From contig JBDHHQ010000006.1 of the NCBI GenBank assembly GCA_039589315.1, positions 32,001 to 96,000 on the forward strand: a stretch of 64,000 nucleotides of DNA. Direction: 5' to 3'. Within the stretch, counting starts at the first letter, position 1. Each line of letters begins with the position of its first letter. Of the stretch, positions 1 through 64,000 are shown piece after piece. The notes under the pieces were generated by a model. The model saw nothing but the letters and a program-made list of their open reading frames with translations. It ran no database searches and had not been told where the DNA came from. This stretch comes from Gemmatimonadota bacterium (lineage in GTDB: Bacteria > Gemmatimonadota > Gemmatimonadetes > Longimicrobiales > Gaopeijiaceae). Both the position numbers and the translations under genes were made by a program.

Positions 1-296
1 TCGCCTCCCCGGGCGGCGGAGAAGAGTCGGGCGCAGAACAGGTCGGAGGTCAAGCGATCGGGGTTCCGGATGCCACCAGCCGGGCCCCGCTGGGAGGCCT
101 GCGGTTCCCGTGGTACCCCGTCGGCCGTCAGCACATCGCCGCAGAGCCGTGACTCCGCGGCCAGCTGCCCAGAGGCCGAGACCGCGGTCACGGCGGCTGC
201 GACCAGGGTCAGGAACCCGGCAAGGCCAGGCCATCCCCGCCGAGCGAGGCCCCGGCCCACGGAGAGCGAGCTCGACGCTCGGGTTCGGACGATCAC
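1..296 (-). CDS. Exported protein, N-terminal part only (continues beyond the window start)
   Basis: GTG at 296 overlaps the upstream stop (GTGA). The frame is open to the window edge: MIVRTRASSSLSVGRGLARRGWPGLAGFLTLVAAAVTAVSASG...LCGDV...DLFCARLF, with a signal-peptide-like hydrophobic stretch. Not in the ORF track. Confidence 0.6.
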   Translation of the reverse strand, partial: MIVRTRASSSLSVGRGLARRGWPGLAGFLTLVAAAVTAVSASGQLAAESRLCGDVLTADGVPREPQASQRGPAGGIRNPDRLTSDLFCARLFSAARGG

Positions 297-3200
297 GCCA
301 CGCCCGGCACGCGGGGTGCCACGACTGGGCCCACCCCGTTCGACTCCAGCAGGCGGTTCAGCGCGTCGAGCTCGTCCCGCAGGATGGCTTGCACGACCTC
401 CAGCTCGAGGGTCAGCTCCTGGTCCACGTCCCGGAAGCGCTCCTGAAGCCCTTCCGTGGGACGGGCGTCGATGTGCTCGCCGCGCTGCGTCTGGGCCGCC
501 GTGATCAGCCAGTTGAGCTGCCGGCGAACCCGACCCGGTTGGTCGAATAGGCCCAGCTCCTGGACCAGGCCATCGCGGGCCGCCTGGAGTCGCTCGGAGA
601 GTTGCGCACTCTCCGTGACAGCTCCGTCCACCCAGCCGGCGTCCGGGAACGACTCCGGCAGCCGTTGCTCCAGGCTCGTCAGCTGGTCGCGGACATCGTC
701 GATGCGGCCCACCGCGTCGTCCAGGGCCGAGAGGCGGGCCATGGCCTCGTACAGGAAGTCGAACTGGTCTTGGAGGTGGGCCACCGAGACCGTGGTGAGG
801 CGGGGGTCCTTCAGGACCGTGAGCGGCTGGGTATCGCTCCAGCCGTCCACGTCCAAGCGGACTCGATACTCGCCGGGCACGGCTCGGGGACCTCCGCCGG
901 AGGTGAGGTCGCGGCCCGGCCTGGCGTACCGCAGATCCCAGACCAGTCGTTGTGATCCCGCCTCGGAGGGTATCCCCTCGAGGCGCCGGACCACGTCGCC
1001 GTCGGCCTCCAGGATCTCCAGCGCCACGGAGCCCGCGCCGGCGGCCAGCTGGTAGTAGATGACCGCCCCTTCCGGCGCGTTGGTGCCCTTCGCGTCCTCC
1101 GGAATCATGGCGCCGAAGACGTGGTCCCGGGCGTAGTGGCCCGGGCCGTCCTGCCAGCGGGAGCGGTAGGCCGGGCGCGGTCGGTGGAGACGGCCTTCCC
1201 CGACTTCGCCCGCGTCGACCTGCCGCAGCAGGCTCAGATCGTCCAGGATCCAGAAGCCGCGGCCCTGCGTCGCCACGGCCAGGTCCCCGAAGGTGGGTTG
1301 GATGGCCAGGTCCGTGATGGGGGATGCCGGCAGCCCCCCCTCGAGCTCCTGCCAGGACGCGCCATCGTCCAGCGAGACGAAGAGGCCGAACTCGGCACCC
1401 GCGAACAGCAGGCCCTCCCGTTCGGGATCCTCCCGGATCGTCCGGGTCGGGTGACCTGCCGGGATACCGTTCATGCCGTCGGCGATGCGGATCCACGTGG
1501 CGCCGTAGTCGTCGGTCCGATATAGGTAGGGCTGCCAGTCGTCCAGGCGGTATCGGTAGGCCGCCAGGTAGGCCCGCTCCGGACGGTGTGGCGAGGGCTC
1601 GATGCGGTTGACCGTGGCGGGCATGGGCAGGTCGGGTGGCGTCACGTCGGACCAGCTCTCGCCCCCATCCCGGCTCAGGTGCACCCGCCCGTCGTTCGAT
1701 CCCGTCCAGAGAACCCCCTGCTGGAGAGGCGATTCCCGGATCTGCAGGAGCGCCGACCAGATCTCGACACCGGTCACGTCGAAGCTGACGGGGCCCCCGG
1801 CCATGGCGAAGCGGGCGGTGTCATTCCCCGTCAGGTCCGGTGAGATGATCTCCCACCGGTGTCCTTCGTCCGTGGAGCGGTGAACGAACTGGGACCCCAC
1901 GTACAGCACGTCCGGGTCGTGGGGCGAGATCTCCAGGGCGAAGTTCCACTGCATGCGGTACCGCAGGTCAGCCTCCGCCATCCCCTCCTGGTTCTGGGGA
2001 TAGGGCCGAACCTGGCGGAACTCCTCGGTGCGCGTGTCGGTCCGGGCCAGGCGGCCGCCGAAACAGCCGCTGAAGACCACGGCCGGGTCGTCGGGACGAG
2101 GTAGGATGGGGCCGGTCTCGCACCCGCCGTGGGACCGCCAATGCTGGAGCGTCACTCCCGTGCCGGTGGCCGCGGTGGGGAGCGAGAGGGACGAGTTGTC
2201 CTGCTGGGTGCCGTAGACGCGGTAAGGGAACTGGTCGTCCACCACCACCGAGTACATCTCGGCGGTAGGTTGGTTGAGCTGGCTCGACCAGGTGCGGCCG
2301 CCATCCAGCGTCACCGTGGCCCCGCCGTCATTCCCCTCCACCATGATCCTGGGATCGTCCGGGTTGATCCAGAGATCGTGATGGTCGCTGTGCGGCATGC
2401 GGAGCGACTGGAAGGTCCGCCCTCCGTCCACCGACTTCCACAGGCCCGAGTTCAGCGCCCAGAGGGTGTTCTCGTCCGTGGGGTCCGCGTGGAGATGGTT
2501 GTAGTACCACGGCCGGGAGCGGATCCTCCGGTCGGGGTTGAGCAGGGCCCACGTCTCGCCTCCGTCCTCCGAGCGGTACAACCCTGCGTCGTCGTCGGGC
2601 GCCTCGACCAGCGCCCAGACCCGGTCCGGATTCGTCGGGGCCACGGTCAGGCCGATCTTGCCGATGAGCCCCGAGGGAAGCCCGTTCTCCAGCTTTCGCC
2701 AGGAGTCCCCGGCATCCGTCGTCTTGTAGACGCCACCCTCCGGTGCGCCCGAGATCATGGTCCACGGCTTCCGCTCCCCACGCCACAGCGCCGCGTACAG
2801 GATGCGAGGGTTCGAGGGGTCCATGACCAAGTCGATGGCGCCGATGGAATCCGAGTGGAAGAGGACCTTGTCCCAGGTGGCGCCTCCGTCAGTCGAGCGG
2901 AAGACGCCCCTCTTTTCGTTGCGCCCGAAGGGGTTGCCCGTGGCGGCGAGGAAGACGTGATCCGGGTCGCGGGGGTGGGTTCGAATGCGGGCCACGGTTC
3001 CGGTTTCGCTCATACCCAGGAACCGCCAGGTGCGGCCTCGGTCGTCCGAGCGCCACACGCCCTTGCCGGTGGTGGCGTTCCCCCGAATCGCGGCCGAGCC
3101 CGTGCCGACGTAGATCACGTTGGGGTCGGCCTCAGCCACCTCGACGGCTCCGATGGAGCCCACGTCCAGCCAACCGTCGGTCACGTTCCGCCAAGACGTG

Positions 3201-3454
3201 CCGGCGTTCTCGGTGATCCACACGCCGCCACCGGTCGAGCCCATGAAGAACGTGTGCGGCCGCCCCGGCACGCCGTCCACTGCCGTGACCCGTCCGCCGC
3301 GGAAGGGCCCCAGCTGGCGGAAGGTCAGGGCGTTGAGCGTGGGGGGCGGCAGCGGGCCGTCCTGCGCCCGGAGCGGGATGGCGCCTTCAGTCGTAACCAG
3401 GCCGAAGAGGACGAGCCAGACGGCGGGGCGGGGGACGCGAGTCCGGAGCGGCAT
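293..3454 (-). CDS. VPS10/sortilin-like BNR-repeat beta-propeller protein (glycosyl hydrolase-like), exported
   Basis: 1053 aa; signal peptide; GPFRGGRVTAV start motif; many Asp-box repeats (SxDGGxTW); C-terminal helical region. Confidence 0.9.
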   Translation of the reverse strand: MPLRTRVPRPAVWLVLFGLVTTEGAIPLRAQDGPLPPPTLNALTFRQLGPFRGGRVTAVDGVPGRPHTFFMGSTGGGVWITENAGTSWRNVTDGWLDVGSIGAVEVAEADPNVIYVGTGSAAIRGNATTGKGVWRSDDRGRTWRFLGMSETGTVARIRTHPRDPDHVFLAATGNPFGRNEKRGVFRSTDGGATWDKVLFHSDSIGAIDLVMDPSNPRILYAALWRGERKPWTMISGAPEGGVYKTTDAGDSWRKLENGLPSGLIGKIGLTVAPTNPDRVWALVEAPDDDAGLYRSEDGGETWALLNPDRRIRSRPWYYNHLHADPTDENTLWALNSGLWKSVDGGRTFQSLRMPHSDHHDLWINPDDPRIMVEGNDGGATVTLDGGRTWSSQLNQPTAEMYSVVVDDQFPYRVYGTQQDNSSLSLPTAATGTGVTLQHWRSHGGCETGPILPRPDDPAVVFSGCFGGRLARTDTRTEEFRQVRPYPQNQEGMAEADLRYRMQWNFALEISPHDPDVLYVGSQFVHRSTDEGHRWEIISPDLTGNDTARFAMAGGPVSFDVTGVEIWSALLQIRESPLQQGVLWTGSNDGRVHLSRDGGESWSDVTPPDLPMPATVNRIEPSPHRPERAYLAAYRYRLDDWQPYLYRTDDYGATWIRIADGMNGIPAGHPTRTIREDPEREGLLFAGAEFGLFVSLDDGASWQELEGGLPASPITDLAIQPTFGDLAVATQGRGFWILDDLSLLRQVDAGEVGEGRLHRPRPAYRSRWQDGPGHYARDHVFGAMIPEDAKGTNAPEGAVIYYQLAAGAGSVALEILEADGDVVRRLEGIPSEAGSQRLVWDLRYARPGRDLTSGGGPRAVPGEYRVRLDVDGWSDTQPLTVLKDPRLTTVSVAHLQDQFDFLYEAMARLSALDDAVGRIDDVRDQLTSLEQRLPESFPDAGWVDGAVTESAQLSERLQAARDGLVQELGLFDQPGRVRRQLNWLITAAQTQRGEHIDARPTEGLQERFRDVDQELTLELEVVQAILRDELDALNRLLESNGVGPVVAPRVPGVA

Positions 3455-3571
3455 CGGGTGACCCTGTGTCGGTGGCGGTTTGAAGCTGGGGAGCGCCAGG
3501 AAGACTTCCCCCGGGGACCCGGCCGGGTCAAGGGCGAAGCCGGGTCCCCCGAGGCCGCCACCGAAGATCGG

Positions 3572-4075
3572 TTACCTGGACAGGAGCCGGTCGACCGAGA
3601 GGCCGCCGCTTCCACGGATCACGACAGCGACCGCGATGCCGATGGCGAGCAGGAAGAACTCGACCCCTTCGCCGGGCTGGGTTCCCGCCCAGTTCATGAA
3701 GAACCCGTTCTGCAGGTGCGACGTCGCGGCCGCCACCACCATCACCGCGCCAACGCCCAGTGCCGCGAACCGCCCCATGACGCCCAGGATCAGAGCGAGG
3801 CCGCCGAAGAACTCGACCAGGATGGCAAGCAAGGCGAAGACGGCCGGGATCCCCATGGTCTCCGTGAAGAAGGTCATCGTTCCGGTGAAGCCATACCCGC
3901 CGAACCAGCCCAGCAGCTTCTGCGCGCCGTGGGGAAGGATCATGACCCCCAGCGCGAGGCGTAGAATCAGGCCGGTCGCCTCGGCATCCGTGGCCAACAG
4001 GCGGCGGAGTGTCCGGGGAATCGTCTGGGACGACGAGAAGTCGAGTGCGTCGAGCGTTGCTGTCGTCGTGCTCAT
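3572..4075 (-). CDS. DoxX family membrane protein
   Basis: LRLALG...HGAQKLLGWFGG...EFFGG...G.EFFLL...G.G.LS.D pattern; AAGGAG RBS upstream. Confidence 0.9.
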   Translation of the reverse strand: MSTTTATLDALDFSSSQTIPRTLRRLLATDAEATGLILRLALGVMILPHGAQKLLGWFGGYGFTGTMTFFTETMGIPAVFALLAILVEFFGGLALILGVMGRFAALGVGAVMVVAAATSHLQNGFFMNWAGTQPGEGVEFFLLAIGIAVAVVIRGSGGLSVDRLLSR

Positions 4076-4139
4076 GAGAAAACTCCTTGTGATAGCAATT
4101 GTTGACTAGACAGGTATTACTCCAATGAAAACCTGCTCT

Positions 4140-4575
4140 TCATCGCGGTAGACCCGCCCGGACGCGGTCGAGAAGCGCGATCAGCTCCATTGTCTGGGCC
4201 GTGTCCAGCCCCTGCAGCGCCTCTTCGTCCCTCCGGTCCACGAGGTCACAGGACACAGCGACGATCCGAGGCCAACCGCTCCCGTTCCACGAGGCCCTTC
4301 TTCTCGAGGCGATCGATGAGCCGCGTGATCCCGGGCGTGGGTTGGATCAACCGCTCACCGATCTCCAGCGTCGGCAGTCCGGCAGGGCCAGCACCCCGGA
4401 GAATCCGCAGCACGTTGTACTGCTGGACCGTGAGGTCGTGGGCGGCCAGAGACTGCTCCAGGAAGCGATGCACCACGTCCGCCGCCCGGGCCAGGGCCAC
4501 AAGGGCTTCCTGAGCCGGCGACCGGAACGGCCGGGTCTGCCGGATCTCCTCGCGCACTGAAGTGGGCGTGTCCAT
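4140..4575 (-). pseudogene. MarR family regulator disrupted by an internal deletion/frameshift
   Basis: MDTPTSVREEI...LTVQQYNVLRILRGA...ITRLIDRLEKKGLVERER..DRRCVL stops at 4246. A MarR-like C-terminal helix (DLVDRRDEEALQGLDTAQTMELIALLDRVRAGLPR*) continues in another frame to 4140. Confidence 0.75.
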
Positions 4576-4610
4576 GCAGATACTATAATAGTCATTAAAT
4601 AACCAGTCAA
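4576..4610 (-). promoter_or_regulatory. Sigma70-type leaderless promoter of marR
   Basis: Minus strand reads TTGACT-N17-TATAGT-N6-ATG; AT-rich island in GC-rich DNA; no RBS. Confidence 0.75.
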
Positions 4611-4679
4611 GTAAGTTCCGGCAGAAGAAACGCCGCGTGTGCGAGATCAGCACCGTTGAAGAGGCTGGGATGGGGCGCC

Positions 4680-6953
4680 TCAACCCATGAGCTTCTTCAG
4701 GAGGCTTCGCACGGCGCCCTCGTACCGCTTCACGACGAGGACGGAAGCCGGCGAATACCGAGCCACTCGCTCTGGGATCTCTCCCAGCAGGATCTTCTGA
4801 AAGAGGGGCTCGCGCGCGGCGCCGAGAATCACCAGGTCGTATTCCCGGCTCGCCTGGGCGAGCCCTCCGGCGATGGACCTGGACTCGATGACCGTCTCCT
4901 CGACCGAGACCTCCGGACCGATGAGGTCCGTCGTCTTCTCGATCCACCGACCCGCCTCGACTCGATCCCGCTCCGTGGCGCCCGGCGGCACCACGTTCAC
5001 CGCCGTGACCTGCATGTCGAAGGCTTTGGCGAGCGTACCCAGCATCTCCCCGGCGAGGCGGGCGTGGCTTCCCCCCGCGGTCGGGAAGAGCACGCGTCGA
5101 AACCGGGCCTCCGGCACGAGCTTCAGCACGAGCAAGTCGCAGGGGGCGTGACGAATGATCTGATCCGCCACCTCGCCGAAGATCCGGTCCCTGGTGTTCG
5201 TGAACCCCTTCCAACCGATCAGGAGCAGTTCGGCCCGATGCCGCTCTGCGGCCTGAAGAATGCCCTCGTGCACCCGGTGCGCGACGATCACGTCGGTCTC
5301 CAGGTCCATCCCACGGTGAGACGCGTGCTCCCTGGCCGACCTCAGCAGGGGCTCCCGGTGGTGCGTGAAGCGAAGGCCTTCGTGGATGGGGAGCTGGATG
5401 GGCACGTTGACGACCGTGACGGCCACGAGCCGAAGACCTCGGGCCCGGGCCATGGGGATGGCGAAGTCCAGCATCGGCGCCACGTGGTCGGGGTTGTGCA
5501 GCGTGACCACGACGGACCGTTCCTCTCGGGTGGGCACACGGCTCGGAATCAGCACGCGGGGCTTCACCTCGGCGGACACCTTCTCGAAGTACCCGAAGTA
5601 GACGAGCAGGCCCAGGACGATCCAGCCGGCGGTGATGTACCACGCGAGGGGCTGGAAGCTGAACTGGTACAGGGCCAGGAAGACGTTCAGGACAACGCCG
5701 AGGATGGGCGTTACCGGATAGAACGGGACCTTGTAGCGTCGGGGAATCTCGGGTGCCTTCCGGCGAAGGGCGATGAGGGAGAGGTTCACCAGCGCGAACG
5801 TGAGCAGGAAGATCAGGCTGGCTGCCGAGCCCACCGCCTCGATGGGTAAGGTCAGGGCCATGGCCAGCAGGATGGCGCCGGTCAGGTAGATGGCGACGTC
5901 CGGCGTCCGCCGCTTCGGGTGGATTCGCGCCACTCCCCGCGGAAGCCACCGGTCCCGCGCCATCGAGAACGCAACGCGGGACGACGCCATGACCGTCGCG
6001 TTCAACGCCGACATGGTGGAGAGCAGGCCGCCGAAGACGATGACCGCCACACCGAACGCCGGCATGAAGTCCTCGGCAGCCCTGACGATGGCGGTTTCGC
6101 CGTACTCCCCGAGGAATTGCCAAGAGGGACGGTCGCCTGCCGAAACCGCCCCTAGGGAGACGAAGAGGATCAGCAGGTACATGGTGACGGTGATGGCCAA
6201 GGCGATGAAGGTGGCCCTGGGGATGTTCCTCTCCGGCTCCTTGATCTCCTCGGCGACGGTGGCGATCAGGTCGTAGCCCTCGAACGCGATGAAGGTGAGA
6301 CCCATGGCGACGATCACCCCTCCCGAGCCGAACGGGAAGAACGGCCTGAACTGCTGGGCCGCGGCGTCCGGGGCCCCCAGCACCTTCTCGAGGCCGTAGA
6401 AGATGAACACACCAAGGACCACCAGCTTGGCGATCGTGAGCGCATTCTCGGCCTTGCCCGTGACGGCCGCACCCCGGGCGTTCAGCGCGATGAACGCCAC
6501 TCCGATGAAGAGTGTGACGAAGAGGGTGGGCGCGTGCTCCCCCACCACGCCGAAGAACGCGTGGGTGACGCCCGGGAAGTACTTGAGGAAGAGCTCCCAG
6601 AAATAGCCGGCGAAGCCCAGCGCATACAGGCTGCACGCGACCGTGTAGGCGAACCAGAGCATCCACCCGGACGTGAAGCCGAGCGCACCCGGGAACGCCA
6701 TCCGCACGTAGGAATAGCCGCCGCCGGCTCGGGGGACGGCGGACGCGAGCTCCGCGTAGGCGAACGCGGTCATTAGCGTGACCACGCCATTGAGGGCGAA
6801 GGCCAGAATGGAGGCGGGTCCCGCTACGCCGGCCGCCATGCCCGTAAGCACGAAGATGCCGGCGCCGATCATGGCCCCGACGCCGATCATGGTGGCGTCG
6901 AAGAGCCCTAGATCCCGGGCGAACGTGGTCTGGGACGAATCGTGATGAGCCAT
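4680..6953 (-). CDS. APC family amino acid permease fused to two universal stress protein (USP) domains
   Basis: GAMIGAGIF, AELASAVPRAGGGY, FIAFEGYDLIA..EEIKEP; about 12 TM segments; two C-terminal USP-like repeats (IFGEVADQIIRHAPCD, LLGEIPERVARYSPASVLVV). Confidence 0.9.
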   Translation of the reverse strand: MAHHDSSQTTFARDLGLFDATMIGVGAMIGAGIFVLTGMAAGVAGPASILAFALNGVVTLMTAFAYAELASAVPRAGGGYSYVRMAFPGALGFTSGWMLWFAYTVACSLYALGFAGYFWELFLKYFPGVTHAFFGVVGEHAPTLFVTLFIGVAFIALNARGAAVTGKAENALTIAKLVVLGVFIFYGLEKVLGAPDAAAQQFRPFFPFGSGGVIVAMGLTFIAFEGYDLIATVAEEIKEPERNIPRATFIALAITVTMYLLILFVSLGAVSAGDRPSWQFLGEYGETAIVRAAEDFMPAFGVAVIVFGGLLSTMSALNATVMASSRVAFSMARDRWLPRGVARIHPKRRTPDVAIYLTGAILLAMALTLPIEAVGSAASLIFLLTFALVNLSLIALRRKAPEIPRRYKVPFYPVTPILGVVLNVFLALYQFSFQPLAWYITAGWIVLGLLVYFGYFEKVSAEVKPRVLIPSRVPTREERSVVVTLHNPDHVAPMLDFAIPMARARGLRLVAVTVVNVPIQLPIHEGLRFTHHREPLLRSAREHASHRGMDLETDVIVAHRVHEGILQAAERHRAELLLIGWKGFTNTRDRIFGEVADQIIRHAPCDLLVLKLVPEARFRRVLFPTAGGSHARLAGEMLGTLAKAFDMQVTAVNVVPPGATERDRVEAGRWIEKTTDLIGPEVSVEETVIESRSIAGGLAQASREYDLVILGAAREPLFQKILLGEIPERVARYSPASVLVVKRYEGAVRSLLKKLMG

Positions 6954-7182
6954 GACCGACCGGACTGCGTGGTTGGGCCCAGCGTCGGGTCCGACGGTGC
7001 GACGAGGGACGGCGTCACAGTGGCCGCGCCGCTTCGGGGAGGCAAGACGCGGCGGGCGAGGCGGGGGGCGGCTGCTGCCCGATCCGAGCGACGGCCCGCG
7101 GACCGGAAGAACTCCCGGGGCCTCCCATCAGGACGATGACGGAAACGCTCGCGTTCCGGACGAGGTGACGTAAGCTTGGGAG

Positions 7183-7428
7183 ATGGTCAACTTCCCCGAT
7201 CCCCTGGACGAGGCGTTCCCGCTCGGCGATGGCACGGCCGATCTCGGCGCCGAGGCCTACTGCCCCTACTGCGGTGAGGTCGTCGAGCTGGCTCTCGATC
7301 CCGGGGGCGGCAGCGTCCAGGAATACGTCGAGGATTGCCCGGTCTGCTGCAGGCCGTGGCTGGTGACCGTCAGGTGGGACCTGGACGGGCTCGCCACGGT
7401 GGATTTGAAAGCCGAGGACGAGTCCTAG
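7183..7428 (+). CDS. CPXCG-motif cysteine-rich zinc-ribbon protein
   Basis: CPYCGE...QEYVEDCPVCCRPW; TAAGCT (-10-like) lies 6 nt before the ATG. Confidence 0.85.
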   Translation: MVNFPDPLDEAFPLGDGTADLGAEAYCPYCGEVVELALDPGGGSVQEYVEDCPVCCRPWLVTVRWDLDGLATVDLKAEDES

Positions 7429-7558
7429 TGTGGCACCTCGCCAACACGGGGATCCCCGTCTGCCGCCGCAACGAGGATCGGCGGTCCAGCGGATCCGACG
7501 CTCCCGCGCCATTCGGCGCGTCCGTCACCTCCGACCCCGCCCGACGCGGCGCGGCCGC

Positions 7559-10024
7559 TCATTCGGCCCGCAACGCCTCCACTGGATCCACCCGGGTAGC
7601 CCGGAGAGCCGGTACCAGGCAGGCCGCCGCGGCCACGAGGGCGAAGATGACCGCGATGCCTCCGAAAGTGGAGGGGTCGGTGGCGGTGATCCCAACCAGC
7701 ATGCTCTCCATGACGCGGGTCAGCGCCAGGGCCGCAACCAGGCCCAGGCCGATCCCCGCTCCGGCCAGCGCCATCCCCTGTCGGACCACCAGCCGCAATA
7801 TCGTGCGGCGCTCGGCGCCGAAGGCCATGCGAATGCCGATCTCGCCCGTGCGCTGGCGAACCGTGTAGGCCAGGACTCCATAGAGACCCACCGCCGCGAG
7901 CACGAGAGCGATGAGGCCGAAGATGCCGATGAGAACCAGGGAAAACCGCGTGCTGGCCATGGACTCGTCCACGTACGCTTGCATCGGGCGCACGTTGTCC
8001 AGGGGAATCAGCTCATCGAGGGCCGCGACTTCCCGCCTGACCTGCCCGACCAGGCTCGTGGGCTCCACCGACGCCCGGACGGCCCAGGTCATGGCACCGA
8101 AGCTGCCCACGTAACGGTCCGCAAAGAAGACGGTCTCCCGCCCGTCGCGAGCCACCGAGGGGTGCCGCTGGTGCTCCACGACACCGATGATCTCGACGAA
8201 CTGCGGCTCCGGGGTCGTAGCGCGGATGAGAATCCGCTTCCCCACTGCCGACTGACTCGGGAATAGCTCCTGTGCGAGCTTCTCGTCCACCACGACGACC
8301 AAGGCGCTGTCCGCGTTGTCCGCCTCGGTGAAGGTGCGGCCCTCGATCAGGCGTGTGCCGAGCACTTCGAAGAAGCCGGGCAGGACCACCCGGTAGTCGG
8401 CCTGGCCGTACTGCGTCTCGTCCTCCAGCGCCTCCTCCGGACCGTAGCGACCCGCGAACGCCTGCTCGTCCAGGGGGATCGGGAAGGCACCGCTCACCCC
8501 CACCACGCCGGGCAGCCCGGCCAGGCGCTCCTGGAGCTGTCGCTGAAACAGGTCCCGATCCGTCGGGTCCGGATAGCGCGCGCCAGGCAGCTGCAGCCCG
8601 AAGGTCAGCACGCCCTGGGCATCGTAGCCGGGATCGACCCGCTGAAGCTCGACGAAGCTCCGCACCATGAGCCCGGCGCCGATGAGGAGCACCAGCGAAA
8701 GGGCCACCTCGGCGATCACGACGCCGTTGCGTAGGAGCCGCTGGACGTTGGAGGTCGCCGAGCGGCTTCGCTCCTTGAGGGACTCGGTGAGCTGAAGGCG
8801 GGAGGCCTGGAGCGCGGGCAGCAGGCCGAAGATGAGCGCCGCCAGGAGCGTGGCGCCGACCGTGAAGCCCAGGACCGCACCGTCGATGCCCACCGTCTCG
8901 ATCCGAGGCAGGTCCCCCGGCTGGAGGGCCAGGAGCAGGTCGATCCCCACGGTCGCGAGCAGCAATCCCCCGAGGCCGCCGACGGCTGCCAGGACCACGC
9001 TCTCGATCAACATCTGGCCGATGATACGCCGGCTTCCAGCTCCCATGGCGGCACGCACCGCCACTTCACGCTCCCGGGCCGAGGCTCGCACCAGAAGCAG
9101 GTTGGACACGTTGGCGCAGGCGATGAGCAGCACGAACGCCACCGCGCCCATGAGCGCCCACATGACCGGACGCACCTGACTCGTCAGATCCTCGTGAAGC
9201 GGGACGACGTGCAGCTGGAATCCCGAGGTCTCCTTGATCTGGTCCTGCTCTCGAAGTCGGGTGGCCAGGGCAGACATCTCCGCCTGGGCCTGCTCGATGG
9301 ATGCGCCGGGTCGGAGACGGCCGACCACCCTGAGGAAGACGTTGTTTCGGTTCCCGGTGTCGAAGTCGATCCGGGCCGCGGTCCAGAGGTCCACGTCCTC
9401 CGGCATTTGGGCGCCGGGTGGCATGTGCAACCGGAAATCGGGAGGCAGGATGCCCACGATCTCGGCGGCCTGGCCACCCAGCTCCACGGAGCGACCGACG
9501 ACGTCCGGCGCGCGGCCGAACTTCCGCTGCCAGAAGCCGTGGCTCAGAATGACGATGCCCGGCGGCTGGGACCCCGCCTGGGCGTCGGGATCGGGCGGGA
9601 TCACGTCGTCGGGGATGAAGTCCCGGCCCGTGCTGGGACTCACGCCCAGGAGCCGGAAGAAGCTCTCGGTGACGCCGCCGACCGTGATCTGGACCGGATC
9701 GCCTTCGCCGGTGAGCGGCTGCCGAAACGTGAAGACGCCGGCCAGGTCCTCGAAGAGCTCGGTCTGCTCCCGGTAATCGCGAAAGTCAGGGGGCGAGTGG
9801 GGCCAGTACGGCATGTTTCTGGCCTGGAGCTCTCCCCAGACCATGACGAGCCGGTCCGGGTCGCCGTACGGGAGGGGTCTGAGCAGGACGGCCCGCACCA
9901 CCGAGAAGATGGCCGTGTTCGCTCCCACGCCGAGCGCGATGGTCACGATGGCCACGGCCGCGAAGCCGGGGTTCTTGATCAGCGACCGGACGGCGTAGCG
10001 GACGTCTCTCCACGGTTGCTCCAT
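7559..10024 (-). CDS. Duplicated MacB/FtsX-type ABC permease (ADOP-like, no adjacent ATPase)
   Basis: WRDVRYAVRSLIKNPGF, LLIACANVSNLLL, R.REVAVRAAMGA, QRTGEIGIRMAFGA, RVDPVEALRAE. Start could be 10081. Confidence 0.9.
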   Translation of the reverse strand: MEQPWRDVRYAVRSLIKNPGFAAVAIVTIALGVGANTAIFSVVRAVLLRPLPYGDPDRLVMVWGELQARNMPYWPHSPPDFRDYREQTELFEDLAGVFTFRQPLTGEGDPVQITVGGVTESFFRLLGVSPSTGRDFIPDDVIPPDPDAQAGSQPPGIVILSHGFWQRKFGRAPDVVGRSVELGGQAAEIVGILPPDFRLHMPPGAQMPEDVDLWTAARIDFDTGNRNNVFLRVVGRLRPGASIEQAQAEMSALATRLREQDQIKETSGFQLHVVPLHEDLTSQVRPVMWALMGAVAFVLLIACANVSNLLLVRASAREREVAVRAAMGAGSRRIIGQMLIESVVLAAVGGLGGLLLATVGIDLLLALQPGDLPRIETVGIDGAVLGFTVGATLLAALIFGLLPALQASRLQLTESLKERSRSATSNVQRLLRNGVVIAEVALSLVLLIGAGLMVRSFVELQRVDPGYDAQGVLTFGLQLPGARYPDPTDRDLFQRQLQERLAGLPGVVGVSGAFPIPLDEQAFAGRYGPEEALEDETQYGQADYRVVLPGFFEVLGTRLIEGRTFTEADNADSALVVVVDEKLAQELFPSQSAVGKRILIRATTPEPQFVEIIGVVEHQRHPSVARDGRETVFFADRYVGSFGAMTWAVRASVEPTSLVGQVRREVAALDELIPLDNVRPMQAYVDESMASTRFSLVLIGIFGLIALVLAAVGLYGVLAYTVRQRTGEIGIRMAFGAERRTILRLVVRQGMALAGAGIGLGLVAALALTRVMESMLVGITATDPSTFGGIAVIFALVAAAACLVPALRATRVDPVEALRAE

Positions 10025-10142
10025 CTCACCCCTCCCGAGCGTCTCCAGCCGATCGATGACACGGCCCGCGGCCGCCCCCATCCAACATCGGGCTCAGGGC
10101 CGGGTCGTGCAAAGAAACGCCCGGGCCCCATCCCTGCGCCCG

Positions 10143-10259
10143 TCAGATCCGGGTTGGTCCCTGCGTGGCCTCGGACGACCACGTCATGAAGTCTCGGATG
10201 TCCTGGTTGGACGTGACGATATCCTCGGCCCGCAGGTACATCATGTGGCCGCTCGGGTA
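10143..10259 (-). pseudogene. C-terminal remnant of a serine carboxypeptidase (S10-like)
   Basis: YPSGHMMYLRAEDIVTSNQDIRDFMTW...*; the GHM(M)Y catalytic-His motif is present, with no matching N-terminal coding region upstream. Confidence 0.6.
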
Positions 10260-10370
10260 GCGCTGGGGGCTTTCGGCGCCGAGACGTTCTCGGCCGTGAT
10301 ACTCACCGCCTTCGTGCTGAACCTGATCACGCCTGCCGGCCTGAAGGGATGTGCCGTGCTGCTCAGCCGA
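10260..10370 (+). pseudogene. C-terminal remnant of a membrane transporter (cation:proton antiporter-like last TM helix)
   Basis: ALGAFGAETFSAVILTAFVLNLITPAGLKGCAVLL with genome-like codon usage; no start or upstream domain. Confidence 0.45.
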
Positions 10371-10382
10371 CAGGAGGACGGC

Positions 10383-10409
10383 CGCCTCGAGCATGCGGTG
10401 CTCGAGGCG
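10383..10409. terminator. Hairpin, probable terminator downstream of the hemG-like gene
   Basis: CGCCTCGAGCA-TGCGG-TGCTCGAGGCG, perfect 11-bp stem. Confidence 0.5.
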
Positions 10410-10507
10410 CCTGGTGGAGCCGGCCGGAGGCGATCGGACCGGGGACGACACCGGCCACAGGGGCAGGGGACGACGTCTGGGGAATCGGGGGACGAGGGGC
10501 CTGGCGC

Positions 10508-11113
10508 TCACTCCTCCACGTTCGGACGGACCTCCTCAGTGCCGGCACTGGGCAGCTGGTCCAGGAACTCCCGGACGAAATGGCCGAGTGCCTCCCAGTC
10601 GGTGTACACGTGATCGGTGGACGTGTCGGTGTCCCCGCCGGCGTCCCGGGCGATTCGCCGCATCATCCACCGCAGCACCCGCCCGTACCGGGTGTAGAGC
10701 AACGCCCCGGCCACCGGCTGGACCGCCGTTGGCTGCCAGCCGGTCTCATCCAGGAACTTCTCCACCGTTTCCACGACCGTTCGGGCCGCCTCGGCCCGCT
10801 CTTCGGCCGTTCGGTCCGGGTCCTCGGCCGTGGCTTCGGTGAGACTCACCGAAAGGAACGCGGTGGGTTGGACCGCGAGGGCCTCCCGGTTCGTCTTCAC
10901 GAAATCGACCATGTCGTCCTCGTGTGTGCCTGCATGGACCGAGGCGGCCAGGATCACACCGGAGAAGTCCGCCAACACGATGGCACGATCGACCTGCCGC
11001 ACGTCGAGCAGCGCGGCAGGACGGCCGAGCTCGTTCAGCGTATCGGCCACCTGGTCGGCCACGTGGCGGGTATGTCCCTCCCGGGTCGCATAGGCGATCA
11101 GCACAGGCTTCAT
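10508..11113 (-). CDS. Flavodoxin-domain protein, HemG-like (menaquinone-dependent protoporphyrinogen oxidase family)
   Basis: VLIAYATREGHT, AASVHAGTH, AFLSVSL, AGALLYTRY, YTDW. Confidence 0.85.
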   Translation of the reverse strand: MKPVLIAYATREGHTRHVADQVADTLNELGRPAALLDVRQVDRAIVLADFSGVILAASVHAGTHEDDMVDFVKTNREALAVQPTAFLSVSLTEATAEDPDRTAEERAEAARTVVETVEKFLDETGWQPTAVQPVAGALLYTRYGRVLRWMMRRIARDAGGDTDTSTDHVYTDWEALGHFVREFLDQLPSAGTEEVRPNVEE

Positions 11114-11128
11114 CAGTGCCACCTTTGC

Positions 11129-12142
11129 TCAGCGTGAGCGCACGGCCCGGTCCCGGATGCCCAGGAGCATGGCCCGCTCCATGATGAAATGCACGGGCTC
11201 GAAGGCCAAGAACGTGAACGCAAGCGCAGGCGCGGGAGCCGAGCCCGCCCCAGAGATGCGCACGGTGAGCCGGCTCCGTTCGCTCCCGTCCTCGAGAACC
11301 ACGAACGCCCCCCAGTTCCGCAGAACCACGGCGCGACCGGGCTGCCAGAGCTCCACCCGCCAGCCGGCGCTCTCCCGGAAGCGGCCGCCGAGCCAATTCG
11401 GAGGGGCGGCGGGGACCAGGTCGCCCACCCGCCGTTCCTGCCACGACGGTACGATGCGATCCGCGTTCCGGATGCGGAGGCCGAACAGATTCTCCAGCCA
11501 GTCGTAGCTGTAGAAGCCGCCGCGATCCTGTCCCATCTGCGCCAGCCACGGCCAGACGGCTTCCGGCGGTGCATCGATGCCTACGGTGTGCTGGATCAGG
11601 TAGTCGTGCGGAGAAGGGTCGTCGCCCGGCAGGGCCAGACGCAGCTCGTGGGGATGCGTTCCCCAGCGCATGTGCCAGGGCCGAGCCGCGATCAGAACCG
11701 CCAGCACGAGGAGCGCGAGTCCGGCGGCCCAGCCGCCGATCCGCTGTCGCCGCCCCGGGCCAACCGGTACCGTGGCATCGGCTTGATCGACGTGTCGCCA
11801 GGCTCGTGCGGCCACACCCACGACCCCCACGTTGAGCAACAGTCCGATCCAGGAGTCCGGCTGCCAGGCCAGGAAGATCATGACCGTGGAGGCCACCGAG
11901 CCTCCTGCCGCCAGGTGCCGCCAGCGCGTCCGCAGTGGCCTGGCGCCGAGCAGGCCCAGTCCCCCCGCGGTGAGGCCCAGCGCGGCGATCGACCACAGCG
12001 CGGTGCCGAGGGTCGCCGTCAGGGCGATGGGTAGCCCGAACAGGGCTTCCCGGTGGGGGCCGGGAAGGCGCGTGACCGCCGACCCCGGTCCGGCCTGGGC
12101 GAGGCCGTGGAGAAGTAGGATGGCACCGATGGCCCGTCGCAT
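11129..12142 (-). CDS. Membrane protein with C-terminal SRPBCC-like domain
   Basis: N-terminal TM helices, then IDAPPEAVWPWLAQMGQDRGGFYSYDWLENL...FIMERAMLLGI. Start reassigned to ATG 12142. Confidence 0.8.
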   Translation of the reverse strand: MRRAIGAILLLHGLAQAGPGSAVTRLPGPHREALFGLPIALTATLGTALWSIAALGLTAGGLGLLGARPLRTRWRHLAAGGSVASTVMIFLAWQPDSWIGLLLNVGVVGVAARAWRHVDQADATVPVGPGRRQRIGGWAAGLALLVLAVLIAARPWHMRWGTHPHELRLALPGDDPSPHDYLIQHTVGIDAPPEAVWPWLAQMGQDRGGFYSYDWLENLFGLRIRNADRIVPSWQERRVGDLVPAAPPNWLGGRFRESAGWRVELWQPGRAVVLRNWGAFVVLEDGSERSRLTVRISGAGSAPAPALAFTFLAFEPVHFIMERAMLLGIRDRAVRSR

Positions 12143-12358
12143 TCGACCCCACTCGTTGTCCAGTGTCTGCGGCGACCCTTCTACGATGGGATGTGGGGGC
12201 TCGCGGTGTCTGTGGGGCGCCTCCCGCCGGGGTTGTGGGGCTGCCTCTGGTGTGCGCTCGCCCGGCCCCACATCGTGGTGAACCTGGGCCGCCGCTCCCG
12301 TCTGGGGCGGCGCGTCCGCCGTCGCGTCGTCGATTCGGGGCCACAGCCGCCGGAGTCC

Positions 12359-13300
12359 ATGCCAAAAAAGCCGATCTCCACCGGACGGGTCGTCGTCGTG
12401 TCGTTCGTCGTCGACCTCCTGGATATCGTCACCAACCTGATCGTGGCGGTGCTCACCGGCAGCGCGGTGGTCTTCGCGGAGATGGCCCAGGGCATGGCGG
12501 ACTCCATCGGCTCGTTCCTTCTCGTGATCGGATATCGCCGGTCTCGCCGCCCCCGGGACGAGGCGCACCCGCTGGGCTACGCCCGGGAAGTGTTCTTCTG
12601 GGCGCTGCTCTCGTCGATGATCATGCTGTTCCTGGGGAGCGGGCTTTCGCTCTTTCGTGGCTTCCAGCAGCTGACCCGGGCTCAGCCCCTCGACCGCCCC
12701 CTGTTGGCGCTGGCCGTCATGGTGCTTTCAGTGATGACCAACGGGTACGCGCTGAGTCAGAGCGTGCGGAAGCTGCGTCCCGAGGGGAGCTCGCTGGTGG
12801 AGGCGTTCCGCAGCTCGAGCCGTCAGCTCGTCAAGACGGCGCTGCTCCGCGACGTGCTCGGGACGCTCTCTGCGGTGGTGGGACTGATCGCCCTGGGCTT
12901 GTACATGGTGGTGGGGTCGGTGGTCTTCGACGCCATCGGCGCCATGCTCATCGGGGCGCTCATGTGCGCCTTCGCCGTGTTGCTCATCGCCGAAGCTCGG
13001 AGCTACATCGCCGGCCAGGCCGTGCCGAACCACGTCCGCAGGCAGATCCTGAATGCAGCCCTGTCCGTAGACGGTGTCGAGGCGGTCAACGAGCTCGCCG
13101 CCGTCGTGGCCGGGAGCGAGGAGATCGACGTGGAGCTGGACCTGGACCTCGTCGACCGGTTGACGACTCCACAGGTGGAGGCGGTCCTGGACGCCGTGGA
13201 GGGGGAGATCCGGCGCCGGGTTCCCAACGTGCGCACGGTGCGCGTTGACCTGAACCCCGCCCGCCCGCCGAGATTGGGCCGGGGCGCGGCCGGAGAGTGA
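12359..13300 (+). CDS. Cation diffusion facilitator (CDF) family transporter
   Basis: TGSAVVFAE...AD, HPLGYARE, 6 TM segments, C-terminal dimerisation domain; GGAG RBS before ATG 12359. Confidence 0.85.
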   Translation: MPKKPISTGRVVVVSFVVDLLDIVTNLIVAVLTGSAVVFAEMAQGMADSIGSFLLVIGYRRSRRPRDEAHPLGYAREVFFWALLSSMIMLFLGSGLSLFRGFQQLTRAQPLDRPLLALAVMVLSVMTNGYALSQSVRKLRPEGSSLVEAFRSSSRQLVKTALLRDVLGTLSAVVGLIALGLYMVVGSVVFDAIGAMLIGALMCAFAVLLIAEARSYIAGQAVPNHVRRQILNAALSVDGVEAVNELAAVVAGSEEIDVELDLDLVDRLTTPQVEAVLDAVEGEIRRRVPNVRTVRVDLNPARPPRLGRGAAGE

Positions 13301-13401
13301 TCCCCGGGCCCACAGCCAGCGGCGGCTTCGCTCACGTTCGTGCCGCTGCGTTCTCGGCTCCCGCTCTCGTCTCCGGTCCCCAGGGTCGGAGCCGTCGACC
13401 G

Positions 13402-14745
13402 TCAGTCCGTGGCGTCCCTCCGGGTGAGCCGATGCAGCAGCACCGCCGCCCGCTTCGTCTGGGACGCGAGGCTCGGCAGGTGTGCCGTCTCCTGCGGTGA
13501 GTGGTCGTTGGCTCCCATCATGCCGACGCCGTCCAGGGCCATGTCCACCAGCCCCGCGGTAAACGAGACATCGGCGGCGCCAGCGTTCCTGGGGTTGACG
13601 GCCTCGACGGGACCGAGGCCCAGGTCCCGGCTTACCTGGTCGTAGATCGCCAGCAGGCGGTAGTTGCCCTCGCTGGGCGCCAGTGGGGGATAGCCGTCCC
13701 GGAATGCGATGCGGGCCTCGGTGCGGGGCAGATGCTCCGCCACGATCTCCCGCATCAGGGCCTTCGCGTCCTCTCGCTGCCGGATGGAGATGGCACGCAG
13801 GTCGCCGGTCACGATCGCCGTTTGCGCCGTGACGTTGGTCTTGCCGAAGGCGCTTCCCCGGGCCAGCTCGCCGTCGAAATCGACGTCCGTGCCTCCCAGG
13901 ATCACTCCCGGGTTGAAGGTCAGGTCGGGCATGGACGCCAACCGATCGTGGAAGCCGGTCAGGATGCGGGAGGCCTCGTAGATGGCCCCCGACCCCACCT
14001 CGGGCTGGAAGAGCTGGGAGGAGTGGGCCCGGAACCCGGAGACCTCGAGTCGCCAGCTCGTGGATCCGCGGCGCGCCACCACGGCTGTCCTCGGGTTCCC
14101 GTCGCCGTTTTCGAAGGCCACGGCGATGTCCGCCTCGCGGGCGGCGTCGACCAACGCCTCTCGGGCGAGATCGAGCGGGCTACCTGCCTTCTCCTCGTCT
14201 CCCGTCATGATCACGGTGATGCTCATGTCGTCGAGAAGGCCCGCCCTCTCCAGCGCACGGAGCGCGAATAGCAGGATGACGTCACCACCCTTCATGTCGG
14301 CGGCGCCGGGTCCCCGGGCCGTGGTGTCATCCACCGCCTCCCACTGCTGGAAGGGACTGTCGGGCTCGAAGACGGTATCGAGGTGTCCGATGAGCAGGAG
14401 CCGCGGCCCCTGCCCGGAGCGCCGCGCGACCAGGTGACCGGCGCGTTGGAACGGGGTGCCGTCCACCCAGTCGGTCTGGAACCCCAGAGCCGCCAACTCT
14501 TCCTGGAACACAGCCCCGACGTCGCGGACGCCTTCCAGGTTCATGGTGCCGCTGTTGATGTTCACTACCCGCTCCAGGAGCGCCATCGCGTCCGCGTTCC
14601 CCTGCTCGACGTGCTCCACCACCGCGAGCTCCGCCGGTGACAGGCCCGCAGGCGCGTCAGCTACGGCGTCCTGTGCATGCGCCGTCCCGGAGGCGGGGAG
14701 GCCGAGCGCGACGGTGAGGCCGAAGGCGGTGAATAGCCGACGCAT
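13402..14745 (-). CDS. M20 family metallo-hydrolase (glutamate carboxypeptidase-like), exported
   Basis: GHLDTVF, GPGAADMKGG, GDEE, AHSS, C-terminal His; signal peptide. Confidence 0.9.
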   Translation of the reverse strand: MRRLFTAFGLTVALGLPASGTAHAQDAVADAPAGLSPAELAVVEHVEQGNADAMALLERVVNINSGTMNLEGVRDVGAVFQEELAALGFQTDWVDGTPFQRAGHLVARRSGQGPRLLLIGHLDTVFEPDSPFQQWEAVDDTTARGPGAADMKGGDVILLFALRALERAGLLDDMSITVIMTGDEEKAGSPLDLAREALVDAAREADIAVAFENGDGNPRTAVVARRGSTSWRLEVSGFRAHSSQLFQPEVGSGAIYEASRILTGFHDRLASMPDLTFNPGVILGGTDVDFDGELARGSAFGKTNVTAQTAIVTGDLRAISIRQREDAKALMREIVAEHLPRTEARIAFRDGYPPLAPSEGNYRLLAIYDQVSRDLGLGPVEAVNPRNAGAADVSFTAGLVDMALDGVGMMGANDHSPQETAHLPSLASQTKRAAVLLHRLTRRDATD

Positions 14746-14843
14746 GAGATACCTGTGAGCCGGGGTGGATTGAACGGAATGCGATTCACGTTCGAGTGAA
14801 CCGGAGGGCAGGGCAAGGGGGAGGCCCGTGACCGAACGACGAA

Positions 14844-14871
14844 GGGCGGGCCGCCAGGTGGCGGCCCGCCC
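14844..14871 (-). terminator. Intrinsic terminator after the VOC gene
   Basis: GGGCGGGCCGCC-AGGT-GGCGGCCCGCCC, 12-bp stem; followed by TTCGTCGTT on the minus strand. Confidence 0.7.
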
Positions 14872-14913
14872 CGGCGTCGGGCGACGCTTCCGGCCGACCG
14901 GGCCGGCCCGCGC

Positions 14914-15699
14914 TCAGGCCTGTGCTGCTTTGAACACCGTGAACGTAGCGCCCTGGTCGTCGGCGATGACGGCAAAACGGCCGACCCCGGTGTCCGTCGG
15001 CGGAACCGCGACCGTGCCGCCGAGCTCCTGGGCCTTGTCCGCCGTCGCGTCCACGTCGTCCACGGCGAAGTAGACCGCCCAGTGGGGCGGGACCTGGCCG
15101 GGCCAGCTCGGGTCGATGGCCATGATGCCGCCGTTGGGCCGGTCTCCGGCGGTGATCAGGTTGTAGGGTTCGGGGCCGCCCATGTCCTGCGCGTCGACTC
15201 CCCACCCGAGCAGCCTGGAGTAGAACTCGATGGCTTCGGGAACAGCCCGGGTGTAGAGCTCGTTCCAGGTCAGGGCTCCCGGCTCGTTGAAGATCTCGGC
15301 TCCGGCGTGGGTGCCAGCCTGCCAAAGGCACAAGTGTGCCCCGGTGGGATCCTGAATGACCGACATGCGGCCCGAGTCCATGACGTCGAAGGGCCCCATG
15401 ACCACCGTGCCCCCGAGGCCCTCTACCCGGCCCGTCACGTCGTCGACGTCGTCGACGAGCACGTAGGACCACCATGCCGGCGGCACGCCCTGCTCCCGCT
15501 GCTCGGGGGCCAGGGTGGACAGGCCCGCCACCTGCTTGCCGTCCTTCGTGAAGAGGGTGTAGGTCCCCCCCCCTTCGACGGGCACGTCGTCGTAGCCCCA
15601 AGCGAAGAGTCGCGAGTAAAACGCCTTACCGGCGTCCTGATCCGGCACCGCCGCGTCGGTCCAGGAAAAGAGACCGTGCTTCAACTCGACCTCGCTCAT
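14914..15699 (-). CDS. Two-domain VOC (glyoxalase/bleomycin-resistance family) protein
   Basis: GLFSW.D...AFYSRLFAW, DPTGA.L.LWQ, GALTWNEL, W.VYFAVDDVD, D.QGA.F; strong GAGGAGG RBS before ATG 15699. Confidence 0.9.
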   Translation of the reverse strand: MSEVELKHGLFSWTDAAVPDQDAGKAFYSRLFAWGYDDVPVEGGGTYTLFTKDGKQVAGLSTLAPEQREQGVPPAWWSYVLVDDVDDVTGRVEGLGGTVVMGPFDVMDSGRMSVIQDPTGAHLCLWQAGTHAGAEIFNEPGALTWNELYTRAVPEAIEFYSRLLGWGVDAQDMGGPEPYNLITAGDRPNGGIMAIDPSWPGQVPPHWAVYFAVDDVDATADKAQELGGTVAVPPTDTGVGRFAVIADDQGATFTVFKAAQA

Positions 15700-15792
15700 C
15701 GTCCTCCTCCTCAGTCCAGGGTCTTCGTCCACCGGGGACGTTACCGAACGGCGCCGGCGGTGGCGCGGCGCCGCGCTGCCCCCCGGGCAGCG

Positions 15793-15814
15793 AAACCGAA
15801 CATAAACCGAACAT
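15793..15814. promoter_or_regulatory. Perfect 11-bp direct repeat containing GAAC-N7-GAAC (candidate LexA-type box)
   Basis: AAACCGAACAT AAACCGAACAT in the divergent VOC/deacetylase intergenic region. Confidence 0.55.
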
Positions 15815-15880
15815 TGGTGCGCCGCCACCTGGTAGGTCAAGTTGACGAGTCACCCGGGCACCGCGTCAAGGAGCAGAGCC

Positions 15881-16879
15881 ATGGAGCAGTCGATTCGTTA
15901 CGCCATCGTGTTGACGTCAGCCGGTCTGGTGGCCTGGGCCACGGGGTGCCGTGCCCCCGCTCCGCCCTCGGCAGGTGCACAGGACGCCGAGGTGCGGGCC
16001 GGCTGGGAGTGGTCGGACCGAGAGGTGTTCGAAACCGTGAATCAGGTCCGCGCCGGCCGCAGCCTCCAGCCCGAGTCCTGGCCCGGCGGCGCCCGCGTGG
16101 CGGTGCTGCTCTCCTTCGATGTGGACAACGAGACGATCCCGCTGCGCTATGGCGAGCCGACCATCGGGGGTCTGTCGCAGGGCGAGTACGGCGCCCGGGC
16201 CGCCCTCCCGCGGGTCGTCGACCTCCTGGACGAGCGGGGAATCCCGGCCTCGTTCTTCATCCCCGCCATGAGCCTCTGGCTGAACCCTGGGATGGCGGAC
16301 GTGATCCAGCGCGCGGGCCACCACGAGTTCGCCGTCCACGGGTGGATCCACGAGCGTAACTCCGATCTCGCGGAGGACACGGAACGGGCCCTCCTGACCC
16401 GAGCCGTGGACTCCCTCACTGCGTGGACGGGGAGTCGCCCCGTAGGCTACCGGGCCCCCTCGTGGAACTTCAGCCCCTGGACGCTGGGGCTGATTCGGGA
16501 GCTCGGCTTCCTCTACGACAGCTCGCTCATGGCCGACGATCGCCCGTACGAGATCATGGCGAACGGCGAACCCACCGGCGTCGTCGAGCTCCCGGTGGAG
16601 TGGATTCTGGACGACGCCCCCCTGATGAATCCCCTGGGGGATCGGTACAGCTCGCCCAGGGAGGTGCTCGAGGTCTACAAGGACGAGTTCGACGTGGCGT
16701 ACGACGAGGGCACGATGTTCCTCTTGACCATGCACCCCCACTACATCGGACACCGCTCGCGGATCGTGATTCTCGATGAGCTCATCGATCACATCGTCGC
16801 GAAGGGCGAGGTATGGTGGGCCACCCACAGACAGGCGGCCGAATACGTGGCGCAGCAGGCGGGAATGACTGTCCAATAG
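15881..16879 (+). CDS. Polysaccharide deacetylase (CE4/NodB family), lipoprotein
   Basis: LSFDVD, H.FAVHGWIHE, GYRAP, FLYDSS, LTMHP; AAGGAG RBS. Confidence 0.9.
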   Translation: MEQSIRYAIVLTSAGLVAWATGCRAPAPPSAGAQDAEVRAGWEWSDREVFETVNQVRAGRSLQPESWPGGARVAVLLSFDVDNETIPLRYGEPTIGGLSQGEYGARAALPRVVDLLDERGIPASFFIPAMSLWLNPGMADVIQRAGHHEFAVHGWIHERNSDLAEDTERALLTRAVDSLTAWTGSRPVGYRAPSWNFSPWTLGLIRELGFLYDSSLMADDRPYEIMANGEPTGVVELPVEWILDDAPLMNPLGDRYSSPREVLEVYKDEFDVAYDEGTMFLLTMHPHYIGHRSRIVILDELIDHIVAKGEVWWATHRQAAEYVAQQAGMTVQ

Positions 16880-17003
16880 GGCTGGTGCAGGCCTGTTCGA
16901 GGGCCCGCCGGGCAAGGTCCCGGGGCTGCGGACGCCCCATGGGCAAGTAGCGGTCGCTCCGCTACATTCCGGCTCCTTTTGTTTTGCTTCATCGGAGAGG
17001 AAG

Positions 17004-17708
17004 ATGCGAATTGTAAGAAGTCTTGCCGCCGCCACGGCAATTGCCGTCACCGCCGGATGCCAGCCCGGTGACTCCGTCGGTACGGCGTCTCTCGACACGG
17101 ACGACCAGAAGGCCAGCTATGCCATCGGCGTACAGGTCGGCAACAACCTCAAGCCGACCGGGGACCACCTCGACGAAGCCGCCTTCGTCAGGGGAATGAG
17201 GGATGCACTCGCAGAGGCCGAGCTGGCCCTCCCCGACGATTCGCTCCGGGCCGCTTCGCAGCGGCTCCAAGCCATCGTCCAGGAGGAGCAGTCCAAGGAG
17301 CGCGAGGTGGCCGCCGAGCGGAACAAGGCCGAAGGAGACGCCTACCTCGCCGAGAACGGCGCGCGAGATGGCGTGGAATCCACCGAGAGCGGTCTCCAGT
17401 ACGAGGTGATTCGGGAAGCCGAGGGGCCGACGCCCGGACCCACGGATCAGGTGACGATCCATTACACCGGGACGCTCATCGACGGGACCCAGTTCGACAG
17501 CTCCTACGACCGTGATGAGCCGGCGACTTTCGGGGTGACCGGCGTCATCCCCGGCTTCTCGGAGGGCCTGCAGCTCATGGAGGTCGGGAGTCAGTACCGG
17601 TTCGTGATTCCAGGGGCGCTCGGGTACGGCGAAGGCGGGGCGGGTGGGGACATCGGTCCCAACGCGACCCTCATCTTCGAGGTAGAGCTTCTGGAGATCG
17701 CCCAGTAG
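17004..17708 (+). CDS. FKBP-type peptidyl-prolyl cis-trans isomerase (FkpA/Mip-like lipoprotein)
   Basis: ASYAIG, SGLQYEV, HYTGTLIDGTQFDSS, VIPGFSEGL, IGPNATLIFEVELL. Confidence 0.95.
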   Translation: MRIVRSLAAATAIAVTAGCQPGDSVGTASLDTDDQKASYAIGVQVGNNLKPTGDHLDEAAFVRGMRDALAEAELALPDDSLRAASQRLQAIVQEEQSKEREVAAERNKAEGDAYLAENGARDGVESTESGLQYEVIREAEGPTPGPTDQVTIHYTGTLIDGTQFDSSYDRDEPATFGVTGVIPGFSEGLQLMEVGSQYRFVIPGALGYGEGGAGGDIGPNATLIFEVELLEIAQ

Positions 17709-17726
17709 CGACCGCTCCACAGAGCG

Positions 17727-17768
17727 CACGACGCCCCGGCCCCAGCGAGAGGGGACCGGGGCGTCGTG
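17727..17768 (+). terminator. Hairpin terminator after the FKBP gene
   Basis: CACGACGCCCCGG...CCGGGGCGTCGTG, 13-bp stem plus inner CCCC/GGGG. Confidence 0.7.
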
Positions 17769-17994
17769 ATGCCCGCGCTCGATCGCACGACCCGTCCAAC
17801 AGGACGAAATCCTTCCATCCCGGCTGGCGCCACCATATCTTGGAGATGCCCATGAGCGCTCTGCGCCTGGCAAGCTCCGGCGCGTGGGACACCAACCCGA
17901 CGAGCGCAACCCGCACCGAGTAGGGCCGGTGGGCTGTCTGCAATTCCGCAGACGGTCCGTTCTCTCTGTATATCCCCCATAGGGAGAGAGCCCT

Positions 17995-18531
17995 ATGCAC
18001 AGGCTCGACTACATCGGCATCCTCGCAATCCTCTTGCTGCTCGGTCTTCGGGAGTCCACCGACCTTCACACCCAGATTCCCGACTCGAACCCCTTCACGG
18101 CGGCGGACGCCGAAGAAGGGGCCGCGCCGTGGGACGACGGCGTCCTGACGTTGGACCTGATCGCACGCGATGGCGCGTGGCTCGTTCGTGAGGAAGGTGG
18201 GGAGCCTGCGGTGAAGGCCTGGGACGTGGGTCCGGGCTCCCCGGACGACGACCCGATCACCCGGGTACCGCAGGGCGCGTTGGTGCTGACCAGGATTCGG
18301 AACGCCACCTCCCGGCCCCTGGAGGTCAGGGGTCCGTGGTCCCAGGGAGGGATGCCCCTCGAGCGGCTGGAGATTCCCCCCCAAAACGAAGGCACGGCGT
18401 GGTTCGCGGCCGAAGACCGAGGCCGGTTCGAGTACCGGGCCGTCCACTTGGGTGAGGCCCATGTCGACCGGGAGCCCAGGAGCTTCAACGGCGCGTTCGT
18501 GGTCGTGCCTGAAATCCGGCCGCCCCGTTGA
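17995..18531 (+). CDS. Exported single cupredoxin-like domain protein (resembles a multicopper oxidase first domain)
   Basis: DGVLTLDL.AR.G.W, P.TRVPQG...RIRN, G.F.YRA, SFNGAFVV; the canonical HxH copper ligands are absent. Confidence 0.55.
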   Translation: MHRLDYIGILAILLLLGLRESTDLHTQIPDSNPFTAADAEEGAAPWDDGVLTLDLIARDGAWLVREEGGEPAVKAWDVGPGSPDDDPITRVPQGALVLTRIRNATSRPLEVRGPWSQGGMPLERLEIPPQNEGTAWFAAEDRGRFEYRAVHLGEAHVDREPRSFNGAFVVVPEIRPPR

Positions 18532-18652
18532 GGGCGGTCCCCGCCGTTGGGTCGGCCGAAGCTCGCCCCAGCGGAGGCGTCCAGGCTAGACTACAGCCGA
18601 CTCCCTGGAGACGTACCCGGACCCCCGAGGCTCGGGCGCCACTTCCGTCGAG

Positions 18653-19243
18653 GTGGCGCCAGCGTGCTTCGCGACCACAACGGAGGGCCAGACCGTGCAC
18701 ACAAGTAGGCGAGGGTCCAACCGAGAAGGGTCCGGCTGGCTCCGGCCCGACAGGCTCGGTCCTGTTTGGCTCCTGACCTCCATCGTCCTGGGCGCCGCGC
18801 CCGCGGGCGCCCAGGCGCCCTCTCCCGGCGTGCGAGACCTGAGCTTCATGGCCGGCTGCTGGGAGGGAGGCTTCGTCGCGCGGGACGGCACCGAGGGGAT
18901 CATCGAGGAGCACTACACCGCTCCGAGCGACGACCTCATGCTTGGCACGACCCGGTACCTGCTGGATGGCAAGGCCGTGCAGTTCGAGCTGACCTCGATC
19001 CGGGACGTGGACGGCGAGGTGTCGCTCCTTCCGTACCCGGGCGGCAGCGCGTCGCCGGACACCTTTCGACTGACTCGAGTCGAGGACGGTGCTGCGGTCT
19101 TCGAGGCCCCCGAGCACGACTTTCCCAGGCGGATCATCTACCGCCGAGCGGACGGTGACCGACTCGAGGCTCGCATCGACGACGGGACGGACGACGGCCA
19201 GGCTCGAGAGTGGCGGCTTCGACGGGTGGCGTGCCCGCGGTAG
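18653..19243 (+). CDS. DUF6265-like exported protein
   Basis: LSFMAGCW, IEEHYT, MLG, AVFEAPEHDFPRRIIYRR; start uncertain. Confidence 0.75.
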   Translation: MAPACFATTTEGQTVHTSRRGSNREGSGWLRPDRLGPVWLLTSIVLGAAPAGAQAPSPGVRDLSFMAGCWEGGFVARDGTEGIIEEHYTAPSDDLMLGTTRYLLDGKAVQFELTSIRDVDGEVSLLPYPGGSASPDTFRLTRVEDGAAVFEAPEHDFPRRIIYRRADGDRLEARIDDGTDDGQAREWRLRRVACPR

Positions 19244-19324
19244 GGTTGGGTCGCCCCACGCTCGGACACTATGTTCAAGGGCCGCCCGCAGGGGCGGCCC
19301 CGTGCTGTCTTACCCTGGAGTCGA

Positions 19325-20830
19325 ATGCTGGACAGACCACTCAGCCGCGCATCCGCTCGCGCCCCTCTGCTTCGCGCATGGTGGGTGGCGTTGTCGGTTC
19401 TCCTCGCCTCGAGCCGCATCCTCGCGGGGCAGGCGGCCGACGCCGTTCGTGTGGAAGGTCGCGTGCTGGACGCGGAGACGGGTGGCGGCGTAGCCCGCGC
19501 GACGGTCCAGGTCGGCGAGCTCGGCGGCCCTGCGAGTGACCAGAGCGTCACGGACGGTCAGGGAGCCTTCGTCTTCGACGGATTGACGAGCGGGACCCTC
19601 CAGATCCGCGTGCAGCACATCGCGTACGGCCTCAGCACCGACACCCTGAGCGTTGCGGCGGGCGAGCTCGTCACCGTCGAGTACCGGGTCTCGGTCCAGC
19701 CCATCGAGGTCGTGGGAATCTCGGTTACCGCCAGGGCGCGCCGGGCCCCCGCCGAGCTCGCCCGTGGTACGCGTGTCGACGGGATGACGGCGGCCGAGGT
19801 GGACGCGGTCCGGACCCGGGTCAGCTCGATGGAGGATCTCCTCCGGCTCGGACGCGTCCCCGGCCTCTTCATCCGGGAGCAGAACGGCACGCTCTGCGTC
19901 GAGCGCAGCCGCGACCGCGCCCGCCTCGCGGGAGGGTGCAACATGGTGACGGTGGTCGTGGACGAGGTCGTCCAGACCGACGGCGCCGTCGCGGTGACGT
20001 TGCTGAACCCGGACTGGGTGGACAGTTGGGAGCTGGTTCCCTCGTCCGAGGCGGGCGTCCAGTACGGCCTCCTCTCGGGCAACGGCGTGCTCAAGATCCA
20101 GACGCGGAACGGACTGCGTCCTCCCCAGGGGTATGAGGGGATCGCCCAGACCGGGCCGCGCTGGGCCCTGTCGGCGGCCTTCCTCGCTGCCGGATCGTCG
20201 ACGCTGCACGACGGCGTCATCAGGATTCAGAGCGAGGGCGGAGTCGCCGGACTCGCCTACACGGAGCGCACGAGCACTTCGCCGGGCGTGGAGCTCGCCG
20301 TGCGCTGGAACTCCCGACGATGGGGATTCCTCGGAGTGACCGGCTACGGCTCCTCGGGGTCGTCCAACGCCGAGTACAACCTGGGCAACCGCATCGACAC
20401 GGTGGAGCGGGACTACAGCATCGCCGGCGTCGATCTGTGGTGGGGGGCGCCCCTCATGCGCAGAGGTGCGTGGAACGCGAGCCTGGCGCTGGGTCCCTCG
20501 CTGGCTTGGCAGAAGCTCACGGTGGAGGGGCACCCCCAGGAGCTCGGCGATCCCGGGGCGGATCCTCCACCGTCGGTGGAGTGGACGGACCGCAGCTGGT
20601 TCGCGCCGGGCGCCATGTTCCTCGGAGACCTGGGCTATGACTTCGGACCGAGAAGTGGGGTCTTCTTGGGCCTGTCGATCCGCCTGCTCTCGACCAGCGG
20701 CACCGAGAGCTGGGCGACGCAGGACCAGCAAGCCATCCTGGACGCCACGGGCAACGTCGTCGAGCTCACGTATCAGGGCGGCATCGCGGCGTCCTTCTCG
20801 CTCAGGACCGGCTTCCGCTGGTATCCGTAG
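19325..20830 (+). CDS. Outer-membrane protein with carboxypeptidase-regulatory-like domain, plug-like segment and small beta-barrel
   Basis: VEGRVLDAETG..V..ATV, TDGQGAFVF, HIAY; plug-like SEAGVQYG..SGNGVL.IQTR; amphipathic strands ending TGFRWYP. Confidence 0.7.
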   Translation: MLDRPLSRASARAPLLRAWWVALSVLLASSRILAGQAADAVRVEGRVLDAETGGGVARATVQVGELGGPASDQSVTDGQGAFVFDGLTSGTLQIRVQHIAYGLSTDTLSVAAGELVTVEYRVSVQPIEVVGISVTARARRAPAELARGTRVDGMTAAEVDAVRTRVSSMEDLLRLGRVPGLFIREQNGTLCVERSRDRARLAGGCNMVTVVVDEVVQTDGAVAVTLLNPDWVDSWELVPSSEAGVQYGLLSGNGVLKIQTRNGLRPPQGYEGIAQTGPRWALSAAFLAAGSSTLHDGVIRIQSEGGVAGLAYTERTSTSPGVELAVRWNSRRWGFLGVTGYGSSGSSNAEYNLGNRIDTVERDYSIAGVDLWWGAPLMRRGAWNASLALGPSLAWQKLTVEGHPQELGDPGADPPPSVEWTDRSWFAPGAMFLGDLGYDFGPRSGVFLGLSIRLLSTSGTESWATQDQQAILDATGNVVELTYQGGIAASFSLRTGFRWYP

Positions 20831-20866
20831 GCGGCTCGCCAGGCCCCCGGGAGCAGGCCTGCAGGA

Positions 20867-22618
20867 TCAATCGGTGCGCGCCGGCCGCGCCGGCCCGCGG
20901 ATCCACCGCCCTGGCCGCTCCCCCGTATAGGCCCCGTTGAGGATCACGGGCTCTCCATTCACGACCAGATGATGGACGCCCACGGCGTACTGATGCGGAT
21001 CCGTGTAGCTGGCACGGTCCGCGACCGCGCTCGGATCGAACACGGTGAGGTCCGCCAGCATGCCCTCGGCGACGAGCCCCCGCTCCATCTGGCCGTACTG
21101 CTCCGCCGGCATCCGCGTCATCTTCCTCACCGCCTCTTCCAGCGTGACCACGCCCAACTCCCTGACGTACCGGGCCAGCACCCTGGGGAACGCGCCGTAG
21201 CTGCGGGGATGGGGATAGCCGACTCCGTAGGCCACGGGGTCGCCGTCCGTCTCGATCATGGACACGGGATGCTGGAGAATCCGGATCACGTCCTCCTCTG
21301 CCATGCCATGGTATATTGCGCTGAAGCCCCCCTGAGTCTGCAGCTCCATGAGGACCGGAATCGCGGCATCGAGGGTGTTCGGCAGACCTCGGTCGGCCAG
21401 GACGTCGGCCATCGTCTTCCCGTTGAAGCGAGGATCGAAGCGCATGACCCGGATCTGGATGCGCCGCATGTCCTCACCCGGCCGGTCGCTCCGGATCAGA
21501 TCGCGCATCTCGGCTTCGATGCGCGGTCTCAGCTCGGGATCCGCGAACCGTCCGACCATCTCCTCGTGGCCCCCGGCCAGCACCCACTGGGGGAAGAGGA
21601 TGCTGGAGCCGGTCGAGGAGGCAGTGTAGGGGTAGAGGTCGTGGCGAACGTCCAATCCGGCCGCCCGGGCGGAATCGATCATGGCCAGCGTGGCCGCGGA
21701 TTGCCCCCACTGGGCCCGCCCCGCCGCCTTGTGGTGGTTGATCTGGGCCGGGATCCGGGCTTCGTCCGCGATGCGGATGACTTCGGCCACGCTCTCCAGT
21801 AGGCCCGAGGCTTCGTTGCGCATGTGACTCACGTAGATCCCGCCGTGCGCGCTGGCCACCTTGGCGAGCTCGATGACCTCCTCCGTCTCCGCGTATGCAG
21901 CCGGCACGTAGAGCAGGCCCGTGGAGAGCCCGAGAGCCCCCTGGCGCATGGTCGAGTCCACCAAGACCCGCATCTGCCCCAGCTCGCCCTCGGTAGGCGC
22001 CCGATTCTCCATGCCCAGCACCTGACGACGAGTCCAGGTATGGCCCGCGAAGAACCCGACGTTGACCGCCACGTCGAGGGATCGCGCGTACTCCTCGAGG
22101 GGCCAGGGCTGCCCTCCCGAGTGAAGGCTCGCGATGATCGTCGTGATGCCCTGTCGCGTGAAGTTCTCGGCCAGCGGGTACTCGTGGATGGTGGTCTGGA
22201 TGTGGGCGTGGTTGTCGATGAAGCCCGGCGCGACGACCAGCCCTTCGGCGTCGACCACCGTGGTGGCCAGGGAAGGATCGATCCCCTCGGTGGACACGGC
22301 GACGATGCGGTCCCCACGGATGGCCACGTCGGCTGCAAAACCTGGATCTCCCGAGCCGTCGACCACCGTCCCACCGACGAATGCCAGGTCGTAGAGGGTG
22401 TCCGCGGCTCCCGTGGCGGGGTCGCCACGGCCCCCGTCGGAGGGCGCGCACGCAGCGATCAGAAGGGCAAGCGTCGCAAGGGCCACGCGCCACGTGGCGC
22501 CCGGGATCGGGCGACAGAGAGTCGGGCGAGTCCTGGCGGCGGTGGTGCCCGTGTGGGCTCCACTCGGGGGGAGTCGGGTCATGCCGGGCAAGGCGCGGCG
22601 GTCGGGCGCATTGTCCAT
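20867..22618 (-). CDS. N-acyl-D-amino-acid deacylase (amidohydrolase), lipoprotein
   Basis: GGTVVDGSG, APGFIDNHAH, GLSTGLLY, SHMRNE, HPRSYGAFPRVL, AVRKMT.MPA. Start uncertain. Confidence 0.9.
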   Translation of the reverse strand: MDNAPDRRALPGMTRLPPSGAHTGTTAARTRPTLCRPIPGATWRVALATLALLIAACAPSDGGRGDPATGAADTLYDLAFVGGTVVDGSGDPGFAADVAIRGDRIVAVSTEGIDPSLATTVVDAEGLVVAPGFIDNHAHIQTTIHEYPLAENFTRQGITTIIASLHSGGQPWPLEEYARSLDVAVNVGFFAGHTWTRRQVLGMENRAPTEGELGQMRVLVDSTMRQGALGLSTGLLYVPAAYAETEEVIELAKVASAHGGIYVSHMRNEASGLLESVAEVIRIADEARIPAQINHHKAAGRAQWGQSAATLAMIDSARAAGLDVRHDLYPYTASSTGSSILFPQWVLAGGHEEMVGRFADPELRPRIEAEMRDLIRSDRPGEDMRRIQIRVMRFDPRFNGKTMADVLADRGLPNTLDAAIPVLMELQTQGGFSAIYHGMAEEDVIRILQHPVSMIETDGDPVAYGVGYPHPRSYGAFPRVLARYVRELGVVTLEEAVRKMTRMPAEQYGQMERGLVAEGMLADLTVFDPSAVADRASYTDPHQYAVGVHHLVVNGEPVILNGAYTGERPGRWIRGPARPARTD

Positions 22619-22786
22619 GATTGCCTCCGGATCGGGCCACGAAGAGTAGCGCCGGACCGACCCCGTCGCACGACGCTCTCCACAGGGCCGGGTCGGCTCC
22701 GCCGCAATGCCCACCGACCGACCACTTGAGATTCGCGGGGCACGGCCCCCAAGTTGACGGCCTCACCCGAACCAGAGAGGCACCTG

Positions 22787-24346
22787 ATGACGAAGCTCTG
22801 GACGCCGACATGTCGCGGGGGGCTCGCGGTAGTCCTCGTCGCTGGGATGGCTTGCTCGGAGGCCGACGAGCCTGCCGCCGAGGCCGTGGTCGTATCCGCC
22901 GACGTGGAGGATCGTGACGCCGCGCTGGTGGCGCGTGCGGCACAGTTCGAGCTGAACACGGAGTGGGAGGTGCCTCCAGGAGATCCCTTCGAGCACTCGA
23001 CCGCGGGCTTCGCCAAGATCCTCTGTTCCGCGGTCTTCATCACCGGGCGGGACTGGAGGGAGGCGGCCGAGAACGCGGGCTACTTCGTCTCCAAGCCCGA
23101 GGAGCGCACGATCGTCACCGACACGGTGATCGATCTCGAGGGACGGGCGGTCCACCTCACCATGGAGAACGGCGTCACGCGCACCGCCAGGTTCTACGGC
23201 GATCAGGGGTGCGTGACACTGCCCAGGGGCGAGGACTCGGCGTACTTCGCGCCGGTCGCGGTGGAGAGCGCGCTCCCCGACGCCGCCACCACCCTCTGGC
23301 CCATGGGAGACCGGCTACCGGACGAGCCGCTGCCGCCCGGGGTCGATGCGGAGAAGGTGGCGGCCGCCGTGGAGGCCGCGTTCGATCCACCGGAGGGACT
23401 CACGGCCGCGTTCGTGGTCACCTACCGGGGCCGCATCATCGGCGAGCGCTATATGGACGGCCTGGACATGCACACCCAGCTCGCCAGCTGGTCCATGGGC
23501 AAGAGTCTCACCGGGACCCTGATGGGTCGCTTGATCCACATGGGTGTGTACGGGCTGTGGCAACCCGCCCCAGTTGATCCTTGGTATCAGGTGACCGACG
23601 ATCCACGGGCGGCGATCCGCATCGGCGACATCATGCGCATGTCGTCGGGCCTCCGCTTCGTGGCCCCGCAGGATCCGGACTACGAGTACGAGCTGGGCTA
23701 CCCGGCCGGGTATCCGGATCACATCTACGTGTACACCGGCGCCATCGACGCCTTCGAGTGGGCCACGACCCGACCGGCGCAATGGCCGCCCAACACCGTG
23801 GGTCGGTACCGAAACTCGGATCCCCTCACCATCAACTACCTGATCCGGAAGGCCGTGGAGGAGCGAGGTGAGGAGTATCTCACGTTCCCACAGCGAGAGC
23901 TCTTCGATCGCATCGGCATCCGCAAGATGTACCTGGAGACGGATCCGTATGGGAACCTCCTCCTGCAGGGCTACGACTTCGGCACGGGCCGCAACTGGGC
24001 TCGCCTCGGCAATCTCTACTTGCAGGACGGCGTGTGGCAGGGCGAGCGGCTCCTGCCCGAGGGCTGGTCCGATTACGCCGGCACCGTGGCCCCTGCATGG
24101 GAGGCCGACGGACGGATGCAGTACGGCGGGTCCTTCTTCTGGGTCAACGGCGAGGACCAGTTCCCGATCCCCCGGGACGCCTACTACATGGCGGGAGCGG
24201 GAGGGCAGAACACGATCATCATCCCCTCGCGCGACCTGGTCGTGGTGCGCCTCGGCCACTACAAGGGCAGCGGGCCGGGGCGCGACGCCCTGGAGCGGGC
24301 ACTCGAGCTGCTGATGGAGGCGGTGCCGGCGGGGTCGGGCTCGTGA
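22787..24346 (+). CDS. Serine hydrolase, beta-lactamase class C-like, lipoprotein
   Basis: SWSMGKS (SxxK), MSSGL, GAGGQ, IIPSRDLVVVRLG. Confidence 0.9.
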   Translation: MTKLWTPTCRGGLAVVLVAGMACSEADEPAAEAVVVSADVEDRDAALVARAAQFELNTEWEVPPGDPFEHSTAGFAKILCSAVFITGRDWREAAENAGYFVSKPEERTIVTDTVIDLEGRAVHLTMENGVTRTARFYGDQGCVTLPRGEDSAYFAPVAVESALPDAATTLWPMGDRLPDEPLPPGVDAEKVAAAVEAAFDPPEGLTAAFVVTYRGRIIGERYMDGLDMHTQLASWSMGKSLTGTLMGRLIHMGVYGLWQPAPVDPWYQVTDDPRAAIRIGDIMRMSSGLRFVAPQDPDYEYELGYPAGYPDHIYVYTGAIDAFEWATTRPAQWPPNTVGRYRNSDPLTINYLIRKAVEERGEEYLTFPQRELFDRIGIRKMYLETDPYGNLLLQGYDFGTGRNWARLGNLYLQDGVWQGERLLPEGWSDYAGTVAPAWEADGRMQYGGSFFWVNGEDQFPIPRDAYYMAGAGGQNTIIIPSRDLVVVRLGHYKGSGPGRDALERALELLMEAVPAGSGS

Positions 24347-24506
24347 GATGCGGAGGGATTCACATGCTCGCTCTACCGCGCTCCAGTGGTCGTGTCGAGA
24401 GCCCGTCCGGGCCCTCGTGAGCTGGGCGCCCGGCGGAGAGGCGGACCGCATCGCTCCCTTCTTCACCGAACGGCCCGTCGGCCAGCGGTAGGGAGGCCGG
24501 CGGAGC

Positions 24507-25415
24507 TCAGGCTCGCCGGAGGAGGGGGCGGGCCAGGCAGGTGGGGCCTCCGCACCCCTTGTGGCTGATCTCGGCGCCGTTGAAGACGATGACCTCCACC
24601 CCGGCTTCCTCCAGCCGGCGCCGGGTGACGGGGCTCCCGTCCACGGCCAGCACCTTGCGGGGGGCCAGCGCAAGGACGTTGGGTCCCTTCGAGTCCAGCT
24701 CTTCGGCCGGTACCTCGACGAGCTGCATCCCCCTCTCCAGAAGCGCCTGCCGGAACGGCACCGGCATGAGCGGCGAGTGGACCAGGGCGAGGTCGTGGTC
24801 CACGGGGCTCAGGATGGACATCAGGTGGAAGACGTCGTCAGGGCCACGGTGGTGGGGCAGGGGGACGACGATGAGCCGGTCGATCTCGTCCCGGACCAGA
24901 GCGCGGAGCTGGCGGATGCCCTCGTCGTTGGTCCGGTAACCTCGGCCAACGGCCAGCGTGCGCCGGTCCAGCCAGACGACGTCGCCTCCCTCGAGGCACC
25001 CCTCGCCCGTGATCTCGCCGAGGATGGGAATGCCCAGCGTCCTGAGTGCGGCAGCCTGGGCCGGTGGCTCGCCACGCCGCGCTGCCTTGCCCATCCGGCA
25101 GAGCACGACGCCCTGATCCGTCGTCACGGAGGCGTCGCGCACGTAGAGCGAATCGAGGCCCACGCTCTCGGCCGGCGGGAGCAGGTCCACGCGGACGCCC
25201 AATCCCTGGAAGACCGCCAGGAGCCGGTCGTATTCCTCCACCGCCCGCGCCAGGTCCGGCGGGCCCAAGTAGCGCAGGTCCTCCCACTCGGCAGCGATCC
25301 GCTCCTGGCTGAGGAACGCGTCCCGGGGGTGCTTCAGCAGGATGCGCTCCAGGGTCCCAACCTCGCACTGGGCGGTCAGCTCGATCGCCCGGGCGGGGGC
25401 GTGCGGGGGGGTCAC
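24507..25415 (-). CDS. Amidinotransferase / dimethylarginine dimethylaminohydrolase family protein
   Basis: YVRD, RRGE, LEGGD, RTN..G, GGPTCL (catalytic Cys); GTG overlaps the upstream stop. Confidence 0.85.
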   Translation of the reverse strand: MTPPHAPARAIELTAQCEVGTLERILLKHPRDAFLSQERIAAEWEDLRYLGPPDLARAVEEYDRLLAVFQGLGVRVDLLPPAESVGLDSLYVRDASVTTDQGVVLCRMGKAARRGEPPAQAAALRTLGIPILGEITGEGCLEGGDVVWLDRRTLAVGRGYRTNDEGIRQLRALVRDEIDRLIVVPLPHHRGPDDVFHLMSILSPVDHDLALVHSPLMPVPFRQALLERGMQLVEVPAEELDSKGPNVLALAPRKVLAVDGSPVTRRRLEEAGVEVIVFNGAEISHKGCGGPTCLARPLLRRA

Positions 25416-27820
25416 GGCCGGTCCAGGGCGTCGAAGGTCACGTTCCAGATCGGGTACCGTTCCCATCCGTCGTAATCGAAGTGCCACCACTCGAAGTCGT
25501 ACACCCTGAATCCCTCGGCCTCCATGGCGTCCCGCAGCAGCTCGCGGTGCCACCGCTGCCGGGAGGTTCCGCCGGCGTAGTCCGGGAACGAGCGCTCGGA
25601 GAACTCGTCGTAGACGCTCGTCATGGCGACGGGCTCGCCCGTGGCCCGATCGAAGAGCGTGAGGTCGACGGCGGCGCCGCGGTTGTGCCGTGACCCACTG
25701 GACGGGTCAGCCACGAAGATCTTCATGCTCTCCGGGGTGGCGTCCCAGAACATCTTCGTCACGTACCAGGGCCGATACGCGTCGTGGATGAGGAGCCCGT
25801 AGCCGTGCTCCTCCAGACGCCAATGGACCCTGGCCAGAGCTTCGGCTGCCGGCCGCTGCAGGAAGGCGCGGGGCTCCGTGTAGAACGGGGTCGACATGAA
25901 GTTGTCGCTGGTCGCATAGCGAACGTCGAGACGGATCGAGGGGTCGAGGGAGGTCACCTCGACCAGGTCCGGCTCCAGGAACTCACCCGGCTCTGGCGGC
26001 GGACTCGCCGAGAGAGCCTCGGCCCGGAGCTCGGCCAGGGCTATCACCGGTTCGATCCGGAACACGTCTCCGTCACTGGGGCCGACGTTCCGGCGCTCGA
26101 AGGGGATGCCCGCCGCAACGGCCCCGGTGGCCCGACCCGAGGCGTCCCTGCGGAAGACGAGCTCCTCACCGTGGTAGAGCCCTCGGTCGCCCGGGAAGGC
26201 GTACCGGTCCTCTCCGAGCCGCTCCATGGGGTTGAGCTCCAACCATTCGATCAGCGTCCAGAGCTGTCCGTCACGCTCGAAGACGAACAGGACGTTGTGG
26301 TCCCAGCCGTACTCGCCGATCAGTCCTCGCCACTCGTCGGACACCGGATCGGGCCGGTCCCAATCCTCCCTGCGTAGGGTTCGATTCCCGACGGTGATCG
26401 TGCCGTCCTCGACCGCCTCGACGCGGCCGAACGCCATGCGGTCGTCTACGACCAGCCCGTCGTCCATGGTTCGCATCTCCAGCCGGTACCCGCCCCGCGT
26501 CTGGGTGACGAAAAGCTGGTCGCCGCGGGCCTGCAGATCCAGGCCGCCCTCGTCGTCCCGGTACCGGCCCGCAAGATCGTCCGCGATACCGGGCGGCAAG
26601 GGCTTGCTCGACTCGAGGGCGGGCAGGGGGGTGCCCTCCCGGTAGGCGAGCATGAGCCTCAACGCAGCACTGGCGATGCGACCCGTCACTCCGTTGGAGA
26701 AATCCCGCGTGGTGGCCACGACCACGCCGAGCCTCTGGTCGGGCAGTGCCGCCAGCTGGGTGGAGAATCCGTAGATCGCTCCCCCATGGCCCACCTGGCG
26801 CTCACCGTCGAGCATCGTGATCCCGAAGCCGATCCCTCGGCCGGTCGCGGCGCCCGCCTCGTCGAATTGGGGCGTCCACATGGTGTCCAACGTCTCGGGG
26901 GCCAGGATCCGGCCGTCCCGCCCTTCGCCCCCGGCGAAGAGAGCCGACATGAAGAGGGCGAGGTCGGTGACCGTGGCGTACATGCTACCGGCGGGAGACA
27001 TGCCGAGCTCGAAGGTGGGCGCCGTGAACTCCCGTCCGTCGTAGCTCCACATGACGGCGCCGGCGAGATCCTCGGTGATGTCGGACCTGGGGACGAACGC
27101 GCTGTGCCGCATGCCCAGCGGGCGGAGCACCGCGTGGTCCAGGTACTCCGCGAAGGGCTGGCGCCGGGTGCGCTCCAGCACATACCCCACCACGGCGATG
27201 GCCGCGTTCGAGTACTTGTGACGCGACTCCGGAGCGTACACCAACGAGGTGCCGTTGAGGCTCGCGACCGTAGCCTCGAGGCTGGGCTCGGTGGGATCGA
27301 AGTAGTGACCCACCGGCGGCTCCCGGACGAGACCAGACCTGTGGGACAGAAGCTGCCGCAGCGTGATCTCTCCGCCGAAGGGGTTCTCCGGGGCGAAGTC
27401 CGGCAGGTACCGCTGCACGGGGGCGTCCAGGTCCAACTCCCCCCGCTCCACCAGCTGCATGACGGCGACGTCCGTGAACAGCTTCGAGACGGAGCCGACT
27501 CGGTAGACCGTCGCGGCAGTGGCAGGCTCGCCCGTCTCGGGATCCTGCGCCCCGAAGCCTCGGGCCCACACCAGCTCCTGGTCGTCCACGAGCGCGATGG
27601 AGAGGGCGGGAAGCTCCTTCTGCTCCATCTCCGCGGCGATGAACGTCTCGAGGGCCTCCGTGACGGGAGCCCAATCCTCGGCCGTCGCCGGTCCCTCGGG
27701 AGCGTCCGTTCCCAGTGTGCCGCAGCCCCATGCGGCTGCAAGGAGCAGGCCGGCGCACCACACCCGACTGCGGAGCGACGACAACGAACGGACTCCACGA
27801 TCGCACACGGACAGCTGCAT
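25412..27820 (-). CDS. Fusion of a beta-lactamase-like serine hydrolase and a C-terminal M15 D-Ala-D-Ala dipeptidase (VanX/DdpX-like)
   Basis: SVSK, LLSHRSGL, YSN, HGG; then DAYRP, SRHNRGAAVD, EWWHF. Confidence 0.9.
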   Translation of the reverse strand: MQLSVCDRGVRSLSSLRSRVWCAGLLLAAAWGCGTLGTDAPEGPATAEDWAPVTEALETFIAAEMEQKELPALSIALVDDQELVWARGFGAQDPETGEPATAATVYRVGSVSKLFTDVAVMQLVERGELDLDAPVQRYLPDFAPENPFGGEITLRQLLSHRSGLVREPPVGHYFDPTEPSLEATVASLNGTSLVYAPESRHKYSNAAIAVVGYVLERTRRQPFAEYLDHAVLRPLGMRHSAFVPRSDITEDLAGAVMWSYDGREFTAPTFELGMSPAGSMYATVTDLALFMSALFAGGEGRDGRILAPETLDTMWTPQFDEAGAATGRGIGFGITMLDGERQVGHGGAIYGFSTQLAALPDQRLGVVVATTRDFSNGVTGRIASAALRLMLAYREGTPLPALESSKPLPPGIADDLAGRYRDDEGGLDLQARGDQLFVTQTRGGYRLEMRTMDDGLVVDDRMAFGRVEAVEDGTITVGNRTLRREDWDRPDPVSDEWRGLIGEYGWDHNVLFVFERDGQLWTLIEWLELNPMERLGEDRYAFPGDRGLYHGEELVFRRDASGRATGAVAAGIPFERRNVGPSDGDVFRIEPVIALAELRAEALSASPPPEPGEFLEPDLVEVTSLDPSIRLDVRYATSDNFMSTPFYTEPRAFLQRPAAEALARVHWRLEEHGYGLLIHDAYRPWYVTKMFWDATPESMKIFVADPSSGSRHNRGAAVDLTLFDRATGEPVAMTSVYDEFSERSFPDYAGGTSRQRWHRELLRDAMEAEGFRVYDFEWWHFDYDGWERYPIWNVTFDALDRP

Positions 27821-27962
27821 CGGTTCGACCCTCGCTGTGGCGCGGTTCGGGGCGACGGGCCGAGCCCGCGGCGCACCCCCACTGGCCAGAAAGGCTACCT
27901 CACGACGACGCCGCTCGCCACTCGCCTGTTCTGCCGCTGCCTCCTGGCATTGCCAACGCCCG

Positions 27963-28376
27963 TCAGGTCGTCAGTAACGCCTGCAGCTCTCCGAGCTCCT
28001 CGGACCACCCCTCGGTGTTCTGTTGCTGATGATGATCGGTTCGGAAGCCTGACTCCCGAAGGCGGAGAATCGTCCCGCCCCCGTCTCTCGGGCTGAGGCT
28101 CCACTCCACCAGGGTCGAGGGCGCGTCGTCGAAGTCCACGTCCGGTTCGTGGACCCACCGCCAGACGAAGCGGTGCGGTGGGTCGACTACTTCGACCCGG
28201 ACGGCGAACGAGCCGTGCTGGTCCCAGATCATCGCGCCGTCGCTCCCCGGAGTCAGATCGAGTCGGGTGTCGTCGCCGAACCACTGGGACAGCTCTGCCG
28301 GATCGGTGATCGCTCTCCACACGCGCTCGGGGGAGGCGTCGAACTCCATCGTCTTCTCGATCGTGCGCTCGCTCAT
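27963..28376 (-). CDS. SRPBCC/AHSA1-like ligand-binding protein
   Basis: ASPERVWRAITDPAELSQWF, LRLRESGF, NTEGW; ATGA-coupled to arsR. Confidence 0.9.
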   Translation of the reverse strand: MSERTIEKTMEFDASPERVWRAITDPAELSQWFGDDTRLDLTPGSDGAMIWDQHGSFAVRVEVVDPPHRFVWRWVHEPDVDFDDAPSTLVEWSLSPRDGGGTILRLRESGFRTDHHQQQNTEGWSEELGELQALLTT

Positions 28377-28681
28377 CGGTCTTCCTCCAGGTGTTGGCGA
28401 AGTCGCGCCAGACGTTCGTCCCACGCAGCCGCGTAGGGGGCCAACCAGGCGTCGATGGCCTCGAGGGGCGTGGCCCGGAGCTCGTGGTACCGTTCACGGC
28501 CTCGGACCACCCGGCGGATGAGCCGCGCGCCTTCGAGCACGTCCAGGTGCTTCGTGACGGCCTGCCGGCTCATGGGCAGCGGCTCGCTGAGCTGCTTCAC
28601 CGTCAGCGGGCCCTCACGACGAAGCCGCTCGAGGATCTCTCTGCGCGTGGGGTCGGCGACCGCTCCGAACACGTCTGACAT
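28373..28681 (-). CDS. ArsR/SmtB family transcriptional regulator
   Basis: VFGAVADPTRREILERL, MSRQAVTKHLDVLEGA.L, GRER. Confidence 0.95.
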   Translation of the reverse strand: MSDVFGAVADPTRREILERLRREGPLTVKQLSEPLPMSRQAVTKHLDVLEGARLIRRVVRGRERYHELRATPLEAIDAWLAPYAAAWDERLARLRQHLEEDR

Positions 28682-28717
28682 GAGAGGATCATATGCAACC
28701 ATATGGTTGCATGTCAA
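28682..28717 (-). promoter_or_regulatory. Leaderless promoter with a perfect 20-bp palindromic operator
   Basis: TTGACA-N18-TATGAT-N6-ATG; palindrome ATGCAACCATATGGTTGCAT at 28693-28712 fills the spacer. Confidence 0.85.
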
Positions 28718-28776
28718 GAGCGGCTGCCCCAGGGGGGGTGGGAAGGGGTGGCGGAGAGGCGGCAGAAGCCCGGAGG

Positions 28777-29460
28777 CTAACGAGCCTGGAGTCGCTCCAG
28801 GGCTGCCGCCGCATCGGCGTTGCCTCGAACGGCGGACTCCCGGTACCAGCGCCGCGCCTCGTCCCGGTTCGCTGGCACGCCACGCCCCTCCTCGTACATC
28901 ATCCCGAGGCGCAGGGCCGGGATGGCATCGCCCTGCCTGGCTGCCTCGAGCCACCAGATGACCGCGAGGGAGTCGCTTTGCTCGACGCCCTCTCCCTCGA
29001 AATAGACGTTGCCGAGATTGTGCTGGGCCAGGACATGCTTGCTGACCGCCGCTCTGAGGTACCACACGACGGCCTCGAGGGGGTTCTTCTCGACGCCAAG
29101 AGCCTCGGCGTGGGCAGTCCCCATGAGGAATTGCGCTTCGGCAAGGCCCGAGTCCGCGACCGCTCGTACCTGATCGATGACGCCGGCCGCCAGGGCGCGG
29201 GCGCGCTCGGGATCCTCCTCGAACCCCATGCGGCCCCTGGAGTGAACCCGGGCCAGCCACATGACCGAGATGGGGTCTTCGTCGGCGACGGCTTGGCGGA
29301 GGAGATCGGCCGCTCGTTCGTTGTCCACAGTCCCTGCGACGCCCGTGTACCACTCGATGGACTCGGCCAGGCGCGGGTCCAGCTCCTGGGCCGCGGCGTC
29401 ACCCGGGTGCGCGAGGACGGCGACGGCAACGCTGGCGAGGACGATGGACCGAACCGTCAT
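28777..29460 (-). CDS. Sel1-like repeat protein, exported
   Basis: AQFLMG...GVEKN..EAVVWY, AQHNLG..Y.EGEGV, LGMMYEEGRGV; signal peptide. Confidence 0.9.
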   Translation of the reverse strand: MTVRSIVLASVAVAVLAHPGDAAAQELDPRLAESIEWYTGVAGTVDNERAADLLRQAVADEDPISVMWLARVHSRGRMGFEEDPERARALAAGVIDQVRAVADSGLAEAQFLMGTAHAEALGVEKNPLEAVVWYLRAAVSKHVLAQHNLGNVYFEGEGVEQSDSLAVIWWLEAARQGDAIPALRLGMMYEEGRGVPANRDEARRWYRESAVRGNADAAAALERLQAR

Positions 29461-29566
29461 GGCAGGCTCTCGAGTTTGAGGATCCACACTGGAACGGTGA
29501 TTCTCCGAGACGCTGCGGGCAAGACGGGTCGTTCCACACCGGTATCGAGCCGCCCAACCTCGAGTC

Positions 29567-32005
<2,439 letters not shown>

Positions 32006-32110
32006 GGCTGCCATATGATGCGAAGTCTCCCCCCGTCACCGGACACCGGGCGTGTGCGAGTCGTGGAGGGACCCCCCTCACCCTGCAGCGCGCCCGCCGC
32101 GAGATCCGCC

Positions 32111-33610
32111 ATGGCATCCGACCCCAAGCGCACCGACTCGGACGGCTTCGAGGATCTGGAGCTCCCCGACCTGAGCCCCGGGAGCATGTTCCTGAAGTTC
32201 GGGCCCGGCACGATCCTGATGATGACCGGGATCGGCACCAGTCACCTGGTGACGGCGCCCACTGCCGGGGGACGGTTCGGGTACGCGCTCCTGTGGTGCA
32301 TCCCCATCGCATACGTGTTCAAGTACTACGGCTTCGAAATGGCCTTCCGGTTCACGAACGCAACCGGCAAGAGCTTGGTCGAGGCCTACGCAACGACGAA
32401 GGGGAAGTGGTCGCTGTGGTACGTGTTGATCACGACGCTCCTCCAGTGCGCGGTGGGGCAGGCCGGTCGGCTCATCGCCGCCGCCGCGGTCCTGTACTAT
32501 CTGTTCAGCGTCCAGACCGGCTGGCCCGTGCCACTGACCGCCTACGCCGTCGTCGTGGGCGTCGTCTCCGTGGTCATCATCCTGAAGGGCAGGTACCAGG
32601 CCCTGGAGGTAGGGGCCAAAGCCCTGGCGCTGGTCCTCTTCGTGTCCACGGTGGTCGTCTTTCTGGTGCAACCGGCACCGGCCGCCGCAGCCGCCCACTT
32701 CTTCATCTTCGAGACCCCCGAGGGATCGTGGCTCATCATCGCCGCGTTCCTGGGCCTGTTGCCCACGGGCATGGACGTGTCCCTGCAGGCCTCGGAATGG
32801 GGGAAGGCGAAGAAGGCGGGGCTGTCGAAGATCCGGGACCGCCTCGAGGCTCAGGGGTTGGCTCGACCCTTCGATCCCTTCGACCCGGACCCGAAGGCGT
32901 TGGCGATACACGTGCCCGCCATCCCGCAGCGCGCGCAGGACTACGGCCGCCGCTGGTTCACCATCGGCCTGTGGGATTTCCGCGTGGGACACGTGGTCTC
33001 GTTCATCATCGCCACGCTCTTCCTGCTGCTGGCGGCGGTGTGGCTTTACCCCAGCGCCGTCGAAGGCCGCGCGGTCATGGGCGAGATCGCCGGCATCTTC
33101 ACGCTCAGCGTCGGTCCCTGGATGATGGTGGTCTTCATGGGCGGCGCCCTGGCAGCCACCTTCTCCACCGCCTTCAACTACTTCGACGGATGGCCGCGCA
33201 TCGTCGGCGCGTGCGCGCGGAACCTCTTTCGCGGGACGGCCCGTCTGCAGGGCATCGACCGCACGGAGCTCACCCAGGAGCACCGCTCGACCTGGTACTC
33301 CGAGTACAACCTCTACCGGGCGACGATGATCTACTCGCTGGTGGCGTCCGTGGTGATCATCGCCGGAGTGCCCCGTCCGGTCTTTCTGGTGCTGGTGGCC
33401 TCCGCCCTCGCGTTCTTCATCGCACCGGTGATCTTCTTCCTGAATCTGTATTACTGCCTTACCATCATTCCCAAGCAGAACCGACACTTCTACCCCTCCG
33501 GGTGGGAGCGCGTCTTCGCCTGGCTGAGCCTGGCGGTGTTCACGGGTTTGACCGGTCTCAGCGCGATCCTGTTGCTGGCGCAGACCTTCAACGCCCTGTT
33601 CGGAGCGTGA
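32111..33610 (+). CDS. Nramp-like divalent metal transporter family protein
   Basis: GPGTIL..TGIGTSHLV..P.AG..FGYALLW, KY..FE...RF..ATG.SL.E.Y; about 11 TM segments. The real start lies inside the 29657..33610 ORF. Confidence 0.85.
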   Translation: MASDPKRTDSDGFEDLELPDLSPGSMFLKFGPGTILMMTGIGTSHLVTAPTAGGRFGYALLWCIPIAYVFKYYGFEMAFRFTNATGKSLVEAYATTKGKWSLWYVLITTLLQCAVGQAGRLIAAAAVLYYLFSVQTGWPVPLTAYAVVVGVVSVVIILKGRYQALEVGAKALALVLFVSTVVVFLVQPAPAAAAAHFFIFETPEGSWLIIAAFLGLLPTGMDVSLQASEWGKAKKAGLSKIRDRLEAQGLARPFDPFDPDPKALAIHVPAIPQRAQDYGRRWFTIGLWDFRVGHVVSFIIATLFLLLAAVWLYPSAVEGRAVMGEIAGIFTLSVGPWMMVVFMGGALAATFSTAFNYFDGWPRIVGACARNLFRGTARLQGIDRTELTQEHRSTWYSEYNLYRATMIYSLVASVVIIAGVPRPVFLVLVASALAFFIAPVIFFLNLYYCLTIIPKQNRHFYPSGWERVFAWLSLAVFTGLTGLSAILLLAQTFNALFGA

Positions 33611-33617
33611 TACGGAA

Positions 33618-33896
33618 ATGAGCCAATCGTTCGAGGGTGTCGTCGCGGTGGCCCGCTTCAATCTTCGGCACGAAGCCGAGATTGCCCGGGGGTTCCTGGA
33701 GGCGGAGGGGATCGAGTCGTTCGTGCGGGCCGACGACGGAGGTGGTGCGTTCGGGGTTCCGCTGAGCTACACGCTGGACAGTTTCGCCGAGATCTTCGTG
33801 GCGGCGGAGGATGCTGAGCGGGCCCGCGATATCCTGAAGGACGCGGGGTTCGACGGGGCGCCGGAAGACGAGGAGCCCGAGGAGCCCAGGTACTAG
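33618..33896 (+). CDS. DUF2007-like putative signal-transducing protein
   Basis: EAEIARGFLEAEGIE, IFV..EDAERARDIL. Confidence 0.8.
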   Translation: MSQSFEGVVAVARFNLRHEAEIARGFLEAEGIESFVRADDGGGAFGVPLSYTLDSFAEIFVAAEDAERARDILKDAGFDGAPEDEEPEEPRY

Positions 33897-33969
33897 CGTG
33901 GTGCCAATTGGGGCCGGCGCCGGGCGGGAGGGCGCCGGGACCCTACCGCACCAACGCGGGTGTGGCGCA

Positions 33970-34941
33970 CTAGTAGACGCCCGCTACCCTGGCTCGCTGC
34001 TGGATCAAGGCCAGCACCGTGTCGATGGTGGGGGTGGCTACCCCCACCAGCCTGCCCATCTCCTGGACCGCCGTGACCAACGCGTCGATCTCCATGGGAC
34101 GGCCCCGCTCGAGGTCCTGGAGCATGGAGGTGCGATGGGCCCCCACGGCCGCAGCCCCCTCGATACGGCGGTCGACGTCCACGGCGAAGCGCACGCCCAG
34201 CTTCTCACCGATCGCCTGGGCCTCCACCATCATGGCCCTGGCCACGGCCCGGGTTCCCGGGTCGGTCGCGACCACGTCCAGCGTCTCGAGCGTCAGGGCG
34301 CTGATGGGGTTGAAGGACAGGTTCCCCCACAGCTTCACCCAGATCTCGTCGCGGACGCGACGCACGGGCGCCCTGAGCCCCGCCTCGACGAACGCTCGGG
34401 CCAGCCGCCGCACACGCTCGCTCTTCTCGCCGTTCGGCTCGCCCAGGGTGAACCGGTTGCCTTCGATGTGACGGATCACGCCCGGCTCGGAGACCTCGGC
34501 GGCAGGGTAGACGACACAGCCGAGGATGCGCTCCGGTCCGATCCTCTCCCACTGGACGCCACCGGGATCGACTGAGGGGAGCCGCCGTCCCTCCCACTGT
34601 CCGTCCAGTCCGTAGAAGTACCACCAGGGCACGCCGTTCACCGCCCACACCACCACCGAGTCCGGCCCCAGCAGCGGCTGCAGGGCGTCGGTGATGGCGG
34701 GCACGGAGTGTGCTTTGAGCGTAACGATCACGTAGTCCTGAGGCCCGGCTTCGGACGGATCGTCGGTTGCGCGGGGTCGGGCCACCCGCTCCTCGCCGTC
34801 GATGAGGAGGCGCACGCCTCGCTCGCGCATGGCAGCCAGGTGGGGGCCCCGAGCGATCAACGTCACGTCCTGACCGGCCAACGTCAGCTGGCAGCCCAGG
34901 TATCCGCCGATGGCGCCGGCGCCGTAGACGCAGATTCTCAT
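33970..34941 (-). CDS. Ketopantoate reductase family protein (possible oxalyl-CoA reductase, PanE2-like)
   Basis: GAGAIGG, NGVPWWYF, IWVKLWGN..FNPISALT, HRTSMLQDLE.GRP.E; ATGA-coupled to the ligase. Confidence 0.85.
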   Translation of the reverse strand: MRICVYGAGAIGGYLGCQLTLAGQDVTLIARGPHLAAMRERGVRLLIDGEERVARPRATDDPSEAGPQDYVIVTLKAHSVPAITDALQPLLGPDSVVVWAVNGVPWWYFYGLDGQWEGRRLPSVDPGGVQWERIGPERILGCVVYPAAEVSEPGVIRHIEGNRFTLGEPNGEKSERVRRLARAFVEAGLRAPVRRVRDEIWVKLWGNLSFNPISALTLETLDVVATDPGTRAVARAMMVEAQAIGEKLGVRFAVDVDRRIEGAAAVGAHRTSMLQDLERGRPMEIDALVTAVQEMGRLVGVATPTIDTVLALIQQRARVAGVY

Positions 34942-36467
34942 CCCGTCAGTCCGAGCTGCTCCGCCAATCCGATGCGCCGGAGCTTGCCGGTCGGCCCCTT
35001 GGGGATCTCGTCCAGGATCAGCACCTTGCGGGGCACCTTGAAGTCCGCGAGCCGGCTGGCCGCGAATTGGCGGATCTCCGCCGGCCTGGCCTGTGCCCCC
35101 TCTACGAGGACGACCGCCGCGGCCACTTCCTCGCCGAGCTTCGGATGGGGCAGGGCGAACGTCACCACCTGGTGGACCGCAGGGTGTTCCATCAGGACCT
35201 CGTCCACCTCTCTGGGTGAGATCTTCTCACCACCCCGGTTGATGATCTCCTTGAGGCGGCCGGTGATCGTCACGTATCCGTCTGCGTCCATGACGCCCTG
35301 GTCCCCCGTCCGGAACCAGCCGGCGGTGAAGCCGGCGGCGTTGGCCTCTGGGTTGTTCTCGTAGCCGGGGGTCACATTGGGTCCGCGGATCACGATCTCA
35401 CCGACCTGCCCGGACTCCAGAAGGACACCGTCCCGGTCCATGACCGCTACCTCCGGCCCTGCGGCGCGCCCAACGGTTCCGGGCTTTCGCCGGCCGGGCG
35501 GAAGCGGGTTGCACGTCATCTGGTGCGAGGCCTCGGTCATCGCGTACGCCTCGACCACCGGCACCGCGAACACCTCTTCCAGCTTGGCCATGACCTGGGG
35601 CGGCAGCGAAGAGGACGAGGAGCGGATCAGCCGGAGGGGCGTGGCCCGGATTACGTCCAGGTTGCGGCCTGCACGGGCCAGGATGCCCTGATGCATCGTG
35701 GGGACGGCCGAGTACCATGTGGGCTGCGCCTCATTCATCCACGAAAAGAACTCGAAGGCGTTGAAGCCGGGCGTGCAGAACACCGACGCCCCGGAGCGCA
35801 TGGACGAGAGGACCGGGGCCATGAGGCCGTGAATGTGAAACAGCGGCATCACGTTGAGGCATCGGTCCTCGGGAGTGAGCCTGAGGGTTTCGGCGATGTT
35901 GCCGGCCGATGCACAGACGTTGCTGTGGAGCAGAGGCACGATCTTGGGACGTGACGTGGTGCCCGACGTATGGAGGACCAGCGCCACGTCGTCGGGTCCG
36001 GCCGGTCCCCCCGCCCCCGCCGGGGAAGGATCGGCGTGGCCACCACCGATCTCGAACGAGCCGGCCGGCGCTCCCGGCGGGACGCCCAGGCGCAGCACGT
36101 TGATCCCCAACTCCTCTGCAGATCGGATGGCCGGGGATTCGCTGCCATCCAGGACCACGAGGGCACGGGCGCCCAGGTCCTTCAGATAGAAGTCGAACTC
36201 GGGCTTCCGGTACTGGGGGTTCAGCGGCGCCGCCGTGGCGGCCGACGCGATGGAGAGGAAAGCCGAGGCCATCTCGGGACCGTTGGGCAGGACGATACCC
36301 ACCCGATCGCCGCGACCGATGCCCCGGAGATTGAGAGACGTAGCGGCCTGGTCGACGTGATCCCGAAGCTGCCGATAGGTCATGGGGGTCCGACCCGGGG
36401 CGGAGATGGCCGGGTTGGGGGCGTCGGCCAGATCGAGCAGCTGTCGTATGGTCTGGGGGGCAGCCAT
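34938..36467 (-). CDS. Acyl-CoA synthetase, oxalate-CoA ligase-like
   Basis: LHTSGTTSRPK.VPL, VMPLFHIHGL, TWYSAVPTMHQ, EAYAMTEASHQM..NPLP, INRGGEKISP.E.D. Confidence 0.85.
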   Translation of the reverse strand: MAAPQTIRQLLDLADAPNPAISAPGRTPMTYRQLRDHVDQAATSLNLRGIGRGDRVGIVLPNGPEMASAFLSIASAATAAPLNPQYRKPEFDFYLKDLGARALVVLDGSESPAIRSAEELGINVLRLGVPPGAPAGSFEIGGGHADPSPAGAGGPAGPDDVALVLHTSGTTSRPKIVPLLHSNVCASAGNIAETLRLTPEDRCLNVMPLFHIHGLMAPVLSSMRSGASVFCTPGFNAFEFFSWMNEAQPTWYSAVPTMHQGILARAGRNLDVIRATPLRLIRSSSSSLPPQVMAKLEEVFAVPVVEAYAMTEASHQMTCNPLPPGRRKPGTVGRAAGPEVAVMDRDGVLLESGQVGEIVIRGPNVTPGYENNPEANAAGFTAGWFRTGDQGVMDADGYVTITGRLKEIINRGGEKISPREVDEVLMEHPAVHQVVTFALPHPKLGEEVAAAVVLVEGAQARPAEIRQFAASRLADFKVPRKVLILDEIPKGPTGKLRRIGLAEQLGLTG

Positions 36468-36476
36468 CGCAGTCGC

Positions 36477-37334
36477 TCAGCGTGGCCAGGACCGGGCTTC
36501 GGCCCGGTCGGCGTAGTCGCTCCGTCGCTCCTCGACGATGGGCTCTCGGGTGGCGAGGTCGTATCCGTCGCCCGGAGCCAACAGGGAGAAGCGACCGTGG
36601 TCGCCGATCATGCGCCCCGAGTCGTAGATGGCCACGAACGACTGCCCGATCACCTGGAACCGGTCACCCTGCACCACGATGGCGGTGTTCTCGTCGATGC
36701 CGATGCCCAGAAGCTCGGGCCGAGCCTCGACGACCTCGATCAGGTCGAACTGTCGGTTCCGCTTCAGGAGATGCTGATCGATGGCGGTGTTCGCGAGGAA
36801 GCCGAAGCCCTCTTCGTGATCTCCCATCATGATGGTGTTCGTGCGGGTGTCTCCCCGGACCAGATACGACCCTTGTATGGTGGCGCCGGCCGACGACCCA
36901 CCGATGACGCCACCCCGGTCGAGCACGCCCCAGAGGGCTTTCTCCGTTCTTGTGTCCAGATACGCGTCGGCCAGCCGCCACTGTCGACCTCCCGTGAACC
37001 AGACGCCTCCGGCTGCCACGATGGGTTGGACGAACGCCTCGCTGTCGGCCTCGGCCGGATCCCGGGTGTGGACGACGGTGAGATCCCGGGCCCCCTGGTC
37101 CCGGAAGAGGTCGAGCCGGTCGTACCACTGATCGTAGTCGTCGGCTTCCCCCGCGGTGGGGATGACGACGATAGGGGCGTCGGGTCCCCCGGCCAGCTCG
37201 ATGAAGCGCCGCACGATGACGGGATCCGAGAGCGCACCGCCCACGACCACCAGCGCGCCGCTGGCAGGGCCCACCTCCTGAGCTGGGGTGGGCGTGGCGG
37301 TCAGGCAAAGCGCGAGGAGCAGTAAGCGTCGCAT
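36477..37334 (-). CDS. Cyanophycinase-like peptidase S51, exported
   Basis: VVGG, IPTA, WFTGGRQ, GGSSAGA, IDQH...RNR, GIGIDENTA. Confidence 0.9.
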   Translation of the reverse strand: MRRLLLLALCLTATPTPAQEVGPASGALVVVGGALSDPVIVRRFIELAGGPDAPIVVIPTAGEADDYDQWYDRLDLFRDQGARDLTVVHTRDPAEADSEAFVQPIVAAGGVWFTGGRQWRLADAYLDTRTEKALWGVLDRGGVIGGSSAGATIQGSYLVRGDTRTNTIMMGDHEEGFGFLANTAIDQHLLKRNRQFDLIEVVEARPELLGIGIDENTAIVVQGDRFQVIGQSFVAIYDSGRMIGDHGRFSLLAPGDGYDLATREPIVEERRSDYADRAEARSWPR

Positions 37335-37532
37335 CGGGGCTCGGGTTGTGGGAGGTCATTGGTCGTCCGGTCAAGGCCGCCTTGACCTGGCTGGTCCGGG
37401 GCGTGCCTCCGCCGCGTGCGCGTTAGGGTAGCACCAGGCTGGACCCGCGCCAATCCGTGGGGGTTTCATGGCTGCGGTGGGCCCCATGGGCCTGGCCGTC
37501 GTCAATAACGCGTCCAGCCTGGAACGATACGC

Positions 37533-38951
37533 ATGATGGTCGACTCGACGGAGGGAGCGCCCCGACCGCGGGTGGTCGTGGTGGGCGGCGGCTTCGGGGG
37601 GCTGGCGGCCGCCCGGGCGCTTCGCCGAGCCGAGGCGGAGGTGATCCTCTTCGATCGGCACAACCACCACCTCTTCCAGCCTCTCCTCTACCAGGTCGCC
37701 ACCGCGGCGTTGTCTCCGGGCAATATCGCGGCACCCATCCGTAGGATTCTGAGCCGTCAGCGGAATGCGCAGGTGGTCCTGGCCAAGGTGACCGACGTGG
37801 ACGTGGAGGCCCGCACCGTCAGCCTGGGAGAGCACCGGTACGCGTACGACTACCTGATTCTCGCGGCTGGGGCCGTGACGAACTACTTCGGCAACGAGGA
37901 CTGGGCGGAGATGGCGCCGGGTCTCAAGACCGTGACCGAGGCCCTGGACGTCCGGAGCCGGCTGCTGCTGGCCTTCGAGCAGGCCGAGATCGAGTCGGAC
38001 GCCGAGGCCCGCCGCGCCGCGCTGACCTTCGCCATCGTGGGTGCCGGACCGACCGGAGTCGAGATGGCGGGAGCCCTGGCGGAGATCGCTCGCACCACGC
38101 TGAGGCGGGACTTCCGGAACATCGACACGAGCGCTGTGCGCGTCATTCTCGTGGACGCGAGCGGCCGGGTCCTTCCGGCGTATCCGAAGGAGCTCTCCGA
38201 GCGGGCCGCCGCCGACCTGAGGCGAATGGGCGTCGAGCTGATGCTGGACACCCACGTGACCGGCGTCGATCCGGGGGGTCTCACGGTGGCGCGCGGCTCG
38301 GGCGAGGAGCGGATCCAGGCCGACAACGTCATCTGGGCGGCGGGGGTGCGGGCGGCCGCCATCGGCCAGCGTCTGGGTGCGGAGGTCGACCGGCTCGGAC
38401 GCGTGGTCGTGGGCGACGACCTGACGATCTCCGGCCACCCGGAGGTGTTCGTCGTGGGTGATCTGGCGAACCGGATCGACGCCGCCACGGCCCGACCAGT
38501 TCCGGGCGTCGCCCAGGGGGCGATTCAGATGGGGCGATTCGCCGGCGAGGTGGTGGCTGCGGAGCTACGTGCCCTCAGCCGAGGCGCCCCGCCGCCGCCG
38601 CGAGGGAGCTTCTCGTATCGAGACAAGGGCTCCATGGCGACGATCGGCAGGAACAGCGCCGTGGCGGACGTAGGTAGGCTCCGGTTCGGCGGTGTGCTCG
38701 CGTGGCTGGCCTGGGCGCTGATCCATGTCTTCTTCCTCATCGGATTCCGACGCCGCTTTCTCGTGATGGCCGAATGGGTGTGGATGTACGTCACCTACGG
38801 ACGGGGCGTACGACTCATCACGGGGACCAATCGCCTGCCGCGGCCGGTCCGGCCGCCTCCCGACCCGCGGCTCGCCTCACTCCCACTCGATCGTGCCGGG
38901 GGGCTTGGAGGTGAGGTCGAGGGCGAGGGCGCCCACGCCGGGCAGGGATAG
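37533..38951 (+). CDS. Type II NADH dehydrogenase family FAD-dependent oxidoreductase
   Basis: GGGFGG, HLFQPLLYQVATA, GAGPTGVEMAG, WAAGV, AQGAIQMG, DKGSMATIGR. The 3' end overlaps guaA by 75 nt. Confidence 0.9.
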   Translation: MMVDSTEGAPRPRVVVVGGGFGGLAAARALRRAEAEVILFDRHNHHLFQPLLYQVATAALSPGNIAAPIRRILSRQRNAQVVLAKVTDVDVEARTVSLGEHRYAYDYLILAAGAVTNYFGNEDWAEMAPGLKTVTEALDVRSRLLLAFEQAEIESDAEARRAALTFAIVGAGPTGVEMAGALAEIARTTLRRDFRNIDTSAVRVILVDASGRVLPAYPKELSERAAADLRRMGVELMLDTHVTGVDPGGLTVARGSGEERIQADNVIWAAGVRAAAIGQRLGAEVDRLGRVVVGDDLTISGHPEVFVVGDLANRIDAATARPVPGVAQGAIQMGRFAGEVVAAELRALSRGAPPPPRGSFSYRDKGSMATIGRNSAVADVGRLRFGGVLAWLAWALIHVFFLIGFRRRFLVMAEWVWMYVTYGRGVRLITGTNRLPRPVRPPPDPRLASLPLDRAGGLGGEVEGEGAHAGQG

Positions 38952-40697
38952 GACGTCTCGCCGGAGCTCGTGGAGAACCGCATCGGGCAGCTCCACGGGT
39001 GACGCCGTCATGGCGCGGGCCGAACGGACCGGCCGGATTACCACCATCTCGCCGGGCGACCGGTCGAACGTCACCGGCACCAGTACCGTCGGGCACTGCC
39101 AGATCCGGTCGTAGAGGCCATGGCGTTCCAGCGCCGACATGACCAGGTGATCGGCCTCCCGGAGGACTGCCAGGCGGGCCCCGGTCACGGTGGCGGCTAA
39201 GGGCCGCGCCTGCGCCGGGTGGTCCGGCCCCAGGTTCCACACGCACCGGTTGACGCCCGGCACATCCGCCGTGATCACCGAGGTCGCGTCCAGCAGGGCG
39301 CTCCACGACGAGGTGCCGCTGAGCAGAACGGGGTGCTCGTAGGCCCGAAGGTCGGCCTTTACGCCGACCGACCGGATCGGCAGCGCCAGGGCGGCCAGGC
39401 CCAACTCCGAGGCGAGCCGCGCCAAAGCGGGCTCCAGCGCCTCGAATCCGGCTCGATCGGGTACGCCGTCGGAGCAGAGCAGGCGAACCCCGAGGCCCGG
39501 CCCGGGGAACGGGTGCCGCCAGACGGCCTCGTGGGGGATGCCGAGGCGCTCCCCCAGCTCCCGCACCTCCACCTTGTAGAGCTCTGCCAGGGGCTCCACG
39601 ACCTTGCCGTCCTCGATCATCCGCTCGATGACCGGCACCCGGTTGTGGTGGGTCTTGATGGTATCCGCCCTGCGTGTGCCCCCCGTTTCGATCGTGTCCG
39701 GGTAGATGGTGCCCTGTCCGAGCAGATGCTGGTCGATCCCCAGACGGGCCGCCTCGCTCTGAAACACCCGCACGAAGGTCTCGCCGATGGCGCGGCGTTT
39801 CGCCTCCGGCTCGACGAGGCCTTCCAGGGCCTCCAGAAAGGTGTCGCTGGCGTCGACGAAGTGAAGGCCCTCGTCCAGACCCATGGCCGCGAAACGGGCG
39901 AGCACCTCCTGGCTCTCCTCTTTGCGCATGAGGCCGTTGTCGATGTGGAGGAGATGGAGGCGCTCGGATCCCAGGGCGTCACCGAGCACCGCGGCCGCGA
40001 CCGTGGAATCCACGCCCCCCGAAGCCAGCAGGAAGACGGACCGGCCGTCGACCTGGTCCCGGAGCGTCGTGCGCTGCTCATCCAGGTAGGCCTCCAGGTC
40101 CCAGGTAGGGCGACAGCCGCATATCCCCAGCACGAAGTTGGCGATCATGGTGTCCCCGCCGAGCGTGCTGTCGACTTCCGGGTGGAACTGGAAGCCGTAC
40201 CTGCGAAGGGAGTCGGAGCCGATGGCGGCGAAGCGGTTGGCGTCCCGGCTGCCGCTGGTCACGGTGAACCCGAGCTCCCGGAACTCGGGCCCCACGGCCA
40301 CCACGGAGTCGAAGTGGCTCATCCAAACCTGCTGCACCGGGTCGAGACCCCGGAAGAGGGGATGGGAGTCGGTCACGTGGAGCTCCGCCGGGCCCCACTC
40401 CCGGCCGCCGTGGACCACCTCGCCCCCATAGTGCTTCGCGATCTCCTGGTGCCCGAAGCAGAAGCCCGCGATGGGCACGTCCAGGTCGTAGATCTCCTTG
40501 GCGTACGTGGAGTCCTGGCCGTGGGACGACAGGCTCGGGCTGCCCGAGATGATGATGCCCCGGTACGGAGCGAACGCCTCGATGGGGTCTTCCGGTTGGC
40601 GGATCTCTGCCAGCACCCCATGCCGGCGAACCTTGGTGGCGATGAGGTGGGCGTACTGCCCGCCGAAGTCTATGACGGCGATGGCGTCGTGGTTCAT
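38877..40697 (-). CDS. guaA: GMP synthase (glutamine-hydrolysing), long form
   Basis: DFGGQY, GFCFGHQ, QFHPEV, SGGVDS, QGTIYPD, IKTHHN, RHPFPGPGL, KPPGTIEWE. Confidence 0.95.
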   Translation of the reverse strand: MNHDAIAVIDFGGQYAHLIATKVRRHGVLAEIRQPEDPIEAFAPYRGIIISGSPSLSSHGQDSTYAKEIYDLDVPIAGFCFGHQEIAKHYGGEVVHGGREWGPAELHVTDSHPLFRGLDPVQQVWMSHFDSVVAVGPEFRELGFTVTSGSRDANRFAAIGSDSLRRYGFQFHPEVDSTLGGDTMIANFVLGICGCRPTWDLEAYLDEQRTTLRDQVDGRSVFLLASGGVDSTVAAAVLGDALGSERLHLLHIDNGLMRKEESQEVLARFAAMGLDEGLHFVDASDTFLEALEGLVEPEAKRRAIGETFVRVFQSEAARLGIDQHLLGQGTIYPDTIETGGTRRADTIKTHHNRVPVIERMIEDGKVVEPLAELYKVEVRELGERLGIPHEAVWRHPFPGPGLGVRLLCSDGVPDRAGFEALEPALARLASELGLAALALPIRSVGVKADLRAYEHPVLLSGTSSWSALLDATSVITADVPGVNRCVWNLGPDHPAQARPLAATVTGARLAVLREADHLVMSALERHGLYDRIWQCPTVLVPVTFDRSPGEMVVIRPVRSARAMTASPVELPDAVLHELRRDVLSLPGVGALALDLTSKPPGTIEWE

Positions 40698-40785
40698 CGA
40701 TGGCGCCGGGCTGCAGGGTCCTGGGTCTCGATCCGGCCGCGCCCGCCCGTGCCGGCAGGCGGGGCTCCCGCGAAGGAGTCGGAAG

Positions 40786-41757
40786 CTAGGTGGATTCGCC
40801 CCGCGCCGGAAGCGGCGTCAGGCGCCGTGCTCTGGCGGTGAGCTCGGCGGTATCGGCGTCCTGAAAGCCCAGGACCCCGAAACGCTCGATGGCCAGCGAC
40901 GCAGCGGCGGCGCCGAAGCGGAGGGCGGCCCCCATGGAGTCCGGGTCCACGGAGGCCGCGCCGGCCAGATGGCCCATCACGCCGCCAGCGAAGGCGTCGC
41001 CGGCGCCGGTTGGATCCTGGACCCCGCCGACCCGAGCCGGCGCCACGGACAGCACGCACCCCGGCCCGAACGCACGCGCGCCGGCCCGGCCCAGCTTCAC
41101 CACCACCCACGGTGGCCCCGCACCACGGATGGAGCCCACGGACGCGGCAAGGTCGTCCGCTCGACCCAGGGTCCGCGCTTCGGTCTCGTTCACGAACAGC
41201 AGCTGAGCTCGGGCGATGAGTCCGCGCAGCTCTGCTGACCGCTCTTCGATCCAGTGGGCCATCGTGTCTACGGCGAGAAGCTCGGGATCCTCCAGCTGGG
41301 CCAGGACCCTGGATTGGAGTCGAGGATCGGTGCTGCCCAGAAAGGCCACCGGCGCCCGTGCCCCGGTGGATGGAACGACCGGCTGAACGGTAGCGGCCAC
41401 TCCACGGTCAGTCGCCAGCGTCTGGCGGGTCCCGAAGTCGGGGGCGTAGCGGGCTCGCCAGCGCATGGTCGGGCCCCGCTCCCGCCGGATTCCGGTCACG
41501 TCGACGCCGCGCTCGTCGAGCCAATCCAGGCAACTCGGCGGGAAGTCGTCACCGACGACGCCGACCAGCACGACCGGGGCCAGGAGGGATGCGCCGAGGG
41601 AGAAGTAGAGAGCGGAGCCGCCCGGCAGGTCGCGACCGGAGCCCTCCGGGGTGTCGACCGAGTCCAGCGCCAGGGTTCCGAAGGCGAGGATTCGGCGGCG
41701 GCGTCCGGGGGCCGGAGGCCGAGGACGGGCCTCCCCGGTGCGTCCACTGGCCGTCAT
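40786..41757 (-). CDS. PfkB family sugar/nucleoside kinase
   Basis: PGGSA, VGVVGDDF, NETEA, VVKLG..G, DPTGAGDAFAGG. Confidence 0.9.
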   Translation of the reverse strand: MTASGRTGEARPRPPAPGRRRRILAFGTLALDSVDTPEGSGRDLPGGSALYFSLGASLLAPVVLVGVVGDDFPPSCLDWLDERGVDVTGIRRERGPTMRWRARYAPDFGTRQTLATDRGVAATVQPVVPSTGARAPVAFLGSTDPRLQSRVLAQLEDPELLAVDTMAHWIEERSAELRGLIARAQLLFVNETEARTLGRADDLAASVGSIRGAGPPWVVVKLGRAGARAFGPGCVLSVAPARVGGVQDPTGAGDAFAGGVMGHLAGAASVDPDSMGAALRFGAAAASLAIERFGVLGFQDADTAELTARARRLTPLPARGEST

Positions 41758-43343
41758 AGAAGGATCGCGGCCACGGCGGCGGTCATGAGGGCGGCCAGCG
41801 TACCACCGACCATGGCCCTGAGCCCGAGCTGGGCCAGGTCCGTCCGCCGTTCGGGGGCGATCTCGCCGATTCCGGCGATCTGCATGGCGATGGAGCCGAA
41901 GTTGGCAAAGCCCGCCAGCGCGTACGAGGCGATGGTCACCGAGCGTGGGCTGAGCTCACCCCCTGACGCGGTCAGGTCGGCGAGCTGGAGGAAGGCCACG
42001 AACTCGTTCAGGACGGTCTTGACACCGATGAGCTGCCCGACGGTGGCGCTCTCCGACCACGGCACGCCCACCATCCACGCCACGGGCTGGAGGGTCCAGC
42101 CCAGCATGCCGGAGAGAGTCAAGCCGGCGAGGCCGACCAGACCTCCCACCAGTCCCACCAGGGCGTCCAGGAGGTGCAGCAACGCCAGAAAGGCCAGCAG
42201 CATGGCGGCCACGCTCATGGCCAGAAGCAGCCCTTGTGCCGCGCCTCGAGCGGCCGCGTCGATCACGTTGACGTCGGTCCGCTCCACGTTCATGGCCAGC
42301 GACCCTGACGTAGCGGGCGCTCGCGTCTCGGGCAGCATGAGCTTGGCGACCACCAAGGCGGCCGGCGCAGACATCACCGACGCGGCGATGAGATGGCCGG
42401 CGATGCCCGGGAAGTAGGGGGAGAGCATGCCCACGTACGCTGCGAGTGTCCCTCCGCTGACGGTGGCGAATCCGCCGACCAGCAGCGCCATGAGCTCTGA
42501 TCGGGTCATGCCGGCGATGTATGGCCGCACGAAGAGGGGTGCCTCCATCAAGCCGACGAAGATGTTGCCCGCCGTCGCCAGCGTCTCGGCACCGGACGTG
42601 CCCATGGTGCGCTGCATGACCCAGGCGGCGCCGCGCACCAGGCGCTGCATGATCCCCAGGTGGTACAGCACCGCCATGAGGGACGACACGAAGATGATCG
42701 TGGAGAGCACGTTGAACGCGAAGAACGCGCCCGTGCGCCCGACGGTGCCATCGGCGGCAACCGGATCGTTGGTGCCGGCCGTGCCCGCGCCTACCGGGAC
42801 GTTGTTGTAGATGAGGTTACCGAAGATGAACCGCGCGCCCTCCTCGGAGAAGTCGAGGACTCCGTGGAGCACGTGGTCGACGCCCTGGAAGAACCCCTCA
42901 CCTACCGGGGTGCGGAGGACGAAGAGGGCGAAGCCGAACTGGAGGGCGAGCCCCCAGAGCACGACCCGCCACGGCACAGGCCTGCGGCCACCGCCCAACG
43001 CCCACGCGAGGCCGGCGAGCAGACACAGCCCGAGAGCCGCCCGGACCCGGGGTCCCCATGGAGCCGGCCCGGACTGCGCTGCGGAGGAAGTGGCCGTGGT
43101 CGGGCCTCCGTCGGCCACCGGTTCACTCCGGGTGGCGGGCGGCCGGACGGCGGGCGAGGGGCCTGCTCGATTGGCGAGCCGCGCCCCGGACACCACCGAA
43201 GAGGGGGCCCACGCCTCCGCCCCCCGGCCATCCGGGCCCACCACGGCCGAGGCCGCCGCCAGTGTGGTGGCGCCCCAGGCCGCAGCGATGACGACTGCCG
43301 TCAGAAGGATCCTCGCGCCGACCCGGCGCCGGGACGAATCCAC
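41754..43343 (-). CDS. nupC: Concentrative nucleoside transporter (CNT, NupC family) with an N-terminal extension
   Basis: WGLALQF, FAFNVL.TIIF.SSL..VLYHLG, GTSGAE, NIFVG..EAP, ASVMSAPA, LNEFVAF, GFANFGSI. Confidence 0.9.
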   Translation of the reverse strand: MDSSRRRVGARILLTAVVIAAAWGATTLAAASAVVGPDGRGAEAWAPSSVVSGARLANRAGPSPAVRPPATRSEPVADGGPTTATSSAAQSGPAPWGPRVRAALGLCLLAGLAWALGGGRRPVPWRVVLWGLALQFGFALFVLRTPVGEGFFQGVDHVLHGVLDFSEEGARFIFGNLIYNNVPVGAGTAGTNDPVAADGTVGRTGAFFAFNVLSTIIFVSSLMAVLYHLGIMQRLVRGAAWVMQRTMGTSGAETLATAGNIFVGLMEAPLFVRPYIAGMTRSELMALLVGGFATVSGGTLAAYVGMLSPYFPGIAGHLIAASVMSAPAALVVAKLMLPETRAPATSGSLAMNVERTDVNVIDAAARGAAQGLLLAMSVAAMLLAFLALLHLLDALVGLVGGLVGLAGLTLSGMLGWTLQPVAWMVGVPWSESATVGQLIGVKTVLNEFVAFLQLADLTASGGELSPRSVTIASYALAGFANFGSIAMQIAGIGEIAPERRTDLAQLGLRAMVGGTLAALMTAAVAAILL

Positions 43344-43523
43344 GGAGCGGCCTCCGGGTAGTAGCCAGGTGGAAGGGCGGAACGGATCGGAACAGTGGCG
43401 GTCCAGGTCACGGTACCGGTCGCGGGGTCAGACAAATTGGGCTGAAGACCCGGAAGGCGCCACGGGTCCTTGTCTGGCTCCCGGTGCCACTGCCACGGAG
43501 GCGACAATGGAGAGAGTCCAGCA

Positions 43524-43682
43524 ATGAGTCAGAGGGGGCTGCTTGCCGAGCTCTGGGCGTTCATGCGGGTCCGGAAGAAGTGGTGGTTGGCTCCGGTCCT
43601 GATCGTCCTGGTTCTGGTCGGTGCCTTGCTGGTATTCGCTCAGACGTCGGCGCTGGCGCCGTTCATCTATACGATCTTCTAG
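43524..43682 (+). CDS. DUF5989 (SxtK-like) small membrane protein
   Basis: ELWAFMRVRKKWWLAP...SALAPFIYTIF. Confidence 0.85.
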   Translation: MSQRGLLAELWAFMRVRKKWWLAPVLIVLVLVGALLVFAQTSALAPFIYTIF

Positions 43683-43769
43683 CGGCCACAGGCGGCCCGG
43701 ACCATCTGCCCGTGGCCGACTCGCTCGCTGGTGCCAGAGCCCCCACGACCGGACTGCCGGCGGCCCGCC

Positions 43770-46208
43770 TCAGGTCACGGGGGTCGTCTTCTTCTTGAGG
43801 ACGAAGAGACCTTCCCGCATGCTGGTCACGACGATGACCCCGCTCTGGAAGTACGGGTAGTTGCTCCAGGATCCGGCGAAGCCGGGAGCGTCCTCACCAA
43901 CCGACACCGTGTCGAAGTACCCCACCTCTTCGGGGTTCTCCGGGTCCGAGATATCCAGGATCCTCAGCCCGCTCGTGTAGTTGGACTGATACATGAGGTC
44001 GCCCTGGACATACAGGTTGTGGTCCGACGCGGAATTGCTGCCGAGATGCTCGTTCACCAGGATCGGATCGTCCAGATCGGCGATGTCCCAGACCAGGGTG
44101 CGGGTCCTCTCGACGGCGCCCGCCAACTCGTCGAGCTCGTCGTTCATGTAGAAGTAGCGGTGGTCGTCCGACACCCAGCCCTGGTGGAGGTAGGCGGAGT
44201 TCGGATACGCTGCCGAGGCCACGGCGATGGGGTTGGCCTTGTCGGACACGTCCGAGATGCTCAGAGCGTTCTCGTTGGCCCCGAAGCAGATCTCGCTGCC
44301 GGCGTAGTCCTCGTCGGGACCCTCGTACGCGATGCACTGGGCATCGTGGCTGTAGCCGGTGGAGGCAAGGCCCGTGTTGGAGTCGGAGAAGCACCCCGCG
44401 AACACCAAGCTCCCGGGCTCGCGGATGTCGATCATGTGAAGCCCTCCCCCGCACGTCTGTCCCCCGCCGCTGGCCCCCACCACGTAGGCGAACCCGGTGT
44501 CCTCGTTGATCACGATGTTGTGCGCGCTGTAGATCCCGTCGTAGTGGGCGGTCTCCTCGAAGACAACAGGCTCCGCTCCCACGTCCCGCAGCTGGGTGAG
44601 GTCGAAGACCTGCACACCGTGGGCGCCTGCGTTGTCGGCGACCACGAACGCGTGGTCTCGGTAGACCTTCACGTCGCGCCACATGTTGGCGATCGCGCCC
44701 TCGTGGAGGGGGAGCTCACCCAGATACACCGGGTTGGCGGCGTCGCTCACGTCGACGAACGCTGTGCCGTCGTTCCGGCCCACGATGGCGTACTCGCGAC
44801 CCGTCTCGGGGTCGGTCCATCCCCAGATGTCGTTCACGATCACGCCCCGCTCGCCCCCCAGGCCCTGCACCGGGACGAAGGCCACGAGGTCCACCTCCTC
44901 GCACGTGAACGACCGGGCCGTGCCTGACTGGCACTCGACGGGCCCACCCACGACGGCCTCCATCCCGCCGCTCTCGTCGAAGAGCTCCGCCCCGCTGGCC
45001 CACTCCCGCGTGGCGGGATCCAGGGCGTAGACATGCCCCGTGCCCTCAAAGAAGGCCTCTCCCGGGGCCCCGATGACCGCCACGTCACCTTCTGCGGCCA
45101 GGGCCTGTCCGAAGAATGCGAAGGGGGAGCCGAAGTCGATCTGTTGGACCTGCGTCCACGTTCCGGCGTCGGAGGGGCGGAACACGAAGGCGCCACCTGC
45201 TCCACCGCCGAGGAGGGGTGCGCCGAGGAACAGGTCGGTCTCGGAGAACGCCATCGAAAGCCCCGCCAGGGACTGGGGTGGGGCGTTCTCGGGCGCGATG
45301 ATCTCCCGCTGACCCCACTGTCCCGTCGCGTCGTCCGCCGCGAACCGGAACGCGCCGCCCGCGAACTGGTTGGCCAATGGTGCGGTGGCGAAGACGTGAC
45401 CGTCCCGAACGGCAACGGCCCAGCCCAGAGCGCCAGGGCCGGGGTCGGCGGGCCGAAGGTCGGCCACCGGGTTCCAGCCGTCGTCGTCCCGCTGGAAGAT
45501 GTGGACGGATCCGGGCAGGATCGTAGGCGGATTGGGGTCGGGAATCAGACTGATCATGTCTCCGGGCGCACCGGCGGCCAGAAGGCCGTCGGCCACGGCC
45601 AGCGCACTGCCGAACCGCGCGCCATCGGCGGCTTCCGCCGGCGTGAGCTCGGCTCCCCGGCTCCAGGTCCCGTCCTGACCCAGCGCGTACGCGATGACGC
45701 GGCCGGCGGGAGCCCGGTCGGGAGACGAGATCAGGGCCACGCCGTCCTCGAGGGCCACCGCCGAGCCGAATCCCTCCCCTTCCTCTCCGTCCTCGGGTGC
45801 GAGGCGCGTCACCTCGCGCCAACTCCCGTCCGGGGTACGCTGAAAGACCCAGGCCGCCCCAGCGCGGCCGGCCCGGGGCGCACCGACGAGCAGCAGGCCG
45901 CCGTCGACGGCCAGGGCGTCGCCGAACCCGATGCCGAGCTCCGCCCCGGTCGGTGACACCGTCGCGGACTCCACCCACTCACCGCCTCGGGGCACGAAGA
46001 CGTGCACCGCACCGGGCCGGTTGGCCGGCAGCGGGAACGCCCCCACTTCACCCGGTTGGCCGACGAAGAGCTCCCCGTCGTGGAACACGACGGTAGCGGC
46101 AAACGCGCCGGCCGAGACAGACGGGATACGCGACGATATGGACTGGGCGGCGGCCGGGGCGGCCAGCCCCAGCGCCAGCATGACTGCGACAGTCACGGAC
46201 CCCTGCAT
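43770..46208 (-). CDS. Choice-of-anchor-B domain protein with N-terminal FG-GAP repeats, exported (paralogue 1)
   Basis: Signal peptide; FG.A.A...GAP repeats; NDIWGWTDPETGREYA, WRDVKVY, SAHNIVINE, YSHDAQC, HQGW, DHNLY, GSWSNYPYF. Confidence 0.9.
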   Translation of the reverse strand: MQGSVTVAVMLALGLAAPAAAQSISSRIPSVSAGAFAATVVFHDGELFVGQPGEVGAFPLPANRPGAVHVFVPRGGEWVESATVSPTGAELGIGFGDALAVDGGLLLVGAPRAGRAGAAWVFQRTPDGSWREVTRLAPEDGEEGEGFGSAVALEDGVALISSPDRAPAGRVIAYALGQDGTWSRGAELTPAEAADGARFGSALAVADGLLAAGAPGDMISLIPDPNPPTILPGSVHIFQRDDDGWNPVADLRPADPGPGALGWAVAVRDGHVFATAPLANQFAGGAFRFAADDATGQWGQREIIAPENAPPQSLAGLSMAFSETDLFLGAPLLGGGAGGAFVFRPSDAGTWTQVQQIDFGSPFAFFGQALAAEGDVAVIGAPGEAFFEGTGHVYALDPATREWASGAELFDESGGMEAVVGGPVECQSGTARSFTCEEVDLVAFVPVQGLGGERGVIVNDIWGWTDPETGREYAIVGRNDGTAFVDVSDAANPVYLGELPLHEGAIANMWRDVKVYRDHAFVVADNAGAHGVQVFDLTQLRDVGAEPVVFEETAHYDGIYSAHNIVINEDTGFAYVVGASGGGQTCGGGLHMIDIREPGSLVFAGCFSDSNTGLASTGYSHDAQCIAYEGPDEDYAGSEICFGANENALSISDVSDKANPIAVASAAYPNSAYLHQGWVSDDHRYFYMNDELDELAGAVERTRTLVWDIADLDDPILVNEHLGSNSASDHNLYVQGDLMYQSNYTSGLRILDISDPENPEEVGYFDTVSVGEDAPGFAGSWSNYPYFQSGVIVVTSMREGLFVLKKKTTPVT

Positions 46209-46316
46209 TCGTTCCTCCGACGATTCCGGGTCTGTAGCGTGGCGCCCGGGGGCCCCACGATGGACGGGAAGCGCTGAATCTCATCGGGGAGACCGGTCAC
46301 GTAAAGGCCACGGCGC

Positions 46317-48443
46317 CTAGCCCTCGCCCTCCCGGCGGACCCGGGCTTGCACGATGATCTCCCCTTCGAGGACGCGGTCCACCACGTCCATGCCGCGGAT
46401 GACCTCGCCGAAGACCGTGTACTGGTGGTCGAGGCGCAAGTTGTCCACCAGGTTCACGTAGATCTGGGCATCGCCGGTGTCCCGGCCCCTGGTGGAGAGC
46501 CCGACGGCGGCCCGCCAATTGCCCGCGAGGCCCACCTCGTCCCGGGTGTACGGCCCGTCGCCCCAGTACTCGTTCGCCCCGGGACTCCCGCCCTGGATCA
46601 CGAAGTTGGGCGCCACCCGGTGGAAGGTCAGGCCGTCGAAGTACCCCTCTCTCGTCAGGCGGGCGAAACGCGCGGCGTTGGTGGGGGCCAGATATGGAAA
46701 GAGCCGGATCTCGATCTGTCCGCCGCTGTCCATGTCCAGAACCACGGTCGAGCGGGCCAGCTCGGCGAGCTCGGCCGGGCCGGGAACCGCCGACAGGGGC
46801 AACGGAACGGGCTCCGGCGTGTGAGGCTCGCCGGTCCAGTCGGTCAGCAGCTCGGCGGCCCGGCCGGCGATCACGGGATCGAAATCGACGAGGTAGGGAA
46901 CGACGTCGGCGGTGCGGGTCGGGTCGCCCAGCTCGCCCAGCCGCTCCAGGAGGGCTGCGCGGACGTCCCGGGAGGTGTCCCGACGTTGCTCCGTGAACCG
47001 GGACAGCGCTTCCAGGAGGGCCGGTACCGCGGCCGCTCGCTGCGGGCTGCCGGCCAACAGGCCCGCCGCGGTCATGACCAGCTGAGGGTCGTCGGCGGAC
47101 AGCTGTCCGACCAGAACCGGATCGGCACCGTGGCCCAGGGCGGCCACGAGCTCGCGGATCGCCGCCAGCCGAACGTTGGGGTGGGGGTCCCGGGCCAACT
47201 CCCTAAGGAGCGCTTCGTCGCTTCGAGCGGCTGCGGCTGGGGCGGCGTAGGCCCGGGCGAACGGGCTCCGGTGCCGGGAGAGCACGACTACGGCGCTACC
47301 GGCCTCGTGGGGCGCCACGGTGGCCAACGCCGCGACGGCGTGAGCCCAGCGGTGCCATGACCTGCCGGGGTCGGGGACGTCCGCGGCCCCACGTGCCAGG
47401 ACGTCGAGTTGCCCTGCGGCCTCCGGGCACGGCTCGGCCAGCTCGTCCAGCGCCAGCAGCGCCACGTGGTCGTCGGTGTCGGAGGCTGCCCTGAAGAGCG
47501 GCTCGCAGCCCATTGAAGCGCGCAGTGCGGCCGCGGTGCGGAGCGCTTCCCAACGCACCCTGGGTGCCGAGTCGATGAGGGCCCGACCGAGGAGCTCGAC
47601 CGGATCGGCCAGGGCGGCGAGACCACGGGCCGCAACGCGCCGCACCTCGTGGTCCGGGTCCGAGAGCCCGGTCGCCAGCACCGATCGCTCCGGCGTCGTG
47701 CTGCCGGCCGTGTACGCCAGGAGCGCCGCACGGCGGACCCGCGCGGCGGCGAGCCCTGCGGCGGTTGTGGGTCCGGACTGCCGTGCGTCCGACCCTCCGG
47801 AGGTCCGTCCCCACTGAGCCAACTCCGCCAGTGCGGCTCGCGTGTCGGCGTCGAACGCACGAAGCGTGCTCCCCCTTCGGGCCAACGATTCGAGGCCTCG
47901 GGCCAATGCCAGGCCTCGCGCGTCCGCGGCCGTCGTCCCCGCCTCACCGGCTGGTTGGGCCAGGAGGTCTACGAGCACGCGCTCCGCCTGGGCGTGGGCT
48001 TCGGCCCCGTCGTACGCCAGCCTGCCCAGCGTCTGGCCGTAGACCGCCTGGACGACTGGATCCCGCTCACCGGCGAGGCCCTGGATCAGGGCCGTCCACG
48101 CTGCCGGCCATCCCTCGTTCCAGGACGCCTGTCCGATGGCGTTGACCGCCTCGGCCCGGACGCCGGCGTCCGGGTCGTCGAGCGCCCCGGATAGCGTCCC
48201 GATCCAATCACTGCGCTCGTACCGCCCCAGGGTCCGGACCGCGACACGTCGGACCGCGGCGCTGTCATGGGCCAGGGCCTCCCGCATGACCGCCATAGCT
48301 TCAGGGGAGTCGTCCCGGGCGTCCTCGAGGGACCGGAGGGCGCGGAGGATCTCGGCACCGGCGTCCTCGTCCGAGCCCGACTCGGGCGGCGAGCAGGCCG
48401 CGAAGATCAGTGGCAAGACGAGAATCCAGGGGCGCTTCGGCAT
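46317..48443 (-). CDS. HEAT-repeat lipoprotein with C-terminal cyclophilin-type PPIase domain
   Basis: Lipobox FAAC; D....VR..A..ALG repeats; FDGLTFHRVAPNFVIQGG, YTVFGEVIRGMDVVD. Confidence 0.9.
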   Translation of the reverse strand: MPKRPWILVLPLIFAACSPPESGSDEDAGAEILRALRSLEDARDDSPEAMAVMREALAHDSAAVRRVAVRTLGRYERSDWIGTLSGALDDPDAGVRAEAVNAIGQASWNEGWPAAWTALIQGLAGERDPVVQAVYGQTLGRLAYDGAEAHAQAERVLVDLLAQPAGEAGTTAADARGLALARGLESLARRGSTLRAFDADTRAALAELAQWGRTSGGSDARQSGPTTAAGLAAARVRRAALLAYTAGSTTPERSVLATGLSDPDHEVRRVAARGLAALADPVELLGRALIDSAPRVRWEALRTAAALRASMGCEPLFRAASDTDDHVALLALDELAEPCPEAAGQLDVLARGAADVPDPGRSWHRWAHAVAALATVAPHEAGSAVVVLSRHRSPFARAYAAPAAAARSDEALLRELARDPHPNVRLAAIRELVAALGHGADPVLVGQLSADDPQLVMTAAGLLAGSPQRAAAVPALLEALSRFTEQRRDTSRDVRAALLERLGELGDPTRTADVVPYLVDFDPVIAGRAAELLTDWTGEPHTPEPVPLPLSAVPGPAELAELARSTVVLDMDSGGQIEIRLFPYLAPTNAARFARLTREGYFDGLTFHRVAPNFVIQGGSPGANEYWGDGPYTRDEVGLAGNWRAAVGLSTRGRDTGDAQIYVNLVDNLRLDHQYTVFGEVIRGMDVVDRVLEGEIIVQARVRREGEG

Positions 48444-48749
48444 ACGGGCGGTCCTGGCTGCGGGGATCGGATGATGCTCCTTGATAGGGGAAGTAGGCGG
48501 TGGGGGCAAACGGCTCCGCGCTCATGGGGATCCCCTCCAGGCGGCCCCGGCACGGAAGGCGTCCGGTGCGGAGCCATTTCGTCGCATTTCATGAATGAGC
48601 GGGTGCTCGCCAGCACGGGTCTGTCCCGGACACTGGGCCCGTGTTAGGCTATGTGCTGAACACGCCGCGGTGCTCGAGGTAGGTGACGGCAGACGCGCGA
48701 ACGAGGCGCCCTGGAAGGCCAGGTGGACCATCCAGCGGGGGAGAGCACA

Positions 48750-49268
48750 ATGGAGTTGGCCAGGCACGCCATCGGAGAGGGTCGGTCACGCATAGGTCCG
48801 GGCGCGGCTGCCCGGGGTGCAGCCGTCCCGGCGGACGCCCGGAGCGCACGGCCCGGCCGCGCCGAAGCCGTCGAGCCGGTGCGCGGGGTGCGTCGGATCG
48901 TGACGCTCAGCGCCGGATGGATCAGCTTGGCACTCGGCTTCCTCGGCGTCTTCCTGCCGTTGCTGCCGACGACGTGTTTCGTTCTCCTGGCTGGAGTCTG
49001 CTTCGCGCGAACCTCGCCCAGAGCGCATCGTTGGCTCTACCACAACCGGCTCTTCGGCCGGCACCTCACGTCCTACCGGGACGATCGTTCCGTGCCCATG
49101 GGGTTGAAGGTCGGATCGCTGACGCTCCTGTGGCTCACGGTGGGAGGCAGCGCCCTGGCCATCGACGGTCCCGGCTGGGTTCGGTTGACGCTGGTCGCCA
49201 TCGCGGTGGCCGTGACCGTGCATGTCGTGAGTCTGCAGACGCGGAAGGCCGCTCGCTCCAGGCCGTAG
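48750..49268 (+). CDS. YbaN/DUF454 family membrane protein
   Basis: LG.LGVFLPLLPTTCF.LLA..CFARTSP....WL..NRLFG. Confidence 0.85.
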   Translation: MELARHAIGEGRSRIGPGAAARGAAVPADARSARPGRAEAVEPVRGVRRIVTLSAGWISLALGFLGVFLPLLPTTCFVLLAGVCFARTSPRAHRWLYHNRLFGRHLTSYRDDRSVPMGLKVGSLTLLWLTVGGSALAIDGPGWVRLTLVAIAVAVTVHVVSLQTRKAARSRP

Positions 49269-49327
49269 GCCCACCGGGTGGACCCCATTCCTGATCCTTC
49301 GCCCCCAGGCAGCCGCCGAGTCATCGC

Positions 49328-50050
49328 GTGACCGTCTTGGATCTCGCCCAATCGGGCGGACTTTCGGACACCCTTGCCAACAGTCCTGTCCTGGCTTCTG
49401 TGACGCTGTTCGGGGCCGGTGTGCTGACGAGCCTCACGCCGTGCATCTACCCCATGATCCCCATCACCGCTTCGGTGCTGGCGGGCACGGCGGGAGACGA
49501 GCCCTCGCGCAGGCGGACGGTGGGCCTGACCCTGACATACGTGACGGGCTTGGCCCTCTTCTACGCCGTCCTGGGTCTCATGGCAGGGCTCACCGGGAGC
49601 CTGTTCGGCACGGTGAGCGCGAATCCGTGGGTGCGTTTCGCCACCGGCAACGTGCTTCTGCTCTTCGCCTTGGCCATGCTGGACGTGATCCCCCTCTCCG
49701 CTCCACAACGGCTCCTCAATTGGGCGGGAAACCTCGGGGGTGGATCGTACCCCGCGGTCTTCTTGCTGGGCGCCACGTCCGGCATCGTGGCCGCTCCGTG
49801 CGGCGCGCCCGCGTTTGCCGTGGTGCTCACGTGGGTGGCGGCGACCGGCGCCGGGGTCATGGGTTTCTTGTATCTGTTCGTCTTCTCCCTGGGGATGACG
49901 GCCCTACTGGTGGTGGTGGGCCTGTTCTCCGGCACGCTGGCTCGCTTGCCTCAGGCCGGTCGCTGGACCGGATGGATCAAGAAGAGCGCAGGAGTGATAA
50001 TGCTTGGCGTGGCCCAGTACTACTTCGTGCTGACGGGAATGGGACTGTGA
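49328..50050 (+). CDS. ccdA: CcdA/DsbD-beta transmembrane electron transporter
   Basis: GVLTSLTPCIYPMIP and AAPCGAP (the two catalytic Cys); FSLGM; 6 TM segments. Confidence 0.9.
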   Translation: MTVLDLAQSGGLSDTLANSPVLASVTLFGAGVLTSLTPCIYPMIPITASVLAGTAGDEPSRRRTVGLTLTYVTGLALFYAVLGLMAGLTGSLFGTVSANPWVRFATGNVLLLFALAMLDVIPLSAPQRLLNWAGNLGGGSYPAVFLLGATSGIVAAPCGAPAFAVVLTWVAATGAGVMGFLYLFVFSLGMTALLVVVGLFSGTLARLPQAGRWTGWIKKSAGVIMLGVAQYYFVLTGMGL

Positions 50051-50664
50051 AAGACGAACACGCTGCGATGGAGCTGGAGCGAGTGTGCTCGTCGGGCGCC
50101 ACGGGCCATCGGACCCTTCAGGCCTCTCCGTGGTCGTGGCTCCGGTGGCCGGTGCGGGTGACCCTGCTCCATCTGGCTCTGGTCCTTCCCGCGGCGATCG
50201 TCCCCGCGAGTCCCCTGGCCGCCCAGGAGCGGGGCGAGCTGGGGATCGCCGTGGGCTCCACCGTGGCGCCCGTGGTCGTCGAGGATCTGGACGGCAATCC
50301 GGCCGATCTGGGCGAGTACCTGGGGCAGGGCCCCATGCTCCTGGAGTTCTGGGCCAGCTGGTGCGAGAACTGCAGGGCGCTCCAACCCCGCATGGATGCT
50401 GCCCACGCAGCCTGGGGAGATCAGGTGGCCTTCGTGGCCATCGCGGTAGCCGTGAACCAGACACCGCGGCGGGTGCGGCGGCACATCGACAAGGAGCCGA
50501 TCCCGTATGCCGTGCTCTGGGACGACGGCGGTGGGGCGGTCCGTGCCTTCTTTGCGCCTGCGACCTCCTACGTGGTGGTCCTGGACTCGGCGGGCACCGT
50601 GACGTACACGGGTATCGGCCCCGACCAGGACATCGACGCCGCGGTTCGGACCGCTCTGGACTGA
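50047..50664 (+). CDS. TlpA/ResA family periplasmic disulfide reductase
   Basis: LLEFWASWCENC, cis-Pro loop APATS; GTGA-coupled to ccdA; signal peptide. Confidence 0.9.
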   Translation: MKDEHAAMELERVCSSGATGHRTLQASPWSWLRWPVRVTLLHLALVLPAAIVPASPLAAQERGELGIAVGSTVAPVVVEDLDGNPADLGEYLGQGPMLLEFWASWCENCRALQPRMDAAHAAWGDQVAFVAIAVAVNQTPRRVRRHIDKEPIPYAVLWDDGGGAVRAFFAPATSYVVVLDSAGTVTYTGIGPDQDIDAAVRTALD

Positions 50665-50748
50665 GCCTACTGCCTGTCCGGGGGTCCTGGCCGGCGACGC
50701 CACGGCGGCTGCCGACGTCCGCTTCTACCCGGCTGCCGAATGGCGCTT

Positions 50749-51399
50749 CTAGCAGTCTCCGGGTGACAGTGTCCGTTGAAGCAGCAGGGCCAGGTCCACG
50801 CCGTCCCGACCGACCTCCTCCTCCTGCTCGAGCTCCGGCGCGACCGCGGCTACCGCCGCCGCCAATTCGTCGTAGGCGGTCGGATCGATCTCACGGAAGG
50901 GAGAGGCCGTGAACGCCACCCGGCCCTCGGGGTCCAGCACCGCCACCATGCGGGAGCCGGCCGAGCCACTCTCCCTCACCCCCACGCCGAGCTTCCGGAA
51001 GGAGTCCCCGTCGGGATCGGACGCGAACAACATGGGGAAGTCGGCATCCCGGGCCCAGGACGCGAGCTCATCGATGGGGTCCCTGCTTATGGCGATCACG
51101 GTGACGCCGCGCCCACCGCGGAAGATCGTAGCGTACTGATCACGGTACGCTTCCATTTGGATCGTTCACCCACGCGTTCGAGCACGGAAGAAGAACGCGA
51201 GCACGACGGCGTCGCCCCGGAAGTCGCTGAGCCGCACCGGATCGGCCAGAATCCCGTAGCGAGTGGCTCCCGGAAGCTCGAAGTCGGGTGCCATCGTACC
51301 GACAGCGATCGGATCCGGGTCGACGGCTTGCGCGCTCAGGGGAACGACGACAGCGCAGAGCGCGGCCGCGATGAGCAGTGCTGTGCGGAAGAGGCGCAT
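50749..51399 (-). CDS. Exported peroxiredoxin (AhpC/TSA, BCP-like) selenoprotein, Sec78
   Basis: Signal peptide, VGTMAPDFEL, LSDFRG..VVLAFFFRARTRG-TGA-TIQMEAYRDQY, VIAISRD, FASD, R....DPEG.V. The two ORF-track pieces are in one frame, and the TGA is at the TxxC peroxidatic position. Confidence 0.85.
51130..51151 (-). promoter_or_regulatory. Candidate bacterial SECIS element 1
   Basis: AGCGTAC-CGTGATCA-GTACGCT, starting 15 nt after the TGA; GU at +23/+24. Confidence 0.65.
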
Positions 51400-51540
51400 G
51401 GGCTGGTCCAGCTGGAGTGTCAGTTGGGCGGGCAACGCGTCAGTATAGGGCCTGGACGACGGCGCCGGCTACCACCAGCGCGACAACCTGCGCGTGACGC
51501 AGAGGCTGCTGGAAGATCTGGGTAGCCACGATCCCCATCC

Positions 51541-51744
51541 GACTCGGGCCTCTCCGGCGCGACGCGAGCCCTTCCGGCAGCTCGGGCCCTTCCTCCGCAG
51601 CCCAGAGCCCCTCCGCCGCGACTCGGGCCCATCCGCCGCAGCCAGAGCCCCTCCGCCGCGTCTCGGGCCCTTCTGCCGCAGCCTGGAGCACCTCCGCTGC
51701 AACTCGGGCCCTTCCGCCGCGACGGCAGCCCCTTCGCTGCAACC
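51541..51744. repeat. Degenerate ~20-bp tandem repeat, about 10 units, alternating two variants (40-bp higher-order unit)
   Basis: For example GACTCGGGCCCATCCGCCGC / AGCCAGAGCCCCTCCGCCGC / GTCTCGGGCCCTTCTGCCGC / AACTCGGGCCCTTCCGCCGC. Confidence 0.85.
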
Positions 51745-51770
51745 AGGGTGGAGGAGTGACAGTCCAAGGG

Positions 51771-51796
51771 GGGAACTCGGGGGCGGTTCGATTGTT
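51771..51796 (+). promoter_or_regulatory. ECF sigma-type promoter motif upstream of the propeller operon
   Basis: GGGAACT-N16-GTT. Confidence 0.5.
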
Positions 51797-51941
51797 ACAA
51801 CGTCCATCGTCGCATGGCAGCTTCAGCCCCTCCGCTTTCAGTCGGAACCGAGGCGGAGGCGTTTTCTTGTCGGGCCCCGGGGCCAGCACGCCCAGCGGCA
51901 CCTGTTGTTCATGAGCTTCAATCGCGTGGGGTAGGCCGATC

Positions 51942-54311
51942 GTGAGGCAATCAACGAGCATTCTGTCGGTCGCGCTGCTGGCTTCGTTGGCGGCAACGTC
52001 CGGGCTTCAGGCACAGGGGTATGGCACCTCGGTGGCGGTGGGGGAGGACGAGGTGGTCGTGGCCGAGCCCCTGGTCGAAACCGGCCCGGGAGCGGTGTTC
52101 GTGTACTCCAAGGACGGCGGCGAGTGGGTGGAGGCGCAACGGGTGGAGGCATCCGACGCCTCCCAGGGAGACCACTTCGGCAGGGCGCTGGACCTGGACG
52201 GCAACACGCTGATTGTCGGTGCCACGGTCCGGGAGAACACCCGGGGTGCCGCGTACGTGTTCGAGCGGAGCGCCGACGGAGCCTGGGCCGAATCCCAGAT
52301 TCTGCTCGCGAGCGATGGAGCCGACGGCGACGCCTTTGGCCGGGTCGTGGCCGTCGAGGGTGACGTCGCGTTGGTCTCGACATGGGGACACGCGGACGGC
52401 CAGGGCGCAGTCTACGTGTTTCGACGGGACGCCTCTGGCTCGTGGTTCGAGGACGCCAAGCTCATGGGGAGCGACATCCGGCCGAACGAGTGGTTCGGGA
52501 TGAGCCTCGCCGTTCACGGCGAGACGGTTCTGGTGGGAGCTCCACAGAAGAACGGCAACCGTGGTGCGGTCTACGTGTTCCGCCGCGACGCGGAATCGGA
52601 CGCGTGGTTGGAGGCAGCGATTCTCTCCGAGGAGCTTCCTCAGAACGCGTCGTTCGGGATGGCCGTGGCGCTCAGCGGCGGCCGCGCCCTGGTGGGGGCA
52701 CCCGGTCTCTACAGCGGAAGCGGGATCGTCTTCGACTACCGCCTCGACCCGGAGGCCGGTTGGGTGGCGACCGGCGCCCTCAGCGCGTTCGATGCAGCCC
52801 TTCCCGGCGCTCAGTTCGGCACGACGATCGTGGACAGGGGGCAGGAGGTGTGGATCTCGGCCCCTGGAGCCGTCGGCGCGTCCGGGGCCGCGTACGTCTA
52901 CCGGCGCAGTGAAGAGGGCGAGTGGCGCGGAACCGACAAGGTCATGGTGCAGAACGAGGCCGGTGACCGCTTCGCCACGACCTTGGCCGTCAACGGACAG
53001 TTGGCCGTGGCCGGCGCCGTGGGAGACGACTACGGCGCCGGCACTGCGGTCATCATCGAGCGAGGTGAGCGGGAGTGGGCCGCTGTCTCTCGTGTCTGGA
53101 GCGAGGCCCAGACCCTGGACCCGCTCCTGGGTGGCAAGATCGAGTGCTCGGACGGCAAGGCGGCCTTGTTCGACTGCTCGGACGTGGACGTCCTCTCGTT
53201 CCTGCCGGTGCGGGAGATCGGCGGCTCACGGGGTGTACAGCTCAATGACGTGTGGGGGTGGGTCGATCCGGAGACCGGTCGCGAGTACGCTCTCGTCGGG
53301 CGGATGGACGGGACGTCCTTCATCGACGTGACCGATGCCGCCAACCCCGCCTACCTGGGCAACCTCCCCAAGCCGGAGCAGGCGCGCGCCAACGTGTGGA
53401 GAGACATCAAGGTGTACGCCGACCACGCTTACGTCGTCGCCGACGGAGCAGGGGAGCACGGCATGCAGGTCTTCGACCTGCGCCAGCTTCGCGACGTCAC
53501 GGCCGGGCCTGTCACGTTTCAGGAGATCGCCCACTACGACGGAATCCACAGCGCGCACAACATCGTGATCAACGAGGACACGGGCTTCGCCTACGTCGTG
53601 GGCAGCAACGGCGGCGGCAACAGCTGCGGCGGTGGCCTCCACATGATCGACATCCGCTCTCCGTCCAATCCGGTGTTCGCCGGTTGCTTCTTCGACACCG
53701 AGACGGGGAATCAGGGCACCGGCTACAGCCACGATGCCCAGTGCGTCACCTATCACGGGCCCGACGAGGACTACCAGGGAAGCGAGATTTGCTTCGGAGC
53801 CAACGAGACCGCGCTGAGCATCGCCGACGTCACCGACAAGGCGGAACCCGTGGCGTTGGCCAGCGCCTCGTACCCGAACGTCGGGTACTCCCACCAGGGT
53901 TGGCTCGACGAGGAGCACCGGTACCTCTACATGAACGACGAGCTCGACGAGTCCGCCGGCACCGTCGTAGGCACGCGGACGTTGGTCTGGGACGTGACCG
54001 ATCTCGACGATCCCATTCTCGTGAAGGAGCACTTCGCCGAGAACGGCGCCACCGACCACAACCTGTACGTCAGGGGCGACTTGATGTACCAATCCAACTA
54101 CCTGAGCGGCCTCCGGGTGTTGGACATCAGTGATCGCGAGAATCCGGTCGAGGTCGGGTACTTCGACACGGTGCCGTGGGGGGAGGATTCGCCTGAGATG
54201 GACGGCTCGTGGAGCAACTACCCGTACTTCGCCAGCGGGACGATCGTGGTGACCAGCCAGCGGGAAGGCGTCTTCTTCCTTCAGAAACGGGAGCGGAATC
54301 TGCTGCCCTGA
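51942..54311 (+). CDS. Choice-of-anchor-B domain protein with N-terminal FG-GAP repeats, exported (paralogue 2)
   Basis: Same motifs as paralogue 1 (NDVWGWVDPETGREYA, HSAHNIVINEDTGFAY, YSHDAQC, HQGW, DHNLY, GSWSNYPYF). Confidence 0.9.
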   Translation: MRQSTSILSVALLASLAATSGLQAQGYGTSVAVGEDEVVVAEPLVETGPGAVFVYSKDGGEWVEAQRVEASDASQGDHFGRALDLDGNTLIVGATVRENTRGAAYVFERSADGAWAESQILLASDGADGDAFGRVVAVEGDVALVSTWGHADGQGAVYVFRRDASGSWFEDAKLMGSDIRPNEWFGMSLAVHGETVLVGAPQKNGNRGAVYVFRRDAESDAWLEAAILSEELPQNASFGMAVALSGGRALVGAPGLYSGSGIVFDYRLDPEAGWVATGALSAFDAALPGAQFGTTIVDRGQEVWISAPGAVGASGAAYVYRRSEEGEWRGTDKVMVQNEAGDRFATTLAVNGQLAVAGAVGDDYGAGTAVIIERGEREWAAVSRVWSEAQTLDPLLGGKIECSDGKAALFDCSDVDVLSFLPVREIGGSRGVQLNDVWGWVDPETGREYALVGRMDGTSFIDVTDAANPAYLGNLPKPEQARANVWRDIKVYADHAYVVADGAGEHGMQVFDLRQLRDVTAGPVTFQEIAHYDGIHSAHNIVINEDTGFAYVVGSNGGGNSCGGGLHMIDIRSPSNPVFAGCFFDTETGNQGTGYSHDAQCVTYHGPDEDYQGSEICFGANETALSIADVTDKAEPVALASASYPNVGYSHQGWLDEEHRYLYMNDELDESAGTVVGTRTLVWDVTDLDDPILVKEHFAENGATDHNLYVRGDLMYQSNYLSGLRVLDISDRENPVEVGYFDTVPWGEDSPEMDGSWSNYPYFASGTIVVTSQREGVFFLQKRERNLLP

Positions 54312-54336
54312 CGGGCGCAGCTTGCCGGCCGGGCCC

Positions 54337-55428
54337 ATGACCGTGAACGCATCTCACGCCTCTCTCACTGCCGGTCGACGCCGGGGCGCGGCACTGCCCA
54401 TGGCGCTCGTGGCGATGGCCGCCACAGCCCCTCTGTCCGTCTCCGGCCAAGAGGGCCCCTACCTCTACGCAGCCGGCCAAGGCGCTGCCACGGTGTCCGT
54501 CATCGACGTGGGGTCCCTCGAGGTCGTGGAGACCGTCGACCTGCGGACCCTCGGCTTCTCGGGGAACGCCAAACCTCATCACATCGTCGTCGAGCCCGAT
54601 GGGTCTGCGTGGTACCTGTCGCTCATCGGCGAGAATCGGGTGCTGAAGTTCGATCGAGACAACGCCCTCGTCGGTCAGGTGGAGCTGGAGGTACCGGGCA
54701 TGCTGGCCATCCACCCGAGGGAAGACCTCTTGTACGTGGGCCGCTCCATGAGCGCGGTGAACCCGCCTCGGCGGATCGGCATCGTCGACCGGTCGGACAT
54801 GTCCGGCGATGAACTCGACGTCCTCTTCCCGCGGCCACACGCGCTCGCCGTCCGTCCCGAAGGCGACTTCGTCTACTCCGCCAGTCTCGCGGCCAACCAG
54901 ATGGCGACCATCGAGACGGATACCGACGCAGTCACGCTGGCCGAGTTGGAGGGAGAGACCCACACCCTCGTACAGTTCGCGATCTCGCCGGACGGGAGCA
55001 CGCTGGTGGCGACCGGTCAGCTCACCGGGTTGCTCCTCGTCTTCGACCTGGCCGACCCGGCATCGCCGCGGCTCGTCGACACCATCGCGGTGGGCGCGCA
55101 CCCCTGGCACCCGGTTTTCACGCCGGACGGCCGGTACGTGTACTTCGGCAACAAGCTCGCGAACACCGTCACGGTGATCGACGTGGAGGAACGGCGCGTG
55201 GCCAAGGTGGTCGAGGGATACGGCATCTCGGAGCCCCACGGAAGCGCCGTGTCCCCGGACGGCCGCTTCGCGTTCATCGCGAGCAACAATCTGGGCGGCG
55301 CGTACGCGTCCGACGACGGGTCGAGACCCGGCACGGTAACCGTGATCGACACGTCCACCTACGAGATCGTCGCCGTGGTCGAGGTGGGAGAAAACGCCAC
55401 AGGCCTGGGGATCCGGCCTCCGTCGTGA
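54337..55428 (+). CDS. YncE/YVTN-type beta-propeller protein, His-rich, exported
   Basis: TVSVID repeats; KPHHI, RPHAL, HPWHP, EPHGS blade motifs; PDG turns. Confidence 0.85.
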   Translation: MTVNASHASLTAGRRRGAALPMALVAMAATAPLSVSGQEGPYLYAAGQGAATVSVIDVGSLEVVETVDLRTLGFSGNAKPHHIVVEPDGSAWYLSLIGENRVLKFDRDNALVGQVELEVPGMLAIHPREDLLYVGRSMSAVNPPRRIGIVDRSDMSGDELDVLFPRPHALAVRPEGDFVYSASLAANQMATIETDTDAVTLAELEGETHTLVQFAISPDGSTLVATGQLTGLLLVFDLADPASPRLVDTIAVGAHPWHPVFTPDGRYVYFGNKLANTVTVIDVEERRVAKVVEGYGISEPHGSAVSPDGRFAFIASNNLGGAYASDDGSRPGTVTVIDTSTYEIVAVVEVGENATGLGIRPPS

Positions 55429-55604
55429 GCCGGTTGGGGGACCGTGAGCCTGCGATCCCGGATCGAGTGACCCGACGAGGGCTCCGGCCGGCGCCGGCTC
55501 CATCGCCTGCCTGGTCCGCATCGCCGCCACATTGGTCCGACCCGAGTCTCGCTGCGGCGTGGTGGTCTCGACACGCAGTCGACGCTTCAACGCGACTCCA
55601 CGCC

Positions 55605-57488
55605 ATGCCATCGATGCCCCCGAGGTCCGCCGCGACTCGGTCTCGCCCGCGGCGGCTTCACCCCACTGCGCCTGCTGTCGCTCTGCCGTTTATGGCCGTG
55701 GTACTGGCCAGCTGCGCGCCGTCGACAGGTGTCGGGAGCTCAGGACCATCCCCTAGCGTCGAGACTACCGACTGGGAGCGGAGCGTCGACGGGGCATTCG
55801 CGGCGGACGAGGACGGCGTACCCTTCGCCTTTCCGTTCCTCGGGGGACTCAACGTCCCGCGGCCCCAGTTCGTCGACATCGACGCCGACGGCGACCTGGA
55901 CCTGTTCGTCCAGGAGCGCACCAACGACCTCATGTTCCTCGAGAACGTGGGCTCGGCGACGGCCGCGGTCTTCGAGTGGCGTACCGACCGGTTCATGAAT
56001 CTCGGCCTTGGTGAGTGGAACCGCTTCACGGACCTCGATGCCGACGGCGACCTGGATCTGCTGGCCGAGGAGCCGTTCAGCTACGTCCGCTACTACCGGA
56101 ATGACGGAAGCCCCCAAGCCCCGGCGTTCGTCCTGCTCCCGGACTCCGTGCTGGACGCCGAAGGGGAGCCGGTCTTCTCGGATCGGCAGAACATCCCCTC
56201 GGTGGCGGACATCGACTGCGACGGTCTCCCGGACCTGTTCCTGGGACGGGTCGAAGGGACCGTTACCCGATACGAGATGGTGCCCGGGACAGGCGCTGAT
56301 CCCCGGTTCCGCTTCGTCACTGGCCGCTTCGAGGACATCGAGATCGTGAACCAACTCGGGAGCCTGCACGGGGCCAACAGCATGGCCTTCGCCGACCATG
56401 ACGGCGACGGCGACGCGGACCTCTACTGGGGAGACTTCTTCGAGCCGGGTCTGCTCATCATCGAGAACCGGGGGTCGTGCGATGCCCCGAATCTACGGAG
56501 CGCGCCCGGTCCGGTCCCCGCCACCGCGCCCATCTCCACCAGCGGCTTCAACGCCCCCATGCCTGCGGATATCGACGGTGACGGGGACCTGGACCTCTTC
56601 GTCGGCGTGCTCGGCGGCGCGTTCAACCCCAACCGCACGGCTTCGGACAACTTCCACCTGTACGAGCGTCTGGCGGACGGCACCGTCGAGCTGCGCACGA
56701 CCCGTTACCTCGACGGCATCGATGTGGGAAGCGAGTCCCTCACCGTCCTGCGGGACCTCGACGCCGACAGCGACCTGGACCTTCTGATCTCAAACAAGAT
56801 CGACGCGCACGACCTTCAACGAGCCAGCCTCTACCGCTTCGACAACGTGGGCACGCCCACGGAGCCGAGGTTCCGCGCAGCGGGTACCTTCGACGTGGGC
56901 CGCGATTATCACATGGCGCCGGCATTCGGGGATCTGGACGGGGACGGAGACGACGACCTGCTGCTGGGAACCTGGAACAAGGGTGTGGCCCTGCTCTTGA
57001 ATGTCGGCACGCCCGAGGCTCCCCGCTTCACCGTAGCCGACTCGCAGTTCGTGAAGCTCACCCGGGGAAGCAACACCACGCCGACGCTGGGTGACCTGGA
57101 CGCCGACGGTGACCTGGACCTCGTCATCGGAGAAGCATCGGGGACGCTGAACTACTACCGGAACATCGGGTCCTCCGCCGAGCCGCGCTTCGAGTTGGTG
57201 AGCGATGAGTACGGCGGCTTCGATGTGGGTCGCCGGAGCGCTCCAACGCTGGTGGACGCTGACGGAGACCAGGACCTGGATCTGATCGTCGGACGGGAGA
57301 CGGGAGGTGTCTCGTTCTTCCGGAACGTCGGCACGCGCGCTGCTCCGGAGTTCGAGGAGGCCGAGGCGCCCGACCTGCCGCTCTGGTCCTTCGCGACTCC
57401 TTCGTTCGGTGATCTTGATGGGGACGGCGATCTGGATCTGGTGTCAGGGTCGGGAGCAGGTGGGGTGCTCTACCTGGAAGCGCGCTAG
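55605..57488 (+). CDS. FG-GAP/VCBS repeat (Ca-binding DxDxDG) lipoprotein
   Basis: About 10 DxDxDGDLDL repeats with NVGT...P.F linkers; lipobox LASC. Start could be as early as 55425. Confidence 0.85.
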   Translation: MPSMPPRSAATRSRPRRLHPTAPAVALPFMAVVLASCAPSTGVGSSGPSPSVETTDWERSVDGAFAADEDGVPFAFPFLGGLNVPRPQFVDIDADGDLDLFVQERTNDLMFLENVGSATAAVFEWRTDRFMNLGLGEWNRFTDLDADGDLDLLAEEPFSYVRYYRNDGSPQAPAFVLLPDSVLDAEGEPVFSDRQNIPSVADIDCDGLPDLFLGRVEGTVTRYEMVPGTGADPRFRFVTGRFEDIEIVNQLGSLHGANSMAFADHDGDGDADLYWGDFFEPGLLIIENRGSCDAPNLRSAPGPVPATAPISTSGFNAPMPADIDGDGDLDLFVGVLGGAFNPNRTASDNFHLYERLADGTVELRTTRYLDGIDVGSESLTVLRDLDADSDLDLLISNKIDAHDLQRASLYRFDNVGTPTEPRFRAAGTFDVGRDYHMAPAFGDLDGDGDDDLLLGTWNKGVALLLNVGTPEAPRFTVADSQFVKLTRGSNTTPTLGDLDADGDLDLVIGEASGTLNYYRNIGSSAEPRFELVSDEYGGFDVGRRSAPTLVDADGDQDLDLIVGRETGGVSFFRNVGTRAAPEFEEAEAPDLPLWSFATPSFGDLDGDGDLDLVSGSGAGGVLYLEAR

Positions 57489-57597
57489 CCGCCCCCTCCT
57501 GTCCGAATCGCACGCCAGTCGGCCACAGCCGTGCTCTCGGATCGGGCACCGTCCACTCACCAAGCGTCGTTGTCCGATCGCGCCACCCCCACTGCCC

Positions 57598-57680
57598 CGT
57601 TCTCGAAACGGTGTGCCAATCGCTCCCCGCCGCCGCGTTCTGAAATGGTGTGCCAATCGCTCCCCCTGACGCGTTCTCGA
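57598..57680. repeat. About 37-bp tandem repeat, roughly 2.3 copies
   Basis: Identical 19-mer GGTGTGCCAATCGCTCCCC at 57610 and 57647, each preceded by CGTTCT(C)GAAA. Confidence 0.8.
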
Positions 57681-57725
57681 CTCAGCCACCCGCTCACCCT
57701 ACCGCGCCCTCCGATCGCACCAGCC

Positions 57726-57751
57726 GGGAACTCCTACCCGACTTGCGCGTT
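57726..57751 (+). promoter_or_regulatory. ECF sigma-type promoter motif upstream of selenoprotein 2
   Basis: GGGAACT-N16-GTT, same spacing as 51771-51796. Confidence 0.5.
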
Positions 57752-57826
57752 CCCCGAGGGGAAGCGTGATTGCAGGTCGGTCGGTCCAAGCATACCCATC
57801 CTCGAGGGAGCCGAAGCGTGTCCACC

Positions 57827-58441
57827 ATGCGGCGATTCGTCCTGGGCGCTGCCCTTTCTATCGGGGTCGCCCTGGCTGTGGTCTGGCTCTTCACCGAGAT
57901 GAGCCCGATGGAGCTGGGGCCTGTGGATGGTCACGATCTACCCCCAACCGACCTGGAGCGGGTGGCGGTGGGGAGCGAGGCGCCGGACTTCACGTTGCGT
58001 GCCTTCCCCGAGGGAGCGGTGACCCTGTCCGACTACCGCGGCCAGAGGGATGTGGTCCTGGTCTTCTACAGGGGACACTGGTGACCGTGGTGCGCCCGTC
58101 AGTTCGGTGAACTGAGCGACCTCCTGACGCCCCAGCAGCGTGAGAACATAGAAATCGTGGCGGTCTCGATCGACGATCGGGAGCGGCAGCAGATGATGAT
58201 CGATCGTGTCCGTGAGGAGCACGGCATAGAGATCGACTACGTGCTCCTCACCGATACCGATCACCGAGTCATCAATCGGTACGGCCTCTTCAATCCCGAC
58301 GAGCCCAAGCATCGACCAGTTCCTCACCCCGCCGTCTACGTCATCGACAAGGACGGGATCGTCCGCTGGAAGTTAGTCGAGGTGAACTACAGGGTCAGAG
58401 CGGAGAACGAAGACATCCTGGCTGCCTTGGCGGACCTCTAG
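57827..58441 (+). CDS. Membrane-anchored peroxiredoxin-like (AhpC/TSA) selenoprotein with UxxC motif, Sec86
   Basis: N-terminal TM, VGSEAPDFTL, LSDYRG..VVLVFYRGHW-TGA-PWCARQFGEL, IVAVSID, LLTD, PHPAVYVIDKDGIVRW. Both ORF-track pieces are in frame; the family motif is FYRG.WCP.C. Confidence 0.9.
58099..58115 (+). promoter_or_regulatory. Candidate bacterial SECIS element 2
   Basis: TCAGTTC-GGT-GAACTGA, perfect 7-bp stem starting 15 nt after the TGA; GU at +23/+24. Confidence 0.75.
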
Positions 58442-58649
58442 CTTCCGGAGGCCGTGAGCAAGCGCCTGGCCCGGAGGCCCCGTGTACTGCTTCGCAGGCC
58501 CTGCGCCTTTCGCGGGTTCCTACGCTTCGGGGGCCTCTCGAAGCGTGAGCGGGACCGGTTCCGACGGGGCGCTGGGGTGGGCGGGTCCTTCGCCGTTGGA
58601 TGGTCTCTCCCGGTGGACGGTTTCCGCCAATCGTCGGATTGGCCTCCCT

Positions 58650-58740
58650 CATGCCTGCCCTCGGCTCACGACTCCACCAAGTTCTGCCGTCCCGAGCCAC
58701 CCTGCCCTCCGCTCACGCTCCCACCGGATCCTGCCGTCCC
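58650..58740. repeat. About 47-bp degenerate tandem repeat, 2 copies
   Basis: Minus strand GGGACGGCAGGATCCGGTGGGAGCGTGAGCGGAGGGCAGG and GGGACGGCAGAACTTGGTGGAGTCGTGAGCCGAGGGCAGG. Confidence 0.65.
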
Positions 58741-58763
58741 GCCCGGCCCTGCCTTCCCACCTC

Positions 58764-59325
58764 TCACGATTCCGAGGGCACTGATCCCAACTTGCTGAAG
58801 GCGCTTACGCTTCTGAAGGCGGCGACGGCCATGCCGAGGTCGAGGGTCTCGCCAGCCCAGAGGGGGGTGGTGGTGAAGGGGTCGGGCACGATACCCCGGC
58901 TGCGGTGTTCGGCGAGGAGGTGCGCCCCCGGCCGATCCGGCAGCCTCGGCACGGGCGCCGAGGTGGGGAGGATCCGTCTTCTGGCCGGTAGGACGTGACG
59001 CCGCGCCCCGGCTCGGGCTCCACCCGGAAGCCGTCGTCGTGCGCGGCTCGGTGATGACGCCGGCAGAGCAGCACGAGGTTGCCGAGGCGCGTGGCACCGC
59101 CATCGGCCCAGTGCGTGACGTGATGGGCGTCGCAGAAGCGGAGGCCGCAGCCCGGGAAGCGGCATCCCCGGTCCCGGTGGTCCAGAGCCCGGCGCAGGGC
59201 CGGCGGCACGGTACGGGTCTTCCGGCCCACGTCCAGCAGCGCACCGTCGGGGGGCGTGCGTCATGACGACCAGGCCGGTCGCACGCCGAGCGCCGAGACG
59301 TTTCCGCGGAAACGCGCACGCCAGG
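58764..59325 (-). pseudogene. DUF222-HNH endonuclease remnant, 5'-truncated and multiply frameshifted
   Basis: GVRVSAETSRRSACD | GLVVMTHAP | DGALLDVGRKTRTVPPALRRALDHRDRGCRFPGC..FCDAHH..HWADGG.T.LGNLVLLCRRHH | RILP...TPLWAGETLDLGMAV, spread over three frames. Confidence 0.8.
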
Positions 59326-59429
59326 GTCGGGAGACAGGGGGCGATCGCGAGCATCCGGGCAACCGTCGCTCCCGCAACCGCATCTACACGTGTAGTTGCT
59401 CGAATGGCTGGCCGCCCGAAGGAAGGTTG

Positions 59430-59570
59430 GGGTGTGCGACGGTGGGCTCGGGTGCGCGACAGCAGGCCACGGTTGCGCGATGGTCCCCCAGAGCGTGGGA
59501 CACCAGGCCGAAGCTGTGCGACAGTGGACCCGGAGCGTGGGACACCCGGTGCGAGCATGGGACGACACCT
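59430..59570. repeat. Degenerate ~20-22-bp tandem repeat tract
   Basis: Recurring GTGCGAC/GCGCGAC/GTGGGAC cores about 21 nt apart; GAGCGTGGGACACC occurs twice. Confidence 0.55.
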
Positions 59571-59586
59571 GACCGCGAGGACCGAC

Positions 59587-60846
59587 ATGAGGCATCGATG
59601 GGGAGTGATTCCCGGGACTTTGGCGCTCACCACCTTGAGTTTCCTCGGCGCCACCGCTTGCGGGGAGCTGGAGGAAGGCGGAGACGGGTCGCCGGCCGGG
59701 AGAGGGGCAAGGGCCCAAGGCGTGCGGGGAATCGAGCTTTCGGACCCCGCTCGTGCTTTCCCTGAGTCCTACAGCTACATCCAGTCCATCCGGGAGCTTC
59801 CGGATGGACTGGTAATGTGGGCCGATCCGCTGGGCCAGGCACTGGTCGTGGCCGATCTGGACGCGGAGCGGGCGGACACGCTGGGGCGAGTGGGGCAGGG
59901 CCCGGAGGAGTATCGCCAGCCTGACGCCGTCTGGGCCCTGCCCGGTGACTCGACCCTTCTCGTCGACCTGGGCAATGGTCGGCTGACGGCGATCGCCGCG
60001 GACGGCACCTTCGGCGACACCTGGCCGATCGGACAAGGACAGCCCGGCCCCGGCATGGTGATCGCTCTTCCCAGGGCCGTGGACGGCCAAGGCAGACTAT
60101 ACATCCAGGGTCGCTTCGGGCCCGGACCCGGAGGACAGCTGCCGGACTCGGCACCGGTCCTCCGGTTCGACCGGGGGACCGCGTCGGTGGACACGGTGGC
60201 CACGGTCAAGCTCGAAGAGCGTACGATGGAGCGGAGTGGTGGACCGGGGAACGAACAGGTTTCCATCGGCCTGGTGCCGTTGTCTCCGGCCGATGCCTGG
60301 GGGGTTGCTCCAGACGGACGAATGGCCATTGCCCGTTCGGCGGACTACCACCTCGAGTGGATCGCACCGGACGGATCTCAGGTGGCGGGATCGCCTGTGG
60401 ATGTCGCGGGCGTTTCCATCGGCCAGGCCGAAAGGGAGGAGTGGGATCGGGAGCGCTCGCTTTCCGGCGGAGGACTTTCCATCGGAATCTCGATGAACAA
60501 CGGTGTGGCGCAGATGAGCTTCAGCCGCGGGGGCAACATGCGCCTGGGCGGCGAGGACGAGGACAGTGGGCTCGACCGGTACGATTGGCCGGACCGGAAG
60601 CCTCCCTTCTACAACGCGACGGTCCTGGTGGATGACGTCGGCCGTGCGTGGGTACGGCGGCACGTGGCGGCAGGGAAGCAGCCCACCTTCGACGTCTTCG
60701 ACGGGAGTGCGGAGCGAGTGGCCACGGTCGTGCTCCCCATGGGCCGACGCATCGTCGGATTCGGCCCATCCGGCCTTTACGCCGTCAGGGTCGACGAATT
60801 CGACCTGAACTACCTGGAACGCTACGAGATGCCGGGTCTGCAGTAG
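59587..60846 (+). CDS. 6-bladed beta-propeller-like lipoprotein
   Basis: Lipobox ATAC; GRVGQGPEEYRQP, DDVGRAWVRR, FDVFD..., DEFDLNYLERY. Confidence 0.8.
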   Translation: MRHRWGVIPGTLALTTLSFLGATACGELEEGGDGSPAGRGARAQGVRGIELSDPARAFPESYSYIQSIRELPDGLVMWADPLGQALVVADLDAERADTLGRVGQGPEEYRQPDAVWALPGDSTLLVDLGNGRLTAIAADGTFGDTWPIGQGQPGPGMVIALPRAVDGQGRLYIQGRFGPGPGGQLPDSAPVLRFDRGTASVDTVATVKLEERTMERSGGPGNEQVSIGLVPLSPADAWGVAPDGRMAIARSADYHLEWIAPDGSQVAGSPVDVAGVSIGQAEREEWDRERSLSGGGLSIGISMNNGVAQMSFSRGGNMRLGGEDEDSGLDRYDWPDRKPPFYNATVLVDDVGRAWVRRHVAAGKQPTFDVFDGSAERVATVVLPMGRRIVGFGPSGLYAVRVDEFDLNYLERYEMPGLQ

Positions 60847-60915
60847 CAGGCAAGGCATGGCGGCGTGGCGTGGCGTGGGCCACGCCTCATGTCGGCTCTG
60901 CAGTGGCAGCCGAGG

Positions 60916-61004
60916 CACCGGGCGGTGTGGGTCAGGACCCATGAACCGCCCGGTGTGAAGCCAGGCCTCAACCGCCCGGTGTAAGGCCGGCCCTCGACCG
61001 CCCG
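60916..61004. repeat. REP/BIME-like element between convergent genes
   Basis: Inverted CACCGGGCGGT / ACCGCCCGGTG (60916-60926, 60945-60955) plus 26-bp tandem units AACCGCCCGGTGT..GCC.G.CCTC at 60944 and 60970. Confidence 0.65.
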
Positions 61005-61019
61005 CCTGGCGCAACCGGC

Positions 61020-63092
61020 TCAGAACACCTCTTCCTGGAGGAGGCCAAGGTCCCGGGTGGCCTCGGCCAGTCGCACGAACTCCTGGCGGTAGCCGTGCGC
61101 GTCTCTCCCCAGCGCCCCACTCGCCAGCGAGATCACGTCCTCGAGGGCAAACTCGCCGCAGTGCTCCGAGTCCCTGAGAATCATGCCGAAGGCGGCGATG
61201 GCGCCGGCGAAGCGGAGGTCGACGGAGGCCTCTCCGGGCCGGTCCACGACCACCTGGGTCAGCAATCGGCTCTCCCGGCCCGTGGGCTCCTTGTAGCGGA
61301 CCTTCACGAACATGAGCTCATCCGAGTCCATGCGCCGCGTGGGTCCGTCCTCCGGTTGGTACCGGAGTGGGTCGACCGATCCGGTCTGGACATCTGTCTC
61401 GGAGTCCACCGGAACCAGCTCGTAGAGGGCTGTCACCGAGTGACCGGCACCGAGCTCCCCCGCGTCCTTGCCGTCATCATTGAAGTCCTCGTCCGCCAGC
61501 AGCCGGTTCTCGTATCCGATCAGTCGGTATGCGCGAACGGTCGCCGGGTTGAATTCGACCTGGAGCTTCACGTCCTTGGCGAGGGTCAGCAACGTGCCGC
61601 CGATCTCCGTGACCAGCTGCTTGCGCGCTTCGAGGACGCCGTCGATGTACGCGTAGTTCCCGTTCCCATGATCGGCGAGGGCCTCCATCTTCGAGTCCTT
61701 CAGGTTCCCCGTCCCGAATCCGAGCACCGAGAGGAAGGTCCCCTGTTCCCGCTTGGCCTCGACCAGGCGGGTCATTTCGGCGTCTGAGGACGGACCCACG
61801 TTGAAATCACCGTCCGTGGCCAGGATGACCCGATTGTTGCCGGCGTCGATGTGATTCTCCATGGCTACGGCGTAGGCCAACTCGAGCCCCGCGCCGCCGG
61901 CCGTCGATCCGCCGGCCTCTAGCCCCTCGATGGCGTCGAGGATTGACTGCTTCTCGTCACCCGCGGTGGACGGGAGCACGAGGCCTGCGGCGCCCGCGTA
62001 CACGACGATGGCGACCCGGTCCTCCGGACGCAGCTGTCCCACCAGCAATCTCATGGCGGATTTGAGAAGCGGCAGCTTGTCCGGCGATTGCATGGAGCCT
62101 GAGACATCCAGGAGGAAGACGAGATTGTTCGGTGGAAGGTCCTCCGCGTCGATCCGCTCCGCCTGGACACCGATGCGAACCAATCGATGGGCGGGCTGCC
62201 ACGGCGCCGGGGCCACCTCGGTCGTCACCGTGAAGGGGGCGGCGCCGTCGGACGTCGGGTAGTCGTACGGGAAGTAGTTCACCATCTCCTCGATGCGAAC
62301 CGCATCTCTGGGCGGACGACGGCCCTCGTTGATGAACCTGCGCACGTTGGAATAGGACGCCCGGTCCACGTCGATGCTGAAGGTGGAAAGAGGAGACGAG
62401 GCCACTGGCAGGAAGCCGCTTTCGCTGATGCGCCCGTACGACTCCGTATTGAAGGCCGGATTGTACCGGCCCGGCAGCGACTGTTGGGCCAGAGACGGCG
62501 TCATGACCGACAGGGCGTCGGCCACGACCCGGGCGCCGATTACGCTCTCCGACACCTTGGCCAGCAGCTCGCCGGCGGCAACCGCCTCTTCGGGCTCTTG
62601 CCGCATCGACCTCAACGTGAAGTCCAGGGTCATGCTGGACCCGTCGACCAACAGGGTCGCAGTGCTCCGTGCGTAGCCCGGGTGCTCAGCCCGAACCGTG
62701 AGCTCACGGCCTGCCCAGGCCTCCGGAAGCGTGAGGACATACCCTCCGCCTCGGTCGGTCCTCGCTGCGAGACGGGTCCCCGAAACCGATACGACAGCCT
62801 CGCGCAAGGGCTGGCCCGTGACCGCGTCCGTCACCTTCCCCATGAGCGAGATCTCCGCACTCGGGGCGTCGGACCCCGGCGTGGGGGCCCTCGGCGCCCC
62901 GGCCGTCGGGCTGGTGGGCTGCAGCTCCAGGGTCCAAAGCGGGAGCTCCGGGGCGGTCGCCGGTGCCGATGGGGTCGCGGGGATCGGACTCCAGATCGAT
63001 GCCGGCAGCTCTGACGCCGGCCGGTCGTCCAGGACCGACGAGACCGTTGCCACTGCGGCAACGGCGATCATGAGCAGAACGGGGGTCTTCAT
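61020..63092 (-). CDS. YfbK-like VWA domain protein (DUF3520) with N-terminal carboxypeptidase-regulatory-like domain
   Basis: PLSTFSIDVDRASY, AVRIEEMVNYF, DVSGSM, NNRVILATDGDFNVG, YRLIGYENR, GAGHSVTALYE. Confidence 0.9.
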   Translation of the reverse strand: MKTPVLLMIAVAAVATVSSVLDDRPASELPASIWSPIPATPSAPATAPELPLWTLELQPTSPTAGAPRAPTPGSDAPSAEISLMGKVTDAVTGQPLREAVVSVSGTRLAARTDRGGGYVLTLPEAWAGRELTVRAEHPGYARSTATLLVDGSSMTLDFTLRSMRQEPEEAVAAGELLAKVSESVIGARVVADALSVMTPSLAQQSLPGRYNPAFNTESYGRISESGFLPVASSPLSTFSIDVDRASYSNVRRFINEGRRPPRDAVRIEEMVNYFPYDYPTSDGAAPFTVTTEVAPAPWQPAHRLVRIGVQAERIDAEDLPPNNLVFLLDVSGSMQSPDKLPLLKSAMRLLVGQLRPEDRVAIVVYAGAAGLVLPSTAGDEKQSILDAIEGLEAGGSTAGGAGLELAYAVAMENHIDAGNNRVILATDGDFNVGPSSDAEMTRLVEAKREQGTFLSVLGFGTGNLKDSKMEALADHGNGNYAYIDGVLEARKQLVTEIGGTLLTLAKDVKLQVEFNPATVRAYRLIGYENRLLADEDFNDDGKDAGELGAGHSVTALYELVPVDSETDVQTGSVDPLRYQPEDGPTRRMDSDELMFVKVRYKEPTGRESRLLTQVVVDRPGEASVDLRFAGAIAAFGMILRDSEHCGEFALEDVISLASGALGRDAHGYRQEFVRLAEATRDLGLLQEEVF

Positions 63093-63317
63093 GGGGTCAT
63101 CCCTCCCTCGGTGTTCGGGGTCTTGCGGGCTGCAATCGCCAGGCTCTCGTGTAGGAAGACGTTGGAGGGGAGAGATCTTGCACAGCGCTCACGCCGTTCG
63201 AAGCACAGCGCGGACGACATGCGTGCCGGGATGAGCGCTCCAGGCGGACGAAGGCCTGGCCTACGCCCCGGCGAAGGCCTGCTCGCGCTGGCCCCCCCCG
63301 GGCTCAGCCGGATCGGC

Positions 63318-63998
63318 TCAGGCTGCCCGGCCCGACGAGTCCGTGCCCGCAGGCGCCGAGACGAGATGGGGATCATCCAGGACACGGGTGAGAACCGCCA
63401 TGAGCCCGAAGACGACCATGACGTTGGTGACCAGAAAGAACATGGCTTCCTCGACAGGGAGGCCCATGGGAGCGGCGCCGAACGTGTAGCGGTCGGAGAT
63501 GGTCCGTGTCCCGGCGTCGATGGCCGTCCGGTCGGCGAACCAGAGGTACAGGGTCGGCACGAGGATCGACGGCAGCACGGCGGGTCGAAAGCGGAGAATG
63601 AGGGGGCCAGCGTGAAGCCAGAGAAGAAGAAGAACCGGCGCGCTCCAGATCAGGATCAGACCCATATACGTGCCCGGCTCCGAGGCCAACAGGAGGACTC
63701 CCTCTGCGCCCATCGCCAACAGGGGGATCGTGCCCCAGAACCTCACGCGGGCAGGCCTGGCGACCGCCGGGGGAGGCTGGCCTGACTCAAGGATGCGGAG
63801 GAGGAACACGTACAGGACCATGCCCGTGAGAAGAGGCTGCAGGATGAAGAACGCGTATTCCTCGATGGGCACCCATCCGATCGTACCGAGGACTCGTCTC
63901 TCGCCGTAGCCCCAGATCCCGTTCGCCACGAGGTAGTTGTCCCAGGGGGTCGCGTACAGGAGCGCGATGAGTGGGATGGCGATCAGGCCGAGGCGGGC
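63318..63998 (-). CDS. Lycopene cyclase domain protein (CrtYc/Yd-type tandem domains), 5' end outside the window
   Basis: LLYATPWDNYLVANGIW.Y, VPIEEYAFF, PTLYLW..D..AI, LPVEEAMFFLVTN; frame open to the window edge. Confidence 0.9.
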   Translation of the reverse strand, partial: ARLGLIAIPLIALLYATPWDNYLVANGIWGYGERRVLGTIGWVPIEEYAFFILQPLLTGMVLYVFLLRILESGQPPPAVARPARVRFWGTIPLLAMGAEGVLLLASEPGTYMGLILIWSAPVLLLLWLHAGPLILRFRPAVLPSILVPTLYLWFADRTAIDAGTRTISDRYTFGAAPMGLPVEEAMFFLVTNVMVVFGLMAVLTRVLDDPHLVSAPAGTDSSGRAA

Positions 63999-64000
63999 TC

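Follow-up and report, generated by a model that had tools for sequence, protein, structure and literature searches.

Two neighbouring gene modules in a Gemmatimonadota genome: a CcdA-TlpA unit with a probable selenocysteine peroxiredoxin, and a three-propeller operon

Described relatives and layout of the locus

The redox genes reported here resemble the ScsB-TlpA-PprX system of Caulobacter crescentus (PMC3322552), which comprises a membrane electron transporter, an exported thioredoxin-like protein and an exported peroxiredoxin (Prx) of the BCP/PrxQ type. In that source, transmembrane electron transfer was demonstrated for ScsB, a three-domain transporter, the link to the two-Cys PprX was established by experiment, the proline of the PXXXTXXC motif was called absolutely conserved, and an extra exported Prx-like protein, PrxL, was left without an assigned function. 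Two groups of selenoproteins with the AhpC/TSA domain (PF00578) are described in the review PMC13188914: a Prx family (prototype Eubacterium acidaminophilum) with a TxxU motif, and a Prx-like thiol:disulfide oxidoreductase family with UxxC or UxxU. For the propeller genes, the described relatives are the choice-of-anchor B (CAB) family (TIGR04312) with its LVIVD repeats (PF08309), and the phosphotriesterase of Sphingobium sp. TCM1 (5hrm/5ioj).

The window analysed here is a 64,000-nucleotide stretch of a Gemmatimonadota genome, in which the following features were identified; signal peptides, lipoboxes and transmembrane (TM) segments of all products were called by eye.

43770..46208, minus strand: second CAB paralogue, FG-GAP_2 propeller and CAB domain (TIGR04312, E 3e-136)
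46317..48443, minus strand: HEAT-repeat and cyclophilin protein, lipobox LIFAAC (Pfam)
48750..49268, plus strand: DUF454/YbaN membrane protein (PF04304, E 8e-34)
49328..50050, plus strand: CcdA, DsbD TM domain only, both redox Cys (PF02683, E 1.5e-44)
50152..50664, plus strand: TlpA-like exported thioredoxin, WCENC (Redoxin, E 5e-12)
50749..51399, minus strand: exported, probable one-Sec Prx, BCP/PrxQ-like, FxxxTxxU, Arg150, no resolving Cys
51131..51150, minus strand: putative SECIS hairpin of the Prx gene, 6-bp stem, 8-nt loop
51540..51737, no strand: intergenic tandem repeat, nine units of about 20 nt, higher period of 41 nt (Tandem Repeats Finder)
51942..54311, plus strand: CAB protein with signal peptide, FG-GAP_2 propeller and C-terminal propeller (TIGR04312, E 5e-134)
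54400..55428, plus strand: YVTN/YncE-like exported propeller (YVTN repeat model)
55605..57488, plus strand: FG-GAP-repeat lipoprotein, lipobox VLASC (FG-GAP)
57827..58441, plus strand: membrane-anchored Prx-like protein, probable UxxC selenoprotein (PF00578, E 1e-28)
58100..58114, plus strand: putative SECIS hairpin of the UxxC gene, 6-bp stem, GGU loop

The gene order and families given in the first-pass annotation were borne out by profile matches (CAB twice, HEAT and cyclophilin, DsbD_TM, Redoxin, AhpC-TSA twice, YVTN and FG-GAP). That annotation had read the whole as one redox-plus-propeller system; its gene content, selenoproteins and redox chain held up, but the propeller operon proved to be distributed separately, and since the region joins two modules of differing distribution, support for a single system is no more than partial. 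We consider it probable that two modules lie side by side: a conserved ccdA-tlpA-Prx unit, likely removing envelope peroxides by means of selenocysteine (Sec), and a conserved three-propeller operon encoding a predicted exported metalloenzyme complex that is probably independent of it.

In-frame TGA codons in the two redoxin genes

Each redoxin gene contains an in-frame TGA at the catalytic position, at 51166-51168 on the minus strand in the Prx gene (context FFFRARTRG-U) and at 58082-58084 on the plus strand in the UxxC gene (context FYRGHW-U-PWC). The latter TGA is kept in 15/15 and 19/19 orthologues in two samples, and a homologue of the UxxC gene in its own genome reads FYRGHWCPYC. Both putative SECIS hairpins have an apical loop 21 nt past the UGA, a G at loop position 1-2 and a minimum free energy (MFE) of -10.0 and -9.0 kcal/mol, respectively, and both satisfy the bacterial SECIS model of Fig. 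2 in PMC13188914 (loop of 3-9 nt with G as its first or second base, spacing of 16-37 nt, MFE <= -7.5). Six codons are fixed at synonymous sites in 20/20 Sec-Prx copies. The Prx SECIS is identical in 41 of 43 TGA rows versus 0 of 16 Cys rows and is present at 78 of 80 metagenome sites; in the UxxC gene, 5 of 6 stem pairs are kept in 15/15 copies, with a compensatory change from C-G to U-A in three. A tRNA-Sec (selC), selA, selB and selD were all found in the genome. The selD gene itself carries a TGA. A rough search of the genome for genes read through TGA missed the Prx itself and so sets a lower bound.

That the codons are instead true stops, the genes being split or dead, is very improbable. 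In a shuffle test the hairpins did not fold better than shuffles (z +0.36 to -1.14), and the C-terminal fragment of 135 aa from the window is entered as a protein (P0003) in the protein collection; both points agree with true stops. The fragment also confirms the splitting of the gene by standard annotation that the first-pass annotation had expected. Because the fold energies alone match those of shuffles, it is conservation that carries the case for the hairpins. Against true stops, the Prx TGA falls on the catalytic Cys position of 16 + 102 intact homologues, conservation extends to both halves of the genes, fixed SECIS codons occur in TGA copies only, and TGA copies co-occur with selA: in a 41-genome sample, selA was present in 21/21 genomes with a TGA Prx, and a Prx orthologue at E<1e-30 was found in 0/17 genomes lacking a selA match. 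On this sequence evidence both TGA codons very likely encode selenocysteine, in line with the earlier proposal of two hidden selenoproteins.

The AF2 model of the Prx (pLDDT 85) has a thioredoxin-like Prx fold nearest to BCP, with Bcp4 (3hjp, E 3e-12) as the top structural match. Over 93 rows, Thr75 is at least 90% conserved, and position 78 and Arg150 are invariant. The protein shares the AhpC/TSA fold, TxxU and a SECIS directly after the UGA with the Prx selenoprotein family of PMC13188914, but it is exported and has FxxxTxxU instead of the PxxxTxxU that the review terms highly conserved; with the PrxU model it scores 30.8 bits against a cut-off of 270. Of the exported TxxU peroxiredoxin claimed earlier, the TxxU motif is there but the Pro of PxxxTxxU is missing. 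Since the proline of PxxxTxxC is replaced, by Phe71, the protein is a BCP-derived variant and not a canonical BCP/PrxQ member.

This replacement is widespread among Sec-carrying Prx, which mostly have Phe or Tyr for the proline. A residue other than Pro was found in 39/39 distinct genome Sec copies and at 72 of the 77 metagenome Sec sites that could be read, and Pro in 16/16 and 100 of 102 Cys copies. An absolute rule was rejected, with Pro at 5 of the 77 readable metagenome Sec sites and no Pro in 2 of the 102 Cys copies. Three independent pairs on starred branches were all concordant for Sec and Pro state (p 0.25), and Cys+Pro copies sit nested within Sec clades. The change from Pro to Phe/Tyr that accompanies Sec may retune the active-site loop, and the related Cys+Pro and Sec+Phe/Tyr forms are a natural experiment on why the "invariant" proline is dispensable with selenium; a literature search on the PxxxTxxU proline with selenocysteine returned only the review PMC13188914 as relevant. 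No Cys follows the active site at 80/80 metagenome sites (130 codons read) or in 101 of 102 Cys homologues, and the sole Cys of the window Prx past its active site is the terminal Cys216, in a low-confidence tail.

The UxxC gene encodes a PF00578 domain, with the UxxC motif in 15/15 copies, and no NCBIfam model reaches its cut-off. The AhpC/TSA domain and UxxC are shared with the Prx-like UxxC/UxxU selenoproteins of PMC13188914, whereas the window protein is membrane-anchored and several orthologues have a lipobox and would be lipid-anchored; the gene neighbourhood is variable. The word "Gemmatimonad" has no match in the main text of PMC13188914 and of the BSepDB paper, whose supplements and website may catalogue the families, and a literature search for Gemmatimonad selenoproteins, with most subscription papers outside its scope, gave nothing relevant by title or abstract start.

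The three-propeller operon

The operon of CAB, YVTN and FG-GAP genes (the trio) had been described as encoding His/Cys-rich proteins, which their composition contradicts (Cys 0-0.8%, His 1.3-2.4%). Cys is absent from the YVTN protein, in which four His are invariant. The C-terminal domain of the CAB protein (numbering from 53121) has His146, His204, His258, His313 and Glu274, invariant in 44-45 of 45 copies, and six Cys, near-invariant in 42-45 of 45, which are likely structural disulfides. Both CAB genes of the window score far above the TIGR04312 cut-off of 100 bits (454.7 and 447.2). The top Foldseek match of the domain was the phosphotriesterase 5hrm (E 6e-12 versus 1e-9 for WD40s), the only profile matches below E 1 were 5hrm/5ioj (6e-4 and 1e-3), and its atlas look-alikes were LVIVD/CAB clusters alone. 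As in the TCM1 phosphotriesterase, His residues stand at blade starts, and the His...Glu spacing is similar (258/274 in CAB, 389/407 in TCM1); His146 aligns directly on His258 of 5ioj, while the remaining His were placed by repeat position. We take the metal ligands of that enzyme to be four His and a carboxylate. The CAB domain differs from it in sequence (16-19% identity), in its extra FG-GAP propeller, in the six invariant Cys and in its operon partners. From this comparison, the CAB domain is predicted to be a binuclear-metal hydrolase, whose two-metal His4/Glu site would likely hydrolyse some ester. The phrase "choice-of-anchor B" gave no paper in the literature searched, most subscription papers being outside it.

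A complex of the YVTN protein with the FG-GAP lipoprotein was predicted with a score of 0.80, the best of three controls scoring 0.00. Of 157 solved complexes 116 attain the mark set for this score, as do 2 of 215 mismatched pairs; with our own alignments these rates apply only approximately. The runs share at least 68% of contacts, with partner pLDDT of at least 90. The YVTN propeller is thus predicted to bind the FG-GAP lipoprotein, which would anchor it face to face. This interface and the candidate metal site give a handle on a widespread operon of unassigned function. The YVTN repeat model was the only one passed by the YVTN protein; identification as the E. coli YncE equivalog (32.9/400 bits), lactonase-type NosZ (71.2/700) or hydrazine synthase beta (56.1/560) was rejected, as was that as a PQQ-associated propeller, which fell far under the cut-off.

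Relation of the relay to the peroxiredoxin and the propellers

CcdA takes up electrons from thioredoxin in the cytoplasm and hands them on, through the membrane, to a CxxC protein of the periplasm. The CcdA encoded here has 240 aa, and both redox Cys were found in 41 of 44 distinct copies, the second motif being unread in three. Its identification as the selenoprotein TsoB was rejected (161 versus 805 bits, no TGA). The tlpA gene adjoins ccdA in 68 of 69 loci, and CxxC is present in all 66 distinct motif matches of the TlpA-like protein, which scores under the TlpA/ResA model cut-offs. The two genes had been called coupled: with a tlpA start at GTG 50047 they would overlap in a GTGA at 50047-50050. 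The start with the signal peptide is more likely GTG 50152, and coupling is uncertain.

The first module, ccdA-tlpA with a convergent exported Sec-Prx, is conserved across Gemmatimonadota. The convergent arrangement was found in 13 of 20 loci of relatives, and for tlpA and Prx at 35 of 47 metagenome sites having at least 1.2 kb of room. Among 121 phylum genomes, 89 have ccdA, 93 the Prx family and 86 both, with the two genes convergent within 6 kb in 42 of these 86. A different exported one-Cys Prx is co-oriented in the ccdA-tlpA operon at 10 of 15 further loci, including the three "ccdA only" genomes; because the operon also takes this second paralogue, the association is seen repeatedly, for two paralogues and in three gene orders. 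The proposed CcdA-TlpA-Prx chain is supported by this conserved synteny.

By analogy, the module would work like ScsB-TlpA-PprX without being a member of it: here the transporter is CcdA with its TM domain alone, the Prx has Sec, no resolving Cys and a replaced proline, and the electron-transfer link is drawn from synteny, whereas PMC3322552 describes a three-domain ScsB, a two-Cys Prx and an experimental link. The exported Sec-Prx is likely recharged by the neighbouring CcdA-TlpA relay, with TlpA reducing it. The selenolate would attack H2O2 or an organic peroxide, aided by Thr75 and Arg150, and because a resolving Cys is missing from the Prx, resolution of the selenenic acid would fall directly to a TlpA thiol via a mixed selenenylsulfide. 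The UxxC protein is likely a further, PrxL-like client of CcdA/TlpA. If the module works in this way, an abundant phylum with few cultured members has a selenium-based form of the Caulobacter envelope peroxide pathway, hidden because gene callers split the Prx; the family also makes it testable how recycling outside the cytoplasm proceeds for a Prx lacking a resolving residue. A search for the combination of selenocysteine, CcdA, TlpA and exported peroxiredoxin gave nothing relevant in a literature that left out most subscription papers.

An alternative casts CcdA-TlpA as a general reducing hub of the envelope, serving cytochrome c maturation, methionine sulfoxide repair and disulfide isomerisation; the UxxC protein or some other thiol would then regenerate the Sec-Prx, and adjacency would be no more than ancestral. 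Prx and ccdA show no linkage in 41 of 86 genomes, CcmC/CcmF-type genes are in the genome with no CcdA beside them, and the missing resolving Cys also suits this view. We nevertheless regard it as improbable, since the second Prx paralogue independently occupies the ccdA-tlpA operon and Ccm could draw on two other CcdA-like genes; moreover, the UxxC gene is in 19 of 121 phylum genomes versus 93 for the Prx family, so the UxxC protein cannot be the general Prx reductant. The other alternative joins both modules into one functional system, CcdA-TlpA and the two selenoproteins folding or protecting the disulfide- and metal-bearing propellers, with selection preserving proximity. In its favour are the three units within about 25-30 kb in G154, G098 and G114, most of the intervening genes being elsewhere in G000; a distance of 12-60 kb from ccdA to the FG-GAP gene in 22 of 31 other same-contig genomes and, by genus, in 6 of the 10 others of the order that could be assessed; a UxxC gene at most 15 kb from the trio in seven genomes (G001, G022, G098, G105, G114, G121 and G154); and the near-invariant CAB cysteines. 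We judge it unlikely, as we do the version in which the window preserves compactly an ancestral Longimicrobiales envelope system. There, a CcdA-TlpA relay and two selenoenzymes, one of them a one-Sec Prx that lacks the proline and has an active site co-evolving with selenium, would look after both the disulfides and the metal pair of a hydrolase complex so far undescribed, made of three propellers and anchored by its lipoprotein. Against one system, forming disulfides takes an oxidase and not a reducing chain of the CcdA-TlpA type, and the YVTN protein is devoid of Cys.

Distribution also speaks against one system. Nine of the 15 further genomes inspected have the whole trio, but the redox genes lie directly beside it only in the same-genus genome, and a distance of 10 kb or less was seen in this genus alone (0 of 28 other carriers in the phylum sample). 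Seventeen of the 22 close cases come from one genus; in nine genomes, four from that same genus, 183 kb to 2.4 Mb separate ccdA from the FG-GAP gene. For 26 of 58 genomes no assessment was possible, and same-contig sampling favours short distances. At the order level, the FG-GAP gene is present with no ccdA found in 10 of 68 genomes, and 33 of 91 ccdA genomes are without the FG-GAP gene; neither selA nor ccdA was found in 5 of 15 carriers of the first sample. The suggestion that the chain matures or protects the propeller proteins therefore fared poorly, the trio occurring where no ccdA or selA was found, and the combined redox-propeller system is the least supported part of the earlier reading. 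Its refutation is incomplete: adjacency is limited to one genus, but the loose 12-60 kb linkage persists. This linkage has the look of ancestral synteny in decay. A small gene of that block with no relation to the system is also retained in the region in G000 (C6:102 kb), as inertia predicts. On the two-module reading, the modules would be neighbours through ancestral regional synteny of the order, tightest in this genus, and the propeller operon is probably not the relay's dedicated client.

The genes flanking the modules are less constant. The DUF454/YbaN gene, absent from the gene list of the first-pass annotation, adjoins the redox genes in the same-genus genome only (20 loci), and the HEAT-cyclophilin gene does so only in this genus among the loci examined; both were rejected as module members, their adjacency being restricted to the same-genus genome. 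In several genomes a second CAB copy is found close to parts of the cluster, relatives have 1-7 CAB copies, and the paralogue at 43770..46208 is no fixed member of either module. Upstream starts are possible for the YVTN gene (54322/54337), and the FG-GAP lipoprotein may start at ATG 55605 or 55692. The tandem repeat at 51540..51737 separates the divergent Prx and CAB genes. Homologues of the YVTN protein with 55-58% identity occur in Balneolaceae, a further sign of the independence of the propeller module.

Gene content of the window and evidence for selenocysteine

The window corresponds to G000:C6:32001-96000 of the source genome (6.7 Mb, 67% GC). Every gene named in the first-pass annotation was found and its family confirmed by Pfam/NCBIfam, while export signals are by-eye calls only. 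The features discussed below are as follows.

48750-49268 (+): gene for a DUF454/YbaN membrane protein, located upstream of ccdA and absent from the first-pass list
50749-51399 (-): exported peroxiredoxin (Prx), TGA at 51166-51168
51540-51737, 57588-57680 and 58654-58757: intergenic tandem repeats, with units of 20/41, 37 and 47 nt, respectively, that border the trio and the UxxC gene
51942-57488 (+): trio of choice-of-anchor B (CAB), YVTN propeller and FG-GAP lipoprotein genes
57827-58441 (+): membrane-anchored Prx-like UxxC gene, TGA at 58082-58084
58805-59230 (-): short HNH-endonuclease (PF01844) frame resembling a remnant; in the compared genome G001 the interval from UxxC to the following gene had no called equivalent
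59263-60846 (+): exported protein with a lipobox-like start, 82% identical to its G001 counterpart, with no match in Pfam or NCBIfam
61020-63092 (-): exported VWA/YfbK-type protein carrying a CarboxypepD_reg-like domain (Pfam)

The window very likely holds real selenoproteins, the TGA of both redoxin genes being very probably read as selenocysteine (Sec). The proposal of two hidden selenoproteins is supported by Sec machinery (tRNA-Sec, selA, selB and selD are all present in the genome), TGA conservation and conserved hairpins. Prx orthologues were found at E<1e-30 in 23 of 41 related genomes, with TGA as the catalytic codon in 21 and TGC in 2; selA was present in all 21 genomes with a TGA copy, and none of the 17 genomes lacking a selA match had an orthologue. 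A 20-nt hairpin 3' of the Prx TGA had the same sequence in 41/43 TGA rows (the others being one variant and one cut off) and was found in 0/16 Cys rows, one locus without the motif having been left out. Of 80 distinct metagenome sites, 78 had it as well; these sites were drawn from 79 loci examined among 121 matches, with a pattern that fixed amino acids and left synonymous bases free. The UxxC gene carried TGA in 15/15 orthologues, 14 of them in selA genomes and the other in a genome only 78% complete; 5/6 stem pairs were kept in all 15 copies, with one pair changed from C-G to U-A in three.

Both hairpins match the bacterial SECIS model quoted in PMC13188914, which lists TxxU peroxiredoxins and UxxC Prx-like proteins among the known selenoprotein families. 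Neither hairpin folded better than shuffled sequence. The source genome also has in-frame TGA candidates at C3:170974, C6:5052, C12:23251, C96:4570, C42:2548, C53:47086, C74:7083 and C20:6092, most of them accompanied by a SECIS-like hairpin, and hidden selenoproteins are therefore ordinary in this genome. By motif we take these to be two formate dehydrogenase-like and two OsmC-like proteins, a second UxxC redoxin, and arsenite methyltransferase-like, CxxU AhpD-like and DUF3179-like proteins.

CcdA-TlpA and the exported peroxiredoxin

The CcdA-TlpA-peroxiredoxin chain suggested earlier is backed by conserved synteny. ccdA-tlpA was convergent with the Sec Prx in 13/20 loci of relatives, and tlpA with Prx in 35 of the 47 metagenome sites having enough room. 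Among 121 genomes of the phylum, in which Sec/Cys labels were taken from the stop column of the search output without a per-copy check, 89 had ccdA, 93 the Prx family, 86 both and 25 neither. Where both occurred, the convergent arrangement lay within 6 kb in 42/86 genomes, with a TGA copy every time, another close arrangement was seen in 3 and the genes were apart in 41. tlpA adjoined ccdA in 68/69 loci. A different Prx paralogue, exported and with one Cys (FYPxDxTxGC), was co-oriented inside the ccdA-tlpA operon in 10 of another 15 loci examined (loci L285-L316, e.g. L285, L286, L289 and L309). The link recurs in three gene orders and with either of two paralogues, which is good evidence of function.

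Modelled at pLDDT 85, the Prx adopts a BCP-like fold with 3hjp as its top match; it keeps Thr75 and Arg150 and lacks a resolving Cys. A C-terminal tail of about 20 residues ending in Cys (50749-50810, minus strand), modelled with low confidence, is common only to G001 and, loosely, G010; this Cys could act as the resolving residue in this lineage.

The window's CcdA-TlpA and exported BCP-like Prx parallel Caulobacter ScsB-TlpA-PprX, for which PMC3322552 describes demonstrated electron transfer and peroxidase activity, whereas here we infer that TlpA would transfer electrons to the Sec Prx. This step is weakened by the 41 genomes in which the genes lie apart, by two more CcdA-like genes in the source genome, and by its Ccm system, which needs reductant. 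The module is probably a selenium-based form of an established envelope peroxide pathway. The pathway type and both selenoprotein families are already known; neither an exported Sec Prx tied to CcdA-TlpA nor the proline loss described next was found in the literature searched, largely the main texts of open-access papers.

The Pro of PXXXTXXC was replaced by Phe, Tyr or Ile in 39/39 distinct genome Sec copies and was missing from 72 of the 77 metagenome Sec sites that could be read; it was kept in 16/16 genome Cys copies and, once 18 of 120 matches (fragments or unparsed) had been set aside, in 100 of the 102 remaining Cys homologues. An absolute rule is ruled out by the five Sec sites keeping Pro (L109, L113, L158, L163 and L167, candidate intermediates) and the two Cys homologues without it. 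On a tree with the Sec/Cys and Pro sites both masked (three duplicates and one short row dropped), two Cys+Pro copies were nested in well-supported Sec clades, at least three changes were forced, and a single Cys clade was rejected (p-AU 0.007). These copies, L036 (genome G026, 9571-10233), whose SECIS is half-decayed, and L072, are probable Sec-to-Cys reversions. Coupling of Sec with Pro loss, with exceptions, is suggested, because just three independent pairs were available, all concordant (p 0.25). A second Sec-Prx copy with GxxU (RVRGGG-U) replacing TxxU was seen in genome G004 (C13:550861, L055) and at L177.

The propeller operon

The label "His/Cys-rich" given to the propeller proteins fails on composition: Cys makes up 0-0.8% and His 1.3-2.4%, and Cys is absent from the YVTN protein. 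Complex prediction for YVTN with FG-GAP scored 0.80, against 0.00 for the best of three controls; runs shared at least 68% of contacts with partner pLDDT at least 90, a mark reached by 116/157 solved complexes and 2/215 mismatched pairs in a benchmark only approximate with own alignments. The YVTN protein is thus predicted to bind the FG-GAP lipoprotein, through an interface in which many residues are invariant in the alignments.

The CAB domain, whose family was named in no paper of the literature searched (largely open-access main texts), has six Cys and several His nearly invariant and was modelled as a propeller (pLDDT 85). Foldseek placed the TCM1 phosphotriesterase of Sphingobium first (E 6e-12, against 1e-9 for the next match), and the same entries were also the domain's sole profile hits below E 1. 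The profile search aligned CAB His146 with His258 of that enzyme, which presumably binds two manganese ions via His258, 317, 389 and 475 and Glu201 and 407; CAB His146, 204, 258 and 313 and Glu274 were conserved in 44-45 of 45 homologues. From the fold and profile match and these conserved residues, the CAB domain is likely a two-metal hydrolase. VIA placed the TCM1 enzyme just 33rd amid generic propellers. The trio is predicted from models to be a metalloenzyme operon neighbouring the redox genes.

Linkage between the redox genes and the propeller operon

Judged from its distribution, the trio appears to be inherited separately from the ccdA-tlpA/Prx module. Of 15 other genomes examined, covering 20 loci, 9 kept it intact, and neither selA nor window-type ccdA was found in 5/15 FG-GAP carriers of a first sample (completeness 88-97%). 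A survey of 151 order-level genomes detected FG-GAP in 68 and ccdA in 91; the two genes co-occurred in 58, with FG-GAP alone in 10 and ccdA alone in 33. YVTN homologues of 55-58% identity are named from Balneolaceae. No propeller gene adjoined ccdA in 69 loci (flanks 1.5-4 kb) or Prx in 79 metagenome loci (up to 2.5 kb), and outside the order no carrier in the phylum sample lay near ccdA where this was readable.

A single integrated system joining the redox chain to the propeller operon would predict conserved synteny, and this held in part: ccdA-FG-GAP linkage at 12-59 kb persists in 22 other genomes of the order, whereas a distance below 10 kb was found only in the source genome among 32 with both genes on one contig. 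Distances were 12-25 kb in 19, 34-59 kb in 3 and 183 kb-2.4 Mb in 9; the 26 genomes with the genes on separate contigs were excluded, so the count is biased to short distances. The UxxC gene also lies within the same 25-30 kb in G154, G098 and G114, where most of the genes in between map to other contigs of the source genome. As a baseline, other window genes lie at least 180 kb from ccdA in these three, with exceptions elsewhere of one window gene at 55 kb in G105 and a 126-bp piece at 12 kb in G010. However, a single genus supplies 17 of the 22 close cases (counted by genus, 6/10 others are close), gene order and orientation are shuffled, the link is broken even within the main genus, and one unrelated gene of the block likewise stays in the region in the source genome. 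The integrated system is therefore unlikely, and the proposal that the chain matures or protects the propeller proteins is weak, as the trio occurs where no ccdA or selA was found and, among the 32 genomes with both genes on one contig, adjacency below 10 kb was seen only in the source genome. We regard the two modules as a decaying ancestral neighbourhood, a functional tie between them being improbable but not negligible. Among 20 loci, the DUF454/YbaN gene stood beside ccdA only in a genome of the same genus.

Follow-up and report, generated by a model that had tools for sequence, protein, structure and literature searches.

A candidate selenocysteine-containing U-x-x-C redoxin with a predicted peroxiredoxin fold from a Gemmatimonadota bacterium

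An in-frame TGA codon at positions 58082-58084 raises the question of whether a reading frame ends here or continues through the codon and, in the latter case, what the full-length protein might do. The codon lies in a stretch of 64,000 nucleotides of Gemmatimonadota DNA that was analysed as a whole (the window; all positions refer to it), and it was confirmed by reading the window sequence directly. In the list of open reading frames produced with translation table 11, the frame is split in two (57770..58084 and 58157..58441). Given read-through of the TGA, a single open frame of 204 residues extends from the ATG at 57827 to the TAG ending at 58441, and the TGA is found in the motif FYRGHW-U-PWC as residue 86 (U86). 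The preliminary description of this locus had reported the TGA and the unbroken frame of 204 residues to 58441, and both are correct to the base. The analysis below indicates that this is very probably a genuine selenoprotein gene. The reading that we favor, with a probability of about 60%, is that the TGA is read as selenocysteine (Sec) and that the product is an exported redoxin of 204-207 residues with the peroxiredoxin (Prx) fold and a U-x-x-C motif, whose likely role is that of an extracytoplasmic thiol:disulfide oxidoreductase.

The range in length reflects two candidate start codons. A relative from the same genus has CCG at the position of ATG 57827 and has TTG aligned with GTG 57818, and both this TTG and GTG 57818 are located 7 nt on the 3′ side of a conserved GGGAG. 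For these reasons GTG 57818 appears to be the more likely start, which would give a coding sequence of 207 residues (57818-58441). A 19-nt direct repeat upstream was considered as a part of the feature and was rejected, as it is absent from the same-genus relative. A consensus scan of 57400-58800 found neither a sigma-70 promoter nor an intrinsic terminator. The features of the locus are collected in Table 1.

Table 1. Positions of the features at the locus, in the numbering of the window
Feature	Position	Strand	Basis and remarks
Shine-Dalgarno-like GAGGGAG	57804..57810	+	7 nt before GTG 57818; GGGAG kept in same-genus relative; putative function
Predicted selenoprotein coding sequence	57818..58441	+	likely start GTG 57818; stop TAG 58439-58441; ATG 57827 is the start in the preliminary description
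Predicted N-terminal export segment, MRR and hydrophobic stretch FVLGAALSIGVALAVVWLF	57827..57895	+	translation; no lipobox Cys, no clear AxA cleavage site
AhpC/TSA (redoxin) domain, residues 48-181	57968..58369	+	Pfam PF00578, 1e-28, 100.2 bits against a cut-off of 26
Candidate Sec codon TGA, U86, first position of U-P-W-C	58082..58084	+	same column in orthologues; TGC in Cys forms
Extended hairpin, two extra 3-bp helices below the core	58089..58121	+	RNAfold prediction; not conserved
Cys89 (TGC), predicted resolving Cys of U-x-x-C	58091..58093	+	invariant in homologue alignment; aligns with Prx peroxidatic Cys
Conserved SECIS core, 7-bp stem UCAGUUC/GAACUGA, loop GGU	58099..58115	+	folding, covariation across orthologues
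P166-H167-P168 loop	58322..58330	+	P166 and H167 invariant, P168 at least 90%; P168 at the site of the Prx catalytic Arg

One account of the locus is that the TGA is a true stop, and that the region holds a broken gene or two small open reading frames with no full-length protein. The two frames given by table 11 are in keeping with it, as is the fact that TGA is the commonest stop in the window, where it ends 41 of the 56 long open frames. The same count shows that TGA is not reassigned here and that the genetic code is therefore standard, which argues against another account, in which UGA is decoded as a different amino acid (Trp or Cys) through near-cognate decoding or a variant code.

The components needed for Sec incorporation are present in the host genome (6.67 Mb in 288 contigs, 95% complete). 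The match to tRNA-Sec, at 75.1 bits, is well over the cut-off of 47, and ARAGORN assigns it the anticodon TCA. The genes selA (531 bits), selB (335 bits) and selD (370 bits) all exceed their curated cut-offs, and selD itself bears one in-frame TGA. An absence of selABCD had been named in the preliminary description as a reason to abandon the Sec reading; tRNA-Sec, selA, selB and selD were all found. This dedicated machinery is evidence against both a true stop and decoding as another amino acid.

Comparison with other genomes, rather than the folding of a single sequence, decides the Sec reading. In a set of 60 other, related genomes, 18 carry an orthologue, with 51-86% identity to the window protein. 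The window's copy and all 18 relatives have exactly one TGA, in the same alignment column (19/19). In a larger sample of 401 Gemmatimonadota genomes, drawn evenly across the phylum, orthologues were found in 96 at a threshold of E<=1e-25, and the matches extend to about residue 202-204. One TGA was counted initially in 91 of the 96 orthologues and none in 5. The TGA column is identical in all 50 TGA-bearing loci that were read, and the motif U-[PIG]-x-C is present in every orthologue read. Four of the five orthologues without a counted TGA are Cys forms, with TGC in this column, so that the suggested search for homologues with Cys or TGA at this position returned both (one TGA in 91/96, TGC in 4/96). 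In the fifth (G197), the TGA is present and the frame shifts after it.

An intact downstream frame of 118 codons is kept together with the TGA in 91 of the 96 orthologues, at 46-86% identity, and a pseudogene would not keep them. The frameshift in G197, located immediately after the U-x-x-C motif, fits a true stop; this copy may be either a pseudogene or the product of an assembly error. It is the sole case in the phylum sample of what the preliminary description had put forward as contrary evidence, a relative with the TGA and a degraded frame, and the downstream frame is otherwise generally conserved.

The distribution of the Sec form extends beyond this phylum. In a scan across GTDB, with one genome per species, the best 80 loci were examined, and 78 of these have TGA and 2 have TGC. 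The preliminary description had named sequence reads with TGC or TGT at the site as contrary evidence; the independent assemblies of the relatives serve here as a substitute for reads. Sec forms among them are found in metagenome-assembled genomes (MAGs) labelled Blastocatellia, Acidiferrales, Rokuibacteriota, Binatia, Udaeobacter and others; these labels are those of the records, and the bins are possibly wrong. Among 36 database homologues that were aligned, 34 have Cys and 2 have Trp (P0002 and P0014) at the Sec column. The two Trp residues would be expected if UGA were decoded as Trp. However, both entries carry the QLGEL segment typical of the Sec form and come from short metagenome contigs, and they look like cases in which a gene caller translated TGA as Trp. 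Together with the standard code and the Sec machinery described above, this makes decoding as another amino acid the least credible of the accounts considered here.

The Cys forms offer a further view of the TGA column. The gene selA was found in none of the four genomes that carry them (0/4; 97-99% complete), and both selA (512 bits) and tRNA-Sec (71 bits) were found in a genome from this family with the Sec form. One of the four Cys-form genomes has a borderline tRNA-Sec match of 50 bits, and similar scores are obtained in control genomes that do not use Sec. The Sec and Cys forms thus track the Sec trait, which is a familiar pattern. Placement of the TGA on the first Cys of a CxxC motif, as proposed in the preliminary description, agrees with the TGC codon of the Cys-form orthologues at this site. 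The exact coincidence of the Cys forms with genomes in which no selA was detected also counts against a true stop.

The putative SECIS element follows the TGA closely. The 5′ strand of its stem (TCAGTTC, 58099-58105) begins 15 nt past the last base of the TGA, and it is followed by the loop GGT (58106-58108) and the 3′ strand GAACTGA (58109-58115). The distance from the UGA to the loop is 21 nt, and the element has a folding energy of -14.1 kcal/mol. With RNAfold, the stem folds where the preliminary description had placed it. The folding energy of the window hairpin alone is not distinctive when compared with shuffled sequences: a segment of 69 nt folds at -21.4 kcal/mol, which corresponds to z = -1.03, and among 200 shuffled versions 35 are at least as stable. 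No match was found in the whole window by Rfam at the gathering threshold, an uninformative result.

The bacterial SECIS (bSECIS) model given in PMC13188914 (legend of Fig. 2) comprises a loop of 3-9 nt, an upper stem of 4-16 bp, a G in the first two loop positions, a location 16-37 nt from the UGA, and a minimum free energy of -7.5 kcal/mol or lower. The hairpin agrees with this description in all four respects, having a 3-nt loop on a 7-bp stem, a loop that starts with G[G|U], a spacing of 21 nt and an energy of -14.1 kcal/mol.

Alignment of 19 orthologues shows which part of the hairpin is maintained. For the upper stem of 7 bp, 95.5% of the cells of this alignment are paired. In comparison, the lower stem is paired in 59.6% and is not conserved. 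The 'clean SECIS hairpin' of the preliminary description therefore stands with regard to its location, its 7-bp stem, its G-first loop and its agreement with the bSECIS model, but not with regard to the lower stem. As a control, the 3′ partners were slid by 1-3 columns, and pairing fell to 28-44%. Compensatory changes are observed at the base of the stem (pair 18-34: U-A in 12, G-C in 4 and A-U in 1) and in its middle (pair 22-30: C-G in 15 and U-A in 4), and the top pair (24-28) covaries in other phyla, where it is C-G, U-A or G-C. The change of the middle pair corresponds to a Phe codon TTC becoming a Leu codon CTC, coupled with a synonymous change of GAA to GAG. Selection on the protein alone would not yield this coupling of a Phe-to-Leu replacement with a synonymous GAG.

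Among 50 Sec loci (47 distinct sequences), all seven pairs can form in 40, six in 9 and five in 1. The loops of these 50 loci are GGT (13), GGG (16), GTG (16) and GGC (5), such that the first position is G in 50/50 and the second is G or U in 50/50. In the Cys forms the loop codon is AAA, AAG or CAG, so that Lys or Gln stands where the Sec forms have Gly or Val, a first G is found in 0/4, and only 4-6 of the 7 pairs can form. The covariation of the hairpin in the Sec forms is a further argument against a true stop, and this account is judged very improbable.

The Cys-form orthologues from Gemmatimonadaceae (for example P0044, named Gemmatimonas phototrophica by its source) are 46-50% identical to the window protein over its full length. 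They share with the Sec form the motif, as C-P-Y-C, and the same signal peptide. They differ in having TGC instead of TGA, Lys, Gln or Arg instead of Gly or Val at the loop codon, and a weakened hairpin. The two forms provide a natural contrast, in that the Sec forms keep a covarying hairpin and tolerate no loop codon other than those for Gly or Val, whereas both features are lost in the Cys forms, in whose lineages no selA was found. This contrast shows how a SECIS element constrains the sequence of the protein in which it is embedded.

The AhpC/TSA match (Pfam, 1e-28) bears out the thioredoxin-fold protein of the preliminary description. Weaker Pfam matches are to Redoxin and Thioredoxin_8, and no NCBIfam model exceeds its cut-off for the window protein. 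A structural model was obtained with AlphaFold2 from an alignment of 37 sequences, with a mean pLDDT of 85; residues 1-36 are poorly defined. The best matches to this model found by Foldseek are peroxiredoxins (5enu, AhpE 1xvw/4x1u and Bcp4 3hjp), with TM scores on the target of up to 0.87, and ResA appears at rank 47. The best matches by sequence in the PDB, found with HMMER, are BCP and AhpE, with E values of about 1e-11 to 1e-10.

The active site region differs from that of the canonical peroxiredoxins, which is defined by Pro-x3-Thr/Ser-x2-Cys and a distal Arg. In the HMMER alignments with BCP (2cx3) and AhpE (1xvw), U86 is located on the Prx Thr/Ser and C89 on the peroxidatic Cys. The Prx Pro is aligned with R82, and the catalytic Arg of AhpE is aligned with P168. 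Of the canonical site, the Cys alone (C89) is kept. In the model, U86 is positioned immediately before helix 87-96 and P168 immediately before strand 169-173. R82, W85 and Q92, near the Sec residue, are invariant in the homologue alignment. As placed in the model, P168 appears to be like the cis-Pro of thioredoxin-fold oxidoreductases. Because the alignment of the motif and the layout of the model are of the thioredoxin type while the fold matches peroxiredoxins, the protein is predicted to have a thioredoxin-like U-x-x-C redox center on a peroxiredoxin scaffold.

The main rival to an oxidoreductase function is that the protein is an exported Sec peroxidase, or a sulfenate or hydroperoxide reductase, in which Sec86 would be the peroxidatic residue and would be converted to a selenenic acid, with Cys89 as the resolving residue. 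The scaffold is that of peroxiredoxins, with BCP and AhpE as the top PDB matches by sequence and peroxiredoxins by fold (TM up to 0.87), and the sources of the database records name the Cys-form homologues, from Gemmatimonadota, 'peroxiredoxin family protein'. The invariant residues R82, W85 and Q92 could serve to activate peroxide. Selenium-dependent peroxidases without the Prx Thr and Arg exist, such as the glutathione peroxidases, and they provide a precedent. On the other hand, of the four residues used in Prx catalysis three are missing (R82 stands for Pro, U86 for Thr and P168 for Arg), the register of the motif and the P-H-P loop are thioredoxin-like, and the curated peroxiredoxin models all score far below their cut-offs (PrxU, for example, 46 bits against 270). 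A peroxidase is thus a possible but less probable function.

Export of the protein is suggested by its N-terminal segment and by those of its orthologues. In the window copy, a hydrophobic stretch of 19 residues directly follows MRR, and the model has a helix at residues 12-22 of this segment, with low pLDDT. The N-termini of the orthologues are of three types, with a lipobox Cys, with an AxA-Q signal peptide, or with a segment that looks uncleaved, like that of the window copy. The lipobox Cys is present in 13 loci by pattern and in about 16 of 50 by eye, and 3 loci lack the N-terminus. Judged from these sequences, export as a trait of the family and a location outside the cytoplasm are well supported, and a membrane anchor is plausible for the window copy. 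The preliminary description had proposed an N-terminal transmembrane anchor on a periplasm-facing enzyme; the orthologue signals uphold the export, and, as the signal types vary, the anchor is plausible for this copy.

For the favored reading, that of an exported thiol:disulfide oxidoreductase, the following sequence of events may be proposed. As in the selABCD paradigm of E. coli, SelB with GTP and Sec-tRNA(Sec) would bind the hairpin while the ribosome is at the UGA, and Sec would be inserted. The N-terminal signal would then direct the protein out of the cytoplasm. Sec86 would be located at the N-terminal end of helix 87-96, like the attacking Cys of thioredoxins, and its selenolate could attack a disulfide (or a sulfenate) of the substrate. 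Cys89 would resolve the mixed intermediate, giving an intramolecular Se-S bond. For re-reduction, electrons might be carried across the membrane by a transporter of the CcdA/DsbD type, of which the genome has three.

The surroundings of the gene were examined for possible partners. It is flanked by FG-GAP repeat proteins upstream and by a vWA/YfbK protein downstream. Clustering of the open reading frames in flanks of 1.5 kb found no conserved neighbor. Apart from frames that overlap the gene itself, every cluster is confined to 12 or fewer of the 48 loci, and many of the open reading frames in such a clustering are spurious owing to the high G+C content. All three transporter genes of the CcdA/DsbD_TM type in the host genome are over the cut-off, and the best of them is in the window (49328-50050). 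It adjoins a TlpA-like gene of the Cys type and an exported Sec-peroxiredoxin (50749-51399). A link between the U-x-x-C redoxin and this CcdA was considered and rejected, as the transporter already has the Cys-type TlpA-like gene for a neighbor. A link to the Sec-peroxiredoxin by co-occurrence was also rejected; its orthologue is present in 328/401 genomes, a count that includes one genome flagged as unpublished (G212), against 96/401 for the redoxin, which is uninformative. Within the family, many genomes have the two genes at a distance of 7-16 kb from each other, and this spacing is read as regional synteny.

A bolder proposal is that the protein represents a phylum-spanning 'shifted-register' clade of periplasmic peroxiredoxins, in which selenium at the site of the Prx Thr would carry out peroxide or sulfenate chemistry and the former peroxidatic Cys would act as the resolving residue. 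Such a clade would be found in Gemmatimonadota and in some MAGs labelled Acidobacteriota, and would belong, with the exported Sec-peroxiredoxin 7 kb away, to a network of periplasmic selenoproteins. We consider this proposal doubtful.

With respect to annotation, the gene is either split by gene callers or has its TGA translated as Trp, and roughly one in four of the sampled genomes carries it (96/401). The splitting probably arises because no curated NCBIfam model covers the clade. The label 'unannotated' in the preliminary description fits the lack of an NCBIfam model over its cut-off, and it also fits the C-terminal fragments of 114 residues in the protein database. One curated model would repair hundreds of annotations. 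The host genome itself would gain one more exported U-x-x-C redoxin.

A protein of this kind has been catalogued before. Table 2 of the GOS selenoproteome study (PMC2398784) lists 'Prx-like 1', with pfam00578 and a UxxC motif, 225 selenoproteins and 2,740 Cys homologues. A 2026 review (PMC13188914) lists a 'Prx-like thiol:disulfide oxidoreductase' (PF00578; UxxC, UxxU) as 'predicted with high confidence', and by these entries the two names denote the same family. The window protein shows both defining features of the Prx-like 1 entry, a PF00578 domain (100.2 bits against 26) and U86-P-W-C89. By this domain and motif it is assigned to the catalogued Prx-like kind of selenoproteins, known since the metagenome selenoproteomes of 2005-2008. 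The likeness, matched against the description in these sources, includes PF00578, a U-x-x-C motif with Sec first, many Cys homologues, a SECIS element directly downstream and a function assigned by prediction. What sets the window clade apart from that description is an export signal together with a conserved extension at the N-terminus that is particular to it (LGPxDGxDL...), and the clade is centered on Gemmatimonadota, in particular Longimicrobiales. A literature search by title and abstract on selenoprotein, Gemmatimonadetes and selenocysteine found no description of this Gemmatimonadota-centered clade. The main text of PMC13188914 does not contain the term 'gemmatimonad'; the supplements of PMC2398784 and PMC13188914 may list members of the clade. 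The locus opens no new question: proteins of this kind, their recoding and the exchange of Sec for Cys have all been established.

The selenoprotein redoxin models of NCBI, which cover thioredoxin-fold and redoxin families, match the window protein weakly, with 17-46 bits. All scores are below the respective cut-offs: PrxU (NF040737), 46 against 270; the SelL-related model (NF040769), 32 against 120; WAxxUGC_long (NF041054), 28.5 against 300; and TUGYCR (NF053656), 17 against 100.

The 1-Cys/BCP peroxiredoxins, including AhpE from M. tuberculosis (1xvw/4x1u), BCP from Aeropyrum pernix (2cx3) and Bcp4 from Sulfolobus (3hjp), have the same fold as predicted here, with TM scores of 0.81-0.87 and 23-27% sequence identity. 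Compared to these enzymes, the window protein has an additional Sec residue three positions before the Cys and is predicted to be exported, and R82, U86 and P168 take the places of Pro, Thr and Arg.

A second comparison can be made with the ResA, TlpA and CcmG (DsbE) proteins. The NCBIfam scores of the window protein are far below the cut-offs for ResA (57 against 170), DsbE (26 against 123) and TlpA (23 against 230), Sec replaces the attacking Cys, and the gene has neither a cytochrome-c-maturation neighborhood nor any other that is conserved. ResA nevertheless matches the window protein both by sequence (E value of 3e-9) and by fold (rank 47). The proteins of this group are exported or membrane-anchored, with a thioredoxin fold, a W-C-x-x-C motif where helix 1 begins and a Pro loop facing it. 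The window protein is predicted to resemble them in these points, and it likely also depends on CcdA/DsbD for its electrons.

The genes for a membrane electron transporter, a Cys-type thioredoxin and an exported peroxiredoxin lie next to each other in the window. They make up a small cluster for periplasmic redox functions, and the distance from it to the selenoprotein redoxin gene is 7 kb. The selenoprotein redoxin and the Sec-peroxiredoxin genes both end with TAG; the commonest stop in the window is TGA. In many genomes of the same family (for example G321, G122, G256, G370 and G396), as in the window, the two Sec genes are located on one contig and are separated by 7–16 kb. The same pair is megabases apart in other genera of this family (for example G006 and G010).

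Positions of the features in the window and in the sampled genomes (G000, the window's own genome; C, contig)
Feature	Location	Strand	Remarks
CcdA/DsbD-type membrane electron transporter	window 49328-50050	+	152 bits
Cys-type TlpA-like thioredoxin	window, about 50100-50664	+	WCENC; follows the transporter gene
Exported peroxiredoxin with in-frame TGA	window 50749-51399	-	T-R-G-U; opposite strand to the transporter and thioredoxin
19-nt direct repeat	window 57610-57628 and 57647-57665		exact; 37-nt period; intergenic
Conserved stretch of about 50 nt	window 57730-57780		upstream of the redoxin start
Second redoxin (L025)	G000:C42:2351-2728		one in-frame TGA; HRSADW-U-PYC
selD (L016)	G000:C5:69192-70112		one in-frame TGA within the gene
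Frameshifted redoxin orthologue (L083)	G197:C1, about 2230632-2231400	-	TGA; 1-nt frame change

Two elements are found upstream of the selenoprotein redoxin gene. The direct repeat is positioned about 150–210 nt from the gene, and a search of the 6.67-Mb genome finds only these two copies. The corresponding locus of the same-genus relative lacks it. Possible explanations are a binding site in tandem and a local duplication that happened recently. Closer to the start, the conserved stretch is almost unchanged in this relative and its flanks diverge. The stretch could have a role as a promoter or in regulation. It gave no match in a sigma-70 consensus scan.

Other genes with an in-frame TGA are present elsewhere in the genome. 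The second redoxin has a hairpin with a GUG loop just 3′ of its TGA motif, and its frame of 392 residues includes a long C-terminal extension. The selD product is probably a Sec-containing selenophosphate synthetase, because of the TGA within its gene.

In the L083 orthologue, the frame changes immediately 3′ of the U-P-F-C motif. The 118 codons downstream of this position retain 53% identity to the query. Either the gene has recently become a pseudogene, or the assembly, a single contig, has a homopolymer error here. Two full-length metagenome homologues (P0002 and P0014) have Trp at the Sec column, yet they carry the Sec-type QLGEL segment. As judged from the alignment, this Trp is most likely a TGA codon that was translated as Trp by the gene caller.
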